Shown here: in pieces, positions 1 through 64,000 of the stretch
Numbering within the stretch: position 1 is the stretch's first letter
Layout of the letters: each line of letters opens with the position of its first letter
Origin: Alphaproteobacteria bacterium
Lineage (GTDB): Bacteria > Pseudomonadota > Alphaproteobacteria > Rs-D84
Assembly (NCBI GenBank): GCA_050943575.1
Contig: JBMNPL010000002.1
Location: 8,073-72,072, forward strand
Length of the DNA: 64,000 nucleotides
Direction of reading: 5' to 3'
Notes under the pieces: generated by a model
Databases searched by the model: none
What the model was told of the DNA's origin: nothing
The model's input: only the letters and a program-made list of their open reading frames with translations
Position numbers and translations under genes: made by a program

Positions 1-112
1 GATGCAAAACATCACTATAATCATAGCTATACCAATTTTGAAAAGTTTTTCGTCATCTCTCATATTAAATATAATTATATCACAAAATTTTTGTTGTTTC
101 TATCTAGGATAC

Positions 113-457
113 TTAATAATTATTAATCGCTTTTATAATACTTTCTATACCATTTAATCTTGATGCGCCAAACTTCAAATTCAAGGAATCAAATTCTGCT
201 TTAATATTTTTAATTTTATCATTAGCTATTGAAAGAATAATAAATAAAATACCACGCACCAACGCAGAATCAGCCATACCAAAAAAATTATCATTAACTT
301 TGCAAATTTGAACACGTGAAACACAACCTAAAACCTCTGTATATGCACATCCGTCAGGTATTGGGGATAATAATTTACCAAAATCCATAACCAATTCTAA
401 TTTTTGAACAGGGTCATCAATTTGTAATAATAAAGATTTTATTTCTTGATAATTCAA
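113..457 (-). CDS. sufE: SufE-like sulfur acceptor protein (Fe-S cluster assembly)
   Basis: 114 aa. Conserved Cys-containing motif (LGCVSRVQ) typical of the SufE family. Lies directly downstream of sufS and sufT on the same strand. Confidence 0.55.
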   Translation of the reverse strand: MNYQEIKSLLLQIDDPVQKLELVMDFGKLLSPIPDGCAYTEVLGCVSRVQICKVNDNFFGMADSALVRGILFIILSIANDKIKNIKAEFDSLNLKFGASRLNGIESIIKAINNY

Positions 458-464
458 CTTAATT

Positions 465-776
465 TTACCAACCCATTTCTGTTAAATCTAATTCTATACG
501 TGCAGATTCAGACATTCTTGATAAATCCCATGGTGGATTCCAAACTAATTCAACATCAACATCAGACACATTTTCAACCTTGCTTACAGCATCTTTTGCC
601 ATTTGTATTATTTGTTCCACCATCGGACAAGTTGGTGAAGTCATAGTCATTGTTAATTTAACTGTACTATTATCAATTTTAATATCATATATTAATCCCA
701 AATCCCATATATTTACCGGAATTTCTGGATCAAAAACTTGCTTTAATGCTGTAATAATATTTTCTTTATCAATCAA
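465..776 (-). CDS. sufT: SufT/DUF59 (MIP18 family) Fe-S assembly protein
   Basis: 103 aa with the DUF59-like pattern (VFDPEIPVNIWDLGLIY ... TSPTCP). Its end overlaps the sufS ORF boundary by 4 nt (773-776). Confidence 0.5.
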   Translation of the reverse strand: MIDKENIITALKQVFDPEIPVNIWDLGLIYDIKIDNSTVKLTMTMTSPTCPMVEQIIQMAKDAVSKVENVSDVDVELVWNPPWDLSRMSESARIELDLTEMGW

Positions 777-1804
777 TTTATTACTTTTTTTATTATATCT
801 ATAACTTGTTGAATTTCAGATATTGTATTCCAAGGGCCTACGGAAATTCTAATTGTTGATTCTAGACCTAAACGTTCATGCAACCAAGAGGCACACATAT
901 TTCCAACCCGTAAACATATACCATATGCACTCATAAAAGCACCAAAATCCAGCGCATGCATATCATCTATTATAAATGTCACAACTGCCGCATTTGGTGG
1001 GGATACAAATTTAATCCGTGAAATTTTTGATAATTCATTTCTTAAAAATTTTATTTTTTCTGATGTTTTTTCTCTGTTATCAATCGTTTCTTTTATAGCG
1101 GCTGGTAATCCCGCAATTTGAGTTAAAGGAAGTGTGCCGGCTTCAAATATTGCGGGGCCATTTGCCATAAATTGTCCACCGCCAAATTTATCTGTTTTCC
1201 ATTTATCTGGTTCTTTTAAATATAAAATTCCTAACCCTGTATCGGCACCAATTTTATGCCCCGAAAAAACTAAAGCATCACACCCCATTTCCATAACATT
1301 GATTTTTTTATGAACTACTAATTGAGATGCATCAACTATTACTATTTTTTTATTGTCTTTTATTATTTTTTGCGGAACACCCAAAACATTGGACATAGCA
1401 GTTAAAACAACAGCGTCACATTTTGGAATAGATTTATAATTAAGTTTATCGTCCAATGTACAAAGAGTTGTTTTATGTTTTTTTTCAAATGGTAATCTGG
1501 CTGAATGATGATCCAAATCAGAAACCGCAACTAATGAATTTACCGGCAGCATGTTTGCGATTCTATTCAAACCATCTGTTGCGCCAGATGTAAATATTAT
1601 TTGATTTGGATGTGCACCAATAAATTTTGCCACAGATTCGCGTGCTGAACTTACCATTTTATCAGTATAATTTGATCGTTCACACACACCACGGCTAGAA
1701 TTAGCATAATGATTTTGCAGAAAATCCAATTGTAAAGCTATTACTTCCTTGGATTTTAGAGCACTTGCAGCAGCATCTAAATATATAACACGTCTAGTTT
1801 TCAT
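773..1804 (-). CDS. sufS: cysteine desulfurase (class V aminotransferase, compact SufS-like)
   Basis: 343 aa. Has the PLP-lysine motif (FSGHK) and a C-terminal catalytic Cys (GNMCAS). Alignable by eye to SufS but shorter than usual. Confidence 0.7.
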   Translation of the reverse strand: MKTRRVIYLDAAASALKSKEVIALQLDFLQNHYANSSRGVCERSNYTDKMVSSARESVAKFIGAHPNQIIFTSGATDGLNRIANMLPVNSLVAVSDLDHHSARLPFEKKHKTTLCTLDDKLNYKSIPKCDAVVLTAMSNVLGVPQKIIKDNKKIVIVDASQLVVHKKINVMEMGCDALVFSGHKIGADTGLGILYLKEPDKWKTDKFGGGQFMANGPAIFEAGTLPLTQIAGLPAAIKETIDNREKTSEKIKFLRNELSKISRIKFVSPPNAAVVTFIIDDMHALDFGAFMSAYGICLRVGNMCASWLHERLGLESTIRISVGPWNTISEIQQVIDIIKKVIN

Positions 1805-1879
1805 TGATGTATTATTTTCCTTGCTTTTTTATGACATTATAATACACTTTTACGACAAATCAAATTAAGGGAGATATAA

Positions 1880-2203
1880 ATGGCAATACAACATGCGAAT
1901 GATGCAAATTTTTCAGAATTAACCGCCAAAGGATTAACTTTGGTAGATTTTTGGGCACCTTGGTGCGGACCTTGTCGTATGTTTGGACCTATTTTTGAGG
2001 CTGTTTCAGAAAAGTATACAAATATCAAATTTATAAAATTTGAAATTGATGAAACTAATCGCAGAACACCTGCTCAATACGGAATTCGCTCTATTCCGTC
2101 TGTTTTAGCATTCAAAGATGGTGAATTAATTGAAGTTCGTACAGGATCAATGGACGAGGACACAATTGAAGATTGGATAAAGCAATTATCCAGTGTTAGT
2201 TAA
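1880..2203 (+). CDS. trxA: thioredoxin
   Basis: 107 aa with the WAPWCGPC active site. RBS AAGGGAG lies 7 nt upstream of the ATG. Confidence 0.9.
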   Translation: MAIQHANDANFSELTAKGLTLVDFWAPWCGPCRMFGPIFEAVSEKYTNIKFIKFEIDETNRRTPAQYGIRSIPSVLAFKDGELIEVRTGSMDEDTIEDWIKQLSSVS

Positions 2204-2220
2204 CATAAACAGGATTAAAA

Positions 2221-2652
2221 ATGGCAAAAAACTATAAAGATATTAAACTTGAACCGAAATATGTTCCGAAAAAAAATGAAGAATATATGTCGGATAAACA
2301 AAAGGCTTATTTTTATAACCTTTTAATTTCTCAACGTGCGGAAGTTATCGCATCTATAGAAAACAGTATGTCTGAAATATCATCCAATATTAACATAGAA
2401 TCTATGGATGGTATAAATGACGAGGCAGATAGCTCATCTTCTTCACAACAAGCTGATAATCAAATGAAATTTTTAAACAGAAATAAAAATCTGTTAAAAA
2501 AAATAGATACTATGCTGGAAAAATTAGAAGACGGTACATATGGTTATAGTGTAATTTCTGGCGAGGAAATTGGTTTAAAACGTTTATTAGCCAGACCATT
2601 GGCAACAATGACATTAGAAGAAACTGAAGAGATTGAAAATAAAGAAAGATAA
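2221..2652 (+). CDS. dksA: RNA polymerase-binding transcription factor DksA, Cys-less (zinc-independent) variant
   Basis: 143 aa. C-terminal region aligns with the DksA zinc-finger region (YGY..GEEIG..RL.ARP), but all four Cys are replaced (S, S, T, E). An acidic coiled-coil tip (DxxDxA-like) is present. Confidence 0.7.
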   Translation: MAKNYKDIKLEPKYVPKKNEEYMSDKQKAYFYNLLISQRAEVIASIENSMSEISSNINIESMDGINDEADSSSSSQQADNQMKFLNRNKNLLKKIDTMLEKLEDGTYGYSVISGEEIGLKRLLARPLATMTLEETEEIENKER

Positions 2653-2656
2653 TTTT

Positions 2657-3253
2657 CTATATGCTATTTTTTATAAAAAATATTGTGCTCGGAATTAATT
2701 CTGGGCGCATTTTTTTTGTTATACGCCAAATATTTTCTATTATTTGCGGATTAAAATCTCTTGATACTATATGCAGGCTACCTTGAAAATCTGAGATATC
2801 AGAATCAATTATGCCGTAAAATTCGGCGCTTGTATCTTCGCTATTTTCTATAATTAAACCTAATCCTGTGGCACCAATTTTTTGTATATTTTGAAAAATT
2901 ATTGAATAATCACTGGGAAATACATCTTTTAAATATAATGATAAAATTAATTCCTTATTAAAAAACAAATCCGAAGATATTGGTGCTAATAATGTTACCA
3001 ACTTTTCATGTACTTCTGGTGTAGCAATTAAATGAACCCCATTTGCACCTTTTTTAAAAGCAGAATGTATCGCGGCTGTAATTTTTTGAATATCTGAATC
3101 AAATTCATCAGCTATAATACGTGCAAATATTTTTACATTGGATTTTTCCAACCATGTCCAAAGCATATTTACAGATTCCAAGTCACACAATACAGCCGAC
3201 ATATTATTGTGTACAGCAGCATCTGCTGTAAAAATAAGTGCACGAGCATCCAT
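2657..3253 (-). CDS. hypothetical protein (alpha/beta fold)
   Basis: The ORF extends to 3469, but that 5' portion overlaps the divergent gene at 3360. The first in-frame ATG with an AAGG RBS is at 3253. An in-frame GTG at 3319 is an alternative start. No family recognised. Confidence 0.35.
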   Translation of the reverse strand: MDARALIFTADAAVHNNMSAVLCDLESVNMLWTWLEKSNVKIFARIIADEFDSDIQKITAAIHSAFKKGANGVHLIATPEVHEKLVTLLAPISSDLFFNKELILSLYLKDVFPSDYSIIFQNIQKIGATGLGLIIENSEDTSAEFYGIIDSDISDFQGSLHIVSRDFNPQIIENIWRITKKMRPELIPSTIFFIKNSI

Positions 3254-3359
3254 ACCTTCAACACAATACAAAGCAATGTTGTCTTTTAATTCTTCAAAAG
3301 TTTCTTTAAAATCAATCACATTGATATGATACCATATTTTTTGATATAATATAAAGAGA

Positions 3360-4346
3360 ATGAAAAAAAGATATGAAATTATTTTACTTGATTTATTATG
3401 GCTTTCCGCGATAGTCCTGTTTGCTAGCTTTTGGTTTGATATCAAGTTTAATTTTAATATCTTTTTCAAAGACCATTGGCACTATTTAATGCTGCAACAA
3501 TTAAACCCCGGTAGTGTTTTACCATCATTTTATATATCGTTAATAATATTTATTATTGTTGGTGTATCAGGGCTTTATTTTATAAGTCGTCCGCGTACAA
3601 GAAAAATAAATTTTGCAAATTATAAAGAACAAACAAATACACAAACTTTATCCCAAGAAAATTCACAAGGTAAAATTAATCCTATTAAGCAAGATTCTGA
3701 TAACGTACCATCAATTCCAACACCACCTATTCCACAACGCCCGCCAAAAATAATTAGACCATTACAGCAAATGATAACACCAATAACACCTGTACCTTCG
3801 GCACAAACAACTAGTTTTAATATAGATACAAGTAATCAAAATGAAAAATTAAAATCCATTTTTGAATCTGCTGGATATGTTGTTAAACAACCTCCTATAA
3901 TTAATGGATTAAAAATAAATCTTTGGGCGATTGGTATGGATGAAACTTTATATATTGGCTTTGCGGATCCTCATGGTGGTGATATTGTTGCTTCTGAAGG
4001 TGGTGATTCAAAATGGCAATCTGATAAAGATTCATTTCTTAGCCCTGTTTGGAATCTAAACCAATCATTAATGAAAATACGTTCTTTGTTTAAAGAAACA
4101 CTTGATGATGAAATACAAATAAATATTGAAGCTTTTGTTGTTATGAATAATGCAAATATAACAAATCGTGATGATTGGGAAAAAGTATGGCAAGCTTTCA
4201 ATATATCTGTATTTGATTCAACAGATACACTGGCTGAATTTATGAATAATAATAAAAACCGTGAAATGGAATCTGAAGAACAAGAGGATTTTGACGCATA
4301 TTCAGATTACATTGACACAGTGTCAAGTTATTTTAATAAAACTTAA
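3360..4346 (+). CDS. membrane protein with Pro-rich linker and C-terminal NERD-like (nuclease-related) domain
   Basis: 328 aa. Two N-terminal hydrophobic helices, then a PxP-rich low-complexity linker. The C-terminal domain has a NERD-like pattern (IGxDxxxYIGFxD...W......SPxxQ). Confidence 0.4.
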   Translation: MKKRYEIILLDLLWLSAIVLFASFWFDIKFNFNIFFKDHWHYLMLQQLNPGSVLPSFYISLIIFIIVGVSGLYFISRPRTRKINFANYKEQTNTQTLSQENSQGKINPIKQDSDNVPSIPTPPIPQRPPKIIRPLQQMITPITPVPSAQTTSFNIDTSNQNEKLKSIFESAGYVVKQPPIINGLKINLWAIGMDETLYIGFADPHGGDIVASEGGDSKWQSDKDSFLSPVWNLNQSLMKIRSLFKETLDDEIQINIEAFVVMNNANITNRDDWEKVWQAFNISVFDSTDTLAEFMNNNKNREMESEEQEDFDAYSDYIDTVSSYFNKT

Positions 4347-4348
4347 AA

Positions 4349-4855
4349 ATGCAATATAATCAAACGACTGCTCTTCGACGACTTACAGATCTTTTTATGG
4401 ATGATTTACCTGTAATATCTGTTCAGGTAAAACCGCACTCAATGTCACCAGATTGGTTTATAAAATATAAAAGTTTACGTCGTGATTTTATTCGTAGTTT
4501 ATCTGACTCAATAGAAGAAATTTCTTTTTTAAATTTATCACGTGAAGAATTTATGGCATTAATTATGGGGTATGCTTTGCCAGAAAACCTATCATTACGT
4601 TTTCGTATTCCTTTACAATTTGGTGGTAAATTAGAAATAAATAATATGTTTATGTGCAAAACATTCCCACATTCACAAAATATGGATAGATTTATTATTG
4701 AACAAGCCGGTAATAAAATAATCTGGTTGCCAAATCCAGCAAAAAAAATTTATATACCAGCACATACTACTGGTGGTGGACCTGGGGGCAATGCAACTAG
4801 TGGCAGATTAGAACAAATAGCGGCACAAATAGCCGCTGATAGAGGATTAGAATGA
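4349..4855 (+). CDS. hypothetical protein, first gene of a 3-gene overlapping operon
   Basis: 168 aa with a Gly-rich C-terminus (TTGGGPGGNATSG). Its stop overlaps the next start (ATGA at 4852). Confidence 0.45.
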   Translation: MQYNQTTALRRLTDLFMDDLPVISVQVKPHSMSPDWFIKYKSLRRDFIRSLSDSIEEISFLNLSREEFMALIMGYALPENLSLRFRIPLQFGGKLEINNMFMCKTFPHSQNMDRFIIEQAGNKIIWLPNPAKKIYIPAHTTGGGPGGNATSGRLEQIAAQIAADRGLE

Positions 4856-5295
4856 CCAAAGAAGAATTTTTATCTTGGGCGAAATCTTCGGGTGCAATTA
4901 TGTTACAAACAGCGAATGATAATGAAATCGCACAAACACAAAATGCACTGCAACAAATGCAGGCTGCAATAATTCCAATAACTTTGATAGAATTTTATAA
5001 AAATACAACAGGTGGAATTTTATTAGGCGATGCACAAATTTTTGGGCTTTCTGAAATAAAACGAGATAAAACCGGAATTTATTATATCCCATCTGTTTTA
5101 CAAATAAATCGTGATTTTGCCGGGTTACCTAATATTTATGGGAAAACTATATTTGGTAGAAATGGTTTATTTTGGCTGGCATTTGATGCATTTGGAAAAT
5201 GTTTTTTATTGAATAATATAACACTCGGATCAATGCGTAAATATGACAATATTTTTAAAGCAATGATTGATTGTTTGGCTGTTGGTAAAATATGA
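4852..5295 (+). CDS. hypothetical protein
   Basis: 147 aa. Translationally coupled to the flanking genes by 4-nt overlaps on both sides. Confidence 0.45.
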   Translation: MTKEEFLSWAKSSGAIMLQTANDNEIAQTQNALQQMQAAIIPITLIEFYKNTTGGILLGDAQIFGLSEIKRDKTGIYYIPSVLQINRDFAGLPNIYGKTIFGRNGLFWLAFDAFGKCFLLNNITLGSMRKYDNIFKAMIDCLAVGKI

Positions 5296-5513
5296 AAAAA
5301 ATTTCTGTAAATATATCTGGGCATCTAACTTCACTTTCTCTGGAAGACGAGTTTTTTGACATATTAAAAAAATTATCTGCCAAGAAAAATAAATCGGTCG
5401 CACAAATAATACGTGAAATTGATGAAACACGAGAAAATAAAAATAATCTTTCTAGTGCTGTACGTATTTGGATATTAAAAGAAATTAAAAAATATTGCCC
5501 ATTTATAAATTAA
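5292..5513 (+). CDS. ribbon-helix-helix domain protein
   Basis: 73 aa. The SLSLEDEFFDILKKLSAKKNKSVAQIIREID stretch resembles the conserved alphaproteobacterial RHH small-protein family. Confidence 0.5.
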   Translation: MKKISVNISGHLTSLSLEDEFFDILKKLSAKKNKSVAQIIREIDETRENKNNLSSAVRIWILKEIKKYCPFIN

Positions 5514-5518
5514 TCAAT

Positions 5519-7492
5519 TTAATTTTTATGTTTTCTAAATATAAAAATAGAAACCGCCGAAAATATCATAATAATAAACATCATGAAATTTAAACCAATG
5601 CGGCGAAATGGTGTTTGATGGGCGCCCCAAACTTGACCATCTAGAACATCAGAAACACCAATCGGAATATTTGAAATAATACGTCCATCTGCCCCGATAA
5701 ATGCGGATATACCAGAATAATTTGCACGAACCACCGGTAGTCCTGTTTCAATGGCTTGACGACGAGTCATATCTAAATGCTGATAAGTACCCGGTGTATT
5801 ACCAAACCAAGTATCGTTCGTAAGGTTTATTATCAAATGTGGATTTTTATTATATGGTATTAATGAATCTGAAAAAATAACCTCGTAACAAATTGCTGGA
5901 ACAAAATTTAATTCTGCAAAAATAATTTCTTCTGGACCATCGCCTTTTTTCAATTGACCTGGTGTTGGGATTATATCCCCGAATGGCCGATATTCACCAA
6001 ACGGAACTAAATGAGTTTTAGAATAAATTTTTTTAATTACACCATCTTTATCTGCGACAATCATTGAATTATAAAAATTTCCTGATTGCCAACTGGTTGC
6101 ACCAATAATAACTGGTTGGTTTAAATTTTTAACAAAATCTAATTTATCTTTATCTTGTAATATTATAAACGGATACGATGTTTCTGGGAAAATAATTATA
6201 TCTGGAGCACCTTTTTTAGATGCTAAATTTACCAATTTTTTTATATTTTCTTTTGCATTTGCTATTGCTTGTTCACGTGAATGACTTGCTTTTTGTTCAC
6301 CAGTTTGTGCAGGCTGAACAATTCTAATTATTTTTGATTTATAAGTATCGTTTTCTGACTTTTTTATATTATAATTTCCATAAAACATTCCAATAATAAT
6401 TAATATAGAAAAAATAATTATTGGAATCTTTTTTTTATTTTTAATCAGTTCAACTATACTGGCAATCAAACCAATAATTATAAAAGTCAAACCAATTGCG
6501 CCCCATAAAGACATAGAATTTGAAAGTATTGGTAGCCCTAGTGAAATATTTGAAATCGGATTCCATGGAAAACCCGTAAACAACCATTCTCGTAACCATA
6601 AAACAAATGTCCAAGATACAGAAAATATAAAAGGATAAATCTCTGTGGATGCATTTAACCGCCGCATACAATGATTTGTGATAATAAATGGTAATGAAAA
6701 AATTAATGCGCCGACGATACCTATTCCTATTATTCCTGGAATTACCCAAACCTTAAATTGATTGGCTAATTCTGGTACAACAAAGATAGAATTTAATACC
6801 CACCAAAATGATGTAATTGCATAAGCCATTCCGAACAACATTGAATCTTTAATAACTTTTTTTCGTTCTGAAATTAAATAATACATCCCCCCTATTCCAA
6901 TAATTGTTAACCACCATAAATTAAATGGTGCAAATCCCAACGATGTAATTGCGCCCAATAATAATGAATAAATTGAAAATAAAATATTTTTATTTTTTGA
7001 TTTTTGTTGTTTGTATGGATTACTAATTCCTATTTTTGATAAAACTTTTATTTCTACAGATTCCATTTTTTCAGCATCTTTTTTATTTAAATGATCATAT
7101 CCCAATAAATGTAAAACACCATGAACTATTAAATGAGAAACATGTTCTATGAAATCTTTTTTTTGATATTTAGATTCATGCATTGTTGTATCAAAAGAAA
7201 TATAAATATCACCCATTAATTCAATATCACCAGTTTCAAAAGATAAAACATTTGTTGGTTTATTTATATTTCTATATTTTTTATTTAATTTTTGAATTTC
7301 AAAATCGTTAGTTAAAATAATAGATACTTCACGCTTTATTTTATCTATATTGAGATTATTTGTAGATTTTTTTATTTTATTCTTAGTAGTTTTTTGTAAG
7401 GCAGTAATTATTGCTATATTAACTATATTAGCATAATCAATTTTATATTTTTTCCATCTGGAATCATGAATATCTATAAAAGTTTTTATCAT
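5519..7492 (-). CDS. lnt: in-frame fusion of endoribonuclease YbeY (N-terminal ~165 aa) and apolipoprotein N-acyltransferase Lnt (C-terminal ~490 aa)
   Basis: 657 aa single ORF. YbeY motif HGVLHLLGYDH, complete to its normal C-terminus (...GISNPYKQQ). It is followed without a stop or in-frame ATG by the Lnt TM1 (ILFSIYSLLLGAITSLGFAPFNLWW) and the CN-hydrolase domain. Confidence 0.7.
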   Translation of the reverse strand: MIKTFIDIHDSRWKKYKIDYANIVNIAIITALQKTTKNKIKKSTNNLNIDKIKREVSIILTNDFEIQKLNKKYRNINKPTNVLSFETGDIELMGDIYISFDTTMHESKYQKKDFIEHVSHLIVHGVLHLLGYDHLNKKDAEKMESVEIKVLSKIGISNPYKQQKSKNKNILFSIYSLLLGAITSLGFAPFNLWWLTIIGIGGMYYLISERKKVIKDSMLFGMAYAITSFWWVLNSIFVVPELANQFKVWVIPGIIGIGIVGALIFSLPFIITNHCMRRLNASTEIYPFIFSVSWTFVLWLREWLFTGFPWNPISNISLGLPILSNSMSLWGAIGLTFIIIGLIASIVELIKNKKKIPIIIFSILIIIGMFYGNYNIKKSENDTYKSKIIRIVQPAQTGEQKASHSREQAIANAKENIKKLVNLASKKGAPDIIIFPETSYPFIILQDKDKLDFVKNLNQPVIIGATSWQSGNFYNSMIVADKDGVIKKIYSKTHLVPFGEYRPFGDIIPTPGQLKKGDGPEEIIFAELNFVPAICYEVIFSDSLIPYNKNPHLIINLTNDTWFGNTPGTYQHLDMTRRQAIETGLPVVRANYSGISAFIGADGRIISNIPIGVSDVLDGQVWGAHQTPFRRIGLNFMMFIIMIFSAVSIFIFRKHKN

Positions 7493-9717
7493 AACAAATG
7501 TCTTTTGTTATTTGCGTCTGGACCAGATACAATACCTTCACGTTCCATACGTTCAATAAAGCCCGCTGCCTTGTTATATCCCACCCCTAGTCTGCGTTGA
7601 ACATAAGATATTGTTGGTCTGTTATCACGAACAACACATTCAACTGCTTGACGATATTGATCTGCGTCTTTTGCTTCCTTGCTTGTCATCATACCTGGAA
7701 TATCTGATACATCAACATTGCCATCAATTCCACTATTGTATTCATCATTCGATTCGCCAATACCATCTATATAATCTGGGCTGCCTTGGGTACGTAAAAA
7801 ATCAGCAACCTTTTTTATTTCTTTATTTTCTATAAATGCACCATGGATTCTAATTGGAGTCCTTCCACTTTCACTAAATAACATATCACCAGCTTGTAAT
7901 AATTGTTCTGCACCCTTTTCTCCCAAGGTGGTTATAGAGTCAATATTGGAGCGCGCCTGAAAAGAAATTCGTGTTGGTAAGTTTGCCTTGATTACACCGG
8001 TGATAACAGTGGTATCGGGTCTTTGTGTTGCAATAACTATATGTATACCAGCGGCACGTGCCTTTTGTGCTAAACGTTGAATACAGGCTTCAACTTCTTT
8101 ACGTGCAACAGTCATTAAATCCCCAAACTCTTCAACAATTATCACTAAATGAGGTATATCAGATAAATCTAATTCTTGATCTTCATATTCTAATGCACCT
8201 GTTTCTGAATCTGTTCCAACTGGGACTTGCTTGATGACTTTTTCACCACGTGTACGTAATTCAGCAACTGTTTTATTATAATTTTCTAAATTTTGAACTT
8301 TTAAATCTTTTAATTTTTTATATCTATCTTCCATTTCACGGACAGCCCATTTGAGAGTATTTACCCCCATATTTGGATCTGATACAATTGGTGTAATCAG
8401 ATGTGGAATATCTTGCCACAAGGCAAAGTCTACCCCTTTGGGATCAATAATAATTAATTTACATTTATCTGGGGTAAAATGATAAACAATGGACATAATA
8501 ATAGATTGAATAAAAACCGATTTACCACTACCTGTACGTCCAGCAATTAAAAGATGCGGCATTTTTGATAAATCATAATAAACTGGAATTCCAGCGATAT
8601 TAACACCCAATGCAAGAGGAATATGATATTTAGAGTTTATAAATGCATCATCTGTTACTAATGATCGGAAACGAATTAATTGACGATTTACATTTACTAA
8701 TTCTACACCTACATAATTACTGCGTGGAATATGTGCGATACGAATACTTTCAGTCGCCATGGCGCGTGTCATATCTTTGACTGTATCGGTAATTTTAGCC
8801 ATACGTTGACCTGCATCCGGTTCAAATTCATAAAGTGTAACAATTGGTCCTGGTTTAATCCCCACAACTTTTCCATAAACATTATAATCAGCAAAATTTG
8901 TTTCCAAATTAATCGCATGACGTTTTAAATCATTTGTAATTGTTAACTTGGCAAATTCCGATAATTCTAAAAATTCTGGTGGTGGTAATTTATAAATACT
9001 GGTAGATTGTTTATTTGTTTTATCTATTTGTTTTCGTCTTGGTTTTGATGTTTTTTCTTTTTCAACCACTTCTTCTATTTCTTCAACTTCTTCTGCCTCT
9101 TCTTCTATGTCTTTAATTTTTTTATATTTAATTGGTTGTAATTTTAAAATATTTAATAATACACCCATCCATTTTTTTATTATTTGCATAAAAGCTTTTA
9201 CATCTTGCCATTTAATGTTTAAAAGAGTCCCAGCCATAAATAAAAATAAAGTAATAAAAATTATACCAAAAATAAAAGTCCACCCTTTTGCAAATATGCC
9301 AATATCGTGTGCAACTATTGCTCCAATCAAACCACCCCATGATTTAGATGGCAAAATTGTACCGAAACCAAATGAACCGATTATAGTTGTAATAAATGCG
9401 CGGATAATATTATATTCTGGGGCAAATTCTTCCCATTTTAACATCATTGAGACACCATTGCGTATTATAAAAAGAAAAACAAATAGCGCGGGTATAAAAC
9501 CAATTCCATATAAAACAAAGCCGATAAAATTACCAATTAAACTTTGACGACCAAAAGTAGATGATGTTGCAAATCCATCCAGATACGGATTATGAAAAAA
9601 CAAAGCTAAACAAAACCAAATACCAATAAACAGCAAAAGTACACCAATGCCGCGAAAAAATATGTCACGAACAATACCCCGAATTGATTCAGGTAAAAAT
9701 TTTTGCTTTTTAGCCAT
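7489..9717 (-). CDS. ftsK: DNA translocase FtsK
   Basis: 742 aa. N-terminal TM helices, Walker A GRTGSGKSV, and a C-terminal gamma winged-helix domain. Overlaps the ybeY start by 4 nt. Confidence 0.85.
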   Translation of the reverse strand: MAKKQKFLPESIRGIVRDIFFRGIGVLLLFIGIWFCLALFFHNPYLDGFATSSTFGRQSLIGNFIGFVLYGIGFIPALFVFLFIIRNGVSMMLKWEEFAPEYNIIRAFITTIIGSFGFGTILPSKSWGGLIGAIVAHDIGIFAKGWTFIFGIIFITLFLFMAGTLLNIKWQDVKAFMQIIKKWMGVLLNILKLQPIKYKKIKDIEEEAEEVEEIEEVVEKEKTSKPRRKQIDKTNKQSTSIYKLPPPEFLELSEFAKLTITNDLKRHAINLETNFADYNVYGKVVGIKPGPIVTLYEFEPDAGQRMAKITDTVKDMTRAMATESIRIAHIPRSNYVGVELVNVNRQLIRFRSLVTDDAFINSKYHIPLALGVNIAGIPVYYDLSKMPHLLIAGRTGSGKSVFIQSIIMSIVYHFTPDKCKLIIIDPKGVDFALWQDIPHLITPIVSDPNMGVNTLKWAVREMEDRYKKLKDLKVQNLENYNKTVAELRTRGEKVIKQVPVGTDSETGALEYEDQELDLSDIPHLVIIVEEFGDLMTVARKEVEACIQRLAQKARAAGIHIVIATQRPDTTVITGVIKANLPTRISFQARSNIDSITTLGEKGAEQLLQAGDMLFSESGRTPIRIHGAFIENKEIKKVADFLRTQGSPDYIDGIGESNDEYNSGIDGNVDVSDIPGMMTSKEAKDADQYRQAVECVVRDNRPTISYVQRRLGVGYNKAAGFIERMEREGIVSGPDANNKRHLL

Positions 9718-9780
9718 GTTTATATTTTATCATAAAAAGAGTAAATTTGGTTAAATAATTTAAATAAAATTTAAAAATAA

Positions 9781-9820
9781 AAAAAAATAAAAAAAATCCG
9801 CGAATTGCGGAGTTTTTATT
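9781..9820. terminator. rho-independent terminator (hairpin tccgc-gaatt-gcgga flanked by A/T runs), downstream of tatA
   Basis: Perfect 5-bp stem at 9797-9811, with an A16 run on the plus strand (a T-run for the minus-strand tatA) and a T-run on the other side. Confidence 0.5.
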
Positions 9821-10049
9821 TCTTTCTTGTTACTGCCTTTTTCTTGGGCTTGGCTGTTTGCTTAACAGCCGATTTTTTTGAATTTTTGACTGATTTTACT
9901 TCAGTTTGTTCATCATCTTTTTTTATTTCTTTTTTAAATACTTTAATTCCAGCAGCTAAATTTTTCATAACTTCTGGAATTTTAGAATGTCCAAATAAAA
10001 TTAATATTAATATTACTACTAAAAGTATTTCCCAAAAACCTGCTTTCAT
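9816..10049 (-). CDS. tatA: twin-arginine translocase subunit TatA/E
   Basis: 77 aa. N-terminal TM followed by the FGxxKIPE hinge, an amphipathic helix and a Lys-rich tail. Confidence 0.75.
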   Translation of the reverse strand: MKAGFWEILLVVILILILFGHSKIPEVMKNLAAGIKVFKKEIKKDDEQTEVKSVKNSKKSAVKQTAKPKKKAVTRKK

Positions 10050-10081
10050 TTTTTATACCTTTTTTTGTTTTTATCTATTTA

Positions 10082-10855
10082 TTATTTTGTAACATAACAA
10101 TCTAGACCATCAGATTTTGCATTTCTACAAAAACCGTTAGCATCTTGGGAATTTTGGAAACCGATTCTTAACCGATATGCCACCTTTCCATTTGATAATA
10201 CAGCCCTTTGAATTACAAAATCATGACCCGAGAATAAACTTGAATGGGTTGCAAGTAATCTTTTTTTTGATACTTCTGCACCTGAACGTGTTGCATAAGA
10301 ACCAAATTGAACATAGAAATTACTAGTTACAGATGCCTGTGGTTTAACCGATGGTTTTGATACAGGTTTTTCTGCAACAATTTTATCACCGGACGTTGAA
10401 GTTTTAGTAATTGGTCTTGGTTTCGGCGGTTCTATTTTTTGTGTATCTTTAGCCGGTGCTGACGTTGCATCTGGTTTGAACATTACATCTTTTCTTTCTT
10501 CAACCACACGAACTGGGACACCTGCTTCTGATTGGGGTTGTTCCGCAACTGTTTTATTATCAGTATCTGTTTTGATTTCTGATGTTGGTTGATCTGTTAC
10601 AACTTGTTCAGTTGTTGGTTGTTTTGACGGGGTATTTAAATCAATTTCAATAGAACTATTTTTGGCATCATGCATAACGATTCGCACAATAATATATGTA
10701 GCAAGTATAATGACTATTATTGCGGCACCGAATAATAGCCAAGGGCGACGCGGACGACTATAAGTCAGCACACCATCTTCTGGTAAATCTGGCAATTCAA
10801 GTTCATCATCTAAATCTAGTAAATCTTTATTTTCATCAGCTACTAATTCAGCCAT
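10082..10855 (-). CDS. SPOR domain-containing membrane protein (cell-division associated)
   Basis: 257 aa. Acidic N-terminus, one TM, a low-complexity linker, and a C-terminal SPOR-like domain (YVQFGSY...RLRIG...C..L...G..C). Confidence 0.6.
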   Translation of the reverse strand: MAELVADENKDLLDLDDELELPDLPEDGVLTYSRPRRPWLLFGAAIIVIILATYIIVRIVMHDAKNSSIEIDLNTPSKQPTTEQVVTDQPTSEIKTDTDNKTVAEQPQSEAGVPVRVVEERKDVMFKPDATSAPAKDTQKIEPPKPRPITKTSTSGDKIVAEKPVSKPSVKPQASVTSNFYVQFGSYATRSGAEVSKKRLLATHSSLFSGHDFVIQRAVLSNGKVAYRLRIGFQNSQDANGFCRNAKSDGLDCYVTK

Positions 10856-10940
10856 TATATGCTCCCTTAATTTTATAAATGTATTATAGCATAAAAAACG
10901 CCATTTAGCAAAATTAAAAAACTTATATTTTTAAATTTAA

Positions 10941-10964
10941 TTAAAAAATCCGGCGAATGCCGGA
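10941..10964 (-). terminator. rho-independent terminator downstream of the VirB2-like gene
   Basis: Hairpin tccggc-gaat-gccgga (10949-10964), followed on the minus strand by a T6 run. Confidence 0.5.
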
Positions 10965-10980
10965 TGTTATTTATTATTAA

Positions 10981-11319
10981 TTACCACGTACCACCTACAC
11001 AAGAGAGAAGTTTACCATTAGTTAAAAATGTAAGTATAATACCAACACTAAATAATAATGTAAATCCGACTATCATGGCGATTAAATGTTTTTTTCCATC
11101 TTCAGTCCACTTATATTCTTTTTTTATTATCGCATCCCAACCAATAGAAGCAATAACAAACGCTGCACCAACAAATGCTAGTGTTCGTAAAATATTAAAC
11201 ACACCCTTTAATTCATTTACTAATGTACATAAGCTATTTGTATCCATATCCGCATATGCGGTACTAGCGATTAAAATGGCAAACGCACCAAAACCAATTA
11301 TTCTGATTAATTTTTTCAT
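10981..11319 (-). CDS. TrbC/VirB2-like T4SS pilin family protein (putative)
   Basis: Start chosen at the second Met (MKKLIRIIGFGAFAILIASTAYA signal peptide) with RBS AAGGGAAAG. The mature part has two long hydrophobic helices separated by a short charged loop (KKEYKWTEDGKK), the VirB2/TrbC topology. Confidence 0.4.
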   Translation of the reverse strand: MKKLIRIIGFGAFAILIASTAYADMDTNSLCTLVNELKGVFNILRTLAFVGAAFVIASIGWDAIIKKEYKWTEDGKKHLIAMIVGFTLLFSVGIILTFLTNGKLLSCVGGTW

Positions 11320-11380
11320 ATCTTTCCCTTTGTTTATAAGTATATTATACCACAAAAAAACTATTCCTCCAATAATAATT

Positions 11381-11518
11381 TATTTAGGCTTATTACCAAA
11401 ATTTGGTGGGATAATCAGAGCCTGATTTTCTTTTACAATTGGTTCATATTCGCAATTGCAACATCCAGCAATCGCTATTAATCCAACTAATGTAAACAAT
11501 AAAAACATTTTTCTCATT
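11381..11518 (-). CDS. small putative lipoprotein (45 aa), not in the ORF track
   Basis: MRKMFLLFTLVGLIAIAGCCNCEYEPIVKENQALIIPPNFGNKPK: signal peptide plus lipobox IAGC. AAAAGGA RBS upstream. Confidence 0.3.
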
Positions 11519-11540
11519 TTAATCCTTTTTAAATTAAATT

Positions 11541-13274
11541 TTATTTTGGCATTTTTATAGCTTGTTCCATATCCAAAACAAAATCTGTTAATTTTTTAGT
11601 TTCTTGTTTTTCTATACCCAAACGACGCAGAGTAACTGTTTTATCTTGAACTTCTTTTTCCCCAACAATTGCTATTATCGGAGTTTTTGCCAAGGATAAT
11701 TCGCGAATTTTATAATTTACTTTCTCTGAACGAATATCTGCACGAGCGTTTACACCAACATTGCGCAATTGTTCAACTATTAATTTTGCATAATCATTAT
11801 ATTTTTCAGAAATTGGTGCAACAACAACAGGCTCTGGCGATAACCATAAAGGTAAATTACCACCTGTACTTTCAATTAATATTCCTAAAAATCTTTCTAT
11901 GGAACCCAACATCGCACGATGTAGCATAATTGGACGATGTTTCGCACCATCTTCACCTATATAAGATAAATCAAATCTTTCAGGTAAATTCATATCCAAT
12001 TGAATTGTGCCACATTGCCAAATGCGTCCAATTGAATCGCGCAAATAAATATCAATTTTTGGGCCATAAAAAGTTGCATCACCAGCCGCAATTTCATATT
12101 TGATTTTATTGCTATCCATCGCGTGCTTTAATGCACCCTCGGTTAAATCCCAAATTTTATCATCGCCAATTCTAAATTCAGATTCTTTTCTGGTTGCTAA
12201 TTTCATGCTAATATTATTAAAACCAAATTTAGAATAAATGTCTTTGATAAATTCAATAACTTTTACAACTTCATCTTCAAATTGTTCTTTGGTGCAAAAA
12301 ATATGTGCATCATCTTGAGTAAATTCACGAACGCGCATAGTACCATGCAAACCACCCGCAGCCTCGTAACGATAAACTTTACCAAATTCACTAATATACA
12401 TTGGTAAATCTTTATAAGATTTTATCCCTTGAGCAAATACTAGCATTCCACCTGGGCAACTCATGGGTTTTATACAAAATTGACGTCCATCTTCGGTTTT
12501 ACCAGAATAATTATGTTCAGCATATTTCGCCCAATGTCCCGAAGTTTCCCATAAACATCTATCCATGATTGCTGGTGTAGATATTTCTAAATATCCCACA
12601 CGTTCTTGACGCATACGAACATATTCAATTAATTTACGATAAAGTCGATAACCTTTATCATGCCAAAATACTGCACCTGGGGCATATTCTGGTTCAAAAT
12701 GGAAAAGATTCATATCACGACCAATTTTACGATGATCGCGCTTGGCGGCTTCTTCCATCATCTTTAAATATTCATCCAATTCTTCTTTACTAGCAAATGC
12801 ATCAACATATATACGTTGCAACATTTTGTTTTTAGAATCGCCTTTCCAATAAGCACCAGCAACGGAACGAATTTTAAATCCGTCACGTGGTAATTCTTTG
12901 GAATTTTCAACATGGGGACCACGACACAAATCTATAAAATCACGAAAAGTATAAATTGATAATTTTTCACCCGCTGAATCATATTCATTTAACCATTCTA
13001 TTTTATATGGTTGATTTGAAAAAATTTCTTTCGCTTGGTCCAAAGAAATTTCACGTTTTTCAAAACGTCCTGCATTTTTAATTAATTCTCGCATTTCTTT
13101 TTCAATTTTTGGAAAGTCTTCTTCTGTAATTCTGTGTTCTAAATCAAAATCATAATAAAAACCATTTTCAATTGCGGGTCCACCGCCAAATTTTACATCT
13201 GGCCAAATTTTTTGAACCGCGGCTGCCATAACATGTGCAAGCGAATGCCGAATAATTTCTATATCATAAGACAT
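11541..13274 (-). CDS. thrS: threonine--tRNA ligase (lacks N-terminal TGS domain)
   Basis: 577 aa. Begins at the editing-domain motif (RHSLAHVMAAAV), followed by the class II catalytic core and C-terminal anticodon-binding domain. Confidence 0.9.
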   Translation of the reverse strand: MSYDIEIIRHSLAHVMAAAVQKIWPDVKFGGGPAIENGFYYDFDLEHRITEEDFPKIEKEMRELIKNAGRFEKREISLDQAKEIFSNQPYKIEWLNEYDSAGEKLSIYTFRDFIDLCRGPHVENSKELPRDGFKIRSVAGAYWKGDSKNKMLQRIYVDAFASKEELDEYLKMMEEAAKRDHRKIGRDMNLFHFEPEYAPGAVFWHDKGYRLYRKLIEYVRMRQERVGYLEISTPAIMDRCLWETSGHWAKYAEHNYSGKTEDGRQFCIKPMSCPGGMLVFAQGIKSYKDLPMYISEFGKVYRYEAAGGLHGTMRVREFTQDDAHIFCTKEQFEDEVVKVIEFIKDIYSKFGFNNISMKLATRKESEFRIGDDKIWDLTEGALKHAMDSNKIKYEIAAGDATFYGPKIDIYLRDSIGRIWQCGTIQLDMNLPERFDLSYIGEDGAKHRPIMLHRAMLGSIERFLGILIESTGGNLPLWLSPEPVVVAPISEKYNDYAKLIVEQLRNVGVNARADIRSEKVNYKIRELSLAKTPIIAIVGEKEVQDKTVTLRRLGIEKQETKKLTDFVLDMEQAIKMPK

Positions 13275-13440
13275 AATAAAAACCTTTATTATTTAATTGT
13301 TAATTATTGTATATTGAAAGTGTGCAAAGTGCAATAAGATTTAGACCCCTGACGGGGTTGTGATTGTTGTAAAAAGAATAAATTTATTTTTCATAACAAT
13401 TTAACTTTAAGTTATTTATTTATATATTGCAAATATTTTT

Positions 13441-13474
13441 AATAAAAATGGGCGCTTGATTTATATTTGCGCCC
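13441..13474 (-). terminator. rho-independent terminator after the hemolysin-III gene
   Basis: Stem gggcgc/gcgccc (13450-55 and 13469-74), followed on the minus strand by a T-run. Confidence 0.45.
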
Positions 13475-13483
13475 TATTCTTAA

Positions 13484-14245
13484 TTAAAAATCTATTATTG
13501 AACCAAATAGTACTGAAAAGAAAAAACAAACACTGCCACCAATAACAAATAAATGCCAAATAGCATGAGAAAATTTTAATTTCCGCCATAAATAGAAAAT
13601 CACACCTATTGAATAAGATAGCCCGCCTGCCAACATAAACCACAAACCACGTGGCGGTACTGTTTCAATAACTTTTGGTAAAATAAATATAATAGTCCAA
13701 CCCATAATTAAATATAATGCAACAATCCATTTTGGCTGTTCTTTTGGGCGACGAAATTTCATTACAGCACCAAAAATAGTAACACCCCACAACAAACCAA
13801 AAATACTCCACCCCAAAGGTCCACGCATATTAACCAATAAAAATGGGGTATATGTTCCCGCAATTAACGCATAAATTGCAACACTATCCCAAATTTCAAA
13901 AAAACTTTCACTTTTTTGCCCAATCATTGCATGACAGAAAGTACTGCCAAAATAAAGCAAAAACATTGTTAGTCCAAAAATAGCACATGAAACAACAGCC
14001 CATGGATCACCTTTTAATACAGCGAATACACATAAAATTACTAATCCTGCAATTGCTAATCCAATACCAATACCATGTGTTAATACATCCGCAACCCATT
14101 CTGAATGAGTCGGTTCACGTTCCCAACGAAATAATCCAGTAGCACGTAAAGCACGTAATAATGCATTTGCACGTGGATGAGCTTTGATAGTTTTACTTTG
14201 TTTTTTTATTATTTTTCTCGGTTTTTTATTTTTTGTTTTTAACAT
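13484..14245 (-). CDS. hemolysin III / PAQR family membrane protein
   Basis: 253 aa with 7 predicted TM helices and conserved His motifs (HGIG, FCHA, HxxxH-like). A basic N-terminal tail overlaps the gltX end by 20 nt. Confidence 0.7.
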   Translation of the reverse strand: MLKTKNKKPRKIIKKQSKTIKAHPRANALLRALRATGLFRWEREPTHSEWVADVLTHGIGIGLAIAGLVILCVFAVLKGDPWAVVSCAIFGLTMFLLYFGSTFCHAMIGQKSESFFEIWDSVAIYALIAGTYTPFLLVNMRGPLGWSIFGLLWGVTIFGAVMKFRRPKEQPKWIVALYLIMGWTIIFILPKVIETVPPRGLWFMLAGGLSYSIGVIFYLWRKLKFSHAIWHLFVIGGSVCFFFSVLFGSIIDF

Positions 14246-15818
14246 TTTCTATCCTTTTTATTACTCGTTCTTTTCCCATAACCTGCATAATTGAATAAAG
14301 ATCTGGAGTGTTTGTGCGTCCGGTTAATGCAACACGTAAAACCATTGCAGCATCACCATTTTTAATACCCAAATTACCGGCTATATCTTTGATTTTATTC
14401 CACCAAGAATCTTTATCATCAGATATATCAAAAGTCTTTATAAATTCTGTTAAAACTTGTTCGTTTAATTCTGGAATTTTTATCTTTAAGAATTCATCAT
14501 CAAAAAAATAAGAAATTTCCCGCATTGTTTGTTCCCAAGTTATAAAATCTTTGCGAATACGTTTTGGGTCGTCTCGTTCTATAGAAAGAATTTCTTTTAA
14601 ATATTTTTGATCTTTAATTTGTTCTTTTTGATTTTCCGTGCCATATTCATTTACCCAATTAACAACACGTTGTGTTAATTCATCAATACTAATTGTCGCA
14701 ATAAATTCTTTGGACCACCATTCTAATTTTTTTATATCAAATAATGCACCACTGGTGGGCATTTTTTTAATCTTTATCGGATAATTCCAAATATTAGTTT
14801 CCGGCTTTTTTAATTTTTCTTCTTCATAACCACTGGCAATTAAATTAAATAAATATTCCAAAATCGCTTCGGCTGGCCAACCAGATGACCACCAATTAGC
14901 AACTGAAAATTCTGGGTCTTTACGTTTTGATAATTTGCGTCTATTACCGGTGTTTTCATCTATTTTATCCAATGTTGGAGTATGATAATATAATGGCACA
15001 TTCCACCCCATCATTGTGAAAAGCATAACGTGTAAAGCAGCCGTCCCAAGCCATTCTTCACCACGAACTACGTGAGTTGTTCGCATAAAATGATCATCAA
15101 CCAAATGTGCAAAATGATAAGTCGGTAAACTATCACCTGATTTAATTAAAACTTCATCTTTATTCCATTCTGGTATTGCTATGGATCCTCTTGCAACATC
15201 TTTTACAAAAACCTTTCTTGATTCATCGCCATTACAATACCATCTGATAGATGGAATTTTTCCAGCATCTAATAAAGTAATTATTTCTTGTTCACTTAAA
15301 TCCCTATCACGTGCATATTCACCATAAATACCAGTTGGTAAATTTGCTTTTTCTTGCAGTTCGCGAATATCATCCATTTCTTGCTGAGTCATAAAACATG
15401 GATATGCTAAACCTTTCTCTAATAATTCTGCAATAACAGAATGATATATTTCACGACGTTGTGATTGATAATAAGGCCCATAATTTCCACCAATGATTGG
15501 ACCTTCGTCAATATCGAGTCCTAATCTTTTTGCAACTGAATTTATAATTTCAACACCACCTTTGATAGTTCTGGCTGTATCGGTATCTTCTATACGTAAA
15601 TAAAATATACCATTTGATTGATGTGCTAATTTTTTATCAATAAGCATCCCATAAACATTTCCAATATGCATAAAACCAGTTGGGCTGGGGGCAAACCTTG
15701 TTACCATTGCACCTTCGGGTAAATTACGTGGGGGATATTTTTTTTCTAGCTCGGCAATAGTCCATTTTGCATCTGGTACTAATCGTTGTATTAAAGATTT
15801 TGATAAACCTGTTCTCAT
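14226..15818 (-). CDS. gltX: glutamate--tRNA ligase
   Basis: 530 aa with the HIGN (HIGH) and KLSKRK (KMSKS) motifs. Has an N-terminal ~37-aa extension; an alternative start is the Met at 15707. Confidence 0.85.
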   Translation of the reverse strand: MRTGLSKSLIQRLVPDAKWTIAELEKKYPPRNLPEGAMVTRFAPSPTGFMHIGNVYGMLIDKKLAHQSNGIFYLRIEDTDTARTIKGGVEIINSVAKRLGLDIDEGPIIGGNYGPYYQSQRREIYHSVIAELLEKGLAYPCFMTQQEMDDIRELQEKANLPTGIYGEYARDRDLSEQEIITLLDAGKIPSIRWYCNGDESRKVFVKDVARGSIAIPEWNKDEVLIKSGDSLPTYHFAHLVDDHFMRTTHVVRGEEWLGTAALHVMLFTMMGWNVPLYYHTPTLDKIDENTGNRRKLSKRKDPEFSVANWWSSGWPAEAILEYLFNLIASGYEEEKLKKPETNIWNYPIKIKKMPTSGALFDIKKLEWWSKEFIATISIDELTQRVVNWVNEYGTENQKEQIKDQKYLKEILSIERDDPKRIRKDFITWEQTMREISYFFDDEFLKIKIPELNEQVLTEFIKTFDISDDKDSWWNKIKDIAGNLGIKNGDAAMVLRVALTGRTNTPDLYSIMQVMGKERVIKRIENVKNKK

Positions 15819-15860
15819 TACTTATTGCCTTTTTAACCTTGGCATTTTATACTTAAATTT

Positions 15861-16490
15861 ATGGAAAAGCAAGATATCAGAACATTTGGTAGAATTCATG
15901 GAAAGCGGCTATCTGCTCGTCAACAATATTTAATTGATAATTTACTACCAACCCTGATACCTTTATTTAAAGATAATTCAGAAAAAATTCTAGAAATTGG
16001 CTTTGGTGCAGGAGAACATTTATTAAAATTAGCATCAGAAAACCCCGATAAAATTATTATTGGTGCAGAACCTTTTATAAACGGTGTTGCCAGTTTATTA
16101 TCAAAGATTACTGATAACAATAATAATATAAACTCAGAATTTAATAATATAAGAATTTGGCCAGATGATGTTAGAAAATTAATAAATAATAATGATTTTA
16201 AATTTCAACAAATATGGATTTTACATCCTGATCCGTGGCCCAAGGCACGACATGAAAAACGTAGATTATTATCCAGCGCATTTTTAAATCTTTTGTCCGC
16301 ACGCCTTGAATCAAACGGAAAAATTATAATCGGAACAGATCATTATGAATATTATGATTGGATTATAGAACAGTTACAACAAACAAAATTATCTATTATT
16401 GATGATTGTTTGCCGATTATTAAAACTAGATATCAACAAAAAAATAAAGCCGGAACAATTGTTCCAAAGTATTTAATTTTATCGCTTTAA
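15861..16490 (+). CDS. trmB: tRNA (guanine46-N7)-methyltransferase
   Basis: 209 aa. SAM-binding EIGFGAGEH and the HPDPWPKARHEKRRL motif. Confidence 0.8.
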   Translation: MEKQDIRTFGRIHGKRLSARQQYLIDNLLPTLIPLFKDNSEKILEIGFGAGEHLLKLASENPDKIIIGAEPFINGVASLLSKITDNNNNINSEFNNIRIWPDDVRKLINNNDFKFQQIWILHPDPWPKARHEKRRLLSSAFLNLLSARLESNGKIIIGTDHYEYYDWIIEQLQQTKLSIIDDCLPIIKTRYQQKNKAGTIVPKYLILSL

Positions 16491-17689
16491 CGTTTTTTAT
16501 GACTTTTTATTTTATTATAGTTTTCATTAGATTGTTTTATGGTTGTCTTTACTGCAGCAACATCAAATTTTGATTTTTTTTGAATTGTATTTTGACTTTT
16601 ATTAAAATTTTTCGAATTTTCTATTTGTTCCGATTGAATTTTATTAAAAACATCTTTGATATTATAATACACAGATTTATGTTCCGGCATTATTGATTTA
16701 GTTAATTCTAAATTAGTTGGTTTATAAAATTTTTTATTTTGTGGATCCCAATAAATTGGTGATTTTAACCATAATTTAAATGCAGCGGCAACTTTATAAT
16801 TGATAACTTTATCTTCGTTTATCATATATACATTTTGTGCTTCTAAATACCTGCGAAATTCAAATACCCCACCGACTGGTACATTCATAATATCATCAGG
16901 ATCTAAAATACCTGCGGTTAAACAAGCCTCGAACCATCTACGCCAAACCAATCCTTCGGCGCGCTTGCCACCAACACTCAGATAATTCGCCATATTCTGC
17001 CCTATTTCTGCACCTGACTTTCCATCTGACCAAGCTTTGAAAACACTACCTTGATTACCAACTGGATATTTTGTAAAAATTTCTTTTATATCATCACGAG
17101 ATGTTTTGCCTTTATCGCGACGATAAATTTCTCGCAATTTTGCCCATCTTGTATCTCTGGTTTTATCAACCTCTCCCCCAACATCAGGTTCAAACATTTT
17201 TGGACCACCATTATAAACAAACGATGCTAACCCTAAAAATTCACCTGGATCCATTTCCAAATCAAATGCGCAACAATAACAATAAAGAATATAATATGTT
17301 TCAAGTTCTTCAATATGCCAACATGCATTTTTATATGCTTCGTCTATGGACATTTTTGGTGTGTTTTTATCAACTTTTTTGCCACTTTGTAGTATAGTAC
17401 TCCCATACCCGATTGTCCAAATTCCACGCATATCTGGATACGGATTATCTTTAAAACCTTCGGGATTTGCTAGAAAACCGACAAGATATCGTGTCCAAGG
17501 ACGACATTTAATTAAAAATTCTTCATATGTATTTGCAGGTTTAATTTTCAATTTATTTTTTCTGGCTTCTTTTCGTTGTTTTTCTGTTATTTTCTGAACA
17601 GATTTAAAACCGCCATAAAGAGCAATGGATGCGCATAAAACAATAATCCATTTTTTATTTTGAATTAAAATATTTTTCAATTTATCCAT
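16487..17689 (-). CDS. membrane-anchored GH24 (T4/lambda-type) lysozyme family protein with long C-terminal extension
   Basis: 400 aa. N-terminal TM, then the catalytic motif PEGFKDNPYPDMRGIWTIGYGST (EG...Y.D..G.WTIGYG). The ~200-aa Lys/Asn-rich C-terminal tail is of unknown function. Confidence 0.6.
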   Translation of the reverse strand: MDKLKNILIQNKKWIIVLCASIALYGGFKSVQKITEKQRKEARKNKLKIKPANTYEEFLIKCRPWTRYLVGFLANPEGFKDNPYPDMRGIWTIGYGSTILQSGKKVDKNTPKMSIDEAYKNACWHIEELETYYILYCYCCAFDLEMDPGEFLGLASFVYNGGPKMFEPDVGGEVDKTRDTRWAKLREIYRRDKGKTSRDDIKEIFTKYPVGNQGSVFKAWSDGKSGAEIGQNMANYLSVGGKRAEGLVWRRWFEACLTAGILDPDDIMNVPVGGVFEFRRYLEAQNVYMINEDKVINYKVAAAFKLWLKSPIYWDPQNKKFYKPTNLELTKSIMPEHKSVYYNIKDVFNKIQSEQIENSKNFNKSQNTIQKKSKFDVAAVKTTIKQSNENYNKIKSHKKR

Positions 17690-17731
17690 TTCTTGATTTA
17701 CCTTTATTATTTGCTATTATTTTACCATAAA

Positions 17732-19036
17732 ATGTCAATAAAAGAAAATTTTATCAAATTTGATTCTGCACCAATGCCACCACTGGCTGATCGTATGCGT
17801 CCACAAACAATTGATGAAATTGTTGGGCAAAAACAATTGCTGGGTGAAAATGGGTTAATACGACAAATGGTTAATTCAGGTAGATTATCAAATTTAATTT
17901 TATGGGGTCCCCCCGGATGTGGTAAAACAACAATTGCGCGCGCTTTGGCAAAATCAACAAATTATGAATTTATGCCTATGTCCGCTGTTTTTAGCGGAAC
18001 TGCTGATATTAAAAAAGCAATGGAAACTGCAAAAATGAATCGCGCTATTGGACGCGGGACTTTATTATTTATTGATGAAATTCATCGCTTTAATAAAACA
18101 CAACAAGATACTTTATTACCATATTTAGAGGATGGAACTTGTGTTTTTATTGGCGCAACAACTGAAAATCCCAGTTTTGAACTAAATAATGCCTTGCTTT
18201 CTCGCTGTCATATTGGTGTTTTATCTCCTCTTTCAACAGAAGATTTGATGGAATTATTAGAACGGGGTGAAAAAGAAGTTGGAAAATTACCACTAACAAA
18301 TGAAGCTAAAATTCACTTATGTCAAATGGCGGATGGGGATGCGCGATTTTTATTAAATACTATTGAATATTTATCAAATACAAAATTTACAAAATCATTA
18401 TCTGTTGATGAATTAAATACAGCGATACAAAAACGCGCACCTTTATCAGATAAATCTGGGGATGAACATTATAATTTAATTAGCGCCATTCATAAATCTT
18501 TACGCGCATCTGATACTGATGCCGCATTATATTGGACCGCAAGAATGATGCTGGGCGGACAAGATCCTAAATATTTATTCAGACGACTGACAAGATTTGC
18601 TGTTGAAGATATCGGGCTGGCGGATCCAAATGCTATGCAAGTTGCATTGACTGCATGGCAAATATACGAACGAATGGGCAGCCCCGAAGGAGATTTAGCA
18701 TTAACTCAACTTGTTATTTATCTGGGAACTGCACCAAAAAGTACTGCAAATTATAAAGCCCAAATCGCCGCATGGAAATGCGCGCAACAAAATGGTAGCT
18801 TAATGCCGCCAAAAAACATTTTAAATGCACCAACAAAAATGATGAAGAATTTAGGATATGGGGCAGATTATATTTACGAACCTGATACAGAAAATGGTTT
18901 TAGCGGACAAAATTGTTTTCCTGAATCATTAAAACGTCAATCTTTTTATAAACCAATAGAACGCGGATTTGAACGCGAAATAAAAAAACGTCTGGACTAT
19001 TGGGAATCATTAAGAAAAAAGATTAATAAAAATTAA
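17732..19036 (+). CDS. rarA: replication-associated recombination protein A (AAA+ ATPase)
   Basis: Walker [10 protein letters not shown]. Start chosen at the Met of MSIKENF; the track ORF starts 13 codons upstream. Confidence 0.85.
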
Positions 19037-19056
19037 TTTATTATAAAAAACTATTT

Positions 19057-19860
19057 TTATAATCTTTTCTGATTTTTTAGGTATAATTGCATATTAATAT
19101 TAATTGTGTTTAATTTATCTTTTAAAGATTTAATAGCATCTTCTTCCGAAGATCCTTCCCCCACAACTATTGGGATATCTAATGTATAATCTTCATCTTT
19201 TTCCCAAAATCTTTTTTCTCTATAAAGCTTAGCTGTAGACTCATACGCAATATATGTTGGTCTAACACTAACAGGTGCTGAAAATTCTTCCTCGTATTCA
19301 TTAGAGCTGCTGTAATAATTAGAACTTTTTTTTGGAAAAACTGAGTCATATCCTCTTGATAAATAAAAATTTCCAAAAAAATCATATAAATTTATCGATT
19401 TACCAACAATTAATCTGCCATTAATATCTTTGTCAAATATTATTTTGTGTGCTGTTTGCACCAATGTAGTTGGTGAACCAATATGATTTTTGATATTAAA
19501 TACAGATAATTTTTCCCCAGAAGGTAGAACTATTAAGGATAAATTAAAACACTTTGTTATAATAGCACCATTATCTTTTGCATTCCAAAGAGGAGATGTG
19601 GATTTAAAAACAATTTGTTTTAAATTCTTACAATTATGTATCCCACGAACTTCGATTTTATTAACATTTTTGGGGATTTCAAGAGTTTTAATTTCATCAA
19701 TATTATAAAAAGCTTCGGTATTTATAACTTGCACTGAAGTCGGTATTTTAAAAGTTCCATCTTCTATGTTATTTTTTCTAACTTTTTTTAAAACTTTATT
19801 ATCTTTAGATAGTATCGGTTTAGTATCTACTATTTTTAAGATCGCATCTTTGAATGACAT
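19057..19860 (-). CDS. BspA-type leucine-rich-repeat protein (putative)
   Basis: Repeated IPxxVxxIxxxAFxxCxxLxxIxxP-like units (IPTSVQVINTEAFYNIDEIKTLEIPKNVNKIEVRGIHNCKNLKQIVF). No signal peptide. Start chosen at MSFKD with RBS AAGGGTGG; the track start at 19890 overlaps the upstream OMP. Confidence 0.4.
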   Translation of the reverse strand: MSFKDAILKIVDTKPILSKDNKVLKKVRKNNIEDGTFKIPTSVQVINTEAFYNIDEIKTLEIPKNVNKIEVRGIHNCKNLKQIVFKSTSPLWNAKDNGAIITKCFNLSLIVLPSGEKLSVFNIKNHIGSPTTLVQTAHKIIFDKDINGRLIVGKSINLYDFFGNFYLSRGYDSVFPKKSSNYYSSSNEYEEEFSAPVSVRPTYIAYESTAKLYREKRFWEKDEDYTLDIPIVVGEGSSEEDAIKSLKDKLNTININMQLYLKNQKRL

Positions 19861-19870
19861 AACCACCCTT

Positions 19871-20581
19871 TTAAAATGATATATTGACACGTGTGCCGAA
19901 TTTCATATTATTTTGTTCAAAATCATATTCACCAAAGCCAACATATTGTGTGCGACCATATTGACGAACTAATTTCGCATTTACAATCGTTGTATCAAAA
20001 ATTGGATTTGTTGATTTTCTAAAATCTGCACCCATACCAATACGCCAATTTGAACTTAATCTGAAATAAATATCTGGCATTATATCAATCCAAGCCATCC
20101 CATTTAATTCATCAAAAATCCAACTTGATTTTAAAGCGCCGGATAATGTAACCCAATCCCAACTGCGACCAATACGAACACCACCAAAATAAATATTTTT
20201 ATCAAATCTGGGATCTGCATCACCAGAAACTTTTATTCCACCAAAAAGATCTGATTTAACTGCACCGTTTGACATACGATACATAGCATCAAAACCAAAA
20301 TATGAAAACCCATCATAATCACGTTCATCATTAAAATCTTGTTGATATTTAACGGTTGTACCTAAAACAAATATATCATTTATTCCATAAGCAGCCTTGA
20401 GCCCGACATCCAAAATATCATCACCAAAAGATAATCCGCCACGCATTGTAAAATCACGCGCTTGTTCAAAATACATCGGATCTTCGGTATCAAATATTGC
20501 GGCACTGGCACTGGAAAACAAAGCTATAAGCCCACAAAAAGCAACCCCTGTTAAAACAATTTTGTTTTTAATACAACTCAT
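19871..20581 (-). CDS. outer-membrane beta-barrel protein (putative)
   Basis: 236 aa. Signal peptide (SASA|AIF), alternating hydrophobic beta-strand pattern, C-terminal Phe. Confidence 0.5.
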   Translation of the reverse strand: MSCIKNKIVLTGVAFCGLIALFSSASAAIFDTEDPMYFEQARDFTMRGGLSFGDDILDVGLKAAYGINDIFVLGTTVKYQQDFNDERDYDGFSYFGFDAMYRMSNGAVKSDLFGGIKVSGDADPRFDKNIYFGGVRIGRSWDWVTLSGALKSSWIFDELNGMAWIDIMPDIYFRLSSNWRIGMGADFRKSTNPIFDTTIVNAKLVRQYGRTQYVGFGEYDFEQNNMKFGTRVNISF

Positions 20582-20601
20582 TATAACAACTCTTTATTAG
20601 C

Positions 20602-21696
20602 TTAAAAATATAGCATTCCTTGGATACCAATTTGCATATCTTGATATTTGCTTAATTCAGCAACTCCTATAGGCTGTGGTATCAAGTCAGAATCATTAGT
20701 ATAACATGGGGCATCAGGGCTACTACACCACACATATACACCAATATCTTTTACTGAATTAGCAGAATCCCATAAAGATGCTCTGCTGTATAATCCTAGA
20801 GCAAACATATCGTTTGGTTGCCAATAGATGCCTGCTTTGGCATAAAGTTGATTGTGCCAAGAATAACTACCAAAAATAGCCTCTAGATTAAATGACCATT
20901 GATCTGATAATTTTGTAAATACGCCCGCGCCGGCTTCCAGATAAAAACTTTTAGAAACATCATTTTCAAATGCCATATACAAAGTTTCACCACCATCAGT
21001 GATAACACCATTACCGTATGATGTGCCATCCCACATAATATAAGATAAGTTTGCCAGACCATATATTGTGGTGTCAGGCGTCATTTTAAATCCAAATTTA
21101 CCAACAGCCATTATTAAATTTGCAATATCCGAAGATTGAAAATATATTCCCAAATTATCAATATTTGTATCATCTTCAAAAAACTTCCATTGACCACCAA
21201 TACCCCATACTGCAATACCACTATCATCCATAGAAACCGATATTGGCGGCGTATCATAAACATTAACTTCATAGTCAGATTTTGAATATTTTAACATACC
21301 CATTAAAGCAAAATTATCTGTAATACCGAAACTTAAATCTTCTTTAAAGAAAACTTCACTTGCTTTCCAATCACTAGTAGCTGCTACAGATGGGATTTCA
21401 AAATCATAAGTATTTTTTGAATAACCTAAATCAGATAAACTTCCAAAACGACCCTTGGCTGGTTGAAAAAACGGATCTGCTAAAACTGTTTGATTAGATT
21501 TACGAGAAGTTTGTTTGCGAATCGGTTCATATTTAGGTGTTTCATTTTTTTCACACCCTGCATAATTACAACCTGTATAATTATAATACAATTCATGTCT
21601 TTTTGAATTGTTTGAATATCTTGTTGTAGCATCAGCACCAACAGATATAAAAGCAGCCCCCAGTGCTGCCGCAAAAACAAAATTAAGCTGTTTCAT
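20602..21696 (-). CDS. outer-membrane beta-barrel protein (putative, larger paralog)
   Basis: 364 aa. Signal peptide (VGADA|TT), aromatic-rich beta-strand periodicity, terminal ...GMLYF. Confidence 0.5.
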   Translation of the reverse strand: MKQLNFVFAAALGAAFISVGADATTRYSNNSKRHELYYNYTGCNYAGCEKNETPKYEPIRKQTSRKSNQTVLADPFFQPAKGRFGSLSDLGYSKNTYDFEIPSVAATSDWKASEVFFKEDLSFGITDNFALMGMLKYSKSDYEVNVYDTPPISVSMDDSGIAVWGIGGQWKFFEDDTNIDNLGIYFQSSDIANLIMAVGKFGFKMTPDTTIYGLANLSYIMWDGTSYGNGVITDGGETLYMAFENDVSKSFYLEAGAGVFTKLSDQWSFNLEAIFGSYSWHNQLYAKAGIYWQPNDMFALGLYSRASLWDSANSVKDIGVYVWCSSPDAPCYTNDSDLIPQPIGVAELSKYQDMQIGIQGMLYF

Positions 21697-21758
21697 AGTT
21701 TAACCTTTATGCTTTAATTACAACTAATATTTTATCATAAAATGGAATAAGTATCAAA

Positions 21759-22436
21759 TTATATTTTAGACTTTACAAAATCGGCTGTAATCATACCTAT
21801 AAATGCGCCAAGTAAAACATCCGTTGGAAAATGAGCCCCAAAAGCAATACGCATTAACCCAATTAAAATTGCCAAAGTCCAAGTTAGCCATTTACATTTA
21901 GGATATATTAAACCAATCATTACCAATCCAGCAAAAGATGCAACTGTATGCCCAGATGGCATAGAATTAAATGCCCACTCTGTTGTAAATGGATAAAATC
22001 CCGTCAATCCCAACGCTTCTAAAAATATTGGACGCATGCGCCCTATGACAATTTTAAGAATCCAACCTATAAATCCTGCCAATAACACAGAACAAAAAAT
22101 AGAAAATAAAGTAAATAATAATTCGTTATGAAAAATCTTTTTTCTATTTTTCCATAAATCATAAGGAAAATATTTTTTCAAACCAGATATTTGTTTAATA
22201 CCATTTTTAATATTCAATATATAAACTATTGCCAATGCGATACCTAAAACTATTAACCATATTTTAAGCGAAAATACATTATCAACAAAACTTGCAATAA
22301 CACCATTAAACCTGCGCATAAAAATAAATAATGGAACATCAAACCAAAATACACCAAGAAAACAAAGGGCAATTACAATACATGTTGCCCAAATAACAGA
22401 TTTCCATTTAATTTGATTGTTTTTATTCAGAAACAT
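21759..22436 (-). CDS. PAP2-family lipid phosphatase
   Basis: 225 aa with 6 TM. Motifs KxxxxxxRP (GRMRP), PSGH and RxxxxxHxxxD (RIAFGAHFPTD). Confidence 0.7.
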   Translation of the reverse strand: MFLNKNNQIKWKSVIWATCIVIALCFLGVFWFDVPLFIFMRRFNGVIASFVDNVFSLKIWLIVLGIALAIVYILNIKNGIKQISGLKKYFPYDLWKNRKKIFHNELLFTLFSIFCSVLLAGFIGWILKIVIGRMRPIFLEALGLTGFYPFTTEWAFNSMPSGHTVASFAGLVMIGLIYPKCKWLTWTLAILIGLMRIAFGAHFPTDVLLGAFIGMITADFVKSKI

Positions 22437-23934
22437 TTTCTAGTAATTTTTTGTATACATTATTATCTGTTAGAATTTTTGTGGATACTGCTAACGCGGC
22501 GGCATCTTCGTCCTCACCAGATTTTATATTCGGACAACCTTTTCTGATTTTATCTGAATCTATGGATAAATCTGAATTAAAATTTTGAGCATTAAAATCA
22601 CCATTAATAACATTTACAAAAAAAGCATCTTCTTGACTTTTATTTCTAATATTAGATAAACAAACTAATGGAAAAACACCACGTTTATCAATTAATACAC
22701 CCTGCCCGCTTTTAATATGTCTGTTTCCCAGTTCAATAGTTGCACCATTTGATAATTCAATTTTTGTAATTAATTTTGCTTTACCAGCAGTTGGTGTTCC
22801 AACCAATACACCGCGTGAATTGTCATTAAATGCCAAGGCTATCGCTTCGGCTGACCCTTGGGTTTGATTTGATACAAGCACCACAACTGGTGCATTTGTT
22901 ATAGCATCACCACCTGGAATTACTTCTAGTTTTTCCCCTGCTGTTTCTTCAATATGCATTATTGGTACCGCACCTAGAAATAATCCTGCCAATTTTGCTG
23001 CTGCGCGTTCATCACCGCCGCGTGCTGCACGCATATCCAGAACTATTCCTGTTGCGTCTGAATATTTATTCAATGCTTCATTTACTATGGCAACCGCATT
23101 TTCAGATACATTATAAATTATAATTTCAAGAATTTTAAATTCTTGTTGTTTATCCGAAGTACTTTGCCTCCATACAATATCGGCATCTGTCATAACAATA
23201 CTTGCACGACGCAAAACTATTTTTTTTGTTCCTGTTGGTGTTGCCACACTTAATTTTAATGTCCCTGAATTTAATCCCCCAAACGCAGCGGCTAATTCCG
23301 CATCAGATAATGTTTTTACATCTTTACCATTAATGCCAACTATTAAATCGCCTTCGTTTATTCCAGCATCATCTGCTTGGGAGCCTTTGACCACGCCTTC
23401 TATGCGCCAATTGCCAATCTTGTCGCGTTTACCCTGAATGCCAGCACTGGTTAAAACCTTACCATCTTCTTCGTATATTGATGCAATATAACGTCCATAC
23501 TGATCCAAAGAATGTATAATTGAATTAACCGCCATCAATCCCAAAATATCCCCCGATTGCGATGCAATCACTGGATCTGATGCACGAATTTTTAATAATA
23601 AAGCCGTCGTTATGTCCCCCAATCCTTTCCAGTCATTATCCAAAGGACGTGGCCAATTGCCAATAATATCACTATCATGAACAATTATTATACGATGATC
23701 AGTGGCCGCAATTTTAATTTTTGGAGATAATCTTTCCAAAGACTCTATTGCTACCCTAACATCTTTACCAGCAAAATTTATATCTGATAATTTTTGAAAA
23801 ACTTCCGCAAAAAAGGCAGATGTTTCATGTACTTTAACACCTTCTATAACCGGTGTTTCTGCATCAAATAAATCAGCAGCCAATGTAATAAATGGTAAGA
23901 AAGAAAAAACAAATATTAAAAATAATTTTCTCAT
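22423..23934 (-). CDS. ctpA: S41 family C-terminal processing peptidase
   Basis: 503 aa. Signal peptide, PDZ-like region (GDLIVGINGKDV), S41 motifs (VVVLVSNQTQGSAEA ... GTPTAGKAKL). Confidence 0.7.
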   Translation of the reverse strand: MRKLFLIFVFSFLPFITLAADLFDAETPVIEGVKVHETSAFFAEVFQKLSDINFAGKDVRVAIESLERLSPKIKIAATDHRIIIVHDSDIIGNWPRPLDNDWKGLGDITTALLLKIRASDPVIASQSGDILGLMAVNSIIHSLDQYGRYIASIYEEDGKVLTSAGIQGKRDKIGNWRIEGVVKGSQADDAGINEGDLIVGINGKDVKTLSDAELAAAFGGLNSGTLKLSVATPTGTKKIVLRRASIVMTDADIVWRQSTSDKQQEFKILEIIIYNVSENAVAIVNEALNKYSDATGIVLDMRAARGGDERAAAKLAGLFLGAVPIMHIEETAGEKLEVIPGGDAITNAPVVVLVSNQTQGSAEAIALAFNDNSRGVLVGTPTAGKAKLITKIELSNGATIELGNRHIKSGQGVLIDKRGVFPLVCLSNIRNKSQEDAFFVNVINGDFNAQNFNSDLSIDSDKIRKGCPNIKSGEDEDAAALAVSTKILTDNNVYKKLLENVSE

Positions 23935-23957
23935 ATTTTTCCCCTACCTTTTTATTA

Positions 23958-24818
23958 TTAATTATCCTTTCTTAAATCAAAATGATAAAGAACAACATTA
24001 GAAATATAAATTGAAGTTATGGTTCCCATAATTACACAGAAAATCATCGCCAAAGCAAATTCCCGTAAAACTTCACCTGCAAAGAAATATAATGCAATCA
24101 TTGATAATAATGTTGTTATACATGTTAAAATTGTCCTTAACATCATTTCATTAATAGAAAGATCTATCAATTCATCTTGTGGCATTTTATGATAACGTTT
24201 CGCATTTTCTTCTATTCTGTCGTAATTAACAACCTTATCATTTATTGAATAACCTATACCTATTAAAATAACAGCAATCGCAGTTTGATTAAATTCAAGC
24301 CCCATAATACTGAAAAATCCGAATATTAAAATAAAGTCCAAAACTAATGAAACCAAAGATCCAATTGCATACCCGCCCTTGTACCTAATCCATATATAAA
24401 TACTCATCAAAATAAATGAAAATAATATAGCTAGTACGCCACCTTGAATTAATTCGCCACCTATTTTTGGACCAACAATTTGAACTTGATTATAAGTAAC
24501 ACGATCACCAAAAATATTCTTTATATCTGCAACCGCTTTGTTTTGTTGATCTTCTGTTGCGTCTTTTTCAAGACCTATGCGTACTAAAACATTACCTTTG
24601 GTATCTTCTTGTAATTCTGGCTTAAAATCAGCCAAATCACTACGCATTTTATCCAAAGTATAATCTGCAGAAATTGGTTTAACTTCCATCGCAATTCCGC
24701 CAGCAAAATCAATACCATAATTAAGCCCTTTAACAGCAAGCGAAATTATTGATAAAACAACCAATGCGGCTGAAATCCAATACGACAATTTTCTATATTT
24801 CATAAAATGCAGGGTCAT
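23958..24818 (-). CDS. secF: protein translocase subunit SecF
   Basis: 286 aa with 6 TM and SecF-family topology. Directly downstream of secD. Confidence 0.85.
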   Translation of the reverse strand: MTLHFMKYRKLSYWISAALVVLSIISLAVKGLNYGIDFAGGIAMEVKPISADYTLDKMRSDLADFKPELQEDTKGNVLVRIGLEKDATEDQQNKAVADIKNIFGDRVTYNQVQIVGPKIGGELIQGGVLAILFSFILMSIYIWIRYKGGYAIGSLVSLVLDFILIFGFFSIMGLEFNQTAIAVILIGIGYSINDKVVNYDRIEENAKRYHKMPQDELIDLSINEMMLRTILTCITTLLSMIALYFFAGEVLREFALAMIFCVIMGTITSIYISNVVLYHFDLRKDN

Positions 24819-24819
24819 T

Positions 24820-26388
24820 TTAATTTCCTTTCTTTTGACTAATAAAACTTATACGTTTGTTTTTTCCACCCATATAGATTTCTATCATCATGCGTGATAA
24901 AGAAACACAGGTAAATAATGTTGTAAGAACACCTATTGATAAAGTTACTGCAAAACCACGTATTGGTCCCGCGCCAAATTGAAATAACACCAGCGCACAA
25001 ATCAATGTGGTTATATTTGCATCCAAAACAGTTTTCATTGCACGATCAAATCCAGCACTTACAGCATGCAATGAACTACTGCCGGCACGCACTTCATCAC
25101 GCATTCGCTCAAACGGAAGCACATTCGCATCAACCGCCATACCAAGCGTTAATGCAATACCAGCAATTCCTGGTAAAGTTAATGTTGCGCCCAGCAATGC
25201 TGAAATACCAATAATCATACACAAGTTTACTAATAAAGCTATATCTGCAATTAATCCAAATTCACGATAAACTAATAACATAAATATCATAACAAATATA
25301 ACACCTATTAAAGCACCCCTTTTACCATGTTCAATTGTATCTGCACCCAAACTTGCACCAACTGAACGTTCCTCGATAACTCGAAGTGGTGCGGGTAATG
25401 CACCGCTACGTAATAATACTGCTAAATCTTTTGCTTCTTGTAATGTAAATCCACCAGAAATTTGACCACGACCACCTGGGATAGGCTCGCGTATGCTTGG
25501 GGCAGATAAAACCTTGCCATCCAAAACAATTGCAAATCTTCTGCCAACATTTTCTGTTGTTAAACGTGCAAATTTACGTGCACCAGTTGAGTCAAAAACA
25601 GTTGTAACAACTGGCATATTATTTTGATCTAAATCTGCCTGAGAATCAGTTAATGATTCGCCCGAGATTTCTATACGAGAATAAACCGGAATAATTTGAT
25701 TTGGCATGTCCATCAATGGTAAAAATTCTGTTCCACTGGGGGCATGTCCACGTGCAATTTGTTCCGCAGTAATATCTTCATTTACTAAATGAAATGTCAT
25801 CTTGGCGGTTTGACCAATTAATTCTTTTATACGTTCAGGATTATCAACACCTGGTAATTGAACTAAAATATATTTTCCACCCTGTGATTGAATTGATGGT
25901 TCCTTTGTTCCTAATGCATCAATACGACGACGAACAATTTCAATACTGCGTGATAATGCATCTTCTATAATTTTTGCAATTTGTTTTTCTGAATAAGATA
26001 AAGTTATTACTTTACCATTTACACTTATATCAACATTATCCCCTAGCTCACTGCGTAAACGACCACGTGCTTTGGAAACATCATTTGAATCACGAACAAC
26101 AAAAGATACCTTGTCATTTATATTTCGTAAATTTGAAAAACGAATAACACCTTTATCACGATTAATAAGTGCAGCACGTGCGCCATCATATAATTGAACT
26201 GATTTTTCACGCATCATAGTATCAGTATCAACTTCTAATAATAATTGCGCCCCGCCCTTTAAATCCAATCCCAAAGATATTGGTTGAATCCATGATGGAA
26301 AATATTTCGCCGAACTTGGAAAAATTGTTGGCACAGCCAACAATACGCCAAATACAGCAACTAGTGTTATTACAATTCTTTTCAACAT
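24820..26388 (-). CDS. secD: protein translocase subunit SecD
   Basis: 522 aa. N-terminal TM, a large periplasmic domain, then a 5-TM bundle. Confidence 0.85.
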   Translation of the reverse strand: MLKRIVITLVAVFGVLLAVPTIFPSSAKYFPSWIQPISLGLDLKGGAQLLLEVDTDTMMREKSVQLYDGARAALINRDKGVIRFSNLRNINDKVSFVVRDSNDVSKARGRLRSELGDNVDISVNGKVITLSYSEKQIAKIIEDALSRSIEIVRRRIDALGTKEPSIQSQGGKYILVQLPGVDNPERIKELIGQTAKMTFHLVNEDITAEQIARGHAPSGTEFLPLMDMPNQIIPVYSRIEISGESLTDSQADLDQNNMPVVTTVFDSTGARKFARLTTENVGRRFAIVLDGKVLSAPSIREPIPGGRGQISGGFTLQEAKDLAVLLRSGALPAPLRVIEERSVGASLGADTIEHGKRGALIGVIFVMIFMLLVYREFGLIADIALLVNLCMIIGISALLGATLTLPGIAGIALTLGMAVDANVLPFERMRDEVRAGSSSLHAVSAGFDRAMKTVLDANITTLICALVLFQFGAGPIRGFAVTLSIGVLTTLFTCVSLSRMMIEIYMGGKNKRISFISQKKGN

Positions 26389-26411
26389 AATATAAAACCT
26401 TGGTTTAAAAT

Positions 26412-26699
26412 TTATTGTTCTATATTTGCAACCGCATTTTTAGATACTTCTATAACCACACCTTTGGCGACTTCTAAATCTATGGTCTTTTCATTGATTT
26501 TTTTAATTGTTCCATAAATTCCTGCCGCTAAAACACGATTACCAACTTTTAAACTATCTAACATTTTTTGATATTCTTTCATACGACGTTTGTTTGGTAA
26601 AATCATCAAGAAATAAATTATAGCGAAAATAATCGCACAATAAATAACTAAACCCCAAACATCATTTTTTGGCGCTGTATTTACAACATCTGTATTCAT
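26412..26699 (-). CDS. yajC: preprotein translocase subunit YajC
   Basis: 95 aa with a single TM. Lies upstream of secD as in the conserved yajC-secD-secF operon. Confidence 0.75.
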   Translation of the reverse strand: MNTDVVNTAPKNDVWGLVIYCAIIFAIIYFLMILPNKRRMKEYQKMLDSLKVGNRVLAAGIYGTIKKINEKTIDLEVAKGVVIEVSKNAVANIEQ

Positions 26700-26773
26700 A
26701 ATATTTTCTCCTTGGTTTATGAGTTATTTATAGTAAAAAATTAAACTTTTGTAAATAGAAAATCTGACTATTA

Positions 26774-28444
26774 TTAAATTCTTTCAAACCAAGCGTCTAA
26801 TTCAGTAAAAGGAATAATTTTATAAACTGGGCGACCATGATTGCATTCGCCACCTCTTTCGGTTTTTTCAACATCACGCAATAATGCGTTCATTGATTCC
26901 AAGGTTAACTTTTGCCCCGCCCTGACAGAATGATGACATGCATAATTTGCTAATTTTAAATGTAATTTTTCATGTAATTGTGATGAATGCCCATTTGATA
27001 AAACTTCAAACGCTATATCTTTTAACAAACCTGCCCAATCCAAATCCCAATCTGCTGGTTTTTCATTAATTGATATAGAATCCTCGCCAAACTCAGCAAT
27101 ATCTAGTCCAGATTCTTTTAATTCACTTGCGACTTCCAAGACTGCTAAAACTTCTTCGGGTTTTAATTTAATAACTATCGGAACTAATAAATTTTGAACT
27201 TTGATTTTATGAGTTCGTAATTGTTCATAAATAATTCTTTCGTGTGCGGCATGTTGATCGGTTATTACCAATCCGTTTTCATTTTGCGATAAAATATATT
27301 TATTACTAATTTGACCAATTACTTGCCCCAAAGGCAAAAATACAGATTGATTGTTAATAACCTCATTTTCTTTGGTATTTGTATTTGGTTGTATAATTTC
27401 TTGCTCGTGGATAAGAAAAAAATTGTTATTATTAAACACATTTTGTGGTTGATAATCTGGCATTGAAGTCGGGATATTTTTCTTGGCCGCAAATCCAGTC
27501 ATTGGGATAGCCAATGCATCACGAATAGTTTTTATTATAAAACCACGAATGCGTGCTGGCTCTAGAAAATGAACTTCGGTTTTAGACGGAGAAACATTTA
27601 CATCTACTTCGGATACAGGCATATCCAAATATAAAGCACATAATGGAAATTCGCGTGCATTCATAACATCCATATATGCAGCGCGTAATGCGCCGATTAA
27701 AACACGATCTTTAACAGGTCTGCCATTTACAAATAAATATTGATCAACTGATGAAGCCCTGCGTAATGTGGGTTCAGATATCCATCCAGAAAGTTTCAAG
27801 CCATTATTTTCACGTTCAATTTTTAACATACGATTTTTAACTTCGTCGCCCATAACAGCCACGATTCGTTCAATCAATGATTGTCCTTTTGGAAAACGCC
27901 ATTTATTATTTAATGTAAAACCAATATCTGTACGCGCCATTGCTAAACGTTTTACAACTTCTACTATCGCCATCATTTCTCCACGATCACTGCGTAAGAA
28001 TTTTAATCTTGCTGGAATTCTTGCAAATAAATTTTCTATACGAATACGTGTACCAGATTCCCAAGAACTTGGTTTAATTTCGCCCGTTGTGGCATTTAAT
28101 TGCAAACCATTTGTATCAATTGTCATATCGCTGACACTGGCAATAGATGGTAAAGCTTCGCCCCGAAAACCCATAAAATTAATATTTAATAAATTATCTG
28201 ATGGAAGTTTACTAGTTGCATGACGTTTTATACTATTTGCTAAATCATCACGATGCATACCACGTCCATTATCTATAACTGAAATCAGAGTTCTGCCGCC
28301 ATCAATAACATCAATAACTATCTGGTCTGAACCTGCATCAATCGCATTTTCAATTAATTCTTTTACCACACTGGCGGGACGTTCTACTACTTCACCAGCG
28401 GCAATTTGATTAATTAAAAAATCGGGCAATATTCTAATCGGCAT
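26774..28444 (-). CDS. mutL: DNA mismatch repair protein MutL
   Basis: 556 aa with GHKL ATPase motifs (IAAGEVVERPASVVKELIENAIDAG) and a C-terminal dimerisation domain. Confidence 0.85.
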   Translation of the reverse strand: MPIRILPDFLINQIAAGEVVERPASVVKELIENAIDAGSDQIVIDVIDGGRTLISVIDNGRGMHRDDLANSIKRHATSKLPSDNLLNINFMGFRGEALPSIASVSDMTIDTNGLQLNATTGEIKPSSWESGTRIRIENLFARIPARLKFLRSDRGEMMAIVEVVKRLAMARTDIGFTLNNKWRFPKGQSLIERIVAVMGDEVKNRMLKIERENNGLKLSGWISEPTLRRASSVDQYLFVNGRPVKDRVLIGALRAAYMDVMNAREFPLCALYLDMPVSEVDVNVSPSKTEVHFLEPARIRGFIIKTIRDALAIPMTGFAAKKNIPTSMPDYQPQNVFNNNNFFLIHEQEIIQPNTNTKENEVINNQSVFLPLGQVIGQISNKYILSQNENGLVITDQHAAHERIIYEQLRTHKIKVQNLLVPIVIKLKPEEVLAVLEVASELKESGLDIAEFGEDSISINEKPADWDLDWAGLLKDIAFEVLSNGHSSQLHEKLHLKLANYACHHSVRAGQKLTLESMNALLRDVEKTERGGECNHGRPVYKIIPFTELDAWFERI

Positions 28445-28445
28445 T

Positions 28446-28913
28446 TTATTTAAATTTTACCTCTATTATTTCGTATTCTTTTTCACCGCTGGGGGTTTGA
28501 ACTGTGCAGATATCCCCAACACATTTTCCTATGAACGAGCGCCCGACAGGACTGGTGCAGGCTATAATTGTTTTTCCATCTGCTTCTACATCAGATAAAA
28601 TTTTACATTGCATTAAATTACCATCGGAATCTTCGGCGACAACTGATGCACCAAATGTGATACGATTTCCAGATAAAGAATCTATATCTATAACATTTGC
28701 ATCTTTGATATAATTTTCTAAGAATTTAATTCTTGAATCTATAATTCTTTGTTTTTCCTTGGCTCCGGTATAATCAGCGTTCTCGGATAAATCACCTAGT
28801 GATCTGGCCCATTGAATAACTTTTATAATTTCTGGGCGCTCAACTTCGCGTAAATGTTTTAATTCAGCATTAAGTGCTTCGAATCCTTGTTTTGATATTG
28901 GCTTTTTTTCCAT
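28446..28913 (-). CDS. greA: transcription elongation factor GreA
   Basis: 155 aa. N-terminal coiled-coil with acidic tip, C-terminal FKBP-like domain. Confidence 0.85.
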   Translation of the reverse strand: MEKKPISKQGFEALNAELKHLREVERPEIIKVIQWARSLGDLSENADYTGAKEKQRIIDSRIKFLENYIKDANVIDIDSLSGNRITFGASVVAEDSDGNLMQCKILSDVEADGKTIIACTSPVGRSFIGKCVGDICTVQTPSGEKEYEIIEVKFK

Positions 28914-28950
28914 AGATTTTCCTTTTGATGCAGATTATAATTAAAAAATC

Positions 28951-30018
28951 ATGAGAATAAAGCCAAAAATTTTAACAACATTTCTGGCCAAGCGATTTTT
29001 AGCCAGTTTGGGATTAGTTTTATTAATTATTTCCGGCATTATATTTGCTATAACCTTTGTAGAAAAACTACCCCGCGAGGCAAGTTCGCTGATGGCGGCA
29101 AATGTTGCTTTTTTTAACTTATTGGAATATATCCCATTATTTTTACCCATAGCTGTATTTATGGGAACATTACTTACATCTTATAATTTAACAAAATCTT
29201 CCGAATCGGTAATTATTTCTGGGGCTGGGATATCACCATGGCAAAAGATGAAACCTTTTTTAATTACTGCTTTTATTATTGGAATTTTTACAACATGTAT
29301 TGTAAATCCATATACTGTTAAAAAAAATGCAATTAATATAAATATTAAAAATTTTAACCTTTCTGATAATGCAATATGGATTCGGGAATCTAATGATGAT
29401 GGATCTTTTATTATGCGTGCCAAAGGTGTTAAACAGGCAAAAGATGGTAATGTTATTTTTTCAGATGTATTTGTTTTATTACAAGATGCAAATGCAAGGT
29501 TTTTGCAAAGAGTTGAAACAAAAAAACTTGTATTATCTGATGGTAAGATTTCCACAAAATCAGCAACTGTATTTGGGTCAGATGGCATACCAACAGAAAC
29601 TATAGATTGGTCGCATGCATCCAAAGCAACGCCTAAAAACTTTCTGGAAAAACATTTAAAACCTGATCAAATATCATTTTGGCAATTACCAAGAATGATA
29701 AGAAATATGCAACAAATGGGATTACCCGTTCGGGCACATTTAATTCAATTTTGGACATTGTTATTTTTACCATTAACTTTAATTGCGATGACGACTCTTG
29801 GGACTGCTTTTTCACAAACACGTGAACGTAGGAATTTTTCTTTTGGTATGAAATTTAGCATGGGAATTATGGTATGTTTTATATTATACTTTGTTATGAA
29901 TGTATTTAGTGCATTGGGTGCCAGTGGGGCATTACCAACAATTCTGGCGGCGGGATTACCGCCACTGATTATAACTACATTTGCAGCAATGTGGATAGTA
30001 TCGTTTGAGGCAATATAA
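28951..30018 (+). CDS. LptF/LptG-family LPS export permease
   Basis: 355 aa with the YjgP/YjgQ topology: 3 TM, a periplasmic beta-jellyroll, then 3 TM. Confidence 0.65.
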   Translation: MRIKPKILTTFLAKRFLASLGLVLLIISGIIFAITFVEKLPREASSLMAANVAFFNLLEYIPLFLPIAVFMGTLLTSYNLTKSSESVIISGAGISPWQKMKPFLITAFIIGIFTTCIVNPYTVKKNAININIKNFNLSDNAIWIRESNDDGSFIMRAKGVKQAKDGNVIFSDVFVLLQDANARFLQRVETKKLVLSDGKISTKSATVFGSDGIPTETIDWSHASKATPKNFLEKHLKPDQISFWQLPRMIRNMQQMGLPVRAHLIQFWTLLFLPLTLIAMTTLGTAFSQTRERRNFSFGMKFSMGIMVCFILYFVMNVFSALGASGALPTILAAGLPPLIITTFAAMWIVSFEAI

Positions 30019-30019
30019 A

Positions 30020-30145
30020 ATGAAAAAAAATAAAAAAACTAATTTAAAAAAATGGATATGGATATCTTTGATTTTGATATTACTGGTTTTGATGATAATT
30101 TCATTTCCACCTGTTAGTAATGTATCAGAAGTTGTTTTACAATGA
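30020..30145 (+). CDS. possible 41-aa small membrane protein (not in ORF track)
   Basis: MKKNKKTNLKKWIWISLILILLVLMIISFPPVSNVSEVVLQ. Starts 1 nt after the lptF-family stop and ends in an ATGA overlap with xerD. Confidence 0.2.
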   Translation: MKKNKKTNLKKWIWISLILILLVLMIISFPPVSNVSEVVLQ

Positions 30146-30999
30146 ATCATATTGAAATTTTTTTAGAAATGATGACGGCTGAAAAAGGACGCAGTATTAA
30201 AACATTAGAAGCATACGGACGTGATTTACGTATGGCGGCAGAAGATATTGGGAATTTAACAACTGCAAATAAAAATCAATTACAAAAGTATTTATCCAGA
30301 TTATCGGGAACAGCAACATCTATTGCCAGAAAAGCCAGCGCATTACGTGGATTTTATAAGTTTTTAATATCGGAAAAAATAATAACTGAAAATCCAACAG
30401 AAGGTTTAGAATTACCAAAAAGACAAAAAAAACTACCAAAATTTTTAACTGAACAAGAAGTAGAATTATTAATTTCAAATGCTGGTGATACCAGGAATTC
30501 TGTGCGATTACGGGCAATGTTAGAATTATTATACGCATCAGGTTTGCGTGTATCTGAATTATGCGGATTACCAATGACGGCAATTTTAGGTGATAGATTA
30601 TTAATACATGGTAAAGGCGCCAAAGAACGAATTGTTCCGATACACGATGGTGCCCAAGAAGCGTTGGCAAAATGGTTAAAAGTGCGCGGGGATGTAAATT
30701 CCAAGTATGTTTTTCCATCTGCGTCAAAAACTGGATATATAACACGTGATGGTTTTTATAAAATCTTGAAAAAATGTGCTGTATTATCAGGTATTTCTCC
30801 GGATCGTGTGAGTCCGCATATTTTACGACATTCTTTTGCATCACATTTATTAGCAAATGGTGCAAATTTACGTGCGATTCAAACAATGTTGGGGCATGAA
30901 GATATTGCAACAACACAAATTTATACCCATATAATGCCAGATAAATTAAAAGAAGCTGTTTTTACACATCATCCTATGGCCAAGAAAAATACAAAATGA
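30142..30999 (+). CDS. xerD: tyrosine recombinase XerD/XerC family
   Basis: 285 aa with catalytic R..HxxR..Y residues (ILRHSFASHLL ... IYTHI). Confidence 0.8.
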   Translation: MNHIEIFLEMMTAEKGRSIKTLEAYGRDLRMAAEDIGNLTTANKNQLQKYLSRLSGTATSIARKASALRGFYKFLISEKIITENPTEGLELPKRQKKLPKFLTEQEVELLISNAGDTRNSVRLRAMLELLYASGLRVSELCGLPMTAILGDRLLIHGKGAKERIVPIHDGAQEALAKWLKVRGDVNSKYVFPSASKTGYITRDGFYKILKKCAVLSGISPDRVSPHILRHSFASHLLANGANLRAIQTMLGHEDIATTQIYTHIMPDKLKEAVFTHHPMAKKNTK

Positions 31000-31499
31000 T
31001 AAAAAAATGTGATTTCAAAGGTTGTACCAAAGCAGGTATTTGCCGCGCGCCAAAATCGCGTGAATTAAAAGAATATTATTGGTTTTGTAAAGAACATGCG
31101 GCTGAATATAATAAAAATTGGAATTATTACGAAGGCATGACTTATGATGAAGTTAATCAAGATTGGGAACGAGAAACATTTGGAATTTCAGATAAAGATC
31201 GTGAAATTCAAGCCGCAAAAAATACAGAGTATATAAATTTTCTACGTAATTTTTTAAATGATCGCAGTATGTTTGATTCGGCAATGCATCGCCCTGTTCG
31301 CATACCTGCGGTGATATCAAATGCGTTAAAAGTTTTTGGATTGCCCCCAACAACTAATTGGTGTGAAATTACTGCAAAATATAGAGTTTTAGCAAAAAAA
31401 TATCATCCAGATACAGCGAAAAATAAAAATATAGCGACTTCTGAATTTACTAAAATTACACTTGCATACGATGATTTAAAAAAATGGTTTAATAAGTAA
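30996..31499 (+). CDS. J-domain protein with N-terminal Cys/His-rich region
   Basis: 167 aa. C-terminal J domain with the HPD motif (KYHPDTAKN). N-terminal CxxC....C....H cluster. Confidence 0.65.
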   Translation: MIKKCDFKGCTKAGICRAPKSRELKEYYWFCKEHAAEYNKNWNYYEGMTYDEVNQDWERETFGISDKDREIQAAKNTEYINFLRNFLNDRSMFDSAMHRPVRIPAVISNALKVFGLPPTTNWCEITAKYRVLAKKYHPDTAKNKNIATSEFTKITLAYDDLKKWFNK

Positions 31500-31526
31500 A
31501 AACCGGCAAATGCCGGTTTTTTTATT
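31499..31526. terminator. bidirectional rho-independent terminator between convergent genes
   Basis: Hairpin aaccggc-aaat-gccggtt (31501-31518) followed by T7. The reverse side is T/A-rich. Confidence 0.55.
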
Positions 31527-34341
31527 TAATTACCATTTCTTGACCATAGGATGCGACTTTTCTGCCACCGATATAACAATTTATATCTGTTTGTTTATTA
31601 AAGTCTTCTATGGCTTTTTGACGAGCTTCTTCTAGTGCTTGGGCTTCTTTTTGATTAATAGCATTTCCAGCAATCATTCCACCAGCAACAGCACTTACAA
31701 CACCAGTAGTAATAGCACCGATATGAGCACCTTTGGTATCAAAATTTAATAAATGATTTTTTGGATTTTTTGTTTTTGATGTATAATTAGTATTAATATC
31801 ATTATATGTACTTTGACAAAGTTTTAATGCTTTACTTCCGACTGGATCACAATTAGGTGTTTTGGTATTATCAATATAATCACATTCCTGACAAGGATTT
31901 TGTGTACTATAATTCTTACCTTTTTGTTCTATACATTGATGACACTTGTTATATAAAGTTATTTTATCTGCATTAATATTAGTTGAATATCCTCTAGTTG
32001 CGTTTTGTATCGCATTTCCTGCCATTACACCACCCAGACCACCGATAACCAAACTACCCAATGTTGCACCACCAATTCGTAATGTTTTTTGAAGTCCGGT
32101 TAATTTTTCTGAACAATTATGAGTTGATGGAGTTTTACCATCCTTACAAAATTCTATTTCTTCTGCTATCTTACGTTCTATTTTTTCTAGTTGTTCCGTT
32201 GTTAAACCTAAACATTGCATAGTTGTGCCTTTGGGATAATACCGCACAGAATTTTCATTTTCTTTCAATACTTCTTGTACTTTAGCATTATTAGAACGCA
32301 TTGTTACTTTAACAGCACAAAAGCCATCAAATGGGTTATTAGTTGCTGTAACCTTATTCAATCCTTCATATTCATTATCTAACGATTCTATATCGGAAAG
32401 AGATGCCCAAATATAATCTTTGCTGGTGGAACCCTTGATATTGCTATTTTCACAAGCATTTTTGATATCATTGGCTTCGCGTTCTAATACGGAATTTGCA
32501 CGTTTACCAATATCTGCTAATAATCCATCAAAGATACTTTGTTCTTGTGTCGCACAAATTTTTATCTTTGTTGATATCTTTACTGTCGGATCAATCACAT
32601 TACCCGCATTATCTACTTTATCAAAATAAGTTTCAGACACACGACAAATATTGTCCGAAGTTTCGTTATTTGACGTAGCATCTAACCATGCATTACGAAC
32701 ATTGTTAGATGTTCCCCAAGAGTCAGCACTTGTACCTTTACTATTTCTTGCATATTGAACATCAAAATAATCTATACAATCTGTGAATTTTTTAACCTTT
32801 AACATACATAAATCACGTGCCATTTCTGTATCAAAACCACCAACAAATGAACCTGTCGAAGGTAAACCTTTTGATTTATTAATAAAACCTTTTTCAATAG
32901 TCAAATTATTAGTAGTATTATTGTTGGCGATTCTGCCTATCGCCGCAGAACTAGTAATAAAGCAACGTGAAAAATCATTTCCGCATTCGTCTTCTACACA
33001 CTTTTCAACTTGTGCTTGACAACTGGTGCGCATACCAGCAACTGCTTGTTCATTAAATGCTTTTTGTAAATCTGTATCCAAACCAACAATAGCGCCAATT
33101 GAATCATTTGTCCAAACCGCATCCCAAACATCACCATCTGAACCTGAATCTTTATTACGAAATACATCTTTACAATATTGATTATTTTCAATTAAATTCT
33201 TACATTGCCCTGTAATATCATGCGCGGCTTTATTTTTTATACTTACCGTATTTCCAACTTTAGCCAACCCATAACAACGGGCACGCGACCCTTCACCACA
33301 TGCATTAACTGCACAATCTGTTATAGCATTTTTACATTGCTCTACAGAATTTTTTGCTGCTAATGCCGCCCATTCTTTTATTTTAGATTGTGCCATTTTC
33401 CAACGCGCACCAACACCATTATACATAATATCTTGGTATACTTCCTGAATATTAAAACTATCTGTTAAATCAACTTCTTTGGCAGGTTTACCATTTGTAA
33501 CCATAAAACACCATTCATTAGTACCAATAGTATCACGACATTGTTCTTTGATATAATTTTTAACATTGCTATCATCCCAACCCATATTATAAATCCAAGT
33601 TTCCAACATATCTGGATTTAAACGAAGCGTAGTTTCGCCAGATGTTGCAATATTAACCATTTCAGATGCATCTATATCTGAAAATCCAGTTAAAGATATA
33701 CATTTATGCGGTGCACCTTTACAAGCATTTTGAATACAAGCATCTGCAGCCTTATTACAGGTTTTAACACTATTTGCAGCCGCCCAATTTTTACCATCTT
33801 TTATTGCTAAATCAATTCTACTCTCTGTAGCAACAGCAATATCACCTAATGCCGGTGTAAATGTTCTTTTGGTTAAAACAGATTCACCATCACACATTGT
33901 GCGATTTGCAGCCGCCATATCATCTGATGTTGTTACAGAATTTCCAAACAAAGCCTTGATCGCTTCAGCAGGACATTGAGCCAAAAATTCTTGGCACATA
34001 ATACGAGATTTATTAAATTGTTTTAAGTTATAACAAAGTTCAAAATGTTCACCGCACACGTTATCTTGGCGCAAACATGATTCATATCTATCAATACAAC
34101 GACCTGATGCCAAACGTTCAGGTAATGGATTTGCACATGTTGCCACCAAACCAGCATCCGCAGAAGGCTTGGTATTAATTACAGGTGCTATTTGCATTGT
34201 GTTTGGACGTGCCGTTGGTAATCGGCTTGTCGCGCTGGGACGTGATAAAGTCGCCATACCAATAGCCCTCGCCGGTACAGTGTAAATTCCTGATACCAAA
34301 GGTATCATTAAACTGATAATTATTGCTTTGTTTATTCTCAT
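31522..34341 (-). CDS. large Cys-rich secreted/surface protein with two C-terminal glycine-zipper segments
   Basis: 939 aa from the Met of the signal peptide MRINKAIIISLMIPLVSGIYTVPARA; the track ORF starts 15 codons upstream. Very many paired Cys. Two GxxxG-rich hydrophobic segments (GGATLGSLVIGGLGGVMAGNAI; GAHIGAITTGVVSAVAGGMIAGNAI). No recognisable enzymatic motif. Confidence 0.5.
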   Translation of the reverse strand: MRINKAIIISLMIPLVSGIYTVPARAIGMATLSRPSATSRLPTARPNTMQIAPVINTKPSADAGLVATCANPLPERLASGRCIDRYESCLRQDNVCGEHFELCYNLKQFNKSRIMCQEFLAQCPAEAIKALFGNSVTTSDDMAAANRTMCDGESVLTKRTFTPALGDIAVATESRIDLAIKDGKNWAAANSVKTCNKAADACIQNACKGAPHKCISLTGFSDIDASEMVNIATSGETTLRLNPDMLETWIYNMGWDDSNVKNYIKEQCRDTIGTNEWCFMVTNGKPAKEVDLTDSFNIQEVYQDIMYNGVGARWKMAQSKIKEWAALAAKNSVEQCKNAITDCAVNACGEGSRARCYGLAKVGNTVSIKNKAAHDITGQCKNLIENNQYCKDVFRNKDSGSDGDVWDAVWTNDSIGAIVGLDTDLQKAFNEQAVAGMRTSCQAQVEKCVEDECGNDFSRCFITSSAAIGRIANNNTTNNLTIEKGFINKSKGLPSTGSFVGGFDTEMARDLCMLKVKKFTDCIDYFDVQYARNSKGTSADSWGTSNNVRNAWLDATSNNETSDNICRVSETYFDKVDNAGNVIDPTVKISTKIKICATQEQSIFDGLLADIGKRANSVLEREANDIKNACENSNIKGSTSKDYIWASLSDIESLDNEYEGLNKVTATNNPFDGFCAVKVTMRSNNAKVQEVLKENENSVRYYPKGTTMQCLGLTTEQLEKIERKIAEEIEFCKDGKTPSTHNCSEKLTGLQKTLRIGGATLGSLVIGGLGGVMAGNAIQNATRGYSTNINADKITLYNKCHQCIEQKGKNYSTQNPCQECDYIDNTKTPNCDPVGSKALKLCQSTYNDINTNYTSKTKNPKNHLLNFDTKGAHIGAITTGVVSAVAGGMIAGNAINQKEAQALEEARQKAIEDFNKQTDINCYIGGRKVASYGQEMVIK

Positions 34342-34416
34342 AACTCCCACCATTCTTGTCAATATTCTATCATAAAAATATAACAATATAAAGAGAAAAA
34401 AGTAAAAAATAGATTT

Positions 34417-36189
34417 TCACTTTTTCTCTAAAAGTTCTTGAACAGCGGCTGCAAAATCTGGGGCTTTTTTTAGAAAACTGCCAGCAACCAGAAAATCTGC
34501 ACCTGCGACCCAACATTTTTTCGCGGTTTCCGGATTTATTCCGCCGTCAACACTTATTTTAAACTTTAATCCATGCTTGCGTCTAGTATTATTTAAAGAA
34601 GCAATTTTTGATATTGATTCTTCTATAAAAACTTGCCCCGATTTTCCTGGAATAACAGACATTATCATAACCTCATCAATATTTCGTAATATCGGAGCAA
34701 TAACTTCTAAATCAGTATTTGGATGTAAAGCAACACCCCCACGTTTACCCGCTGCACGTATTTTATTTAATGCACGTCTTACACCATTTGTACCAGATGA
34801 AACAATAATAGTATCTGCCCCACCCGCAATAGCCTCGGTCGCCCAATTAACTGGATTTTCCGTCATTAAATGAACATGTAAATGTGATTTAGTCCGAGAA
34901 CGAATAAAACGAAGTTCATCAATACCACTGGCAATATTATCAACATAAAAGCCATCCATTATATCAACATGAATCATATCTATGCCCGCAGATTCAAACA
35001 TAGTATAAGTATCTAAATTTCGCATATCCCAAACCAAAGTGCTGGGCATAATTGGAATAAATTTTTTCCGGCGCGAAAAAATCCTCCATCTTAAAGGCGC
35101 GGTTAAAAATCCAAAAAATTTATCCCATTTTTTTCTACGTTCCAAGTATGCTTTAACCCGTGATGATTCAGAATTCCAAATAAATTCTGCAAATGAATTA
35201 ACAATTCCAAATGCGCCCAAATTTTCAACCGGTATATTAAATTCTTTTTCTAAAACATCATCCAGTCCCATAATTCCAGACCCGCCGCCGCTTATATAAA
35301 TTTTAATCGGATTATACTTTTCAATTACTGGAATAAGTATTTCTTGAACTTGACTTAAAATCTCAGAAAAAATACTTTCTGTAATTTCATTCAAATCAAA
35401 TCTGGTTATATCATATTTTGCATCCGCCGGAGTAAACCTGTCCATATCTGTTTGTATTAAACTCATGCTGGAAACTTTTAACCTTTCTGCTTCGGATATC
35501 GGTAAATTAAAAGCCTGTGCAACTGATTTGGTTATATCAGCCCCGCCAATTGGTATTTTATTAATTAATATCGGACCACGTGCTGTCCATAAAGATACAC
35601 TTGTAAATTCTGCACCAAAATCTATGAATATTGAATTTTCTGATGCCAATCGTGCAGTTGACCCCAATAAAAACATAGGATCAAAAAAACCACCAGATCT
35701 AAGATGTGCCGAATGTAATACAGATTTTATATAAGATAAATCTTGAGAATTATATGCTATCACATTAAATACAGAATGTAATGCCCTATCAGTATGTCCA
35801 AGTGGATTTGAAATGTTATGAAAACCACCTAAATCATAACGTAAAGGAATTATATGAAGAACTGAGTTTTCACCTTGGAAAAAATCAAAAATTTGCTCTA
35901 AAATATCGTTTTGTGTAATTTTATGTTCTGCAGACCATATACTTTTTTTTGAAACAATTTTTGATTCAATCTGACCAAAATTCCCCGTAACAAATGCTTT
36001 ATCAAATCTTGTGCCAATTTGTTCTTCAAGACTATCAACCGCTGTTTTTATAGCATATGCTAAATCACTAGATTCTGTATATGCACTTGCAGATGTTTTA
36101 ATCCGTCCAAAACAAACCCTTGTGGCGACAGCATGAACTCCGCTGGAGCCTATATCTAAACATAAAAAAGAACCCTCGGTTAAGTTCAT
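34417..36189 (-). CDS. ftsA: in-frame fusion of cell-division protein FtsA (aa 1-380) and ribulose-phosphate 3-epimerase Rpe (aa 381-590)
   Basis: N-terminus aligns to FtsA (actin fold, CLDIGSSGVHAV...; IYISGGGSGIMGLDD) and ends in a basic amphipathic tail (WDKFFGFLTAPLRWRIFSRRKKF). It continues without a stop into a complete Rpe (MPSTL...HVDIMDGFYVDN...SVDGGIN...VAGSF). Confidence 0.65.
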   Translation of the reverse strand: MNLTEGSFLCLDIGSSGVHAVATRVCFGRIKTSASAYTESSDLAYAIKTAVDSLEEQIGTRFDKAFVTGNFGQIESKIVSKKSIWSAEHKITQNDILEQIFDFFQGENSVLHIIPLRYDLGGFHNISNPLGHTDRALHSVFNVIAYNSQDLSYIKSVLHSAHLRSGGFFDPMFLLGSTARLASENSIFIDFGAEFTSVSLWTARGPILINKIPIGGADITKSVAQAFNLPISEAERLKVSSMSLIQTDMDRFTPADAKYDITRFDLNEITESIFSEILSQVQEILIPVIEKYNPIKIYISGGGSGIMGLDDVLEKEFNIPVENLGAFGIVNSFAEFIWNSESSRVKAYLERRKKWDKFFGFLTAPLRWRIFSRRKKFIPIMPSTLVWDMRNLDTYTMFESAGIDMIHVDIMDGFYVDNIASGIDELRFIRSRTKSHLHVHLMTENPVNWATEAIAGGADTIIVSSGTNGVRRALNKIRAAGKRGGVALHPNTDLEVIAPILRNIDEVMIMSVIPGKSGQVFIEESISKIASLNNTRRKHGLKFKISVDGGINPETAKKCWVAGADFLVAGSFLKKAPDFAAAVQELLEKK

Positions 36190-36200
36190 GTTTATTAAAT

Positions 36201-36884
36201 TTATAATTTTACCAATGGACGTGATAAATCACGCATATCTAATAATTTTATTTGCCTATCTAAAATCATATTTTGCTTATTCATATTATCTATTTTTGTT
36301 ATCGCTTGTTCAAAATTTTCTTCGGGCAGCATAATCTTCATACCGTTTAATAAAAAAATATCCCAACGTCTGTCTTCTATAAACTCCATTCTATCAATAG
36401 AATAAAAAAGATTAGGAGTGTGTTTTACTATTTTTATCGTTTTTGATAAATCTTGTGGAACTTGCCCAGAAAAAACTAGTGTATTTTCCGGTCTTGTGGA
36501 TGATGGTTTATTAATTGGTGCACCTGTATCATCCAAAGGATAATAATTTTCACCATCAGTCCAACTAGCAACAATAACACGCATATCTGCACGAATTTTA
36601 ATTTCGCCATTTGGTAAACGACGAACAGCAACATTTGCAATATCTGGATCTGATGCAACACGAGCTAAAACATCATTTAAATCAATATGTTTATCTGTAT
36701 GATCTATTCCCAATCTTGTAATTAAATCTGATGCTTTACCATTATCAGAATAAACCGAAACTTTTTTTACATCTGATAATATACCACCAATCCCCATTGA
36801 TACCATGCTAATACGCACTGCTATATAAATCGCAAGCAAAATCGCAATGCAAAACATTAACCAAAATAAAAACTTATTCTTCAT
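36201..36884 (-). CDS. ftsQ: cell division protein FtsQ
   Basis: 227 aa with an N-terminal TM and POTRA-like domain. Sits immediately upstream of ftsA. Confidence 0.65.
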   Translation of the reverse strand: MKNKFLFWLMFCIAILLAIYIAVRISMVSMGIGGILSDVKKVSVYSDNGKASDLITRLGIDHTDKHIDLNDVLARVASDPDIANVAVRRLPNGEIKIRADMRVIVASWTDGENYYPLDDTGAPINKPSSTRPENTLVFSGQVPQDLSKTIKIVKHTPNLFYSIDRMEFIEDRRWDIFLLNGMKIMLPEENFEQAITKIDNMNKQNMILDRQIKLLDMRDLSRPLVKL

Positions 36885-36944
36885 AATATTTAGATTATAT
36901 CATAAAAGTAAAAAAGAGAAAGAATGAAAAAAATTAAATGTTTT

Positions 36945-37334
36945 TTAACTTGCTCGTAATAAATAACCACGACGCATCATACATTTACGATATGCGCCAA
37001 TTGAACGAGCGCTGGAATTTGGGGGAACAGACATTAAAGCACGTTGTCCAATATCCGAATTTTCATTTGATTGAAAAGTTACCCACAAACCATCCCAATC
37101 GGGCATCAAACTAGATTGATTTGGGCTGATTAATTTTGCCAATCTGGAACGTGGCATATGTGAAGGCTTTTTTATACCAAGACAACTTTTATGATCACGA
37201 ACAAATTGTTCTGTTGTAACCATATCGTTTTCCCAATTTAAAATTGTCGCATCATCAATAGAACCACGATTAGCAGATGAACACCCTGTTAAAAACACAA
37301 TTGATAAAATAATAAGAATAAAACTTTTCTTCAT
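36945..37334 (-). CDS. hypothetical lipoprotein
   Basis: Start chosen at MKKSFILIILSIVFLTGC (lipobox LTGC). 129 aa. Confidence 0.45.
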   Translation of the reverse strand: MKKSFILIILSIVFLTGCSSANRGSIDDATILNWENDMVTTEQFVRDHKSCLGIKKPSHMPRSRLAKLISPNQSSLMPDWDGLWVTFQSNENSDIGQRALMSVPPNSSARSIGAYRKCMMRRGYLLRAS

Positions 37335-37420
37335 ATTTTTAATTATAACTGAAAAATTAATTTTTTTACAATATAAATTTCCTAAATACATTTAATTAAT
37401 AATAAATCATCCTTTTACAC

Positions 37421-37450
37421 TTGCGAAAACTGGCTTTTTAATTCTATAAT
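37421..37450 (+). promoter_or_regulatory. sigma70-like promoter (TTGCGA, 18 nt spacer, TATAAT) for the 37474 operon
   Basis: Near-consensus -35 and a perfect -10 hexamer. Strong RBS AGGAAGGAG follows at 37458-37466. Confidence 0.4.
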
Positions 37451-37473
37451 GTAAGTACAGGAAGGAGCAAAAA

Positions 37474-37782
37474 ATGACCGCTGAAGAAAGATATATTCGT
37501 ATAGCCGGTTTTTACGAGGCTTTAAAAACATTGTCCGCTGCAATACGTACTCAAAAAGGTGGTATAGCAGCCGAAAATTATACAGGACGATTTTTTGAGG
37601 CAGATGTTCTGGAAATGCTAAATGCATATGGTGAAAAATTAAAGCCTAGTGATGCTAAACTAAAAGCCCTGATAAAAAAATATCAATCCGAATTTCAAGG
37701 TGTTAAAGATTTAGTCACACCCAGTAATAAACCTGTGCATGAAATGACTCTTGAAGAATTTCAACGTGTTATGAATATATAA
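37474..37782 (+). CDS. hypothetical small cytoplasmic helical protein, first gene of the secretin-like operon
   Basis: 102 aa with a strong RBS. No TM or signal peptide. Confidence 0.45.
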   Translation: MTAEERYIRIAGFYEALKTLSAAIRTQKGGIAAENYTGRFFEADVLEMLNAYGEKLKPSDAKLKALIKKYQSEFQGVKDLVTPSNKPVHEMTLEEFQRVMNI

Positions 37783-37792
37783 AGGACATAAA

Positions 37793-39109
37793 ATGAAAAA
37801 AATATATATACTCTTTGTGTTTTGTTCATTGTTTTTTATTAGCGCATGCCAATTTAGACAAGACACAGAGCAATTTGATGAAATACAAGTTATTGAAAAT
37901 ATAGTAATAGATGAATATTCTGTCCCTATTTTCCCACGCAAAGCCGCATTAACAACTGATACTGCACGTAGATTTGCTATAGATTTACCAAAACGTTGTA
38001 AAGTTGATTGGGATAATCATAATTTACTATCTGTTTTACCATCAAATCCTGTAGAAATTGTGCGATTAAATAAAGGTGATGATTTACCTAATTTTGTAGT
38101 AGAAGATTTTTCTTTTAAGAAAAAAAGCGTCCCTGAGGTTTTAGAAAAATTACTAATTGGTACTAAAATCAAAATCGTTGCTAGCGAAAAATTACCCGAT
38201 TTAATTAGCGGGGAAATAAAATCTGGAACACTAGAAGATGCTGTTGAGCTTATTTGTAAACTAGGTAAAACCTATTATACGTATGACGATGATACAAAAG
38301 AAATTCGTATTTCTAGTCGTGGAAAATGGCTGATGAAAATGCCAAAGGATGAATATGTAATTATGGCTTTAATTGACGCAATGCATGGTTATAACTTGCG
38401 TAATTTAATGACCAACTGGAAAGATAAAACTTTGGTGTTTGAAGGTAATTATCAAACAGAAAAAAAAGTTCGAGATATAATTGCTGATATTGGAAATAAA
38501 AAATTCTTGATTGCTTGGGATATGGATATTTATCGTGTATATCCACGTACTGACAATCCAATTGTTTGGATGAATATGCTACCTGCGTTTGGTGAAAAAA
38601 ATATCAGAATGTCAATCCCTGGGGTAGTCGGAAGATTGTTGGTTGTATCACCTGAAATAAATACAAAAACATTGCAATCGTTTTTAGCACAACAATCAAA
38701 TGTAGTGTTAATTTCCCAAGGAACATTTGTAATACCAAATGGCTGGCAAAGTAGATTTGATATTGGACAATGTTCTCGTGAAGAAAGATTAGAAACAGAT
38801 TTAATAATTGGTGCAACTGGTAAATATGGTAAATATGCAGATATGACTAAACTAGATGCAAAAATTGCATTACGTACAACAAATGGAGAATTGGCTAGTT
38901 TTAACGCACCAACAACTCTTGGGGATAACTATGTTATTATTGGAATACCCACACATAGTTTTGTAACTGGACCTGAAACATTAATAAACCCATTTGCAGA
39001 ATTGGTGATATTTATGAGCCCACGTATTATTTCAATCGTAGAACCAGATAATGCAGATGACGCCACAGAACTTTCCGGTGATAAACTGCGTGAGTATTTA
39101 GATGAATAA
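37793..39109 (+). CDS. lipoprotein with secretin-like N-domain and secretin-like C-terminus (putative liposecretin)
   Basis: 438 aa. Lipobox FISAC. A segment (VPEVLEKLLIGTKIKIVASEKLPDLISGEIKSGTLEDAVELICKLGKTYYTYDDDTKEIRI) matches the Secretin_N/STN pattern. The C-terminus (NYVIIGIPTHSFVTGPETLINPFAELVIFMSPRII) resembles the secretin ...ELLIFITPRII ending. RBS AAGGA. Confidence 0.35.
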   Translation: MKKIYILFVFCSLFFISACQFRQDTEQFDEIQVIENIVIDEYSVPIFPRKAALTTDTARRFAIDLPKRCKVDWDNHNLLSVLPSNPVEIVRLNKGDDLPNFVVEDFSFKKKSVPEVLEKLLIGTKIKIVASEKLPDLISGEIKSGTLEDAVELICKLGKTYYTYDDDTKEIRISSRGKWLMKMPKDEYVIMALIDAMHGYNLRNLMTNWKDKTLVFEGNYQTEKKVRDIIADIGNKKFLIAWDMDIYRVYPRTDNPIVWMNMLPAFGEKNIRMSIPGVVGRLLVVSPEINTKTLQSFLAQQSNVVLISQGTFVIPNGWQSRFDIGQCSREERLETDLIIGATGKYGKYADMTKLDAKIALRTTNGELASFNAPTTLGDNYVIIGIPTHSFVTGPETLINPFAELVIFMSPRIISIVEPDNADDATELSGDKLREYLDE

Positions 39110-39120
39110 AAGGACAAATA

Positions 39121-39339
39121 ATGAAAGTGCTAAAATGGATAAAAATATGTATAAAAACTATAATTTCTCTTTTTATAGCAATCATTATTAGTAATCTTAT
39201 AAGTGATGTGGTTTATAATTTGATACGAATATCATCACTTGAACGATTAACTTTTATTATCGTATTTTTATTTACCGGGTACAAAACTCTCCCAGAAACT
39301 GTTAAAAATGCTGTAAAAAATGGTATAAAAAATTGGTAG
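39121..39339 (+). CDS. small two-TM membrane protein
   Basis: 72 aa with RBS AAGGA. Lies between the secretin-like gene and lolC. Confidence 0.35.
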   Translation: MKVLKWIKICIKTIISLFIAIIISNLISDVVYNLIRISSLERLTFIIVFLFTGYKTLPETVKNAVKNGIKNW

Positions 39340-39345
39340 GTTAAA

Positions 39346-40599
39346 ATGTTTAGTCGTTTGGAAAAGAAAATTGCATTTAGATATTTACGCGCACGCGGAC
39401 GTGGATTCGGTAGTGTTATTTCATGGGTATCATTACTGGGTATTGCACTGGGGGTTGCAACACTTATTGTTGTTATGTCTGTTATGGGTGGTTTTCATGA
39501 TACCCTGCTTTCACGTATTGTTGGTATGAATGGACATGTTGTTGTTTATCACCAAGATGGTGCAATTAAAGATTTTGATTACTTAATTGAAAAAATAAAA
39601 TCAAATAAAATTGTTATAGAAAATACTAACAATATTATCCCTGTTCTAGAAGGACAAGCAATGGTATCTGCAAATGGTAAAAATTCTGGAACAATGGTTC
39701 GTGGTATTAGAATGAACGATTTAGAACGCAAATTTCAAAAAGGTACAAAAATTTATGGAACACCCCTTTCAAAAATTCAAAGTGGACAATTAATAATGGG
39801 TGCCCCATTGGCAAGAATGTTGCGCCTTACTATAAATAATAATGCAACACTTATAAGTGCAAATGGTGGAACAGCAACAGCATTTGGAACTATGCCACGA
39901 ATACAATCATATCCTGTCGCAACAACATTTTTCGTAGGTATGTATGAATATGATTCTGGTTATATCTTTATGCCCTTGGAAACCGCGCAAAAGTTTTTAA
40001 ATTCCCCTGATGGTGTTTCGCATATAGATTTATTCTTAAAAAATTCAGAAAAAACAGATGTTGTTCGCAATGCTTTATCAGATAGTCTGCCAAATGGATT
40101 TGTAGTTCGTGATTGGCGTGATTTAAATCGTAGTTTTGTCGGTGCATTACAAGTTGAATCAAATGTAATGTTTTTAATTTTATTATTAATAGTAATCGTT
40201 GCAGCATTTAATATTGTATCTAGCTTGGTTATGCTGGTTAAAGATAAATCACGAGATATTGCAGTATTGCGAACATTTGGTGTTTCACGAAATAGTATGA
40301 TGAAAATATTTATTTTATGCGGTACAAGTATTGGAATTATTGGTGCTGTAATTGGAACAATTGTGGGTGTCTTGGTTGCAAAATATATTGAACCAATACG
40401 ACAGTTTTTTCAATGGATAACTGGTCGTGATTTGTTCCCATCAGAACTATACTTTCTTTCTGAATTACCATCTAGAATAGAATTTTGGAATGTTTTTGGA
40501 ATTGCTTTTATCGCAATCGCATTAGCATTTTTGGCAACTCTTTACCCAGCATGGAAAGCAGCTAAAACAGATCCAGTAGAAGTTTTAAGGAATGAATAA
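39346..40599 (+). CDS. lolC: lipoprotein-releasing system permease LolC/LolE (FtsX/MacB-type)
   Basis: 417 aa. N-terminal region similar to LolC (FRYLRARGRGFGSVISWVSLLGIALGV). A periplasmic domain is followed by the FtsX 3-TM bundle. Confidence 0.75.
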   Translation: MFSRLEKKIAFRYLRARGRGFGSVISWVSLLGIALGVATLIVVMSVMGGFHDTLLSRIVGMNGHVVVYHQDGAIKDFDYLIEKIKSNKIVIENTNNIIPVLEGQAMVSANGKNSGTMVRGIRMNDLERKFQKGTKIYGTPLSKIQSGQLIMGAPLARMLRLTINNNATLISANGGTATAFGTMPRIQSYPVATTFFVGMYEYDSGYIFMPLETAQKFLNSPDGVSHIDLFLKNSEKTDVVRNALSDSLPNGFVVRDWRDLNRSFVGALQVESNVMFLILLLIVIVAAFNIVSSLVMLVKDKSRDIAVLRTFGVSRNSMMKIFILCGTSIGIIGAVIGTIVGVLVAKYIEPIRQFFQWITGRDLFPSELYFLSELPSRIEFWNVFGIAFIAIALAFLATLYPAWKAAKTDPVEVLRNE

Positions 40600-41314
40600 A
40601 ATGGCAGCACCAATATTAAAATCTTTATCTTCTGTAAAAAAACGAGCAACTGTTATGTCAGTTGTTGGTATTAAAAAATCTTTTATGGAAGGTGGACAAC
40701 CATTAAATATTTTACGTGGCGGAGGATTTGAATTAATGCGTGGTGAAATTGTCGCTCTGGTCGGTCCATCAGGATGTGGTAAATCTACCCTGATACAATG
40801 TGTTGGATTGCTGGATCAACCAAGTGGGGGGCAAATTACTATTACCGGTATTCCAGTTCATAAAATGAACGAAGATCAACGCACATTAATCCGCAGAACT
40901 AAACTCGGTTTCGTTTATCAACGTCATAATTTATTGGAAGATTTTACAGCTCTTGAAAATGTGATGATGCCTATGCTGGCAAATAATATGAATGAAGATG
41001 ATGCGCGTATTCGTGCAAAAAAATTACTAAAAGCTACAAATATTTTACACCGCGCAAATCATAGACCTGCAGAAATGTCCGGTGGCGAACAACAACGTAC
41101 TGCTGTGGCACGTGCGCTTGCTAATAAACCTGAGATTGTTCTGGCAGACGAACCAACAGGATCACTTGATCCAACACACGCATCAAATGTTTTTGACTTG
41201 CTATTATCTTTAGCAAAAAAAACACGTATGTCTATGTTATTCGTAACACATGATATGAATCTAGCAAAACGTGCCGATAGAATAATTACTATAAAAAATG
41301 GAATTGTTGGATGA
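40592..41314 (+). CDS. lolD: lipoprotein-releasing system ATP-binding protein LolD
   Basis: 240 aa with Walker A GPSGCGKST, ABC signature SGGEQQR and Walker B LADEPTGSLD. Confidence 0.8.
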   Translation: MNKMAAPILKSLSSVKKRATVMSVVGIKKSFMEGGQPLNILRGGGFELMRGEIVALVGPSGCGKSTLIQCVGLLDQPSGGQITITGIPVHKMNEDQRTLIRRTKLGFVYQRHNLLEDFTALENVMMPMLANNMNEDDARIRAKKLLKATNILHRANHRPAEMSGGEQQRTAVARALANKPEIVLADEPTGSLDPTHASNVFDLLLSLAKKTRMSMLFVTHDMNLAKRADRIITIKNGIVG

Positions 41315-42431
41315 AAATAAATTTAAAATACCTATCTGAAACTTGGCGGAAATTTTCGCAATTCTCTAAACATCAAATTTCAACATCCATATTAAAAATT
41401 CAAGAGATTGAACAAGCGACTATTATGCCGCATCAACCAAATATTAAAATAGGAATCCCTCAAAAAGTTCGTGGTGTTCGTATTCGTAAATATGGGCAAC
41501 AATCAGCAAATTATATTGATAAAGAAGTAATTCTTTTAGGGGCTGCAGATCCATTTTTTGGACACTTTTTAGCAGATGGGCTTTCTCGCGCTTGGCCTAT
41601 TTTAGATAAAAAATTTATTAATTATACTTTCGTAGTAGTTCAAGGACGCGGGGGGGTGAATTAAAAAATTTTGCTAAACAACTTTATAAACTTGTAGGTA
41701 TAAAGAAATTACTTTTTATAACAAAACCAACAAGGTTTAAAAAAATACTCATTCCTGATTTATCTTTTAATTATACGCGCGGTATAGCACATAAAAAATA
41801 CACCGATACTTTTGCAAAAATCGCATCAACAGTTCCAACAGATAAATCTTTACCGAATAAAATTTATCTATCGCGAACAAAACTTGGGTATAATGAAACA
41901 TTTGGTGAAAAAACAATTGAAAATATTTTTGCAAAAAATGGATTTACTATTATTTATCCAGAACAATTATCCCTAGAAAAACAAATACAATTAATGAAAG
42001 CTGCACAAACAATTGCTGGAGTTAGCGGAACAGCACTACATTTATCTCTATTCGCACAAAATGGAATAAAATTAATTTGTATTCATAAAAGAAATTATAT
42101 TTTAAAAATGCAGATTCTAATTGATAAATTAAAAAATATAAATGGAACATATATTGATGCATTTTTAACTATTGGAAATTTGAAAAAATGTGATGGAAAA
42201 TCTTCAGCCGCTTTAATCGGAATAAATAAAAATTTGCAGAATTTTTTTAATGATAATAATTTTATATATTCACTTGATAAAAATAATAATACAAAAGAAT
42301 ATAAACAATTTATACAATCATTTAATAAACAACGAAGAATAATCCCAAAATGGTTAGGTGGAATTATACTTTCATTTGTTCCATCCCATAATTTACGACA
42401 TTCTTTAAGAAAAAAATGGAGATTAAAATAA
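41311..42431 (+). CDS. GT61/DUF563-like glycosyltransferase interrupted by a frameshift in a G7 tract (two ORFs 41311-41664 and ~41655-42431)
   Basis: The C-part has the DUF563 pattern (NETFGEKTIENIFAKNGFTIIYPEQLSLEKQIQLMKAAQTIAGVSGTALHLSLF). The N-ORF ends 8 nt after a G7 run; adding one G joins both parts into a ~373-aa protein. Confidence 0.5.
41650..41656 (+). repeat. homopolymeric G7 tract inside the glycosyltransferase coding sequence
   Basis: cgcGGGGGGGtgaa. The longest G/C homopolymer noticed in this otherwise AT-rich window. Confidence 0.9.
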
Positions 42432-44846
42432 TTAATCTTTAACACGCGCTAGATCATCATACGATTTATATCTTTGATTGCTTGTTTCATAATACTCATA
42501 AGCTTCAAAATCTTTCCCATATCTGCCAAATAATTCTGATATTTTTTGAACAGATGCATCTATCATTGTTTGTAATTGTTCATCTGAATACTCTATCAAT
42601 TTTATATCATTATTTTTCAATTGTAAAAATTGAATTGTTTTTGCACCACACATATATGCTTCTAGTGGTAATTGAGGCATATTGCCCTGCTCTAATTGTG
42701 TTTTATTGGGGACTGTGTTTGTTTTTATATCCATAACTATATCACCCCAAACACGATCTGCTCGTGCACGAACAATGCGACCTGCAATTTTTGTTTCCAA
42801 TTCTATTTCTGATTGACCACCTGCTGAATCTTTCAACATTTGTTGTATTATCGGTTCCATTTCAACAAATCTTTTGTGCCAAAAATGAAACAACACACTG
42901 CCACCTGATAAATCCTTTAATATATTCAATGCTTTTTCATCCATTAATTTAACTAAATTTTTCGCTTCAGCCGGATTTTTAGAAACATATTCTATAACAT
43001 CATGAACTAATATTCCAAAATCTCTGATACTGGCAGTTTCCCACCAATCATCTTTTGGTTTTAATCCCAAAATATGATCTGCATAAAAAGCATATGGATT
43101 ATGTATTAATAAATCTAATTTAGTTACATAAACAGGACTTCTATCTGCTGGTGGTTTAGGAGGCAAGTTATCCAATTCGTTTAACTTAATTACATCAAAC
43201 CCACGCACTGTACTTAAAATATCATCAGCTTTTTTATTTTCTAAATCTGTATGTTTTAGTGCAACTGCTATTCTTGATAAAAATCTAGATTCAGTTGTTT
43301 GTAATCCACCAGCTATTTCAGAACGCAACCAATAAACTTCTGGACCACAAGACAAAGTTATAAAATCTAAAGCCATCAAAGATATTTTGCGTTGCGGTGA
43401 TGGTAAACCAATTTGTTCTGCAATACGACGTGGCAACCAAGAATTTTCATATCCCATTGTGGGAAACATGCCTTCATTTAAACCAGTCAATATTACAACA
43501 TCTGCTGTTTGCATACGTGACTCTATAGTCCCCAAAACATTTATTTTTACATCGTTATTTAATACATTACGAATTTTAACACCAGATAAAGCATCTGTAA
43601 TAACAACTTGAATATCTGATTTATCTAAAACAATTCCATGTCGTAATAAAATATCTGAAACTTCCTTGATTTTTTCAATAATTGGTAAATCAGATTCTGT
43701 AAATTCCAAATCAAAACTATTAATAAATTCAAACAAATTTTCAATTTTATCAAAATCCAAATCTTCAATTTTATTTAATATTGCACGACCAAGTAAAGTC
43801 ATGCTACCTGATATTCCACCTGAAAAATCAGCAGATAAATTATATTTTGTAAATTCTTCTTTTAATCTTTGATTACCAGCCGAATCAGGTGTAATAACTA
43901 AAACAGATTTGCCATCTTGTATTGAACGATTTGCAATTTCTGCCACGGCTAATGCTTCTTCTGATTCACGTGCACAATCTATACGTGTAAATCTTATATC
44001 TTGAATTTCAAACTTATTATTTACAGAATTATTAAATGCGTTATTAAAAAAATCTATATTTGATTTACCAACATTAATTTCTATTACTTCATTTGGTTCT
44101 ATACCAACTTTTTGTAAAAATTTATATTCTGAATAATATGGATTACAAATATTTATCTTTGCAGGATTTATATCAGAAACTTTACCTGGTAAAATAATCT
44201 TTCCATTTGGTAAAGATGCAATATAAGTCATTAAATCTGATGTTGCTGGAACAGATGCTGTACTGCCACAAACAATAACTTGACCGGAAAACTCATATCC
44301 AATCCAATTACGAATATCTATATTTCTTTTAGCAGATTCTGTAATTTTATTATTAAATATTGATGGTAAAACATTATCAATCAATGATAAAAATTTAGCC
44401 TTTTTTTGAAAATGAACCGCATATTTTTCATCTATTAATGCATCCCAATTTACCGGTTGTTTATTATTACCTTGCTCATTTTCTATATAATCTTGCATTC
44501 GGATTAAATCATGTGCAACTGGCAAAACTGATGCAAAAGACCGGTTTTCAGCAACAGATATTAACTTTGCTAAAACTAAAACACGTTCTGTGTTTGATAC
44601 AACATCATCACTGTTAATCATATCTTCTTCATCATCTGGACTTTCGCCTAGGGCAACTAATTTTGGTAATAAAACCGCCGATCCAGATTTTAAAGTTATA
44701 AATTTTTCAACAGTACGAATTGCGCGCCTGCTTGGTAAAAATACTACATCATTTGAAAAATCATGATCTGATAAAAAAGACCACAATGCTTCTGTTAATT
44801 TTGTGGGATCTGATGCATAAAAAATATTTTTTTTATTTAATACCAA
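42432..44846 (-). CDS. addB: AddB-like PD-(D/E)XK nuclease family protein (double-strand break repair)
   Basis: 804 aa. C-terminal RecB-type nuclease motif (GRIVRARADRVWGDIVMDIKTN). Overall architecture resembles alphaproteobacterial AddB. No addA is adjacent. Confidence 0.45.
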   Translation of the reverse strand: MVLNKKNIFYASDPTKLTEALWSFLSDHDFSNDVVFLPSRRAIRTVEKFITLKSGSAVLLPKLVALGESPDDEEDMINSDDVVSNTERVLVLAKLISVAENRSFASVLPVAHDLIRMQDYIENEQGNNKQPVNWDALIDEKYAVHFQKKAKFLSLIDNVLPSIFNNKITESAKRNIDIRNWIGYEFSGQVIVCGSTASVPATSDLMTYIASLPNGKIILPGKVSDINPAKINICNPYYSEYKFLQKVGIEPNEVIEINVGKSNIDFFNNAFNNSVNNKFEIQDIRFTRIDCARESEEALAVAEIANRSIQDGKSVLVITPDSAGNQRLKEEFTKYNLSADFSGGISGSMTLLGRAILNKIEDLDFDKIENLFEFINSFDLEFTESDLPIIEKIKEVSDILLRHGIVLDKSDIQVVITDALSGVKIRNVLNNDVKINVLGTIESRMQTADVVILTGLNEGMFPTMGYENSWLPRRIAEQIGLPSPQRKISLMALDFITLSCGPEVYWLRSEIAGGLQTTESRFLSRIAVALKHTDLENKKADDILSTVRGFDVIKLNELDNLPPKPPADRSPVYVTKLDLLIHNPYAFYADHILGLKPKDDWWETASIRDFGILVHDVIEYVSKNPAEAKNLVKLMDEKALNILKDLSGGSVLFHFWHKRFVEMEPIIQQMLKDSAGGQSEIELETKIAGRIVRARADRVWGDIVMDIKTNTVPNKTQLEQGNMPQLPLEAYMCGAKTIQFLQLKNNDIKLIEYSDEQLQTMIDASVQKISELFGRYGKDFEAYEYYETSNQRYKSYDDLARVKD

Positions 44847-45396
44847 TTATTTTCCTAATGTCTTCTATACCTGTTTGTTTATTTGCAGATGTTTCTAATA
44901 TCTCTGTAGATGCAGCTGGATGAGGAACACAAAATATCTCTGATTTTAATTCTGTAATTTTGGATTTATTTGATTTATCAATTTTTGTTAAAACAATTTG
45001 ATAACGAATAGCATTAAAATCACAAAAATTCATAATTTCCAAATCTGATTGTTTTAATTCATGTCGAGAATCTATTAAAATAAATAACAACTTTAACTGA
45101 TCGCGATTCAATAAATACTCTTCTAGCCTTAACATCCATCTTTCAATCTCGGTTTTTGATACTTTTGCATAACCATATCCTGGTAAATCCATTATTGTTA
45201 ATTTATCATAAAAATTAAAAAGATTTAATGATTGTGTGCGCCCCGGAGTTTTAGAAGTTCTGGCGATAACCCTGCCTGCAATCGCATTTATTAATGATGA
45301 TTTACCAACATTACTACGCCCAATAAACGCATATTCGGAAAAATGTGTTCGTGGTAAAGATTTAACAGTTTCAAAACTGCCAATAAATTTTATCAT
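44833..45396 (-). CDS. engB: ribosome biogenesis GTP-binding protein YihA/EngB
   Basis: 187 aa with G1 GRSNVGKSS and G3 DLPGYG. Confidence 0.8.
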   Translation of the reverse strand: MIKFIGSFETVKSLPRTHFSEYAFIGRSNVGKSSLINAIAGRVIARTSKTPGRTQSLNLFNFYDKLTIMDLPGYGYAKVSKTEIERWMLRLEEYLLNRDQLKLLFILIDSRHELKQSDLEIMNFCDFNAIRYQIVLTKIDKSNKSKITELKSEIFCVPHPAASTEILETSANKQTGIEDIRKIIGIK

Positions 45397-46229
45397 TTTT
45401 TATCCAATAATTTTTTATACGCTTCTTTTTTTGATATTCCACTGCGAGCTGCTATTTGCGCCGCAGCCGATTTTGTTGATTCAAATACAACATCACAAAC
45501 TATTTCAGAAATTTCATCATCACTCATTTTTATATCTGGAGCTGGTTCAACAACAATAACTATTTCCCCGCACCAATTATCACGATTTTTTAATTCTGAA
45601 GGATAACCAATAATTGTCTCTTCATGAACTTTTGTAATCTCACGAATAATTGCAACTCGACGCTCTGGCATTACTTTAGCAATAATACCCAATGTGTCTC
45701 GTAATCTATTAGGACTTTCATAATATATCAAAGTATGTCTGATTTTATTGTCGTTTCGTAAATATTTTTCATCCTTAAAAAAACCACAAAAAGTAAATTT
45801 ATCCGTCGGAAACCCGGAAAGTGCCAAAGCACTAACTGCCGCAATAGGACCCGGAACAACAAAAACATCCAATCCTTGGGCGCGACATTCACGAACTAAA
45901 CGAAATCCTGGATCACTAATTGTAGGCATACCCGAATCAGACACTAATGCAATCGCAGCACCTGAAATTGTGCCTTCTAAAACCGCAGTACCATCAATAC
46001 TACGACGACCAGCAATCATATCTGTAATCTTATCTGTCATTTTACGTTCATTATGATCATGAAATGCTATACGTTTAGTTTTAATATCAAAACGAGTTGC
46101 CAGTTTGCCAAACACCCTAGTGTCTTCAGCGGCAATTAAATCTACCCCTTGTAATACCTCAATTGCCCGATTTGACATATCACCTAAATTGCCAATTGGA
46201 GTTCCAACAATATAAAGACCTGATTGCAT
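45393..46229 (-). CDS. rsmI: 16S rRNA (cytidine1402-2'-O)-methyltransferase
   Basis: 278 aa with tetrapyrrole-methylase-fold motifs (LYIVGTPIGNLGDMS...AAEDTR). Confidence 0.85.
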   Translation of the reverse strand: MQSGLYIVGTPIGNLGDMSNRAIEVLQGVDLIAAEDTRVFGKLATRFDIKTKRIAFHDHNERKMTDKITDMIAGRRSIDGTAVLEGTISGAAIALVSDSGMPTISDPGFRLVRECRAQGLDVFVVPGPIAAVSALALSGFPTDKFTFCGFFKDEKYLRNDNKIRHTLIYYESPNRLRDTLGIIAKVMPERRVAIIREITKVHEETIIGYPSELKNRDNWCGEIVIVVEPAPDIKMSDDEISEIVCDVVFESTKSAAAQIAARSGISKKEAYKKLLDKK

Positions 46230-46275
46230 TTTAACCCCTTTTATTTTATTATTACATTGAAACTAGGATTTTTCA

Positions 46276-47826
46276 ATGTTTATAAATAAATTAAAAAACT
46301 TTTTTTATATATTATTTACACTTGGTGTTTTATATTCTTGCACCTCTGTAAAACCCGTTCAAATAAGGGATGCGACTGATTTAGATGCACCTATTTTTGA
46401 AATCGGAACAACAAAAAATATTGCTGTTTTGTTGCCCGAATCAAATTGGGGAGAATCAATTAAAACAAGTATTCAAATGGCATTTATACAAAGTAAATCT
46501 AATGATATAAATGTTAGATTTACAGATTTATCCGGTTCATCAGAAGAAAAATCTCAACAAATAAAATCAGCATTACTAAATAAACCAGATTTAATTATAG
46601 GACCAATTTTTTCAGAAGAAGTTGAAATACTGCGCCAACAAATAAATTCAAATATACCTGTTTTATCTTTTAGTTCTGATACCAATGTTTTAGGAAATGG
46701 AATTTTAACAATGTCTTTGATACCAACCCAAAGCGTTGAAACAATTGTGCGCCATATAATTACTGATGGTAAAAAAGAAATAATGATTATAACCCCAGAT
46801 AATAAAACTGGATATATAATGGGTAATGCTGCACTAGATGCTGCAAATATTTATGGACTAGATGTTGCCGGATTTTATTATTATAAACCCGGAAATATGG
46901 AAAATATGAAAAATGTATCTGAAAATATGGCAATGTTTAACGCACGAAATAATGCAAATACACGTGCAAAAGAAATCTTGTCCGATATACTTAACAAACA
47001 AATAATTTCAGAATCAGATAAAATATACGTAAATGAACTTTTAGAAAATAGAAAAAAATCTGACACTATTGGTGATGTACCATATGACGCTATATTATTT
47101 TTAGGCAATGCATCCGATTCTAAAGCACTTGGATCATTTATGCGATATTTTGATGTGCCCGCTAAAAAAGTTAAATTCTATGGAACAGCAATGTGGGATA
47201 ATTCAGAAATGTTTCGTGATATAACAATGTCCGGTGCTAGTTTTGCAGCAATGCCCGCAATTTCACCAGAATTCACAAATGCATATCGCACAATTACAGA
47301 TAAAGAACCTGAAAGAATTAGCACAATGGGATATGATGCGGCAATGCTCGCAAAAAAAGCATTGTTATCCGGACGTAATGTATCCGAATTTTTATCGGAC
47401 CCATCAGGGTTTAGAGGATTAGATGGACTGATGAGATTGCAAGCGAATGGTATATCAGAACGTGCTTTACAAATAATGGTATTAGATGGTAGCGGGACAC
47501 CCAAAATAATAAAAACATCAGCAACTAACTTTATAAAACCATTATATCAAATTACAAAACAAAATAATAATAAACCAAACGAAATAAAAATATCTGCCGG
47601 TATAAATCCAATGTATTATTTACAATTACCAGAAAGTGTTCGTGGAAAATATAGCGCAAAAACTTACAGAGAAAATGAATATATTAAATCAAAAATAGAA
47701 ATAAAATCTGAAGAAATTACAATATTACCTGAAGATAGTTCTGAACCTATTATAGATCCAGATTTTCAACCAATAGAATTAAATCAAGTAAATAGAACAA
47801 TGGTTGATGAAATAGAAATACACTAA
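46276..47826 (+). CDS. LpoA/YraM-like periplasmic lipoprotein (type-1 periplasmic-binding fold)
   Basis: 516 aa with a signal peptide and Cys (LYSC). Divergent from rsmI, as in the rsmI/lpoA arrangement of other proteobacteria. Confidence 0.4.
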   Translation: MFINKLKNFFYILFTLGVLYSCTSVKPVQIRDATDLDAPIFEIGTTKNIAVLLPESNWGESIKTSIQMAFIQSKSNDINVRFTDLSGSSEEKSQQIKSALLNKPDLIIGPIFSEEVEILRQQINSNIPVLSFSSDTNVLGNGILTMSLIPTQSVETIVRHIITDGKKEIMIITPDNKTGYIMGNAALDAANIYGLDVAGFYYYKPGNMENMKNVSENMAMFNARNNANTRAKEILSDILNKQIISESDKIYVNELLENRKKSDTIGDVPYDAILFLGNASDSKALGSFMRYFDVPAKKVKFYGTAMWDNSEMFRDITMSGASFAAMPAISPEFTNAYRTITDKEPERISTMGYDAAMLAKKALLSGRNVSEFLSDPSGFRGLDGLMRLQANGISERALQIMVLDGSGTPKIIKTSATNFIKPLYQITKQNNNKPNEIKISAGINPMYYLQLPESVRGKYSAKTYRENEYIKSKIEIKSEEITILPEDSSEPIIDPDFQPIELNQVNRTMVDEIEIH

Positions 47827-48809
47827 CTTAAAATCTCTTGTAATTCTTTCATATCATCCGGTAATTTAGATTTAAACTTTATAAATTCGTCAGTTATCGG
47901 ATGTTTTAATTCCAAAACTTCAGCATGTAACATTTGTCCATGATGTGTTTTTATAAATTCTAATAATTCCGGATCTTTTACACTACCCAACCGAGAACTA
48001 CCACGACCATAAACAGGATCACATACAACAGGAAAACCATGAGCAGATAAATGAACGCGTATTTGATGTGTTCGTCCCGTTAGTAAAGTACAACGAAGTT
48101 TAGCAATACCAACATCAGACCAAACATTAATCGCTTCAACTTTGGTTTCAGCCGGCTTTCCACCAACTTTTAAAATAGTCATTTTTTGGCGATTTCTGGA
48201 ACTGCGACCAATATTACCAACTATATCTGCCTCTAACCAATTCGGAATTCCCCAAACAAAAGCAATATATTTTCTTGTTAAATTATGGCTGGCAAATGTT
48301 TTTGTTAATGCTTTATACGCCATATCTGATTTAGCAAAAATTACTATCCCACTTGTATCTTTATCCAAACGATGAACAACCCCCGGACGCATTAAACCAC
48401 CATGTATAGATAAATTGGTGTGTGATAAAACACGATGAACTAATGTATCCGTTTCACGTCCTGCACCCGGATACATCGCAATACCACGCGGTTTATTTAC
48501 AACAATAATATCCTTATCTTCAAATAAAATATCTAGATCAAATTTAATTCTATTATTTATAAATAATGATTGTTGTTGTTCTTTTTTTGGAATAATAACA
48601 CTTATTTGATCATCAAATTTTATTTTATCAGAAAATTTTATTTCGCCTGTGTTTGGCATTTTTTTTACAACAAATTTTTGTATCTCACTACGTGAAAATT
48701 CCGGCATTTTATCTACTAAAAACTTATCCAGACGCAGACCAATATCTGACTCTTTAGCAACAAAAGTTCTTGTATCATTCATTCCAATTTTTTCCCTTGA
48801 TACAATCAT
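47823..48809 (-). CDS. rluD: RluA-family 23S rRNA pseudouridine synthase (RluD-like)
   Basis: 328 aa. N-terminal S4 domain. Catalytic motif HRLDKDTSGIVIFAK. Confidence 0.8.
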   Translation of the reverse strand: MIVSREKIGMNDTRTFVAKESDIGLRLDKFLVDKMPEFSRSEIQKFVVKKMPNTGEIKFSDKIKFDDQISVIIPKKEQQQSLFINNRIKFDLDILFEDKDIIVVNKPRGIAMYPGAGRETDTLVHRVLSHTNLSIHGGLMRPGVVHRLDKDTSGIVIFAKSDMAYKALTKTFASHNLTRKYIAFVWGIPNWLEADIVGNIGRSSRNRQKMTILKVGGKPAETKVEAINVWSDVGIAKLRCTLLTGRTHQIRVHLSAHGFPVVCDPVYGRGSSRLGSVKDPELLEFIKTHHGQMLHAEVLELKHPITDEFIKFKSKLPDDMKELQEILS

Positions 48810-49230
48810 TTAATATGATTTTTATTTCACGTCCGTTCCCAGTTATTTGACAATTTATTATACCTGTTGTTTTTTTCTGAGAATCATTTCTGGACGCTTC
48901 GCGCCATGCAAACCGAATCTGATCAGGACGTTTTACACAAGTAATATTCATAACAGCTTTTTTATCTTCGGCTGAAAACTTACTTGGAGAAATCCATACT
49001 CGTGCGGTTTCTGCCTGCCCTATACATGGAAAACTATCCAAAAAATAAAGTTCCATACCATTATTCCCAATAGATTTATCGCGAATAAAAGAAATGTCAT
49101 ATTGACTATAACGAAGACCAGTAACACTTTCCCAGTCTGTACTGGTAGAAAATAAATTTACTGAATTTGCATCATATACAGAAACACAAATCAAAAAAAA
49201 TAAAGAAAATAAAAATAATAATCTTTTCAT
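48775..49230 (-). CDS. hypothetical secreted protein
   Basis: 151 aa with a signal peptide (FFLICVSVYDANS). Last gene of the pilin-like operon, immediately before rluD. Confidence 0.4.
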   Translation of the reverse strand: MKRLLFLFSLFFLICVSVYDANSVNLFSTSTDWESVTGLRYSQYDISFIRDKSIGNNGMELYFLDSFPCIGQAETARVWISPSKFSAEDKKAVMNITCVKRPDQIRFAWREASRNDSQKKTTGIINCQITGNGREIKIILNDCIKGKNWNE

Positions 49231-49244
49231 ATTTAACTTCCTTA

Positions 49245-49724
49245 TTAATCACTTAATTCTACTGAAACTTTTACAAAACCCGTCGGCACATTATGAACTT
49301 GAACTGAAAAGTTTGCTTTTTCACCAGAACCTAATAATGGTACTGGAGGTGTAAATTTTTGCGATGATACTTCTATGTTTTTATCGTTTTTAATAATAAC
49401 TATTAAATCTGGCACACCATGTAATTTTTCCGATTTATTTTCAATAATACCAGAAACAACTAAAACATCATCAACTGGATGTGCTGATTTCATATGAATA
49501 AATAATGGACCTTGTTTATCTAATGGTGCCCATAAAACCAGCGCAATTAAAGAAAAAGCAGCCAATAATAAAACCAAAACAGATAATAAAAAAACTAAAA
49601 AATTTCTATTTTTTCGTATAATTGGTTTACGCCAAACATGACCACATACAGCACATTTGAATATGTTATTACTTATACTATTAATAGAATAACTTACTTT
49701 GCAAAAAGGGCATGTTATTTTCAT
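49245..49724 (-). CDS. zitP: ZitP-like protein: N-terminal MJ0042-type zinc ribbon, TM helix, C-terminal DUF3426 domain
   Basis: 159 aa. CPFC...(17)...CAVCGH zinc ribbon, then a basic stretch and TM (FLVFLLSVLVLLLAAFSLIALVLW), then a beta-rich periplasmic domain. Confidence 0.5.
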   Translation of the reverse strand: MKITCPFCKVSYSINSISNNIFKCAVCGHVWRKPIIRKNRNFLVFLLSVLVLLLAAFSLIALVLWAPLDKQGPLFIHMKSAHPVDDVLVVSGIIENKSEKLHGVPDLIVIIKNDKNIEVSSQKFTPPVPLLGSGEKANFSVQVHNVPTGFVKVSVELSD

Positions 49725-49771
49725 TTTTTATTCATTTATCGTTGTTAATAATATCTATATTATATTTTGTA

Positions 49772-51076
49772 TTACTCTAAATTCAAGTTATTATATTTTT
49801 GAGTCACACGATTTTTAATTTCATTTATTGCCTTGGTATAATCTGAAATTGTAGCATTATTGTTTGCCGCAACACTTCTTATTATTGTTTCCGTTTCAGT
49901 TTTTATAGTTTTTGATTCTTTGTTAATCGCTGATTTTAATAATGGATTCAACACGCCACATAAAATGTCTGATAGGTGTGCCACATCTGTTTGTAAATCC
50001 CAATAATATGAAGAATCTGCAGGATCTTCTATACGTTCAGTTATATTTATTTTTGGTGCAACAGAACCAGTATATCCAACAGTTACCGTTCTGGCAGTAA
50101 CTCTACCTCTTGTTACATCCATAATATTACTAATTTTTAAAGTTGCAGATTTATCGCTACCATTAACTGATAACCAATTTAAATTTAAATCTCTAACCCA
50201 TAATTCATTAGCTTCAAGTCTGGAAAATCTACCTGTGTCACCTAATAATAATTCTCCAGAAATTTCCGCGTTTCTTGAATCTGATGTAAGTGTACCCATC
50301 ACCAATGTTTCCCCTGTAATTTTTAATTGTGTATCTAATTCTGTCCGTGGTGAAATTTGAACTTTTTGAGCAACAATCGAATCAGATTTAAGAATTTCTG
50401 TAAAATCTGAATTACGTGCATCTATTGATAAAATATTGTTTATATTATTTCCACCCATTAGTAAATTTGAAGACATGGAAGAATCAAAGGAATTTTTAGA
50501 AGGTGTGCGCCATAAAAAATCACCACCAGATAAAAGTGTTTTCGTCCCACCAACAATAGAATTTTTACCCAATTGAGCATCAAAAATATTTGTCCTAGAA
50601 CGCCATGTACCAAATGCACCATGTGCATGATTTTTATCTATAAATCCTGATGATACACCACCAAGCTCTGCTATTTCACGAGTGCGTAATGGGGATATAT
50701 CTGCAGAATTATATATAACCATACCAGATAATACAGAATGCCCCGCCATATCCCGAGATTTTATTATGCGCGCCTGAAATTTATCATGATCTTTTGGAAT
50801 ATTCCCATATTTAGCTAAATCACGAATTTTAACCTTGGTAATCACACGCCCCGTTGGTTCAAATAATTTGATTTTATGTGCAATCATATATCTTTCTAAT
50901 GCATCTTTAGTTATATCAATATCTCTTGCTATACGAACATTTTCAGCACGTTTAGCACGATCATTTAACTCGCGCATAACAAACGGTAAAATAGAAGCAG
51001 CAATTGCTAAAGATAAAAGAATTTCTAGCAACATCCCGCCAAATTCATTCTTAAAAAATTTATTTTTATTCATCAT
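49772..51076 (-). CDS. large type IV prepilin-like protein (third of three)
   Basis: 434 aa. Basic leader MMNKNKFFKNEFG, then GMLLEILLSLAIAASILPF (G|xxxxE with E at +5) and a hydrophobic alpha1-like segment. The remainder is beta-rich with Ser/Thr/Asn repeats. Confidence 0.45.
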   Translation of the reverse strand: MMNKNKFFKNEFGGMLLEILLSLAIAASILPFVMRELNDRAKRAENVRIARDIDITKDALERYMIAHKIKLFEPTGRVITKVKIRDLAKYGNIPKDHDKFQARIIKSRDMAGHSVLSGMVIYNSADISPLRTREIAELGGVSSGFIDKNHAHGAFGTWRSRTNIFDAQLGKNSIVGGTKTLLSGGDFLWRTPSKNSFDSSMSSNLLMGGNNINNILSIDARNSDFTEILKSDSIVAQKVQISPRTELDTQLKITGETLVMGTLTSDSRNAEISGELLLGDTGRFSRLEANELWVRDLNLNWLSVNGSDKSATLKISNIMDVTRGRVTARTVTVGYTGSVAPKINITERIEDPADSSYYWDLQTDVAHLSDILCGVLNPLLKSAINKESKTIKTETETIIRSVAANNNATISDYTKAINEIKNRVTQKYNNLNLE

Positions 51077-51093
51077 GTTTTATTACTTGTAAA

Positions 51094-52341
51094 TTACATA
51101 TCTTGCCATCCACTGGTAATTATTGGCAAAAAATCGTTATTATTTGGTACAATAAGCGTTTCACCAATTTCATTATTATTTACCTTTTTTAAAAACAAAT
51201 TAGAAAATCTGGGACCATTAATCGATGGGAAATACCATCTCCCTAACCTAATTGGAGCACCGCCTGTACTAGAATATAATAATTCACCCGAGATTGTTAT
51301 TCCGAAATCTTTTTGAAAAATTAAATTATCAGTGGATAAAAAAGGTGTCGCAATAGATTGAGCGCGAATACCCGCAAAGCTTGTAATTATCCTTGAACTT
51401 TCGGACCGAACAATCATATCATTTTGAACATGTATTGGGCCATTTATATTTACCATATCTACAATTATATCTCCGCGAGAAGACCATGATGATCCGGATG
51501 ATGTACCAATACCTTTTAATTTATCCGCTGTAATATTTCTGAAACCAGAAATATCATCGCTTACATTTATCGATTCAAACTCTGCATTAGATGCATCTAT
51601 TGACATACCTTCGGGAAAAAAGATCTCTTTTGTTTTAATAATTCCCGATTCAACAAACCATGTTTTTACATTTGTTGAATTTAAAGTTTTGGCATTTATT
51701 TTTCCAATATCAAAAATATTATTCTTTACCATATCTATATCTCGATACATAGTATTCAATTCTATATTATCTAAATATATTCTATGTAAATATTTATACG
51801 AATCATCTTTTCCTAAAATGTCAGATATTCTAAAAATTAAATCGCCTTCGCTAAATAATTCTGATGAAATACCCCATCCCGCAGAACTAATAGCTTCACC
51901 ACCAGATTCTACAATTGCAGCATCTGTACCTAAATTCCTTACAATATTTGCTACTCTAATTTTTTTTATTTTAATCGGTCTAAATGCAATATATGCATTT
52001 ATAGAAGTTCCACTAGAATCTTCGCGTTTCTCAATAAATCCGGCATAAGGGTCTAATAAACGATTATCACCTTTATTAAGAATTTTTAGTTGATTTTGAT
52101 TAAATTCTACTTGTGCATTTGATGGCCAATCAGATTGATTTTTACGAACATAAGCCATAATAGGATCGCCCCAAGCTATAATATGCTTTGATTCGCTAAT
52201 ATCCGCAATCTGATTACTCATATTTATCGCACCATTATATGCAAATGGTATTATTGCACCAACAATTGCTATAGCCAGCAGAGTTTCTATCAACCCTGCA
52301 CCTTTTTGTTCTTTATAAAAATCTCTGTTTTTGTTTTTCAA
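51094..52341 (-). CDS. large type IV prepilin-like protein (second of three)
   Basis: 415 aa. Leader MKNKNRDFYKEQKG, then mature AGLIETLLAIAIVGAIIPFAY, a textbook class III signal with E5. Confidence 0.5.
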   Translation of the reverse strand: MKNKNRDFYKEQKGAGLIETLLAIAIVGAIIPFAYNGAINMSNQIADISESKHIIAWGDPIMAYVRKNQSDWPSNAQVEFNQNQLKILNKGDNRLLDPYAGFIEKREDSSGTSINAYIAFRPIKIKKIRVANIVRNLGTDAAIVESGGEAISSAGWGISSELFSEGDLIFRISDILGKDDSYKYLHRIYLDNIELNTMYRDIDMVKNNIFDIGKINAKTLNSTNVKTWFVESGIIKTKEIFFPEGMSIDASNAEFESINVSDDISGFRNITADKLKGIGTSSGSSWSSRGDIIVDMVNINGPIHVQNDMIVRSESSRIITSFAGIRAQSIATPFLSTDNLIFQKDFGITISGELLYSSTGGAPIRLGRWYFPSINGPRFSNLFLKKVNNNEIGETLIVPNNNDFLPIITSGWQDM

Positions 52342-52345
52342 TTAA

Positions 52346-53782
52346 TCACTCACAATTAGTTTGTCCATTTATTTTACATTGCTTTATGTTTATACGACGC
52401 TCTAATCTTTGCCAAAAAACGAACTGACAAACAATGTTTTGAGATATGGAATTTGAATTATATGCCGGGGCTGAAGGTAAAGAAGAAATTATTGTTTTAC
52501 AACTAACTACTTCACCATCATCTAGATCTGGATTTTTAAGTATTTGAAATTCATCATTATTTATTGTATCAGATAAAACATCCGGCAAAACAGAAACACC
52601 AGCCGGTCTAATATCCATAACTATTGCGCCATCAATACCAGATAATAAAGCACTTGAAACCTGATCTCGTAAAGTTATAAATGCTGTGCTTATTTTTTGT
52701 GCCTCTATCCCACTTTTTGTCGCATATGTTAATTCATATTCATCAATAAATACATCTTGACCACGTGATGCGTTTATAAATCCATTTATTTCTATATGTT
52801 CTGTATCTATAGAAATATTATTTAAAATAACATCACTATGAACATTCCAATCATACATCCCATAAAATCCAGTTCTTCCGACAGACATTGATAAAGAATT
52901 TATTAAAGCTGTATTAACATAAACATAACCTGGTAATCCATATTTAAACAAATATCGCCCTGATAACGAATTAGTTTTTAAATTACCACGATAAATATTT
53001 AATGGATTATCGCCATTGTTTGATTGAAATACTGCACGATCAGAAGTTAAATAATTTATTTTATTTTTAAATCTTCTGTTATCACTAGAACCAACAATAG
53101 AAAGAGTATTAAAATTTCCATTATTTAAGTCTGCGTTTTTAGATACTAATGATGTGATATTTTTTATAGAAAAATTTCCCATATTTAAATCTGTATAAAA
53201 TTTTGACCTATCAGGATCATTCGTTTTTCGACGAACCAATTCTGAAAAATCATCATTAGTTGATACCAAAACATAAATAGCAGAAATATCCGGTTTTATC
53301 CCATAATCTTTTAAATTCTTATTCCATCCGCCTACCCCTTGTAAAACACCATTCTTATCCGATGTTGCAGCATTAGGCCCAATACGCGATATTAACTCTC
53401 TACGTTTTACTTCTGAAAGATCTCCATTATGCAAAATTATTAAACTTAATATTTCAGATTCATTTTTCACTGTTAAAAGTGATATTTTTTGTCCTATAAT
53501 TGTTTGAGGAATAAACCCTAATGGTAATCCAAATGGTTCTAATAAATCTGAAAAGTCTTCACCAGCAATATTTTGTTGACCATAAGCAAGATTATCTTTA
53601 CTTACTCTAATAAATTCTCGAGCAGCACGTACCGCACTATTAGTTTGCTGTGCAATCGCATTTAACGAATAGTCATTTTTTCTTGATGATAGTTTTTGTG
53701 CCAAAAAAGGCATAAAAATCATAACTAAAGCAACTGCTAACAAAGCTTGCAGTAAAAAATTTCCACGGGATTCGCTTTGCAA
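52346..53782 (-). CDS. large type IV prepilin-like protein (first of three; Q at +5)
   Basis: 478 aa. Short leader MQSESRG, then NFLLQALLAVALVMIFMPFL. As in minor pseudopilins of the GspK/PilX type, Q replaces the usual E5. Confidence 0.4.
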   Translation of the reverse strand: MQSESRGNFLLQALLAVALVMIFMPFLAQKLSSRKNDYSLNAIAQQTNSAVRAAREFIRVSKDNLAYGQQNIAGEDFSDLLEPFGLPLGFIPQTIIGQKISLLTVKNESEILSLIILHNGDLSEVKRRELISRIGPNAATSDKNGVLQGVGGWNKNLKDYGIKPDISAIYVLVSTNDDFSELVRRKTNDPDRSKFYTDLNMGNFSIKNITSLVSKNADLNNGNFNTLSIVGSSDNRRFKNKINYLTSDRAVFQSNNGDNPLNIYRGNLKTNSLSGRYLFKYGLPGYVYVNTALINSLSMSVGRTGFYGMYDWNVHSDVILNNISIDTEHIEINGFINASRGQDVFIDEYELTYATKSGIEAQKISTAFITLRDQVSSALLSGIDGAIVMDIRPAGVSVLPDVLSDTINNDEFQILKNPDLDDGEVVSCKTIISSLPSAPAYNSNSISQNIVCQFVFWQRLERRINIKQCKINGQTNCE

Positions 53783-53828
53783 AATATGTCCCCCCTACGT
53801 ATTTGATAATAACTATAAAAAAATTTTA

Positions 53829-53857
53829 TTGCAATTGGTTTTAACACGTTGTAATAT
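53829..53857 (+). promoter_or_regulatory. sigma70-like promoter (TTGCAA, 17 nt spacer, TAATAT) upstream of the DUF4167 gene
   Basis: Hexamers with ideal spacing, 68 nt upstream of the ATG at 53925, in the divergent intergenic region. Confidence 0.3.
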
Positions 53858-53924
53858 CAAAATATCGTGAAGTGATTTAATGATTTACTTACGACTTATT
53901 TCCATTATATAAAAAAGAAACAAT

Positions 53925-54221
53925 ATGCAAAACAATAATAATAAAAAACAAATGTCAGTTGGGCTTATGATTCAACGTTGTCATAGATTGCGTCAAAAAC
54001 GGAAACAATATATGGACCAAGCCCGCCAAACAAGCGATTCTATTGAACGTGAAAGAATATTACAAATGGCGGAACATTATGGACGTGTTGTAAACGAAGA
54101 ACAATCTAAAATAGATACCTCGCGTGATCCACGTGATAAATGTAATACAACTTCTGAATCTGTAGAAGAAAAATTAGACGAAGAAGAAAACGGATTTCCC
54201 GACTTTATTTCTCAACTATAA
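53925..54221 (+). CDS. DUF4167-like small basic protein
   Basis: 98 aa. Motif YMDQARQTSDSIERERILQMAEHYGRV, similar to the alphaproteobacterial DUF4167 consensus (...ArdA...GDrv.AE...QHAEHY). Confidence 0.45.
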   Translation: MQNNNNKKQMSVGLMIQRCHRLRQKRKQYMDQARQTSDSIERERILQMAEHYGRVVNEEQSKIDTSRDPRDKCNTTSESVEEKLDEEENGFPDFISQL

Positions 54222-54230
54222 GGTTATAAT

Positions 54231-55514
54231 ATGCTAGATATAAAATTTATTCGCGAAAATCCAAATAAAGTTAAATGGGCTTGTAAGGTTAAAGGGTTTG
54301 ACGATAATATTGATAAAATTTTAGAATTAGATAAACGTGTTCGTGCATTAAAAACCAGTACGCAAACAAAAGTTGCTGAAAAAAATAAAATCACTGCACA
54401 AATTGCAAATGCGACACAAGACACACGAACAACTCTGATTACACAATCAAAACAAATTAATGAACAAATATCTAATGAATTGCAAGAGCTTACAAATGCT
54501 GAAACTATACTAAATGAATTACTTTTATCTATACCCCAAATTCCTAGTGATAATGCCCCAATTGGTAAAGATGATAATGACAATATAGAAGTTAAACGTA
54601 TCGGGACACCACGTGAATTTTCTGGATTTACACTACGTCCACAGTGGGAATTATTAGATATGAACAATTGGTGGATCCCAGAAAAAATCTCCGAAATATG
54701 TGGAACCAGAACTTATGCATTAATGGGTGAAGCAGCAGAACTAGATCTTGCTATACAAACATTTGTTATACAAAAATTAATAACCAAAGGTTTTAAATTT
54801 ATTCAAGTTCCTGCAATTGTAAAAACTAAACCGATTTTTGATGCTGGGCATTTTAAAGGTTCCGACCCCAAAATTATGGAAAATGATGTATTTCAATTAA
54901 CTAGTTTTGATAGATGTTTAGGCGGAACTGCAGAAATTGTTTTAAACTCATTACATAATAATGAAATTTTAAACGAAAAACAATTGCCTATTAAATATGT
55001 GGGTTTTAGCGAATGTTTCCGTAAAGAAGCCGGTGCTGCCGGTCGCGATACTCGCGGAATTATGCGTATTCATGAATTTCATAAAGTTGAACAATATGTT
55101 TTTTGCACACCTGAACAATCTGACGAAATGCACGAACATTTACTAAATAATCTATGTGAAGTTATGGAAGATTTTGAGTTACCTTATCGTGTTTTGGAAT
55201 GTTGTACTGGTGATATGGGATTTAATAAAATTAAAATGAATGATGTTGAGGCTTGGGTTCCAAGTGAAGGTCGATATCGAGAATTAGGTAGTTGTTCGTC
55301 AATTGGAGAATTTCAAGCACGCAGAACCAATACTCGTTATCGTGAAAATAGTACAAACGAAATTAAATTCTGCGCAACATTAAACAATACAGGAATTGCA
55401 CTGCCACGCGCAATTGTGCCAATTATTGAAAATCATCAAAACGCGGATGGATCTGTTAATATTCCAAAAGCTTTACAACCTTTAATGAGTGGAAGAACTA
55501 AAATAGGTGGATAA
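54231..55514 (+). CDS. serS: serine--tRNA ligase
   Basis: 427 aa. N-terminal coiled-coil arm and class II core motifs (FRKEAGAAGRDTRGIMRIHEF). Confidence 0.9.
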   Translation: MLDIKFIRENPNKVKWACKVKGFDDNIDKILELDKRVRALKTSTQTKVAEKNKITAQIANATQDTRTTLITQSKQINEQISNELQELTNAETILNELLLSIPQIPSDNAPIGKDDNDNIEVKRIGTPREFSGFTLRPQWELLDMNNWWIPEKISEICGTRTYALMGEAAELDLAIQTFVIQKLITKGFKFIQVPAIVKTKPIFDAGHFKGSDPKIMENDVFQLTSFDRCLGGTAEIVLNSLHNNEILNEKQLPIKYVGFSECFRKEAGAAGRDTRGIMRIHEFHKVEQYVFCTPEQSDEMHEHLLNNLCEVMEDFELPYRVLECCTGDMGFNKIKMNDVEAWVPSEGRYRELGSCSSIGEFQARRTNTRYRENSTNEIKFCATLNNTGIALPRAIVPIIENHQNADGSVNIPKALQPLMSGRTKIGG

Positions 55515-55656
55515 AAATGGAAAAAGATAATTTTCAAAGATTATCTTTTTTCAGAATTATTAATAAATATATAAAACCCTTACACCTATTGAATTAAAAA
55601 GATTAGAACAAATAATAAAAACTAAAGTTTTAAGTAAATAACCGTAGTAATAAAAA

Positions 55657-57489
55657 ATGAAAATTAGAAACATAGCAATTATTGCACACGTTGATCATGG
55701 AAAAACAACCCTTGTTGATAATATGTTAAAACAAGCCGGAACTTTTCGCGATAATGAACGTGTAAATGAACGAGTAATGGATAGCGGTGATATAGAACGC
55801 GAACGTGGGATTACTATTTCCGCAAAACCAACTAGTATTCTATGGAAAGATTACAAAATCAATATTGTTGATACACCTGGGCATGCTGATTTTGGCGGTG
55901 AAGTTGAACGTATTTTAAATATGGTTGATGGTGTAGTATTGTTAGTAGATGCATCAGAAGGCCCCATGCCACAAACTAAATTTGTATTATCTAAAGCATT
56001 GAAACTAGGACTCCGCCCCATCGTTTGTATAAACAAAATTGATAAACAAGATGCACGCCCAGACGAAGTTCTTAGTGAAACTTTTGATCTGTTTGATAAA
56101 CTAGGTGCAACTGATGCTCAGCTTGATTTTCCATATGTTTATGCCGCCGGTCGTGATGGTTGGGCTGTTCGTGATTTAAAAAATGATAAAGGTAAAAATT
56201 TAATACCTTTATTTCAATTGATTATTGATCATGTCCCAGCACCCGATTGTGGTGAATCAGGTAAATGTGATATAAATGCCCCATTTCGTATGCTGGTAAC
56301 AACATTAGAAGCAGACCCATATGTAGGTAGAATTTTAACTGGAAAAATTGAATCTGGAACAATACGTGTTGGTCAATCAGTTAAAGCAATTAATATGCAA
56401 GGTGAATTTATCGAGAATGCTAAAATAACAAAAATTATAGAACATTGTGGTATTGAAAAATCATCTCTGGAATCTGCTAATGCCGGAGATATTGTTGTTA
56501 TTGCTGGTTTTAATAAAGCAACAGTTGCTGATACTTTATGCGATCCATCAATAAACGAACCCATTGATGCATTACCAATAGATCCACCAACATTAACTAT
56601 GACATTTTTTGTTAATACTAGCCCATTAGCCGGTAAAAGTGGTGGTAAAAAACTAACCAGCCGAATGATTGGTGAAAGATTGTTTAAAGAAGCTGAAACA
56701 AATATCGCATTGCGTGTAACACAAAGTACAAACAACGAAGCTTTTGAAGTATCTGGTCGAGGTGAATTACAGCTTGGTATTTTGATTGAAACAATGCGTC
56801 GTGAAGGGTTTGAACTTTCTGTATCCAGACCACATGTTGTGTTTCAAAAAGATAAAGATGGAAATGACCTGGAACCAATTGAAGATGTTGTAATTGATGT
56901 TGATGATGAATTTTCAGGTATCGTTATTGAAAAAATGACTAAACGTAAAGCTGTAATTACAGAAATGAAACCATCTGGTATCGGTAAAACACGTATTGTT
57001 TTTTCAGCCCCTTCACGCGGATTGATAGGTTATTTATCAGAATTTAGAACTGATACTCGTGGCACTGGGATTATGAATCGCATATTTAATAAATACGATT
57101 TTTATCGCGGAGATATAGAAACATATAGACCTGGTGTTTTAGTATCTATGGAAAATGGTACAGCAACAACTTATGCTTTATTTAATTTGCAACCACGCGG
57201 AACATTATTTATTAAACCACAAACTTTAGTATACAATGGAATGATTATCGGTGAACATACCAAAGAAAATGATCTGGAAGTAAATCCAGTTAAAGGTAAA
57301 GAATTAACAAATGTGCGCAGTGTTATAGCAGATGAAAAATTATTCTTATCACCACCCAGACAAATATCATTAGAAGAAGCCTTATCTTATATTCAAGATG
57401 ATGAACTAGTGGAAGTAACACCACAAATTATCAGACTTAGAAAAAAAGAATTAAACGCAACATTAAGAAAAAAAGATAGAAAAAATTAA
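55657..57489 (+). CDS. typA: translational GTPase TypA/BipA
   Basis: 610 aa. G1 AHVDHGKTTL, G3 DTPGHADF. EF-G-like domains and the BipA C-terminal domain. Confidence 0.9.
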   Translation: MKIRNIAIIAHVDHGKTTLVDNMLKQAGTFRDNERVNERVMDSGDIERERGITISAKPTSILWKDYKINIVDTPGHADFGGEVERILNMVDGVVLLVDASEGPMPQTKFVLSKALKLGLRPIVCINKIDKQDARPDEVLSETFDLFDKLGATDAQLDFPYVYAAGRDGWAVRDLKNDKGKNLIPLFQLIIDHVPAPDCGESGKCDINAPFRMLVTTLEADPYVGRILTGKIESGTIRVGQSVKAINMQGEFIENAKITKIIEHCGIEKSSLESANAGDIVVIAGFNKATVADTLCDPSINEPIDALPIDPPTLTMTFFVNTSPLAGKSGGKKLTSRMIGERLFKEAETNIALRVTQSTNNEAFEVSGRGELQLGILIETMRREGFELSVSRPHVVFQKDKDGNDLEPIEDVVIDVDDEFSGIVIEKMTKRKAVITEMKPSGIGKTRIVFSAPSRGLIGYLSEFRTDTRGTGIMNRIFNKYDFYRGDIETYRPGVLVSMENGTATTYALFNLQPRGTLFIKPQTLVYNGMIIGEHTKENDLEVNPVKGKELTNVRSVIADEKLFLSPPRQISLEEALSYIQDDELVEVTPQIIRLRKKELNATLRKKDRKN

Positions 57490-57517
57490 AAAAGCCGGTT
57501 AAGACCAGCTTTTTTAA
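57490..57517. terminator. rho-independent terminator between convergent typA and kdsA
   Basis: 7-bp stem with one mismatch (agccggt/accagct) plus T6. Confidence 0.4.
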
Positions 57518-58350
57518 ATAATTATTAAATTAGATTTAGCAATTTCATCTATTTGTTTCCAGATTTTCAATTCTTTTTCCATATCTGAAAGTTTAATCAT
57601 ATTTGGTCCATCACATGGTGCAGAATCTGGATTATCATGAACCTCTGTAAATACTGCCGCTACACCAATTGCTAATGCGGCACGTGCAATAACAGGGGCA
57701 AGACGTCTATCACCACCACTGGTACAACCACTACTTGCTGGCTGTTGAATTCCGTGTGTTGCATCAATCACGACAGGTACACCCAACGATGACATCCATG
57801 GAATACTGCGCATATCAACAACATAATTATTATAACCAAAACTAGTACCACGTTCACATAATAAAATATTTTCATTCCCAGAATCATACATTTTACCTAA
57901 TGTAGATTTCATATCATGTGGTGCAGACCATTGTGGTTTTTTTATATTTATCGGTTTTCCTGTTTTAGCCGCTGACACTAATAAATCTGTCTGTCGTGCT
58001 AAAAAAGCCGGTATTTGTAAAATATCAACATGTGGTGCAACAATCTCAGCTTGATCAGGTAAATGAATATCTGTAATACACGCACATCCAATTTTTTCAC
58101 GAATTTCATCAAATACTTTCATTGAATAATCTAAACCTGCCCCGCGCTTTGATGAAATTGATGTTCTGTTTGCTTTATCAAAACTAGTTTTAAATACAAA
58201 TGGTATTCCTAATTTATTAGTTATTTTTGTTAAATTTTCAGCCATAAACATTGCATGATCTCGTGATTCCAGTGCACATGGTCCAGCAATTAAAACAAAT
58301 GGTAAATCATTTCCAAAAACAACTTTATCTGAAATTTTTATGTGTTTCAT
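57514..58350 (-). CDS. kdsA: 3-deoxy-8-phosphooctulonate synthase
   Basis: Start at MKHIKISDKVVFGNDLPFVLIAGPC with an ATGA overlap to the kdsB stop. KDO8P synthase motifs (GPCALES, KTSFDKANRTS). Confidence 0.8.
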   Translation of the reverse strand: MKHIKISDKVVFGNDLPFVLIAGPCALESRDHAMFMAENLTKITNKLGIPFVFKTSFDKANRTSISSKRGAGLDYSMKVFDEIREKIGCACITDIHLPDQAEIVAPHVDILQIPAFLARQTDLLVSAAKTGKPINIKKPQWSAPHDMKSTLGKMYDSGNENILLCERGTSFGYNNYVVDMRSIPWMSSLGVPVVIDATHGIQQPASSGCTSGGDRRLAPVIARAALAIGVAAVFTEVHDNPDSAPCDGPNMIKLSDMEKELKIWKQIDEIAKSNLIII

Positions 58351-59102
58351 TTTATATATTTCCTTATTTCTTCCAAATCCTCTGCAGTATTTACATCTGC
58401 TGGTGCACATTTATCTATTCGAGTATCATCCAAAATAACTGCGAAAACACTCATACCATTTTCCAAAAATCGTAATTGTTCTAAACTTTCTGTTTTTTCC
58501 AATTCGCCAACTGGTAATTCAATAAATTTGCGTAAAGATTTTAAATTATACGCATACATTCCAATATGCCAAAAAGCTTTGTCAGTACACCCTTCTTTAC
58601 GATTGAACGGAATCGGACTGCGTGAAAAATACAAACAACGTCCGCTTGATTGAACTATTGCCACCTTTACAACAGAGGAATTCATAATTAATTTTTCATC
58701 ATCTATTGGTTGAACTACCGTTACTAAGTCTGCATTATTTTTTTCTAATATTTCTGCCAAATGTTGACTTATTTTTGGATTTACATTTACATCATCACCT
58801 TGAAAATTTATAACAAAGTCGTATTTATCACCATTTGGATCAATTATATCTAATGCTTGAGCAATACGATCTGTACCAGATGGACAATTTGGATCTGTCA
58901 TAATTGCTTGTGCACCAAAACTAATTGCATGTTGAAAATATTCATCATTATCAATAGCAATATAAACATCATTTGGATTAAATTCTGTAATAACTGATTC
59001 ATAAACCCGCTGCATTAATGATTTTCCATTAATATCAACCAAATGCTTTTTTGCCAATCTTTCAGATCCTGCACGACAAGGAATTATTACACATGTTTTC
59101 AT
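58347..59102 (-). CDS. kdsB: 3-deoxy-manno-octulosonate cytidylyltransferase
   Basis: 251 aa. N-terminal IIPCRAGSERLAKK motif. Confidence 0.8.
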   Translation of the reverse strand: MKTCVIIPCRAGSERLAKKHLVDINGKSLMQRVYESVITEFNPNDVYIAIDNDEYFQHAISFGAQAIMTDPNCPSGTDRIAQALDIIDPNGDKYDFVINFQGDDVNVNPKISQHLAEILEKNNADLVTVVQPIDDEKLIMNSSVVKVAIVQSSGRCLYFSRSPIPFNRKEGCTDKAFWHIGMYAYNLKSLRKFIELPVGELEKTESLEQLRFLENGMSVFAVILDDTRIDKCAPADVNTAEDLEEIRKYIK

Positions 59103-59734
59103 AATCCATTTTCCTTTTTTATATATTTTATCAAATCAGTATAATTATAAAATTCAGGAACTTTTAAATCTTTAGGTGTATCAGTAGTAAATTCACTACG
59201 AAATCGTATTGGTTTGACCTCAGCGCGAATCGCCGCGCGCAAATTATAAGGCCGATCATCAACTAGTATAGTTTCTGAAGGATTCCAATTATTTTCCACC
59301 ATATATTTTAACATATTTTCTTCTTTGGTATCACCATGCGGAGTAATTTTTATATCAATTGGTAAATCCCCAATAAGTTTTTTAAGCAAATTAATCTTAC
59401 GCGTACCTGCTCCTGTTGCTGACATTGTAGTTTGATTAATTTTCATATTGTGTAATTGCAAAATCGTATCGCGTGCACCATAATATAAAGGACGATCGTC
59501 AAAAAATTCGGAAGTTATAAAATCATTATTCATAGCATCGCCATAAAGCGGATGGATAGATAATTCTAAACCAGCATATTCAGAATTAGTCGGGAGAGCT
59601 TTTGCAAGATCTTTATATTTAAGATCTACAAACATTTCACGCCAATTTTTATGTTGTGTCAAAAATTTATAATACGCATGATTTAAATTTGCAAGAACAC
59701 CATCTACATCCCAAAATATGTTTTTTATTTTCAT
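59099..59734 (-). CDS. HAD-superfamily hydrolase, 5'(3')-deoxyribonucleotidase-like
   Basis: 211 aa. HAD motif I FWDVDGVLANL. Co-operonic with kdsB and kdsA (4-nt overlap). Confidence 0.5.
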   Translation of the reverse strand: MKIKNIFWDVDGVLANLNHAYYKFLTQHKNWREMFVDLKYKDLAKALPTNSEYAGLELSIHPLYGDAMNNDFITSEFFDDRPLYYGARDTILQLHNMKINQTTMSATGAGTRKINLLKKLIGDLPIDIKITPHGDTKEENMLKYMVENNWNPSETILVDDRPYNLRAAIRAEVKPIRFRSEFTTDTPKDLKVPEFYNYTDLIKYIKKENGL

Positions 59735-59736
59735 AA

Positions 59737-60825
59737 TTATTCTGCAATTTCATCTTCTGAATCTGGCCCAACTGTCATTTCTTGGGCTAATCCAGCAGAT
59801 TTTTCCATAATCTTTTCCAATAATTCTTTTTGAACATCTTGATTATCTTTCAGCCATTGACGAGCATTTGCTTCACCTTGACCAATACGTTCCGAATTAT
59901 AAGAATAATAAGAACCGGCTTTTTCAATCAAATTCATTTTTACACCTAGATCTAAAATTTCAGATTCACGAGAAATTCCTTCACCATACATAATTTTAAA
60001 ATCAACTGTACGAAAAGGTGGCGCAACTTTATTTTTTACAACTTTAACACGTGTTTCATTTCCAACAACCTCATCTTTATCTTTAATTGCACCTGTACGA
60101 CGAATATCTAAACGAACTGATGCGTAAAATTTAAGTGCATTACCACCAGAAGTTGTTTCTGGATTTCCAAACATAACACCTATTTTCATACGAATTTGAT
60201 TAATGAAAATTAATAAAGTATTACTACGCGAAACACTACCAGCTAATTTTTTCAACGATTGAGACATTAAACGTGCTGTAGTTCCAACAAAACTATCACC
60301 CATATTTCCTTCAAGCTCTGCTTTAGTTACAAGTGCAGCAACAGAATCAACCACAACTACATCAACTGCGCCAGATTTAATAAGCGTATCTGCAATTTCT
60401 AATGCTTGCTCTCCTGAATCTGGTTGTGAAATAATTAAATTTGCAACATCTACCCCTAATTTTCTAGCATAACTAGGATCTAAAGCATTCTCAGCATCAA
60501 TATAAGCACAAGTGCCACCTTTTTTTTGTGCCTCGGCAACAGCATGAAGTGCCAATGTTGTTTTACCAGAACTTTCAGGACCATAAATTTCAACTATGCG
60601 ACCTTTGGGATAACCACCAATTCCTAAAGCAATATCTAGTCCCAAACTACCTGAAGATATAGCCTCTATATTTTGTTGAGAGCCATCACCCATTTTCATA
60701 ATCGCTTCTTTACCAAATTGTTTTTGAATTTGGGCAAGAGCTGCTTCTAATGCTGGATTTTTCTTTTGAGATAATGTTTCTTTTTGAACTTCTTTTTTCG
60801 CCATAAAATTCTCCTTAATTATCAA
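59737..60825 (-). CDS. recA: recombinase RecA
   Basis: 362 aa. Walker [10 protein letters not shown]. Fully alignable by eye to RecA. Confidence 0.95.
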
Positions 60826-60861
60826 AATGATATTAATAATTTAAGCAAAAATTAGCAATGA

Positions 60862-62058
60862 TTATTTTTTACTAGAATATGACATTGCGACAATAGCTGA
60901 TATAACCGCAACTATTGCGGATACAATCCATACTAAACTGGTTACACCAGTAATAGCAATTACCCCTGCACACACCATAGGAAATATAAATCTGGGGACA
61001 TTATTACCTGTTTTATAAACACCAATTAAACGTGATGTATTAAATTTATTAACCGATTCGAAAAATAATAAATCACGTAGAGGTTCTATCATTGCTCTAG
61101 CAAAATCCCAAGCAACAAAAATACCTAGTAATGCATAACCCTTTACAAATGAAGCAAATACAGCCAAAACAGCAGAAATTAAAAAACCGGCCGCGATACA
61201 AATTTTTTTATCTATTTTTTTTGTAATTATTGGCATTATTGTTGCCATAAAAATATATGGCAAAGTACATGCAGCTAAAAGGTATCCTAAAACCTCTTTT
61301 GAAAACCCATTTTCTCCAACAATAATTATTGGAATATAAATACTAGATATAATCGTTGAAGCAAAATACCCACAATTAATCAAATATGCTTTACGTAAAT
61401 TAGAATTTTTAAAAAACAAACGAACATTATTCAAAATACTTCGCACAGTTCTTTTCGGGATAAGTTTTTTTACCGGCTTTTCCTGTGAAACTAAATGATA
61501 ACTACCATAATAAAGAAAACCTATAAACATAACTGCACTAGTAACAAAATAAGCTGATCGATTACCAAAATTTTCCGCAAAAAACATTGCAATAATTGGT
61601 GCCAAGGCCGCACCAATATTTAACCAAGTATAATATCTTCCACTTAAACGATTCATACCAACATCTTTAGAAAAATCAGCTAAAAATAATGGTATCGAAT
61701 ATCCAATTAATAACCAAGGTAGCCTTGATAACTGATCTAAAACAATAAAAGTTACAGGCTTTATTGAAAAAGCCATCATAAATGCAAAAATTCCTGCAGT
61801 TAAAATAGATACATAAAAAATTCTAGTTTTGGTAAATCTTCTAAAAAACTCCCCTGTAGATAAAGCTAATAATGTAACTAACCCATATGATAATGAAGTA
61901 TAAACACCAACAATAGAGCTATTTTGAAAAATATCAAACAAAACAAGTGAATAAACTGCATTAATAATAGCATTCCCAAAACCATAAAAAAAACCTAAAT
62001 TTGCAAATGAAAAACCATTTACTGATTTTTTCATTGAAACATATTTTTCTGATGACAT
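60862..62058 (-). CDS. MFS-family transporter
   Basis: 398 aa with ~12 predicted TM helices, an MFS-like loop motif and general MFS topology. Confidence 0.6.
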   Translation of the reverse strand: MSSEKYVSMKKSVNGFSFANLGFFYGFGNAIINAVYSLVLFDIFQNSSIVGVYTSLSYGLVTLLALSTGEFFRRFTKTRIFYVSILTAGIFAFMMAFSIKPVTFIVLDQLSRLPWLLIGYSIPLFLADFSKDVGMNRLSGRYYTWLNIGAALAPIIAMFFAENFGNRSAYFVTSAVMFIGFLYYGSYHLVSQEKPVKKLIPKRTVRSILNNVRLFFKNSNLRKAYLINCGYFASTIISSIYIPIIIVGENGFSKEVLGYLLAACTLPYIFMATIMPIITKKIDKKICIAAGFLISAVLAVFASFVKGYALLGIFVAWDFARAMIEPLRDLLFFESVNKFNTSRLIGVYKTGNNVPRFIFPMVCAGVIAITGVTSLVWIVSAIVAVISAIVAMSYSSKK

Positions 62059-62154
62059 TTTTCCTATTCCTTACAATCTTTATATTTTACCACAAAAAAT
62101 AGAAAAGAATAATGAAATACTTAATATTTAAATATTATATATTTTAAATAAGTG

Positions 62155-63447
62155 TTATTTACCCAAGCATAGTTTATCAAATAATTTATTAGCAACTTCA
62201 CTTGTATCAATAACACCTAACACTTGCCCAATTTCATCAGCAGCAATTCGCACATGTTCAGAAAATAGATCCATATTATTAATTTGTTTTTCTGCATTTA
62301 TCAATTCTTGTTTTACCACAATTAAATGAGATTTAATGCGTTCATTAACAGCTATATCAGATTCTGTCCCGTCCAACATTTTATGTAATTTTTCTTTTAT
62401 TAAATTTAATAAACTATCTATACCATCACCAGTCAAAGCAGAAACATATAAACCATTTTTATTAATATTTTTATTTAAATCTGATTTATTAATCACAATT
62501 ATTTCATTATATTTATTTGTTGTCTGAACTTCATCATCTATGCTTTGAACTCTTAATACTAAATCTGCATTTTGAATTTCTTTATTAGTCAATTGAATTC
62601 CTATTTTTTCAATTTCATCATCTGTTTCTCTGAGTCCTGCCGTATCAGAAATTCTAACTAGATATCCATCTATATCAATATCTGCAGAAACAACATCACG
62701 TGTAGTACCAGGAATATCACTAACTATTGCGCGTGTTGCACCAATTAAACGATTAAACAATGATGATTTTCCTGAATTAACAGGCCCAACGATTGTAATA
62801 TTAAATCCACTTTGAATTGCGCGAACTGCACTACTTTTATAGATAGAATTTGAAATTTTTGTACGTAAATTTTGGGTTTGTTTTAATAATTTTTCAACAA
62901 TATTTTCTGGTAATTCATCTGATGAATAATCCAAAACAGCAGCAGCATAAGCAGAAATTTCAATCATTTGTGCGCGCCAATTTTCTAACTTTATACTATC
63001 ATCACCAGACATGGATTTTAATGCTAATTTACGTTGATGTTCAGTTTGTGCATCTAATAAAGCGCTTAACCCATCTACTTCAATTAAATCCATTTTATTA
63101 TTGTCAAATGCACGACGTGAAAATTCCCCAGGACGAGCCATGCGAGCACCATATATAGTAAGTGTTGAAAACAATTTTTGTAAAACAGCTTCACTGCCAT
63201 GAACATGTAATTCTATAACATCCTCACCAGTAAAAGAATGAGGGGCAGAAAAATAAATAGCTATTGCTTTATCTATTAATTCATCATTTTCATCTATTAA
63301 ATCTGTTAAATAAGCATAACGATTTTTAATTTGTGATTTTTTATTTGTAATTTTATTAAATAATTTTTGTAAAGAATTTCCAGATATACGCACAACTGCA
63401 ACGCCTGCTTTACCGCGTCCCGAAGATAATGCGAAAATTGTATCCAT
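62155..63447 (-). CDS. mnmE: tRNA modification GTPase MnmE
   Basis: 430 aa. G domain GPVNSGKSS. C-terminal CLGK tetrapeptide. Confidence 0.85.
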   Translation of the reverse strand: MDTIFALSSGRGKAGVAVVRISGNSLQKLFNKITNKKSQIKNRYAYLTDLIDENDELIDKAIAIYFSAPHSFTGEDVIELHVHGSEAVLQKLFSTLTIYGARMARPGEFSRRAFDNNKMDLIEVDGLSALLDAQTEHQRKLALKSMSGDDSIKLENWRAQMIEISAYAAAVLDYSSDELPENIVEKLLKQTQNLRTKISNSIYKSSAVRAIQSGFNITIVGPVNSGKSSLFNRLIGATRAIVSDIPGTTRDVVSADIDIDGYLVRISDTAGLRETDDEIEKIGIQLTNKEIQNADLVLRVQSIDDEVQTTNKYNEIIVINKSDLNKNINKNGLYVSALTGDGIDSLLNLIKEKLHKMLDGTESDIAVNERIKSHLIVVKQELINAEKQINNMDLFSEHVRIAADEIGQVLGVIDTSEVANKLFDKLCLGK

Positions 63448-63496
63448 ATTTATTAACCTTATATTAAGTTATCTTAAAATTAAAAAAAATAGTATT

Positions 63497-64000
63497 TTAT
63501 TTAATCTTTTTTAATGCTAATTTGACTAATGTACCAATATCTGCATCTGGATTTTCACGAATTAATTTTTGTGCTAGCTCCGCAACATCTACACGTTTAT
63601 ACCCTAACGATTCCAGCGCAGCTAATAAATCTCCTATCGTATTATTTATAAACTCACCACTACTTGAACTTTGTGTTTTAAATTCAGCGCACTTGCCTTT
63701 TAATTCTAAAATTATTTTTTCCGCAACTTTTTTACCAACTCCTGGTGCCGCAGTTATAGTTTTTGCATCTCCGCAAGTTATTGCTGTTATTAAAACATCA
63801 GTTTTGAATGTGCCTAATATACTCATCGCAAGCTTTGGTCCAACCCCGCTAACTGTTGTTAATTTATTAAACAAATCTTGTGCAACAATATTTTCAAAAC
63901 CAAATAAACGAAAAGAATCTTCACGAACAATTGTTTCTATCCATAAAGTAACCATGTCCCCCACACGCAGATTTGCGGTGGTAAAAACTTTATATCCCAC
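63497..64000 (-). CDS. ruvA: Holliday junction DNA helicase RuvA (5' end beyond window)
   Basis: HhH motifs (GVGPKLA, GVGKKVAEKI) and C-terminal domain III. The N-terminus is cut by the window edge. Confidence 0.8.
   Translation of the reverse strand: MGYKVFTTANLRVGDMVTLWIETIVREDSFRLFGFENIVAQDLFNKLTTVSGVGPKLAMSILGTFKTDVLITAITCGDAKTITAAPGVGKKVAEKIILELKGKCAEFKTQSSSSGEFINNTIGDLLAALESLGYKRVDVAELAQKLIRENPDADIGTLVKLALKKIK

Follow-up and report, generated by a model that had tools for sequence, protein, structure and literature searches.

The window, the whole 64-kb stretch of DNA that was analyzed, comes from a bacterium of Rs-D84, an order that comprises Candidatus Enterousia and related gut bacteria with genomes of 0.7 to 1.6 Mb; this is the endosymbiont-like alphaproteobacterium of the earlier note. 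Five tightly spaced open reading frames lie on its minus strand. Genes A (52346..53782, 478 aa), B (51094..52341, 415 aa), and C (49772..51076, 434 aa) each encode a putative PilV-family minor pilin-like protein; they are followed by gene D (49245..49724, 159 aa), with a short ZitP-like architecture, and gene E (48775..49230, 151 aa), for a predicted small exported protein of no known family. These coordinates and lengths agree with those of the earlier note. The intergenic gaps are 4 nt (A-B), 17 nt (B-C), 47 nt (C-D), and 14 nt (D-E), and E overlaps by 35 nt with a gene on the same strand for an RluD-type pseudouridine synthase (47823..48809; PseudoU_synth_2 in orthologous positions). On the other side, a divergent intergenic region of 142 nt (53783..53924), the likely site of the operon promoter, separates gene A from a plus-strand gene for a 98-aa DUF4167-like protein (53925..54221), named from DUF4167 matches in five orthologs (E values of 1e-4 to 9e-4). 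The co-transcription proposed previously has the tight spacing as its one basis, while promoter and terminator scans of the locus yielded nothing above chance level, and this holds for a candidate sigma-70-like site that matches 10 of 12 positions at 53931-53904 on the minus strand.

Gene A was found in 80 species-representative genomes, out of 253 matches. The order DUF4167-like (divergent), A-B-C-D-E-RluD was kept in 81 to 85 of the 85 loci of relatives, including 80 species representatives. D follows C in 82 of them; E follows D in 81 (identity of 32 to 71%), the RluD-type gene follows E in 81, and the DUF4167-like neighbor is present in 84 (identity of 45 to 86%). The pseudouridine synthase gene is a conserved neighbor but probably no functional part. 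Pfam annotation of the ~45 ORFs of the window returned housekeeping families only, in line with the former observation that no pilus machinery is encoded there. For this genome, neither a machine gene nor a small pilin was found in the window, and the short flanks beyond both ends carried housekeeping genes only.

Prepilin-type N-termini and kinship with PilV

The N-termini of A, B, and C open with a short basic leader that ends in Gly; after four more residues comes Glu, replaced by Gln in A, and then a hydrophobic helix. They share the register G-x4-[E/Q]-x12-P, with leaders of 6 to 24 residues in the three families. The N-termini quoted in the earlier note proved correct. Gene A starts with the leader MQSESRG followed by NFLLQALLAV and thus carries Gln, not Glu, at +5, while Glu occupies this position in B (...KG/AGLIE...) and C (...FG/GMLLE...). 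In a six-frame motif scan of the 64-kb window, A, B, and C were the only real genes with the pattern. The register is kept in nearly all orthologs across ~80 species of the order. When orthologs were aligned, Glu at +5 (E19) was invariant and Gly at −1 nearly invariant in B; G and E (E18) were each at least 90% conserved in C; and Gln at +5 of A was invariant in an alignment of 20 sequences and at least 90% conserved in one of 92. Departures include Ser in place of Pro in the A orthologs of loci L008 and L009 and Asp at +5 in B of locus L079; other misses in the motif scan arise mostly from start-codon choice or from a change of F to L or V after Pro. In the alignment of distant relatives, the motif is retained with an invariant E and at least 90% G, and the A-like proteins of two more distant lineages have Glu5.

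Prepilins usually have Phe, Met, or Leu at +1, where A, B, and C have a small or polar residue (N, A, S, or G). The Pfam N_methyl model (PF07963), to which the earlier note had looked for support, did not provide it: this model, which has 27 positions and is tuned to F or M at +1, matched none of A, B, and C at an E value of ≤1 and gave weak matches in relatives (0.11 for P0081 and 0.0036 for the best of 46 distant relatives).

Pairwise hhalign among A, B, and C gave 98.4 to 99.0% over 294 to 355 columns, and alignment of the trio to six plasmid PilV proteins gave 98.9% (gene C; E value of 2e-17, 310 columns), 97.8%, and 97.6%, the alignments beginning at the RGF..LE motif. The C orthologs P0262 and P0266 passed Pfam Shufflon_N (27.8 bits versus a cut-off of 27.5, E value of 2.3e-6); A, B, and C of the window each fell below this cut-off, with sub-threshold E values of 0.013 for window B and 1.3e-4 for an A ortholog. 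Among 46 distant matches to the C profile, 8 were bona fide Shufflon_N proteins (best 8e-34), and when 7.3 Gb of plasmids were searched by tblastn, 20 of 20 among the matches listed fell on pilV genes. Gene C has 70 homologs, and the PDB entry closest to it in sequence is a Geobacter pilin, whose alignment keeps the G/E5 register. As judged by sequence comparison, A, B, and C are ancient paralogs of one another and belong to the PilV family of large minor pilins, which occur in type IVb pili. Their assignment as type II secretion pseudopilins (GspH-K) finds no support, since the Pfam search returned no Gsp family match for the locus proteins and the partner genes are of the PilO, PilP, PilQ, PilR, and PilS-like kinds.

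In structure predictions, the N-terminal domains adopt a pilin fold, a long N-terminal helix on an antiparallel beta-sheet, and resemble both type IVb pilins and two minor pilins, TcpB and CofB. Together with the conserved N-terminus, this fold bears out the class III-type, type IV pilin-like reading proposed at first. The C-terminal halves, described before as beta-rich and repeat-like, are modeled at low confidence and yielded no more than faint beta-solenoid matches; the adhesin idea rests on analogy because these halves are poorly modeled. Gene A encodes four invariant Cys near its C-terminus.

PilV of the IncI1/R64-type thin pili (Shufflon_N, PF04917; NCBI [quoted passage not shown]) is alike in size (400 to 490 aa), shares the class III-type N-terminus (RG/FxLLE), and is homologous to the trio over its N-terminal 200 to 310 residues, including the motif YL.R...N.M.T.L.MGG..I.N; partners of the PilO, PilP, PilQ, PilR, and PilS types occur in both systems. 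The trio, however, consists of three fixed paralogous genes, whereas PilV is one gene with invertible C-terminal segments. It is chromosomal in a reduced genome, while PilV is carried on a conjugative plasmid, and it lies apart from the machine genes, adjoining them only in loci L050 and L057, whereas pilV belongs to the pil operon (pilL-V). In addition, the trio has N, A, S, or G at +1 where PilV has F, and one of the paralogs has Gln at +5.

The R64 shufflon yields seven PilV C-terminal variants. A hard-wired equivalent would have A, B, and C as interchangeable tip adhesins of different specificities, one per pilus. All three are PilV homologs with divergent C-terminal halves, and TcpB, at ~one copy per pilus (PMC5207764), would be a precedent. 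Separate genes would have to supply the diversity, since the locus shows neither shufflon repeats nor an adjacent recombinase: positions 48500-54300 hold only chance-level AT-rich repeats and none that are sfx-like, and no Rci recombinase adjoins the trio, the nearest tyrosine recombinase in the window (30142-30999) being ~19 kb off. Yet A, B, and C stand in the same order in all genomes examined, two distant lineages among them, and such retention of all three genes is easier to reconcile with an obligate complex than with redundant alternatives. Moreover, Glu5 is gone from A but present in B and C, a difference that points to distinct positions in the structure. Thus, we consider interchangeable tips unlikely.

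Among type IVb pili, TcpB (Vibrio cholerae TCP) and CofB (ETEC CFA/III) are each the single large minor pilin, and the trio appears structurally similar to both in the predicted models; similarity of the trio to TcpB or CofB was not detected at the sequence level. At the pilus tip, CofB acts as an initiator in trimeric form, and it binds CofJ, a secreted protein (PMC6048534); TcpB likewise initiates assembly (PMC5207764). Both are encoded by single genes, and CofB is a homotrimer, whereas three distinct paralogs occur here. Their fixed order suggests, by analogy, a heterotrimer of A, B, and C as the natural guess.

Type IVb machine genes in relatives

Relatives encode a set of type IVb parts, namely, PilO, a PilP-like protein, a PilQ-type ATPase, a PilR-type platform, and a PilS-like pilin. 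In loci L050 and L057, the platform, ATPase, PilP-like gene, PilO, and pilin lie 2 to 9 kb from gene A. Two species thus have the PilO-PilP-ATPase-platform operon no more than 10 kb from the trio; elsewhere it stands apart as a separate operon. The ATPase of L050 and L057 matched IncI-type PilQ with an E value of 7.6e-39, PilO reached Pfam PAP_PilO with 40.2 bits, and the 152-aa pilin matched plasmid PilS at 2.6e-6. The ATPase operon was detected in 175 metagenome relatives (identity of 73 to 91% among the best 80 of 175), and the PilS-like pilin gene lies ~2 kb upstream of the trio in 64 of the 85 loci. On these sequence grounds, the trio makes up the minor-pilin module of a type IVb pilus encoded at scattered sites on the chromosome. 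PilV homology and the type IVb parts of relatives point to a known kind of machine with scattered genes, and the "undescribed system" of the earlier note finds no support.

Two parts did not appear. No A24 prepilin peptidase was detected by HMM, phmmer, or GxGD-motif searches of the window, its short flanks, and 165 Rs-D84 loci (~2.7 Mb, few neighborhoods per genome), and no secretin was found in the same Rs-D84 sequence or near any pilus gene. If A, B, and C were relic pilins, they would be uncleaved bitopic inner-membrane proteins with an envelope function and no filament, the pilin-like N-terminus being a mere anchor. The missing peptidase in those ~2.7 Mb speaks for this, as do the position of the trio amid housekeeping genes, with the cluster overlapping the pseudouridine synthase gene, and the scattering of genes that in type IVb systems are usually clustered (PMC7248040). 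However, a plain anchor would not keep Gly −1, Glu or Gln +5, and Pro +18 when the rest of these proteins is 30 to 45% identical across relatives, and within the lineage the ATPase, the platform, and the major pilin show strong conservation. We hold relic pilins to be very improbable.

The missing secretin in these few neighborhoods per genome would also suit a periplasmic pseudopilus, in which A, B, and C would start off a short endopilus for substrate export or import, akin to type II secretion or to uptake, and no surface fiber is made. A protein identical to C is named "type II secretion system protein" in NCBI annotation alone, and the first subunit of the trio lacks Glu5 like GspK of the GspK-GspI-GspJ tip, a feature of GspK that Korotkov and Hol reportedly noted in 2008. 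The tip role of the latter complex has been described (PMC7248040), and type IVb pili themselves secrete proteins, TcpF and CofJ (PMC6048534, PMC5207764). Nevertheless, the machine parts belong to the type IVb class (PAP_PilO, PilS-like pilin, PilQ-like ATPase) and not to Gsp, the nearest homologs and folds are surface-pilus proteins, and the absence of a secretin refers to few neighborhoods per genome. In contrast to the GspK-GspI-GspJ tip of type II secretion and the PilX/PilV/PilW-type tips of type IVa pili, A, B, and C are paralogous to each other and to PilV but not to GspI, GspJ, or GspK; all three are large (415 to 478 aa), and the A-like protein in two distant lineages keeps Glu5. A pseudopilus is thus quite unlikely.

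Accessory genes and a candidate tip complex

Gene D encodes a predicted bitopic membrane protein in which a zinc ribbon (CxxC...CxxC) at the N-terminus is followed by one transmembrane (TM) helix and a DUF3426-type periplasmic domain. The window copy gave sub-threshold matches (Zn_ribbon_4, E value of 1.5e-4; MJ0042 finger, 7.6e-3; FxLYD, 0.06), and its orthologs uphold the ZitP-like layout noted earlier, 38 of 40 matching Zn_ribbon_4 and 31 of 40 matching DUF3426 (best 2e-9). ZitP of Caulobacter crescentus has the same zinc ribbon, single TM segment, and periplasmic DUF3426 domain, the last of which is needed for pilus biogenesis; the protein binds PopZ and recruits CpaM (PMC5182063). The D family is shorter (159 to 175 aa versus 311 aa), with almost no linker between zinc ribbon and TM helix, and whereas ZitP serves the Tad/Cpa (type IVc) pilus via CpaM, D neighbors genes of a type IVb-like system. 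Gene E begins with a hydrophobic signal-like segment, consistent with the small secreted protein proposed at the outset, and then has four conserved Cys. The window copy and five orthologs matched no Pfam family, and similarity of E to CofJ or TcpF was not detectable.

Taken together, the best explanation as a whole is that A, B, and C form a PilV-family priming and tip complex of a type IVb pilus, to which we assign a probability of about 0.7. Their hydrophobic N-terminal helices would insert them in the inner membrane, a prepilin peptidase would cut them after the conserved Gly, and the three would assemble as a priming complex that ends up at the pilus tip. The shaft would be built from the PilS-like 152-aa major pilin, with assembly powered by the PilQ-type ATPase, PilR-type platform, PilO, and PilP-like protein encoded elsewhere on the chromosome. 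Glu5 normally pairs with the subunit above. Since Gln replaces this residue in A, we place A as the putative first and topmost subunit, with the Glu5-bearing B and C docking beneath it. The divergent beta-rich C-terminal halves would then be an exposed binding surface, and in these metabolically dependent bacteria with their tiny genomes, attachment to a partner cell or surface is the likely use. D probably aids in placing or assembling the complex via its periplasmic DUF3426 domain, and E may be a periplasmic or secreted partner.

A more elaborate version, which we regard as doubtful, is a stripped-down type IVb filament with an obligate PilV-paralog heterotrimer as its tip, a Gln5 cap, and miniature ZitP positioning, in which the canonical secretin and perhaps the A24 peptidase have been lost or unrecognizably replaced and with which these ultra-small, partner-dependent bacteria would latch onto needed cells as Patescibacteria are thought to do.

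Rs-D84 is a widespread uncultured gut lineage that lacks a respiratory chain and has an incomplete glycolytic pathway. Its members are suspected of living at the expense of partner cells, and the sole genomic survey of the lineage reported type IV pili for another lineage and none for Rs-D84 (PMC12306168). The locus would be the first sign of pilus building in this order, and a type IVb pilus, which would be present in all 80 species-representative genomes with gene A, would be a concrete candidate for partner contact, its tip module taking up 4 kb of a genome with little to spare. For microbiome research, it supplies genes that can be tracked and targets for antibody and microscopy work. The trio may represent a natural case in which a single type IVb tip pilin became three fixed paralogs, one without Glu5, and would link the homotrimeric CofB/TcpB model to the heterotrimeric GspK-GspI-GspJ model. 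Gene D would provide a second, independent pairing of a ZitP-type DUF3426 protein with a type IV filament, and the arrangement is a reminder that type IVb genes can be unclustered.

Identity of three large pilin-like genes

Five closely spaced ORFs lie within 48775-53782 on the minus strand, comprising genes A (52346-53782, 478 aa), B (51094-52341, 415 aa) and C (49772-51076, 434 aa), followed by the ZitP-like gene D (49245-49724, 159 aa) and gene E (48775-49230, 151 aa), which codes for a putative small exported protein. The intergenic gaps are 4 nt (A-B), 17 nt (B-C), 47 nt (C-D) and 14 nt (D-E), and the RluD-type pseudouridine synthase gene that comes next shares 35 nt with E. Divergent from A is a DUF4167-like gene (53925-54221, plus strand, 98 aa) with Pfam E values of about 1e-4 to 9e-4. 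In DNA this AT-rich, scans for promoters and terminators gave no useful signal, and no RNA family was found in an Rfam scan of the window.

The N-termini quoted for A, B and C in the earlier note were correct when checked against the ORFs, and all three proteins share one register: a basic leader, a Gly, four residues, a Glu (Gln in A), 12 mostly hydrophobic residues and a Pro. When the 64-kb window was scanned in six frames with this pattern, A, B and C were the only real genes matched. In addition, A carries four invariant Cys close to its C-terminus.

The window copies themselves gave nothing above threshold in Pfam and NCBIfam scans; a faint match of B to Shufflon_N, the Pfam family of the minor pilin PilV, was seen at E 0.013, and the N_methyl HMM, proposed earlier as a check, matched none of the three. 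Since these copies fall below family thresholds, their identity was traced through orthologs and by profile-profile comparison. C orthologs attain the Shufflon_N gathering score (27.8 versus 27.5 bits; E 2.3e-6; residues 52-294), one ortholog of A matches the same family at E 1.3e-4, and two A orthologs were already named 'PilV' by NCBI. A tblastn search of 7.3 Gb of plasmids with a C ortholog yielded weak matches (best E 2e-4), and all 20 of those listed fall on annotated pilV genes. Profiles of the three proteins were then compared with six plasmid PilV proteins, taken from IncI/K-type and related plasmids in place of R64 (AP005147). The probabilities were 98.9% for C (E 2e-17, 310 columns), 97.8% for B (E 6.8e-13, 204 columns) and 97.6% for A (E 3.5e-12, 188 columns). 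All of these alignments begin at the RG/F..LE cleavage motif, and a YL.R...N.M.T.L.MGG..I.N motif is common to A, B, C and the plasmid proteins.

Run with HMMER against 1.84 billion representative proteins, the C profile retrieved 557 relatives. In the distant ones the match is limited to the N-terminal ~250 residues, with G-x4-E still kept, and of 46 sampled, 8 were strong Shufflon_N proteins (best 8e-34). Among PDB sequences, the profile matches a Geobacter pilin best, in register at the Gly and Glu5. A, B and C are also paralogs of one another, aligning along most of each protein (98.4-99.0%, 294-355 columns). They have the pilin fold, whereas their C-terminal halves are divergent, with low-confidence models and faint beta-solenoid and adhesin-like matches. 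These independent lines converge on PilV, the large minor pilin and tip adhesin of type IVb thin pili of the IncI/R64 type.

Two other classes were considered. Tad/Flp pseudopilins (TadE/F/G) came into question, as the host is an alphaproteobacterium and Tad is the pilus that ZitP serves, but this class was rejected: no TadE-family match was found, and every line of homology and fold evidence favors type IVb PilV. The NCBI label, type II secretion, was set aside because the partner genes are of a different kind. A periplasmic pseudopilus built from A, B and C is a less likely rival to a PilV-type pilus tip. The observation in the earlier note is borne out, and its pilin reading was right. The trio makes up the minor-pilin module of a type IVb pilus and is recognizably PilV-related; it is not the undescribed system proposed there.

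Conservation of the trio and its ZitP-like partner

Proteins identical to those of the window trace to an 'Alphaproteobacteria bacterium' MAG. With the A family as query, 253 relatives were found in species-representative genomes, the best 80 of which are gut, rumen and termite-gut MAGs, many named Candidatus Enterousia, with one chromosome of 716,531 bp among them. This sequence (OZ246409.1, L024) and the related loci L006, L008, L009 and L040 are clearly Rs-D84, although the records bear the name 'uncultured Muribaculaceae bacterium' or 'Bacteroides fragilis'. Enterousia belongs to the uncultured order Rs-D84, whose published genomes, of 0.67-1.6 Mb, encode neither flagella nor a respiratory chain and only part of glycolysis; these bacteria are considered dependent on partner organisms (PMC12306168).

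A single arrangement, with the divergent 98-aa DUF4167-like gene followed by A-B-C-D-E and the RluD gene, was present in 81-85 of 85 related loci. Identities to the window proteins are 39-71% for A, 31-66% for B, 35-71% for C, 27-64% for D and 32-71% for E; the DUF4167-like neighbor, kept in 84 of 85 loci at 45-86% identity, is more conserved than the pilin-like genes. Despite this divergence, the motif Gly is nearly invariant in the orthologs of all three. At +5, the Glu of B does not vary and that of C is at least 90% conserved, and the Gln of A is invariant in a 20-sequence alignment and at least 90% conserved in a 92-sequence one; the Pro at +18 shows no variation in the alignments of B and C and is at least 90% conserved in A. 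Most misses in a regex scan of the orthologs were artifacts of start-codon choice or F-to-L/V changes after the Pro, and three real substitutions were seen: L008 and L009 have A orthologs with Ser for the Pro, and the B protein of L079 has Asp at +5.

Window D stays below threshold except for weak zinc-ribbon matches. Among its orthologs, Zn_ribbon_4 was found in 38/40 and DUF3426 in 31/40 (best 2e-9), with one TM helix between them, so the ZitP architecture assigned earlier holds at the family level. In Caulobacter, pilus biogenesis needs the periplasmic DUF3426 of the 311-aa ZitP (PMC5182063). D is half that size, and its neighbors are type IVb-like rather than Tad. The predicted exported protein E has four conserved Cys, and its orthologs match no known family.

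Two loci from more distant lineages, L175 (GC 35%) and L178 (GC 37%), again carry an A-like, a B-like and a C-like gene consecutively, in that order (7220-11470 and 5447-9809 of the respective locus), followed by recO and lacking D and E. Their A-like protein has Glu at +5, not Gln. The shared order indicates that the trio is old; Gln5 of A and the association with D and E came later.

Pilus machine genes at other loci

No pilus ATPase, platform, peptidase or secretin was found by Pfam annotation of about 45 other window ORFs, as the earlier note had stated for the first three. The families matched are housekeeping ones only (FtsK, SecDF, MutL, LptF/G, FtsA/Q, aminoacyl-tRNA synthetases, RecA, KdsA/B and others), and the flanks beyond both window ends, read through identical contigs, hold housekeeping genes only. 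Two single minus-strand ORFs each combine domains of two unrelated housekeeping functions, namely YbeY with apolipoprotein N-acyltransferase (5519-7492, 657 aa) and FtsA with ribulose-phosphate 3-epimerase (34417-36189, 590 aa); they could be gene fusions or in-frame read-through between neighboring genes in a compact genome. No Pfam family was matched by four consecutive ORFs at 2657-5295 (270, 328, 168 and 147 aa) or by a 954-aa ORF at 31522-34386. A 400-aa protein with a phage-lysozyme domain (16487-17689, minus strand) and a 277-aa protein with BspA-type leucine-rich repeats (19057-19890, minus strand), followed by two ORFs without a Pfam match, may form a surface or cell-wall related cluster.

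Proteins of an IncK/IncI-type pil operon were used as queries against the Rs-D84 loci. In L050 and L057, from two species, a machine cluster lies 2-9 kb from gene A on the opposite strand and contains a PilR-type platform, a PilQ-type ATPase (E 7.6e-39 to the plasmid query), PilP-like and PilO-like genes and a 152-aa pilin. This pilin begins with MKSQSG/RSLIEV and matches plasmid PilS major pilins (2.6e-6). Its gene (7423-7881 of L050, minus strand) starts on the dnaX stop codon, opposite in strand to A and about 2 kb upstream of it, and a PilS-like gene occupies this position just after dnaX in 64/85 loci. After this pilin gene come one for an OmpA-domain-like lipoprotein and one for a coiled-coil protein, the latter by eye a candidate Skp/OmpH-like protein; all three genes are absent from the window and from the loci of its closest relatives.

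The ATPase has 175 relatives in metagenomes, the best 80 of them at 73-91% identity. It belongs to a conserved operon for a 134-aa lipoprotein of no known family, PilO (Pfam PAP_PilO, 40.2 bits), a PilP-like protein, the ATPase and the platform. In most Rs-D84 contigs this operon sits immediately downstream of the lipid A genes lpxK-lpxC on the same strand, as at 6472-12660 of L098, 2996-4767 of L145 and 2334-3260 of L152. The Rs-D84 lineage therefore has genes for type IVb assembly proteins and for a PilS-like pilin, and the placement of machine operon, pilin and trio means that these genes are scattered over at least three loci, whereas clustering is usual for type IVb pilus genes (PMC7248040).

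HMM, phmmer and GxGD motif searches for an A24 prepilin peptidase, a secretin, PilL, PilM and the PilT transglycosylase gave negative results or noise in ~2.7 Mb of Rs-D84 sequence, a sample of a few neighborhoods per genome that does not establish absence from the genomes. This result would fit a rival, much less likely account in which A, B and C are uncleaved anchors. In the preferred account, the three proteins would be cut after the conserved Gly.

A proposed tip complex

After cleavage, A, B and C would assemble into a priming complex that ends up at the pilus tip, a role suggested by two precedents: CofB, a single type IVb minor pilin, is a trimeric initiator that binds secreted CofJ (PMC6048534), and TcpB starts assembly at about one copy per pilus (PMC5207764). 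PilV of R64-type pili is varied by a shufflon, whereas the trio consists of three fixed paralogs, with no meaningful repeats at the region and no recombinase nearby. Three paralogs in fixed order suggest a heterotrimer; less probably, they may serve as three alternative tips. In the heterotrimer, A would be placed on top, since it has no Glu to pair with a subunit above it. The same reportedly holds for GspK at the GspK-I-J tip. The tip role of GspK-I-J has been described (PMC7248040). The divergent beta-rich C-terminal halves could form the binding surface, D might position or assemble the complex, and E may act as a periplasmic or secreted partner.

What is new here is the presence of three fixed paralogs in place of a shufflon, one of them (A) without Glu5, a miniature ZitP within the pilin operon, scattered machine genes and a host lineage without previously reported pili; the published description of Rs-D84 gives type IV pili for another lineage but not for this one (PMC12306168). 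The most plausible use of the pilus in this lineage is attachment to partner cells.
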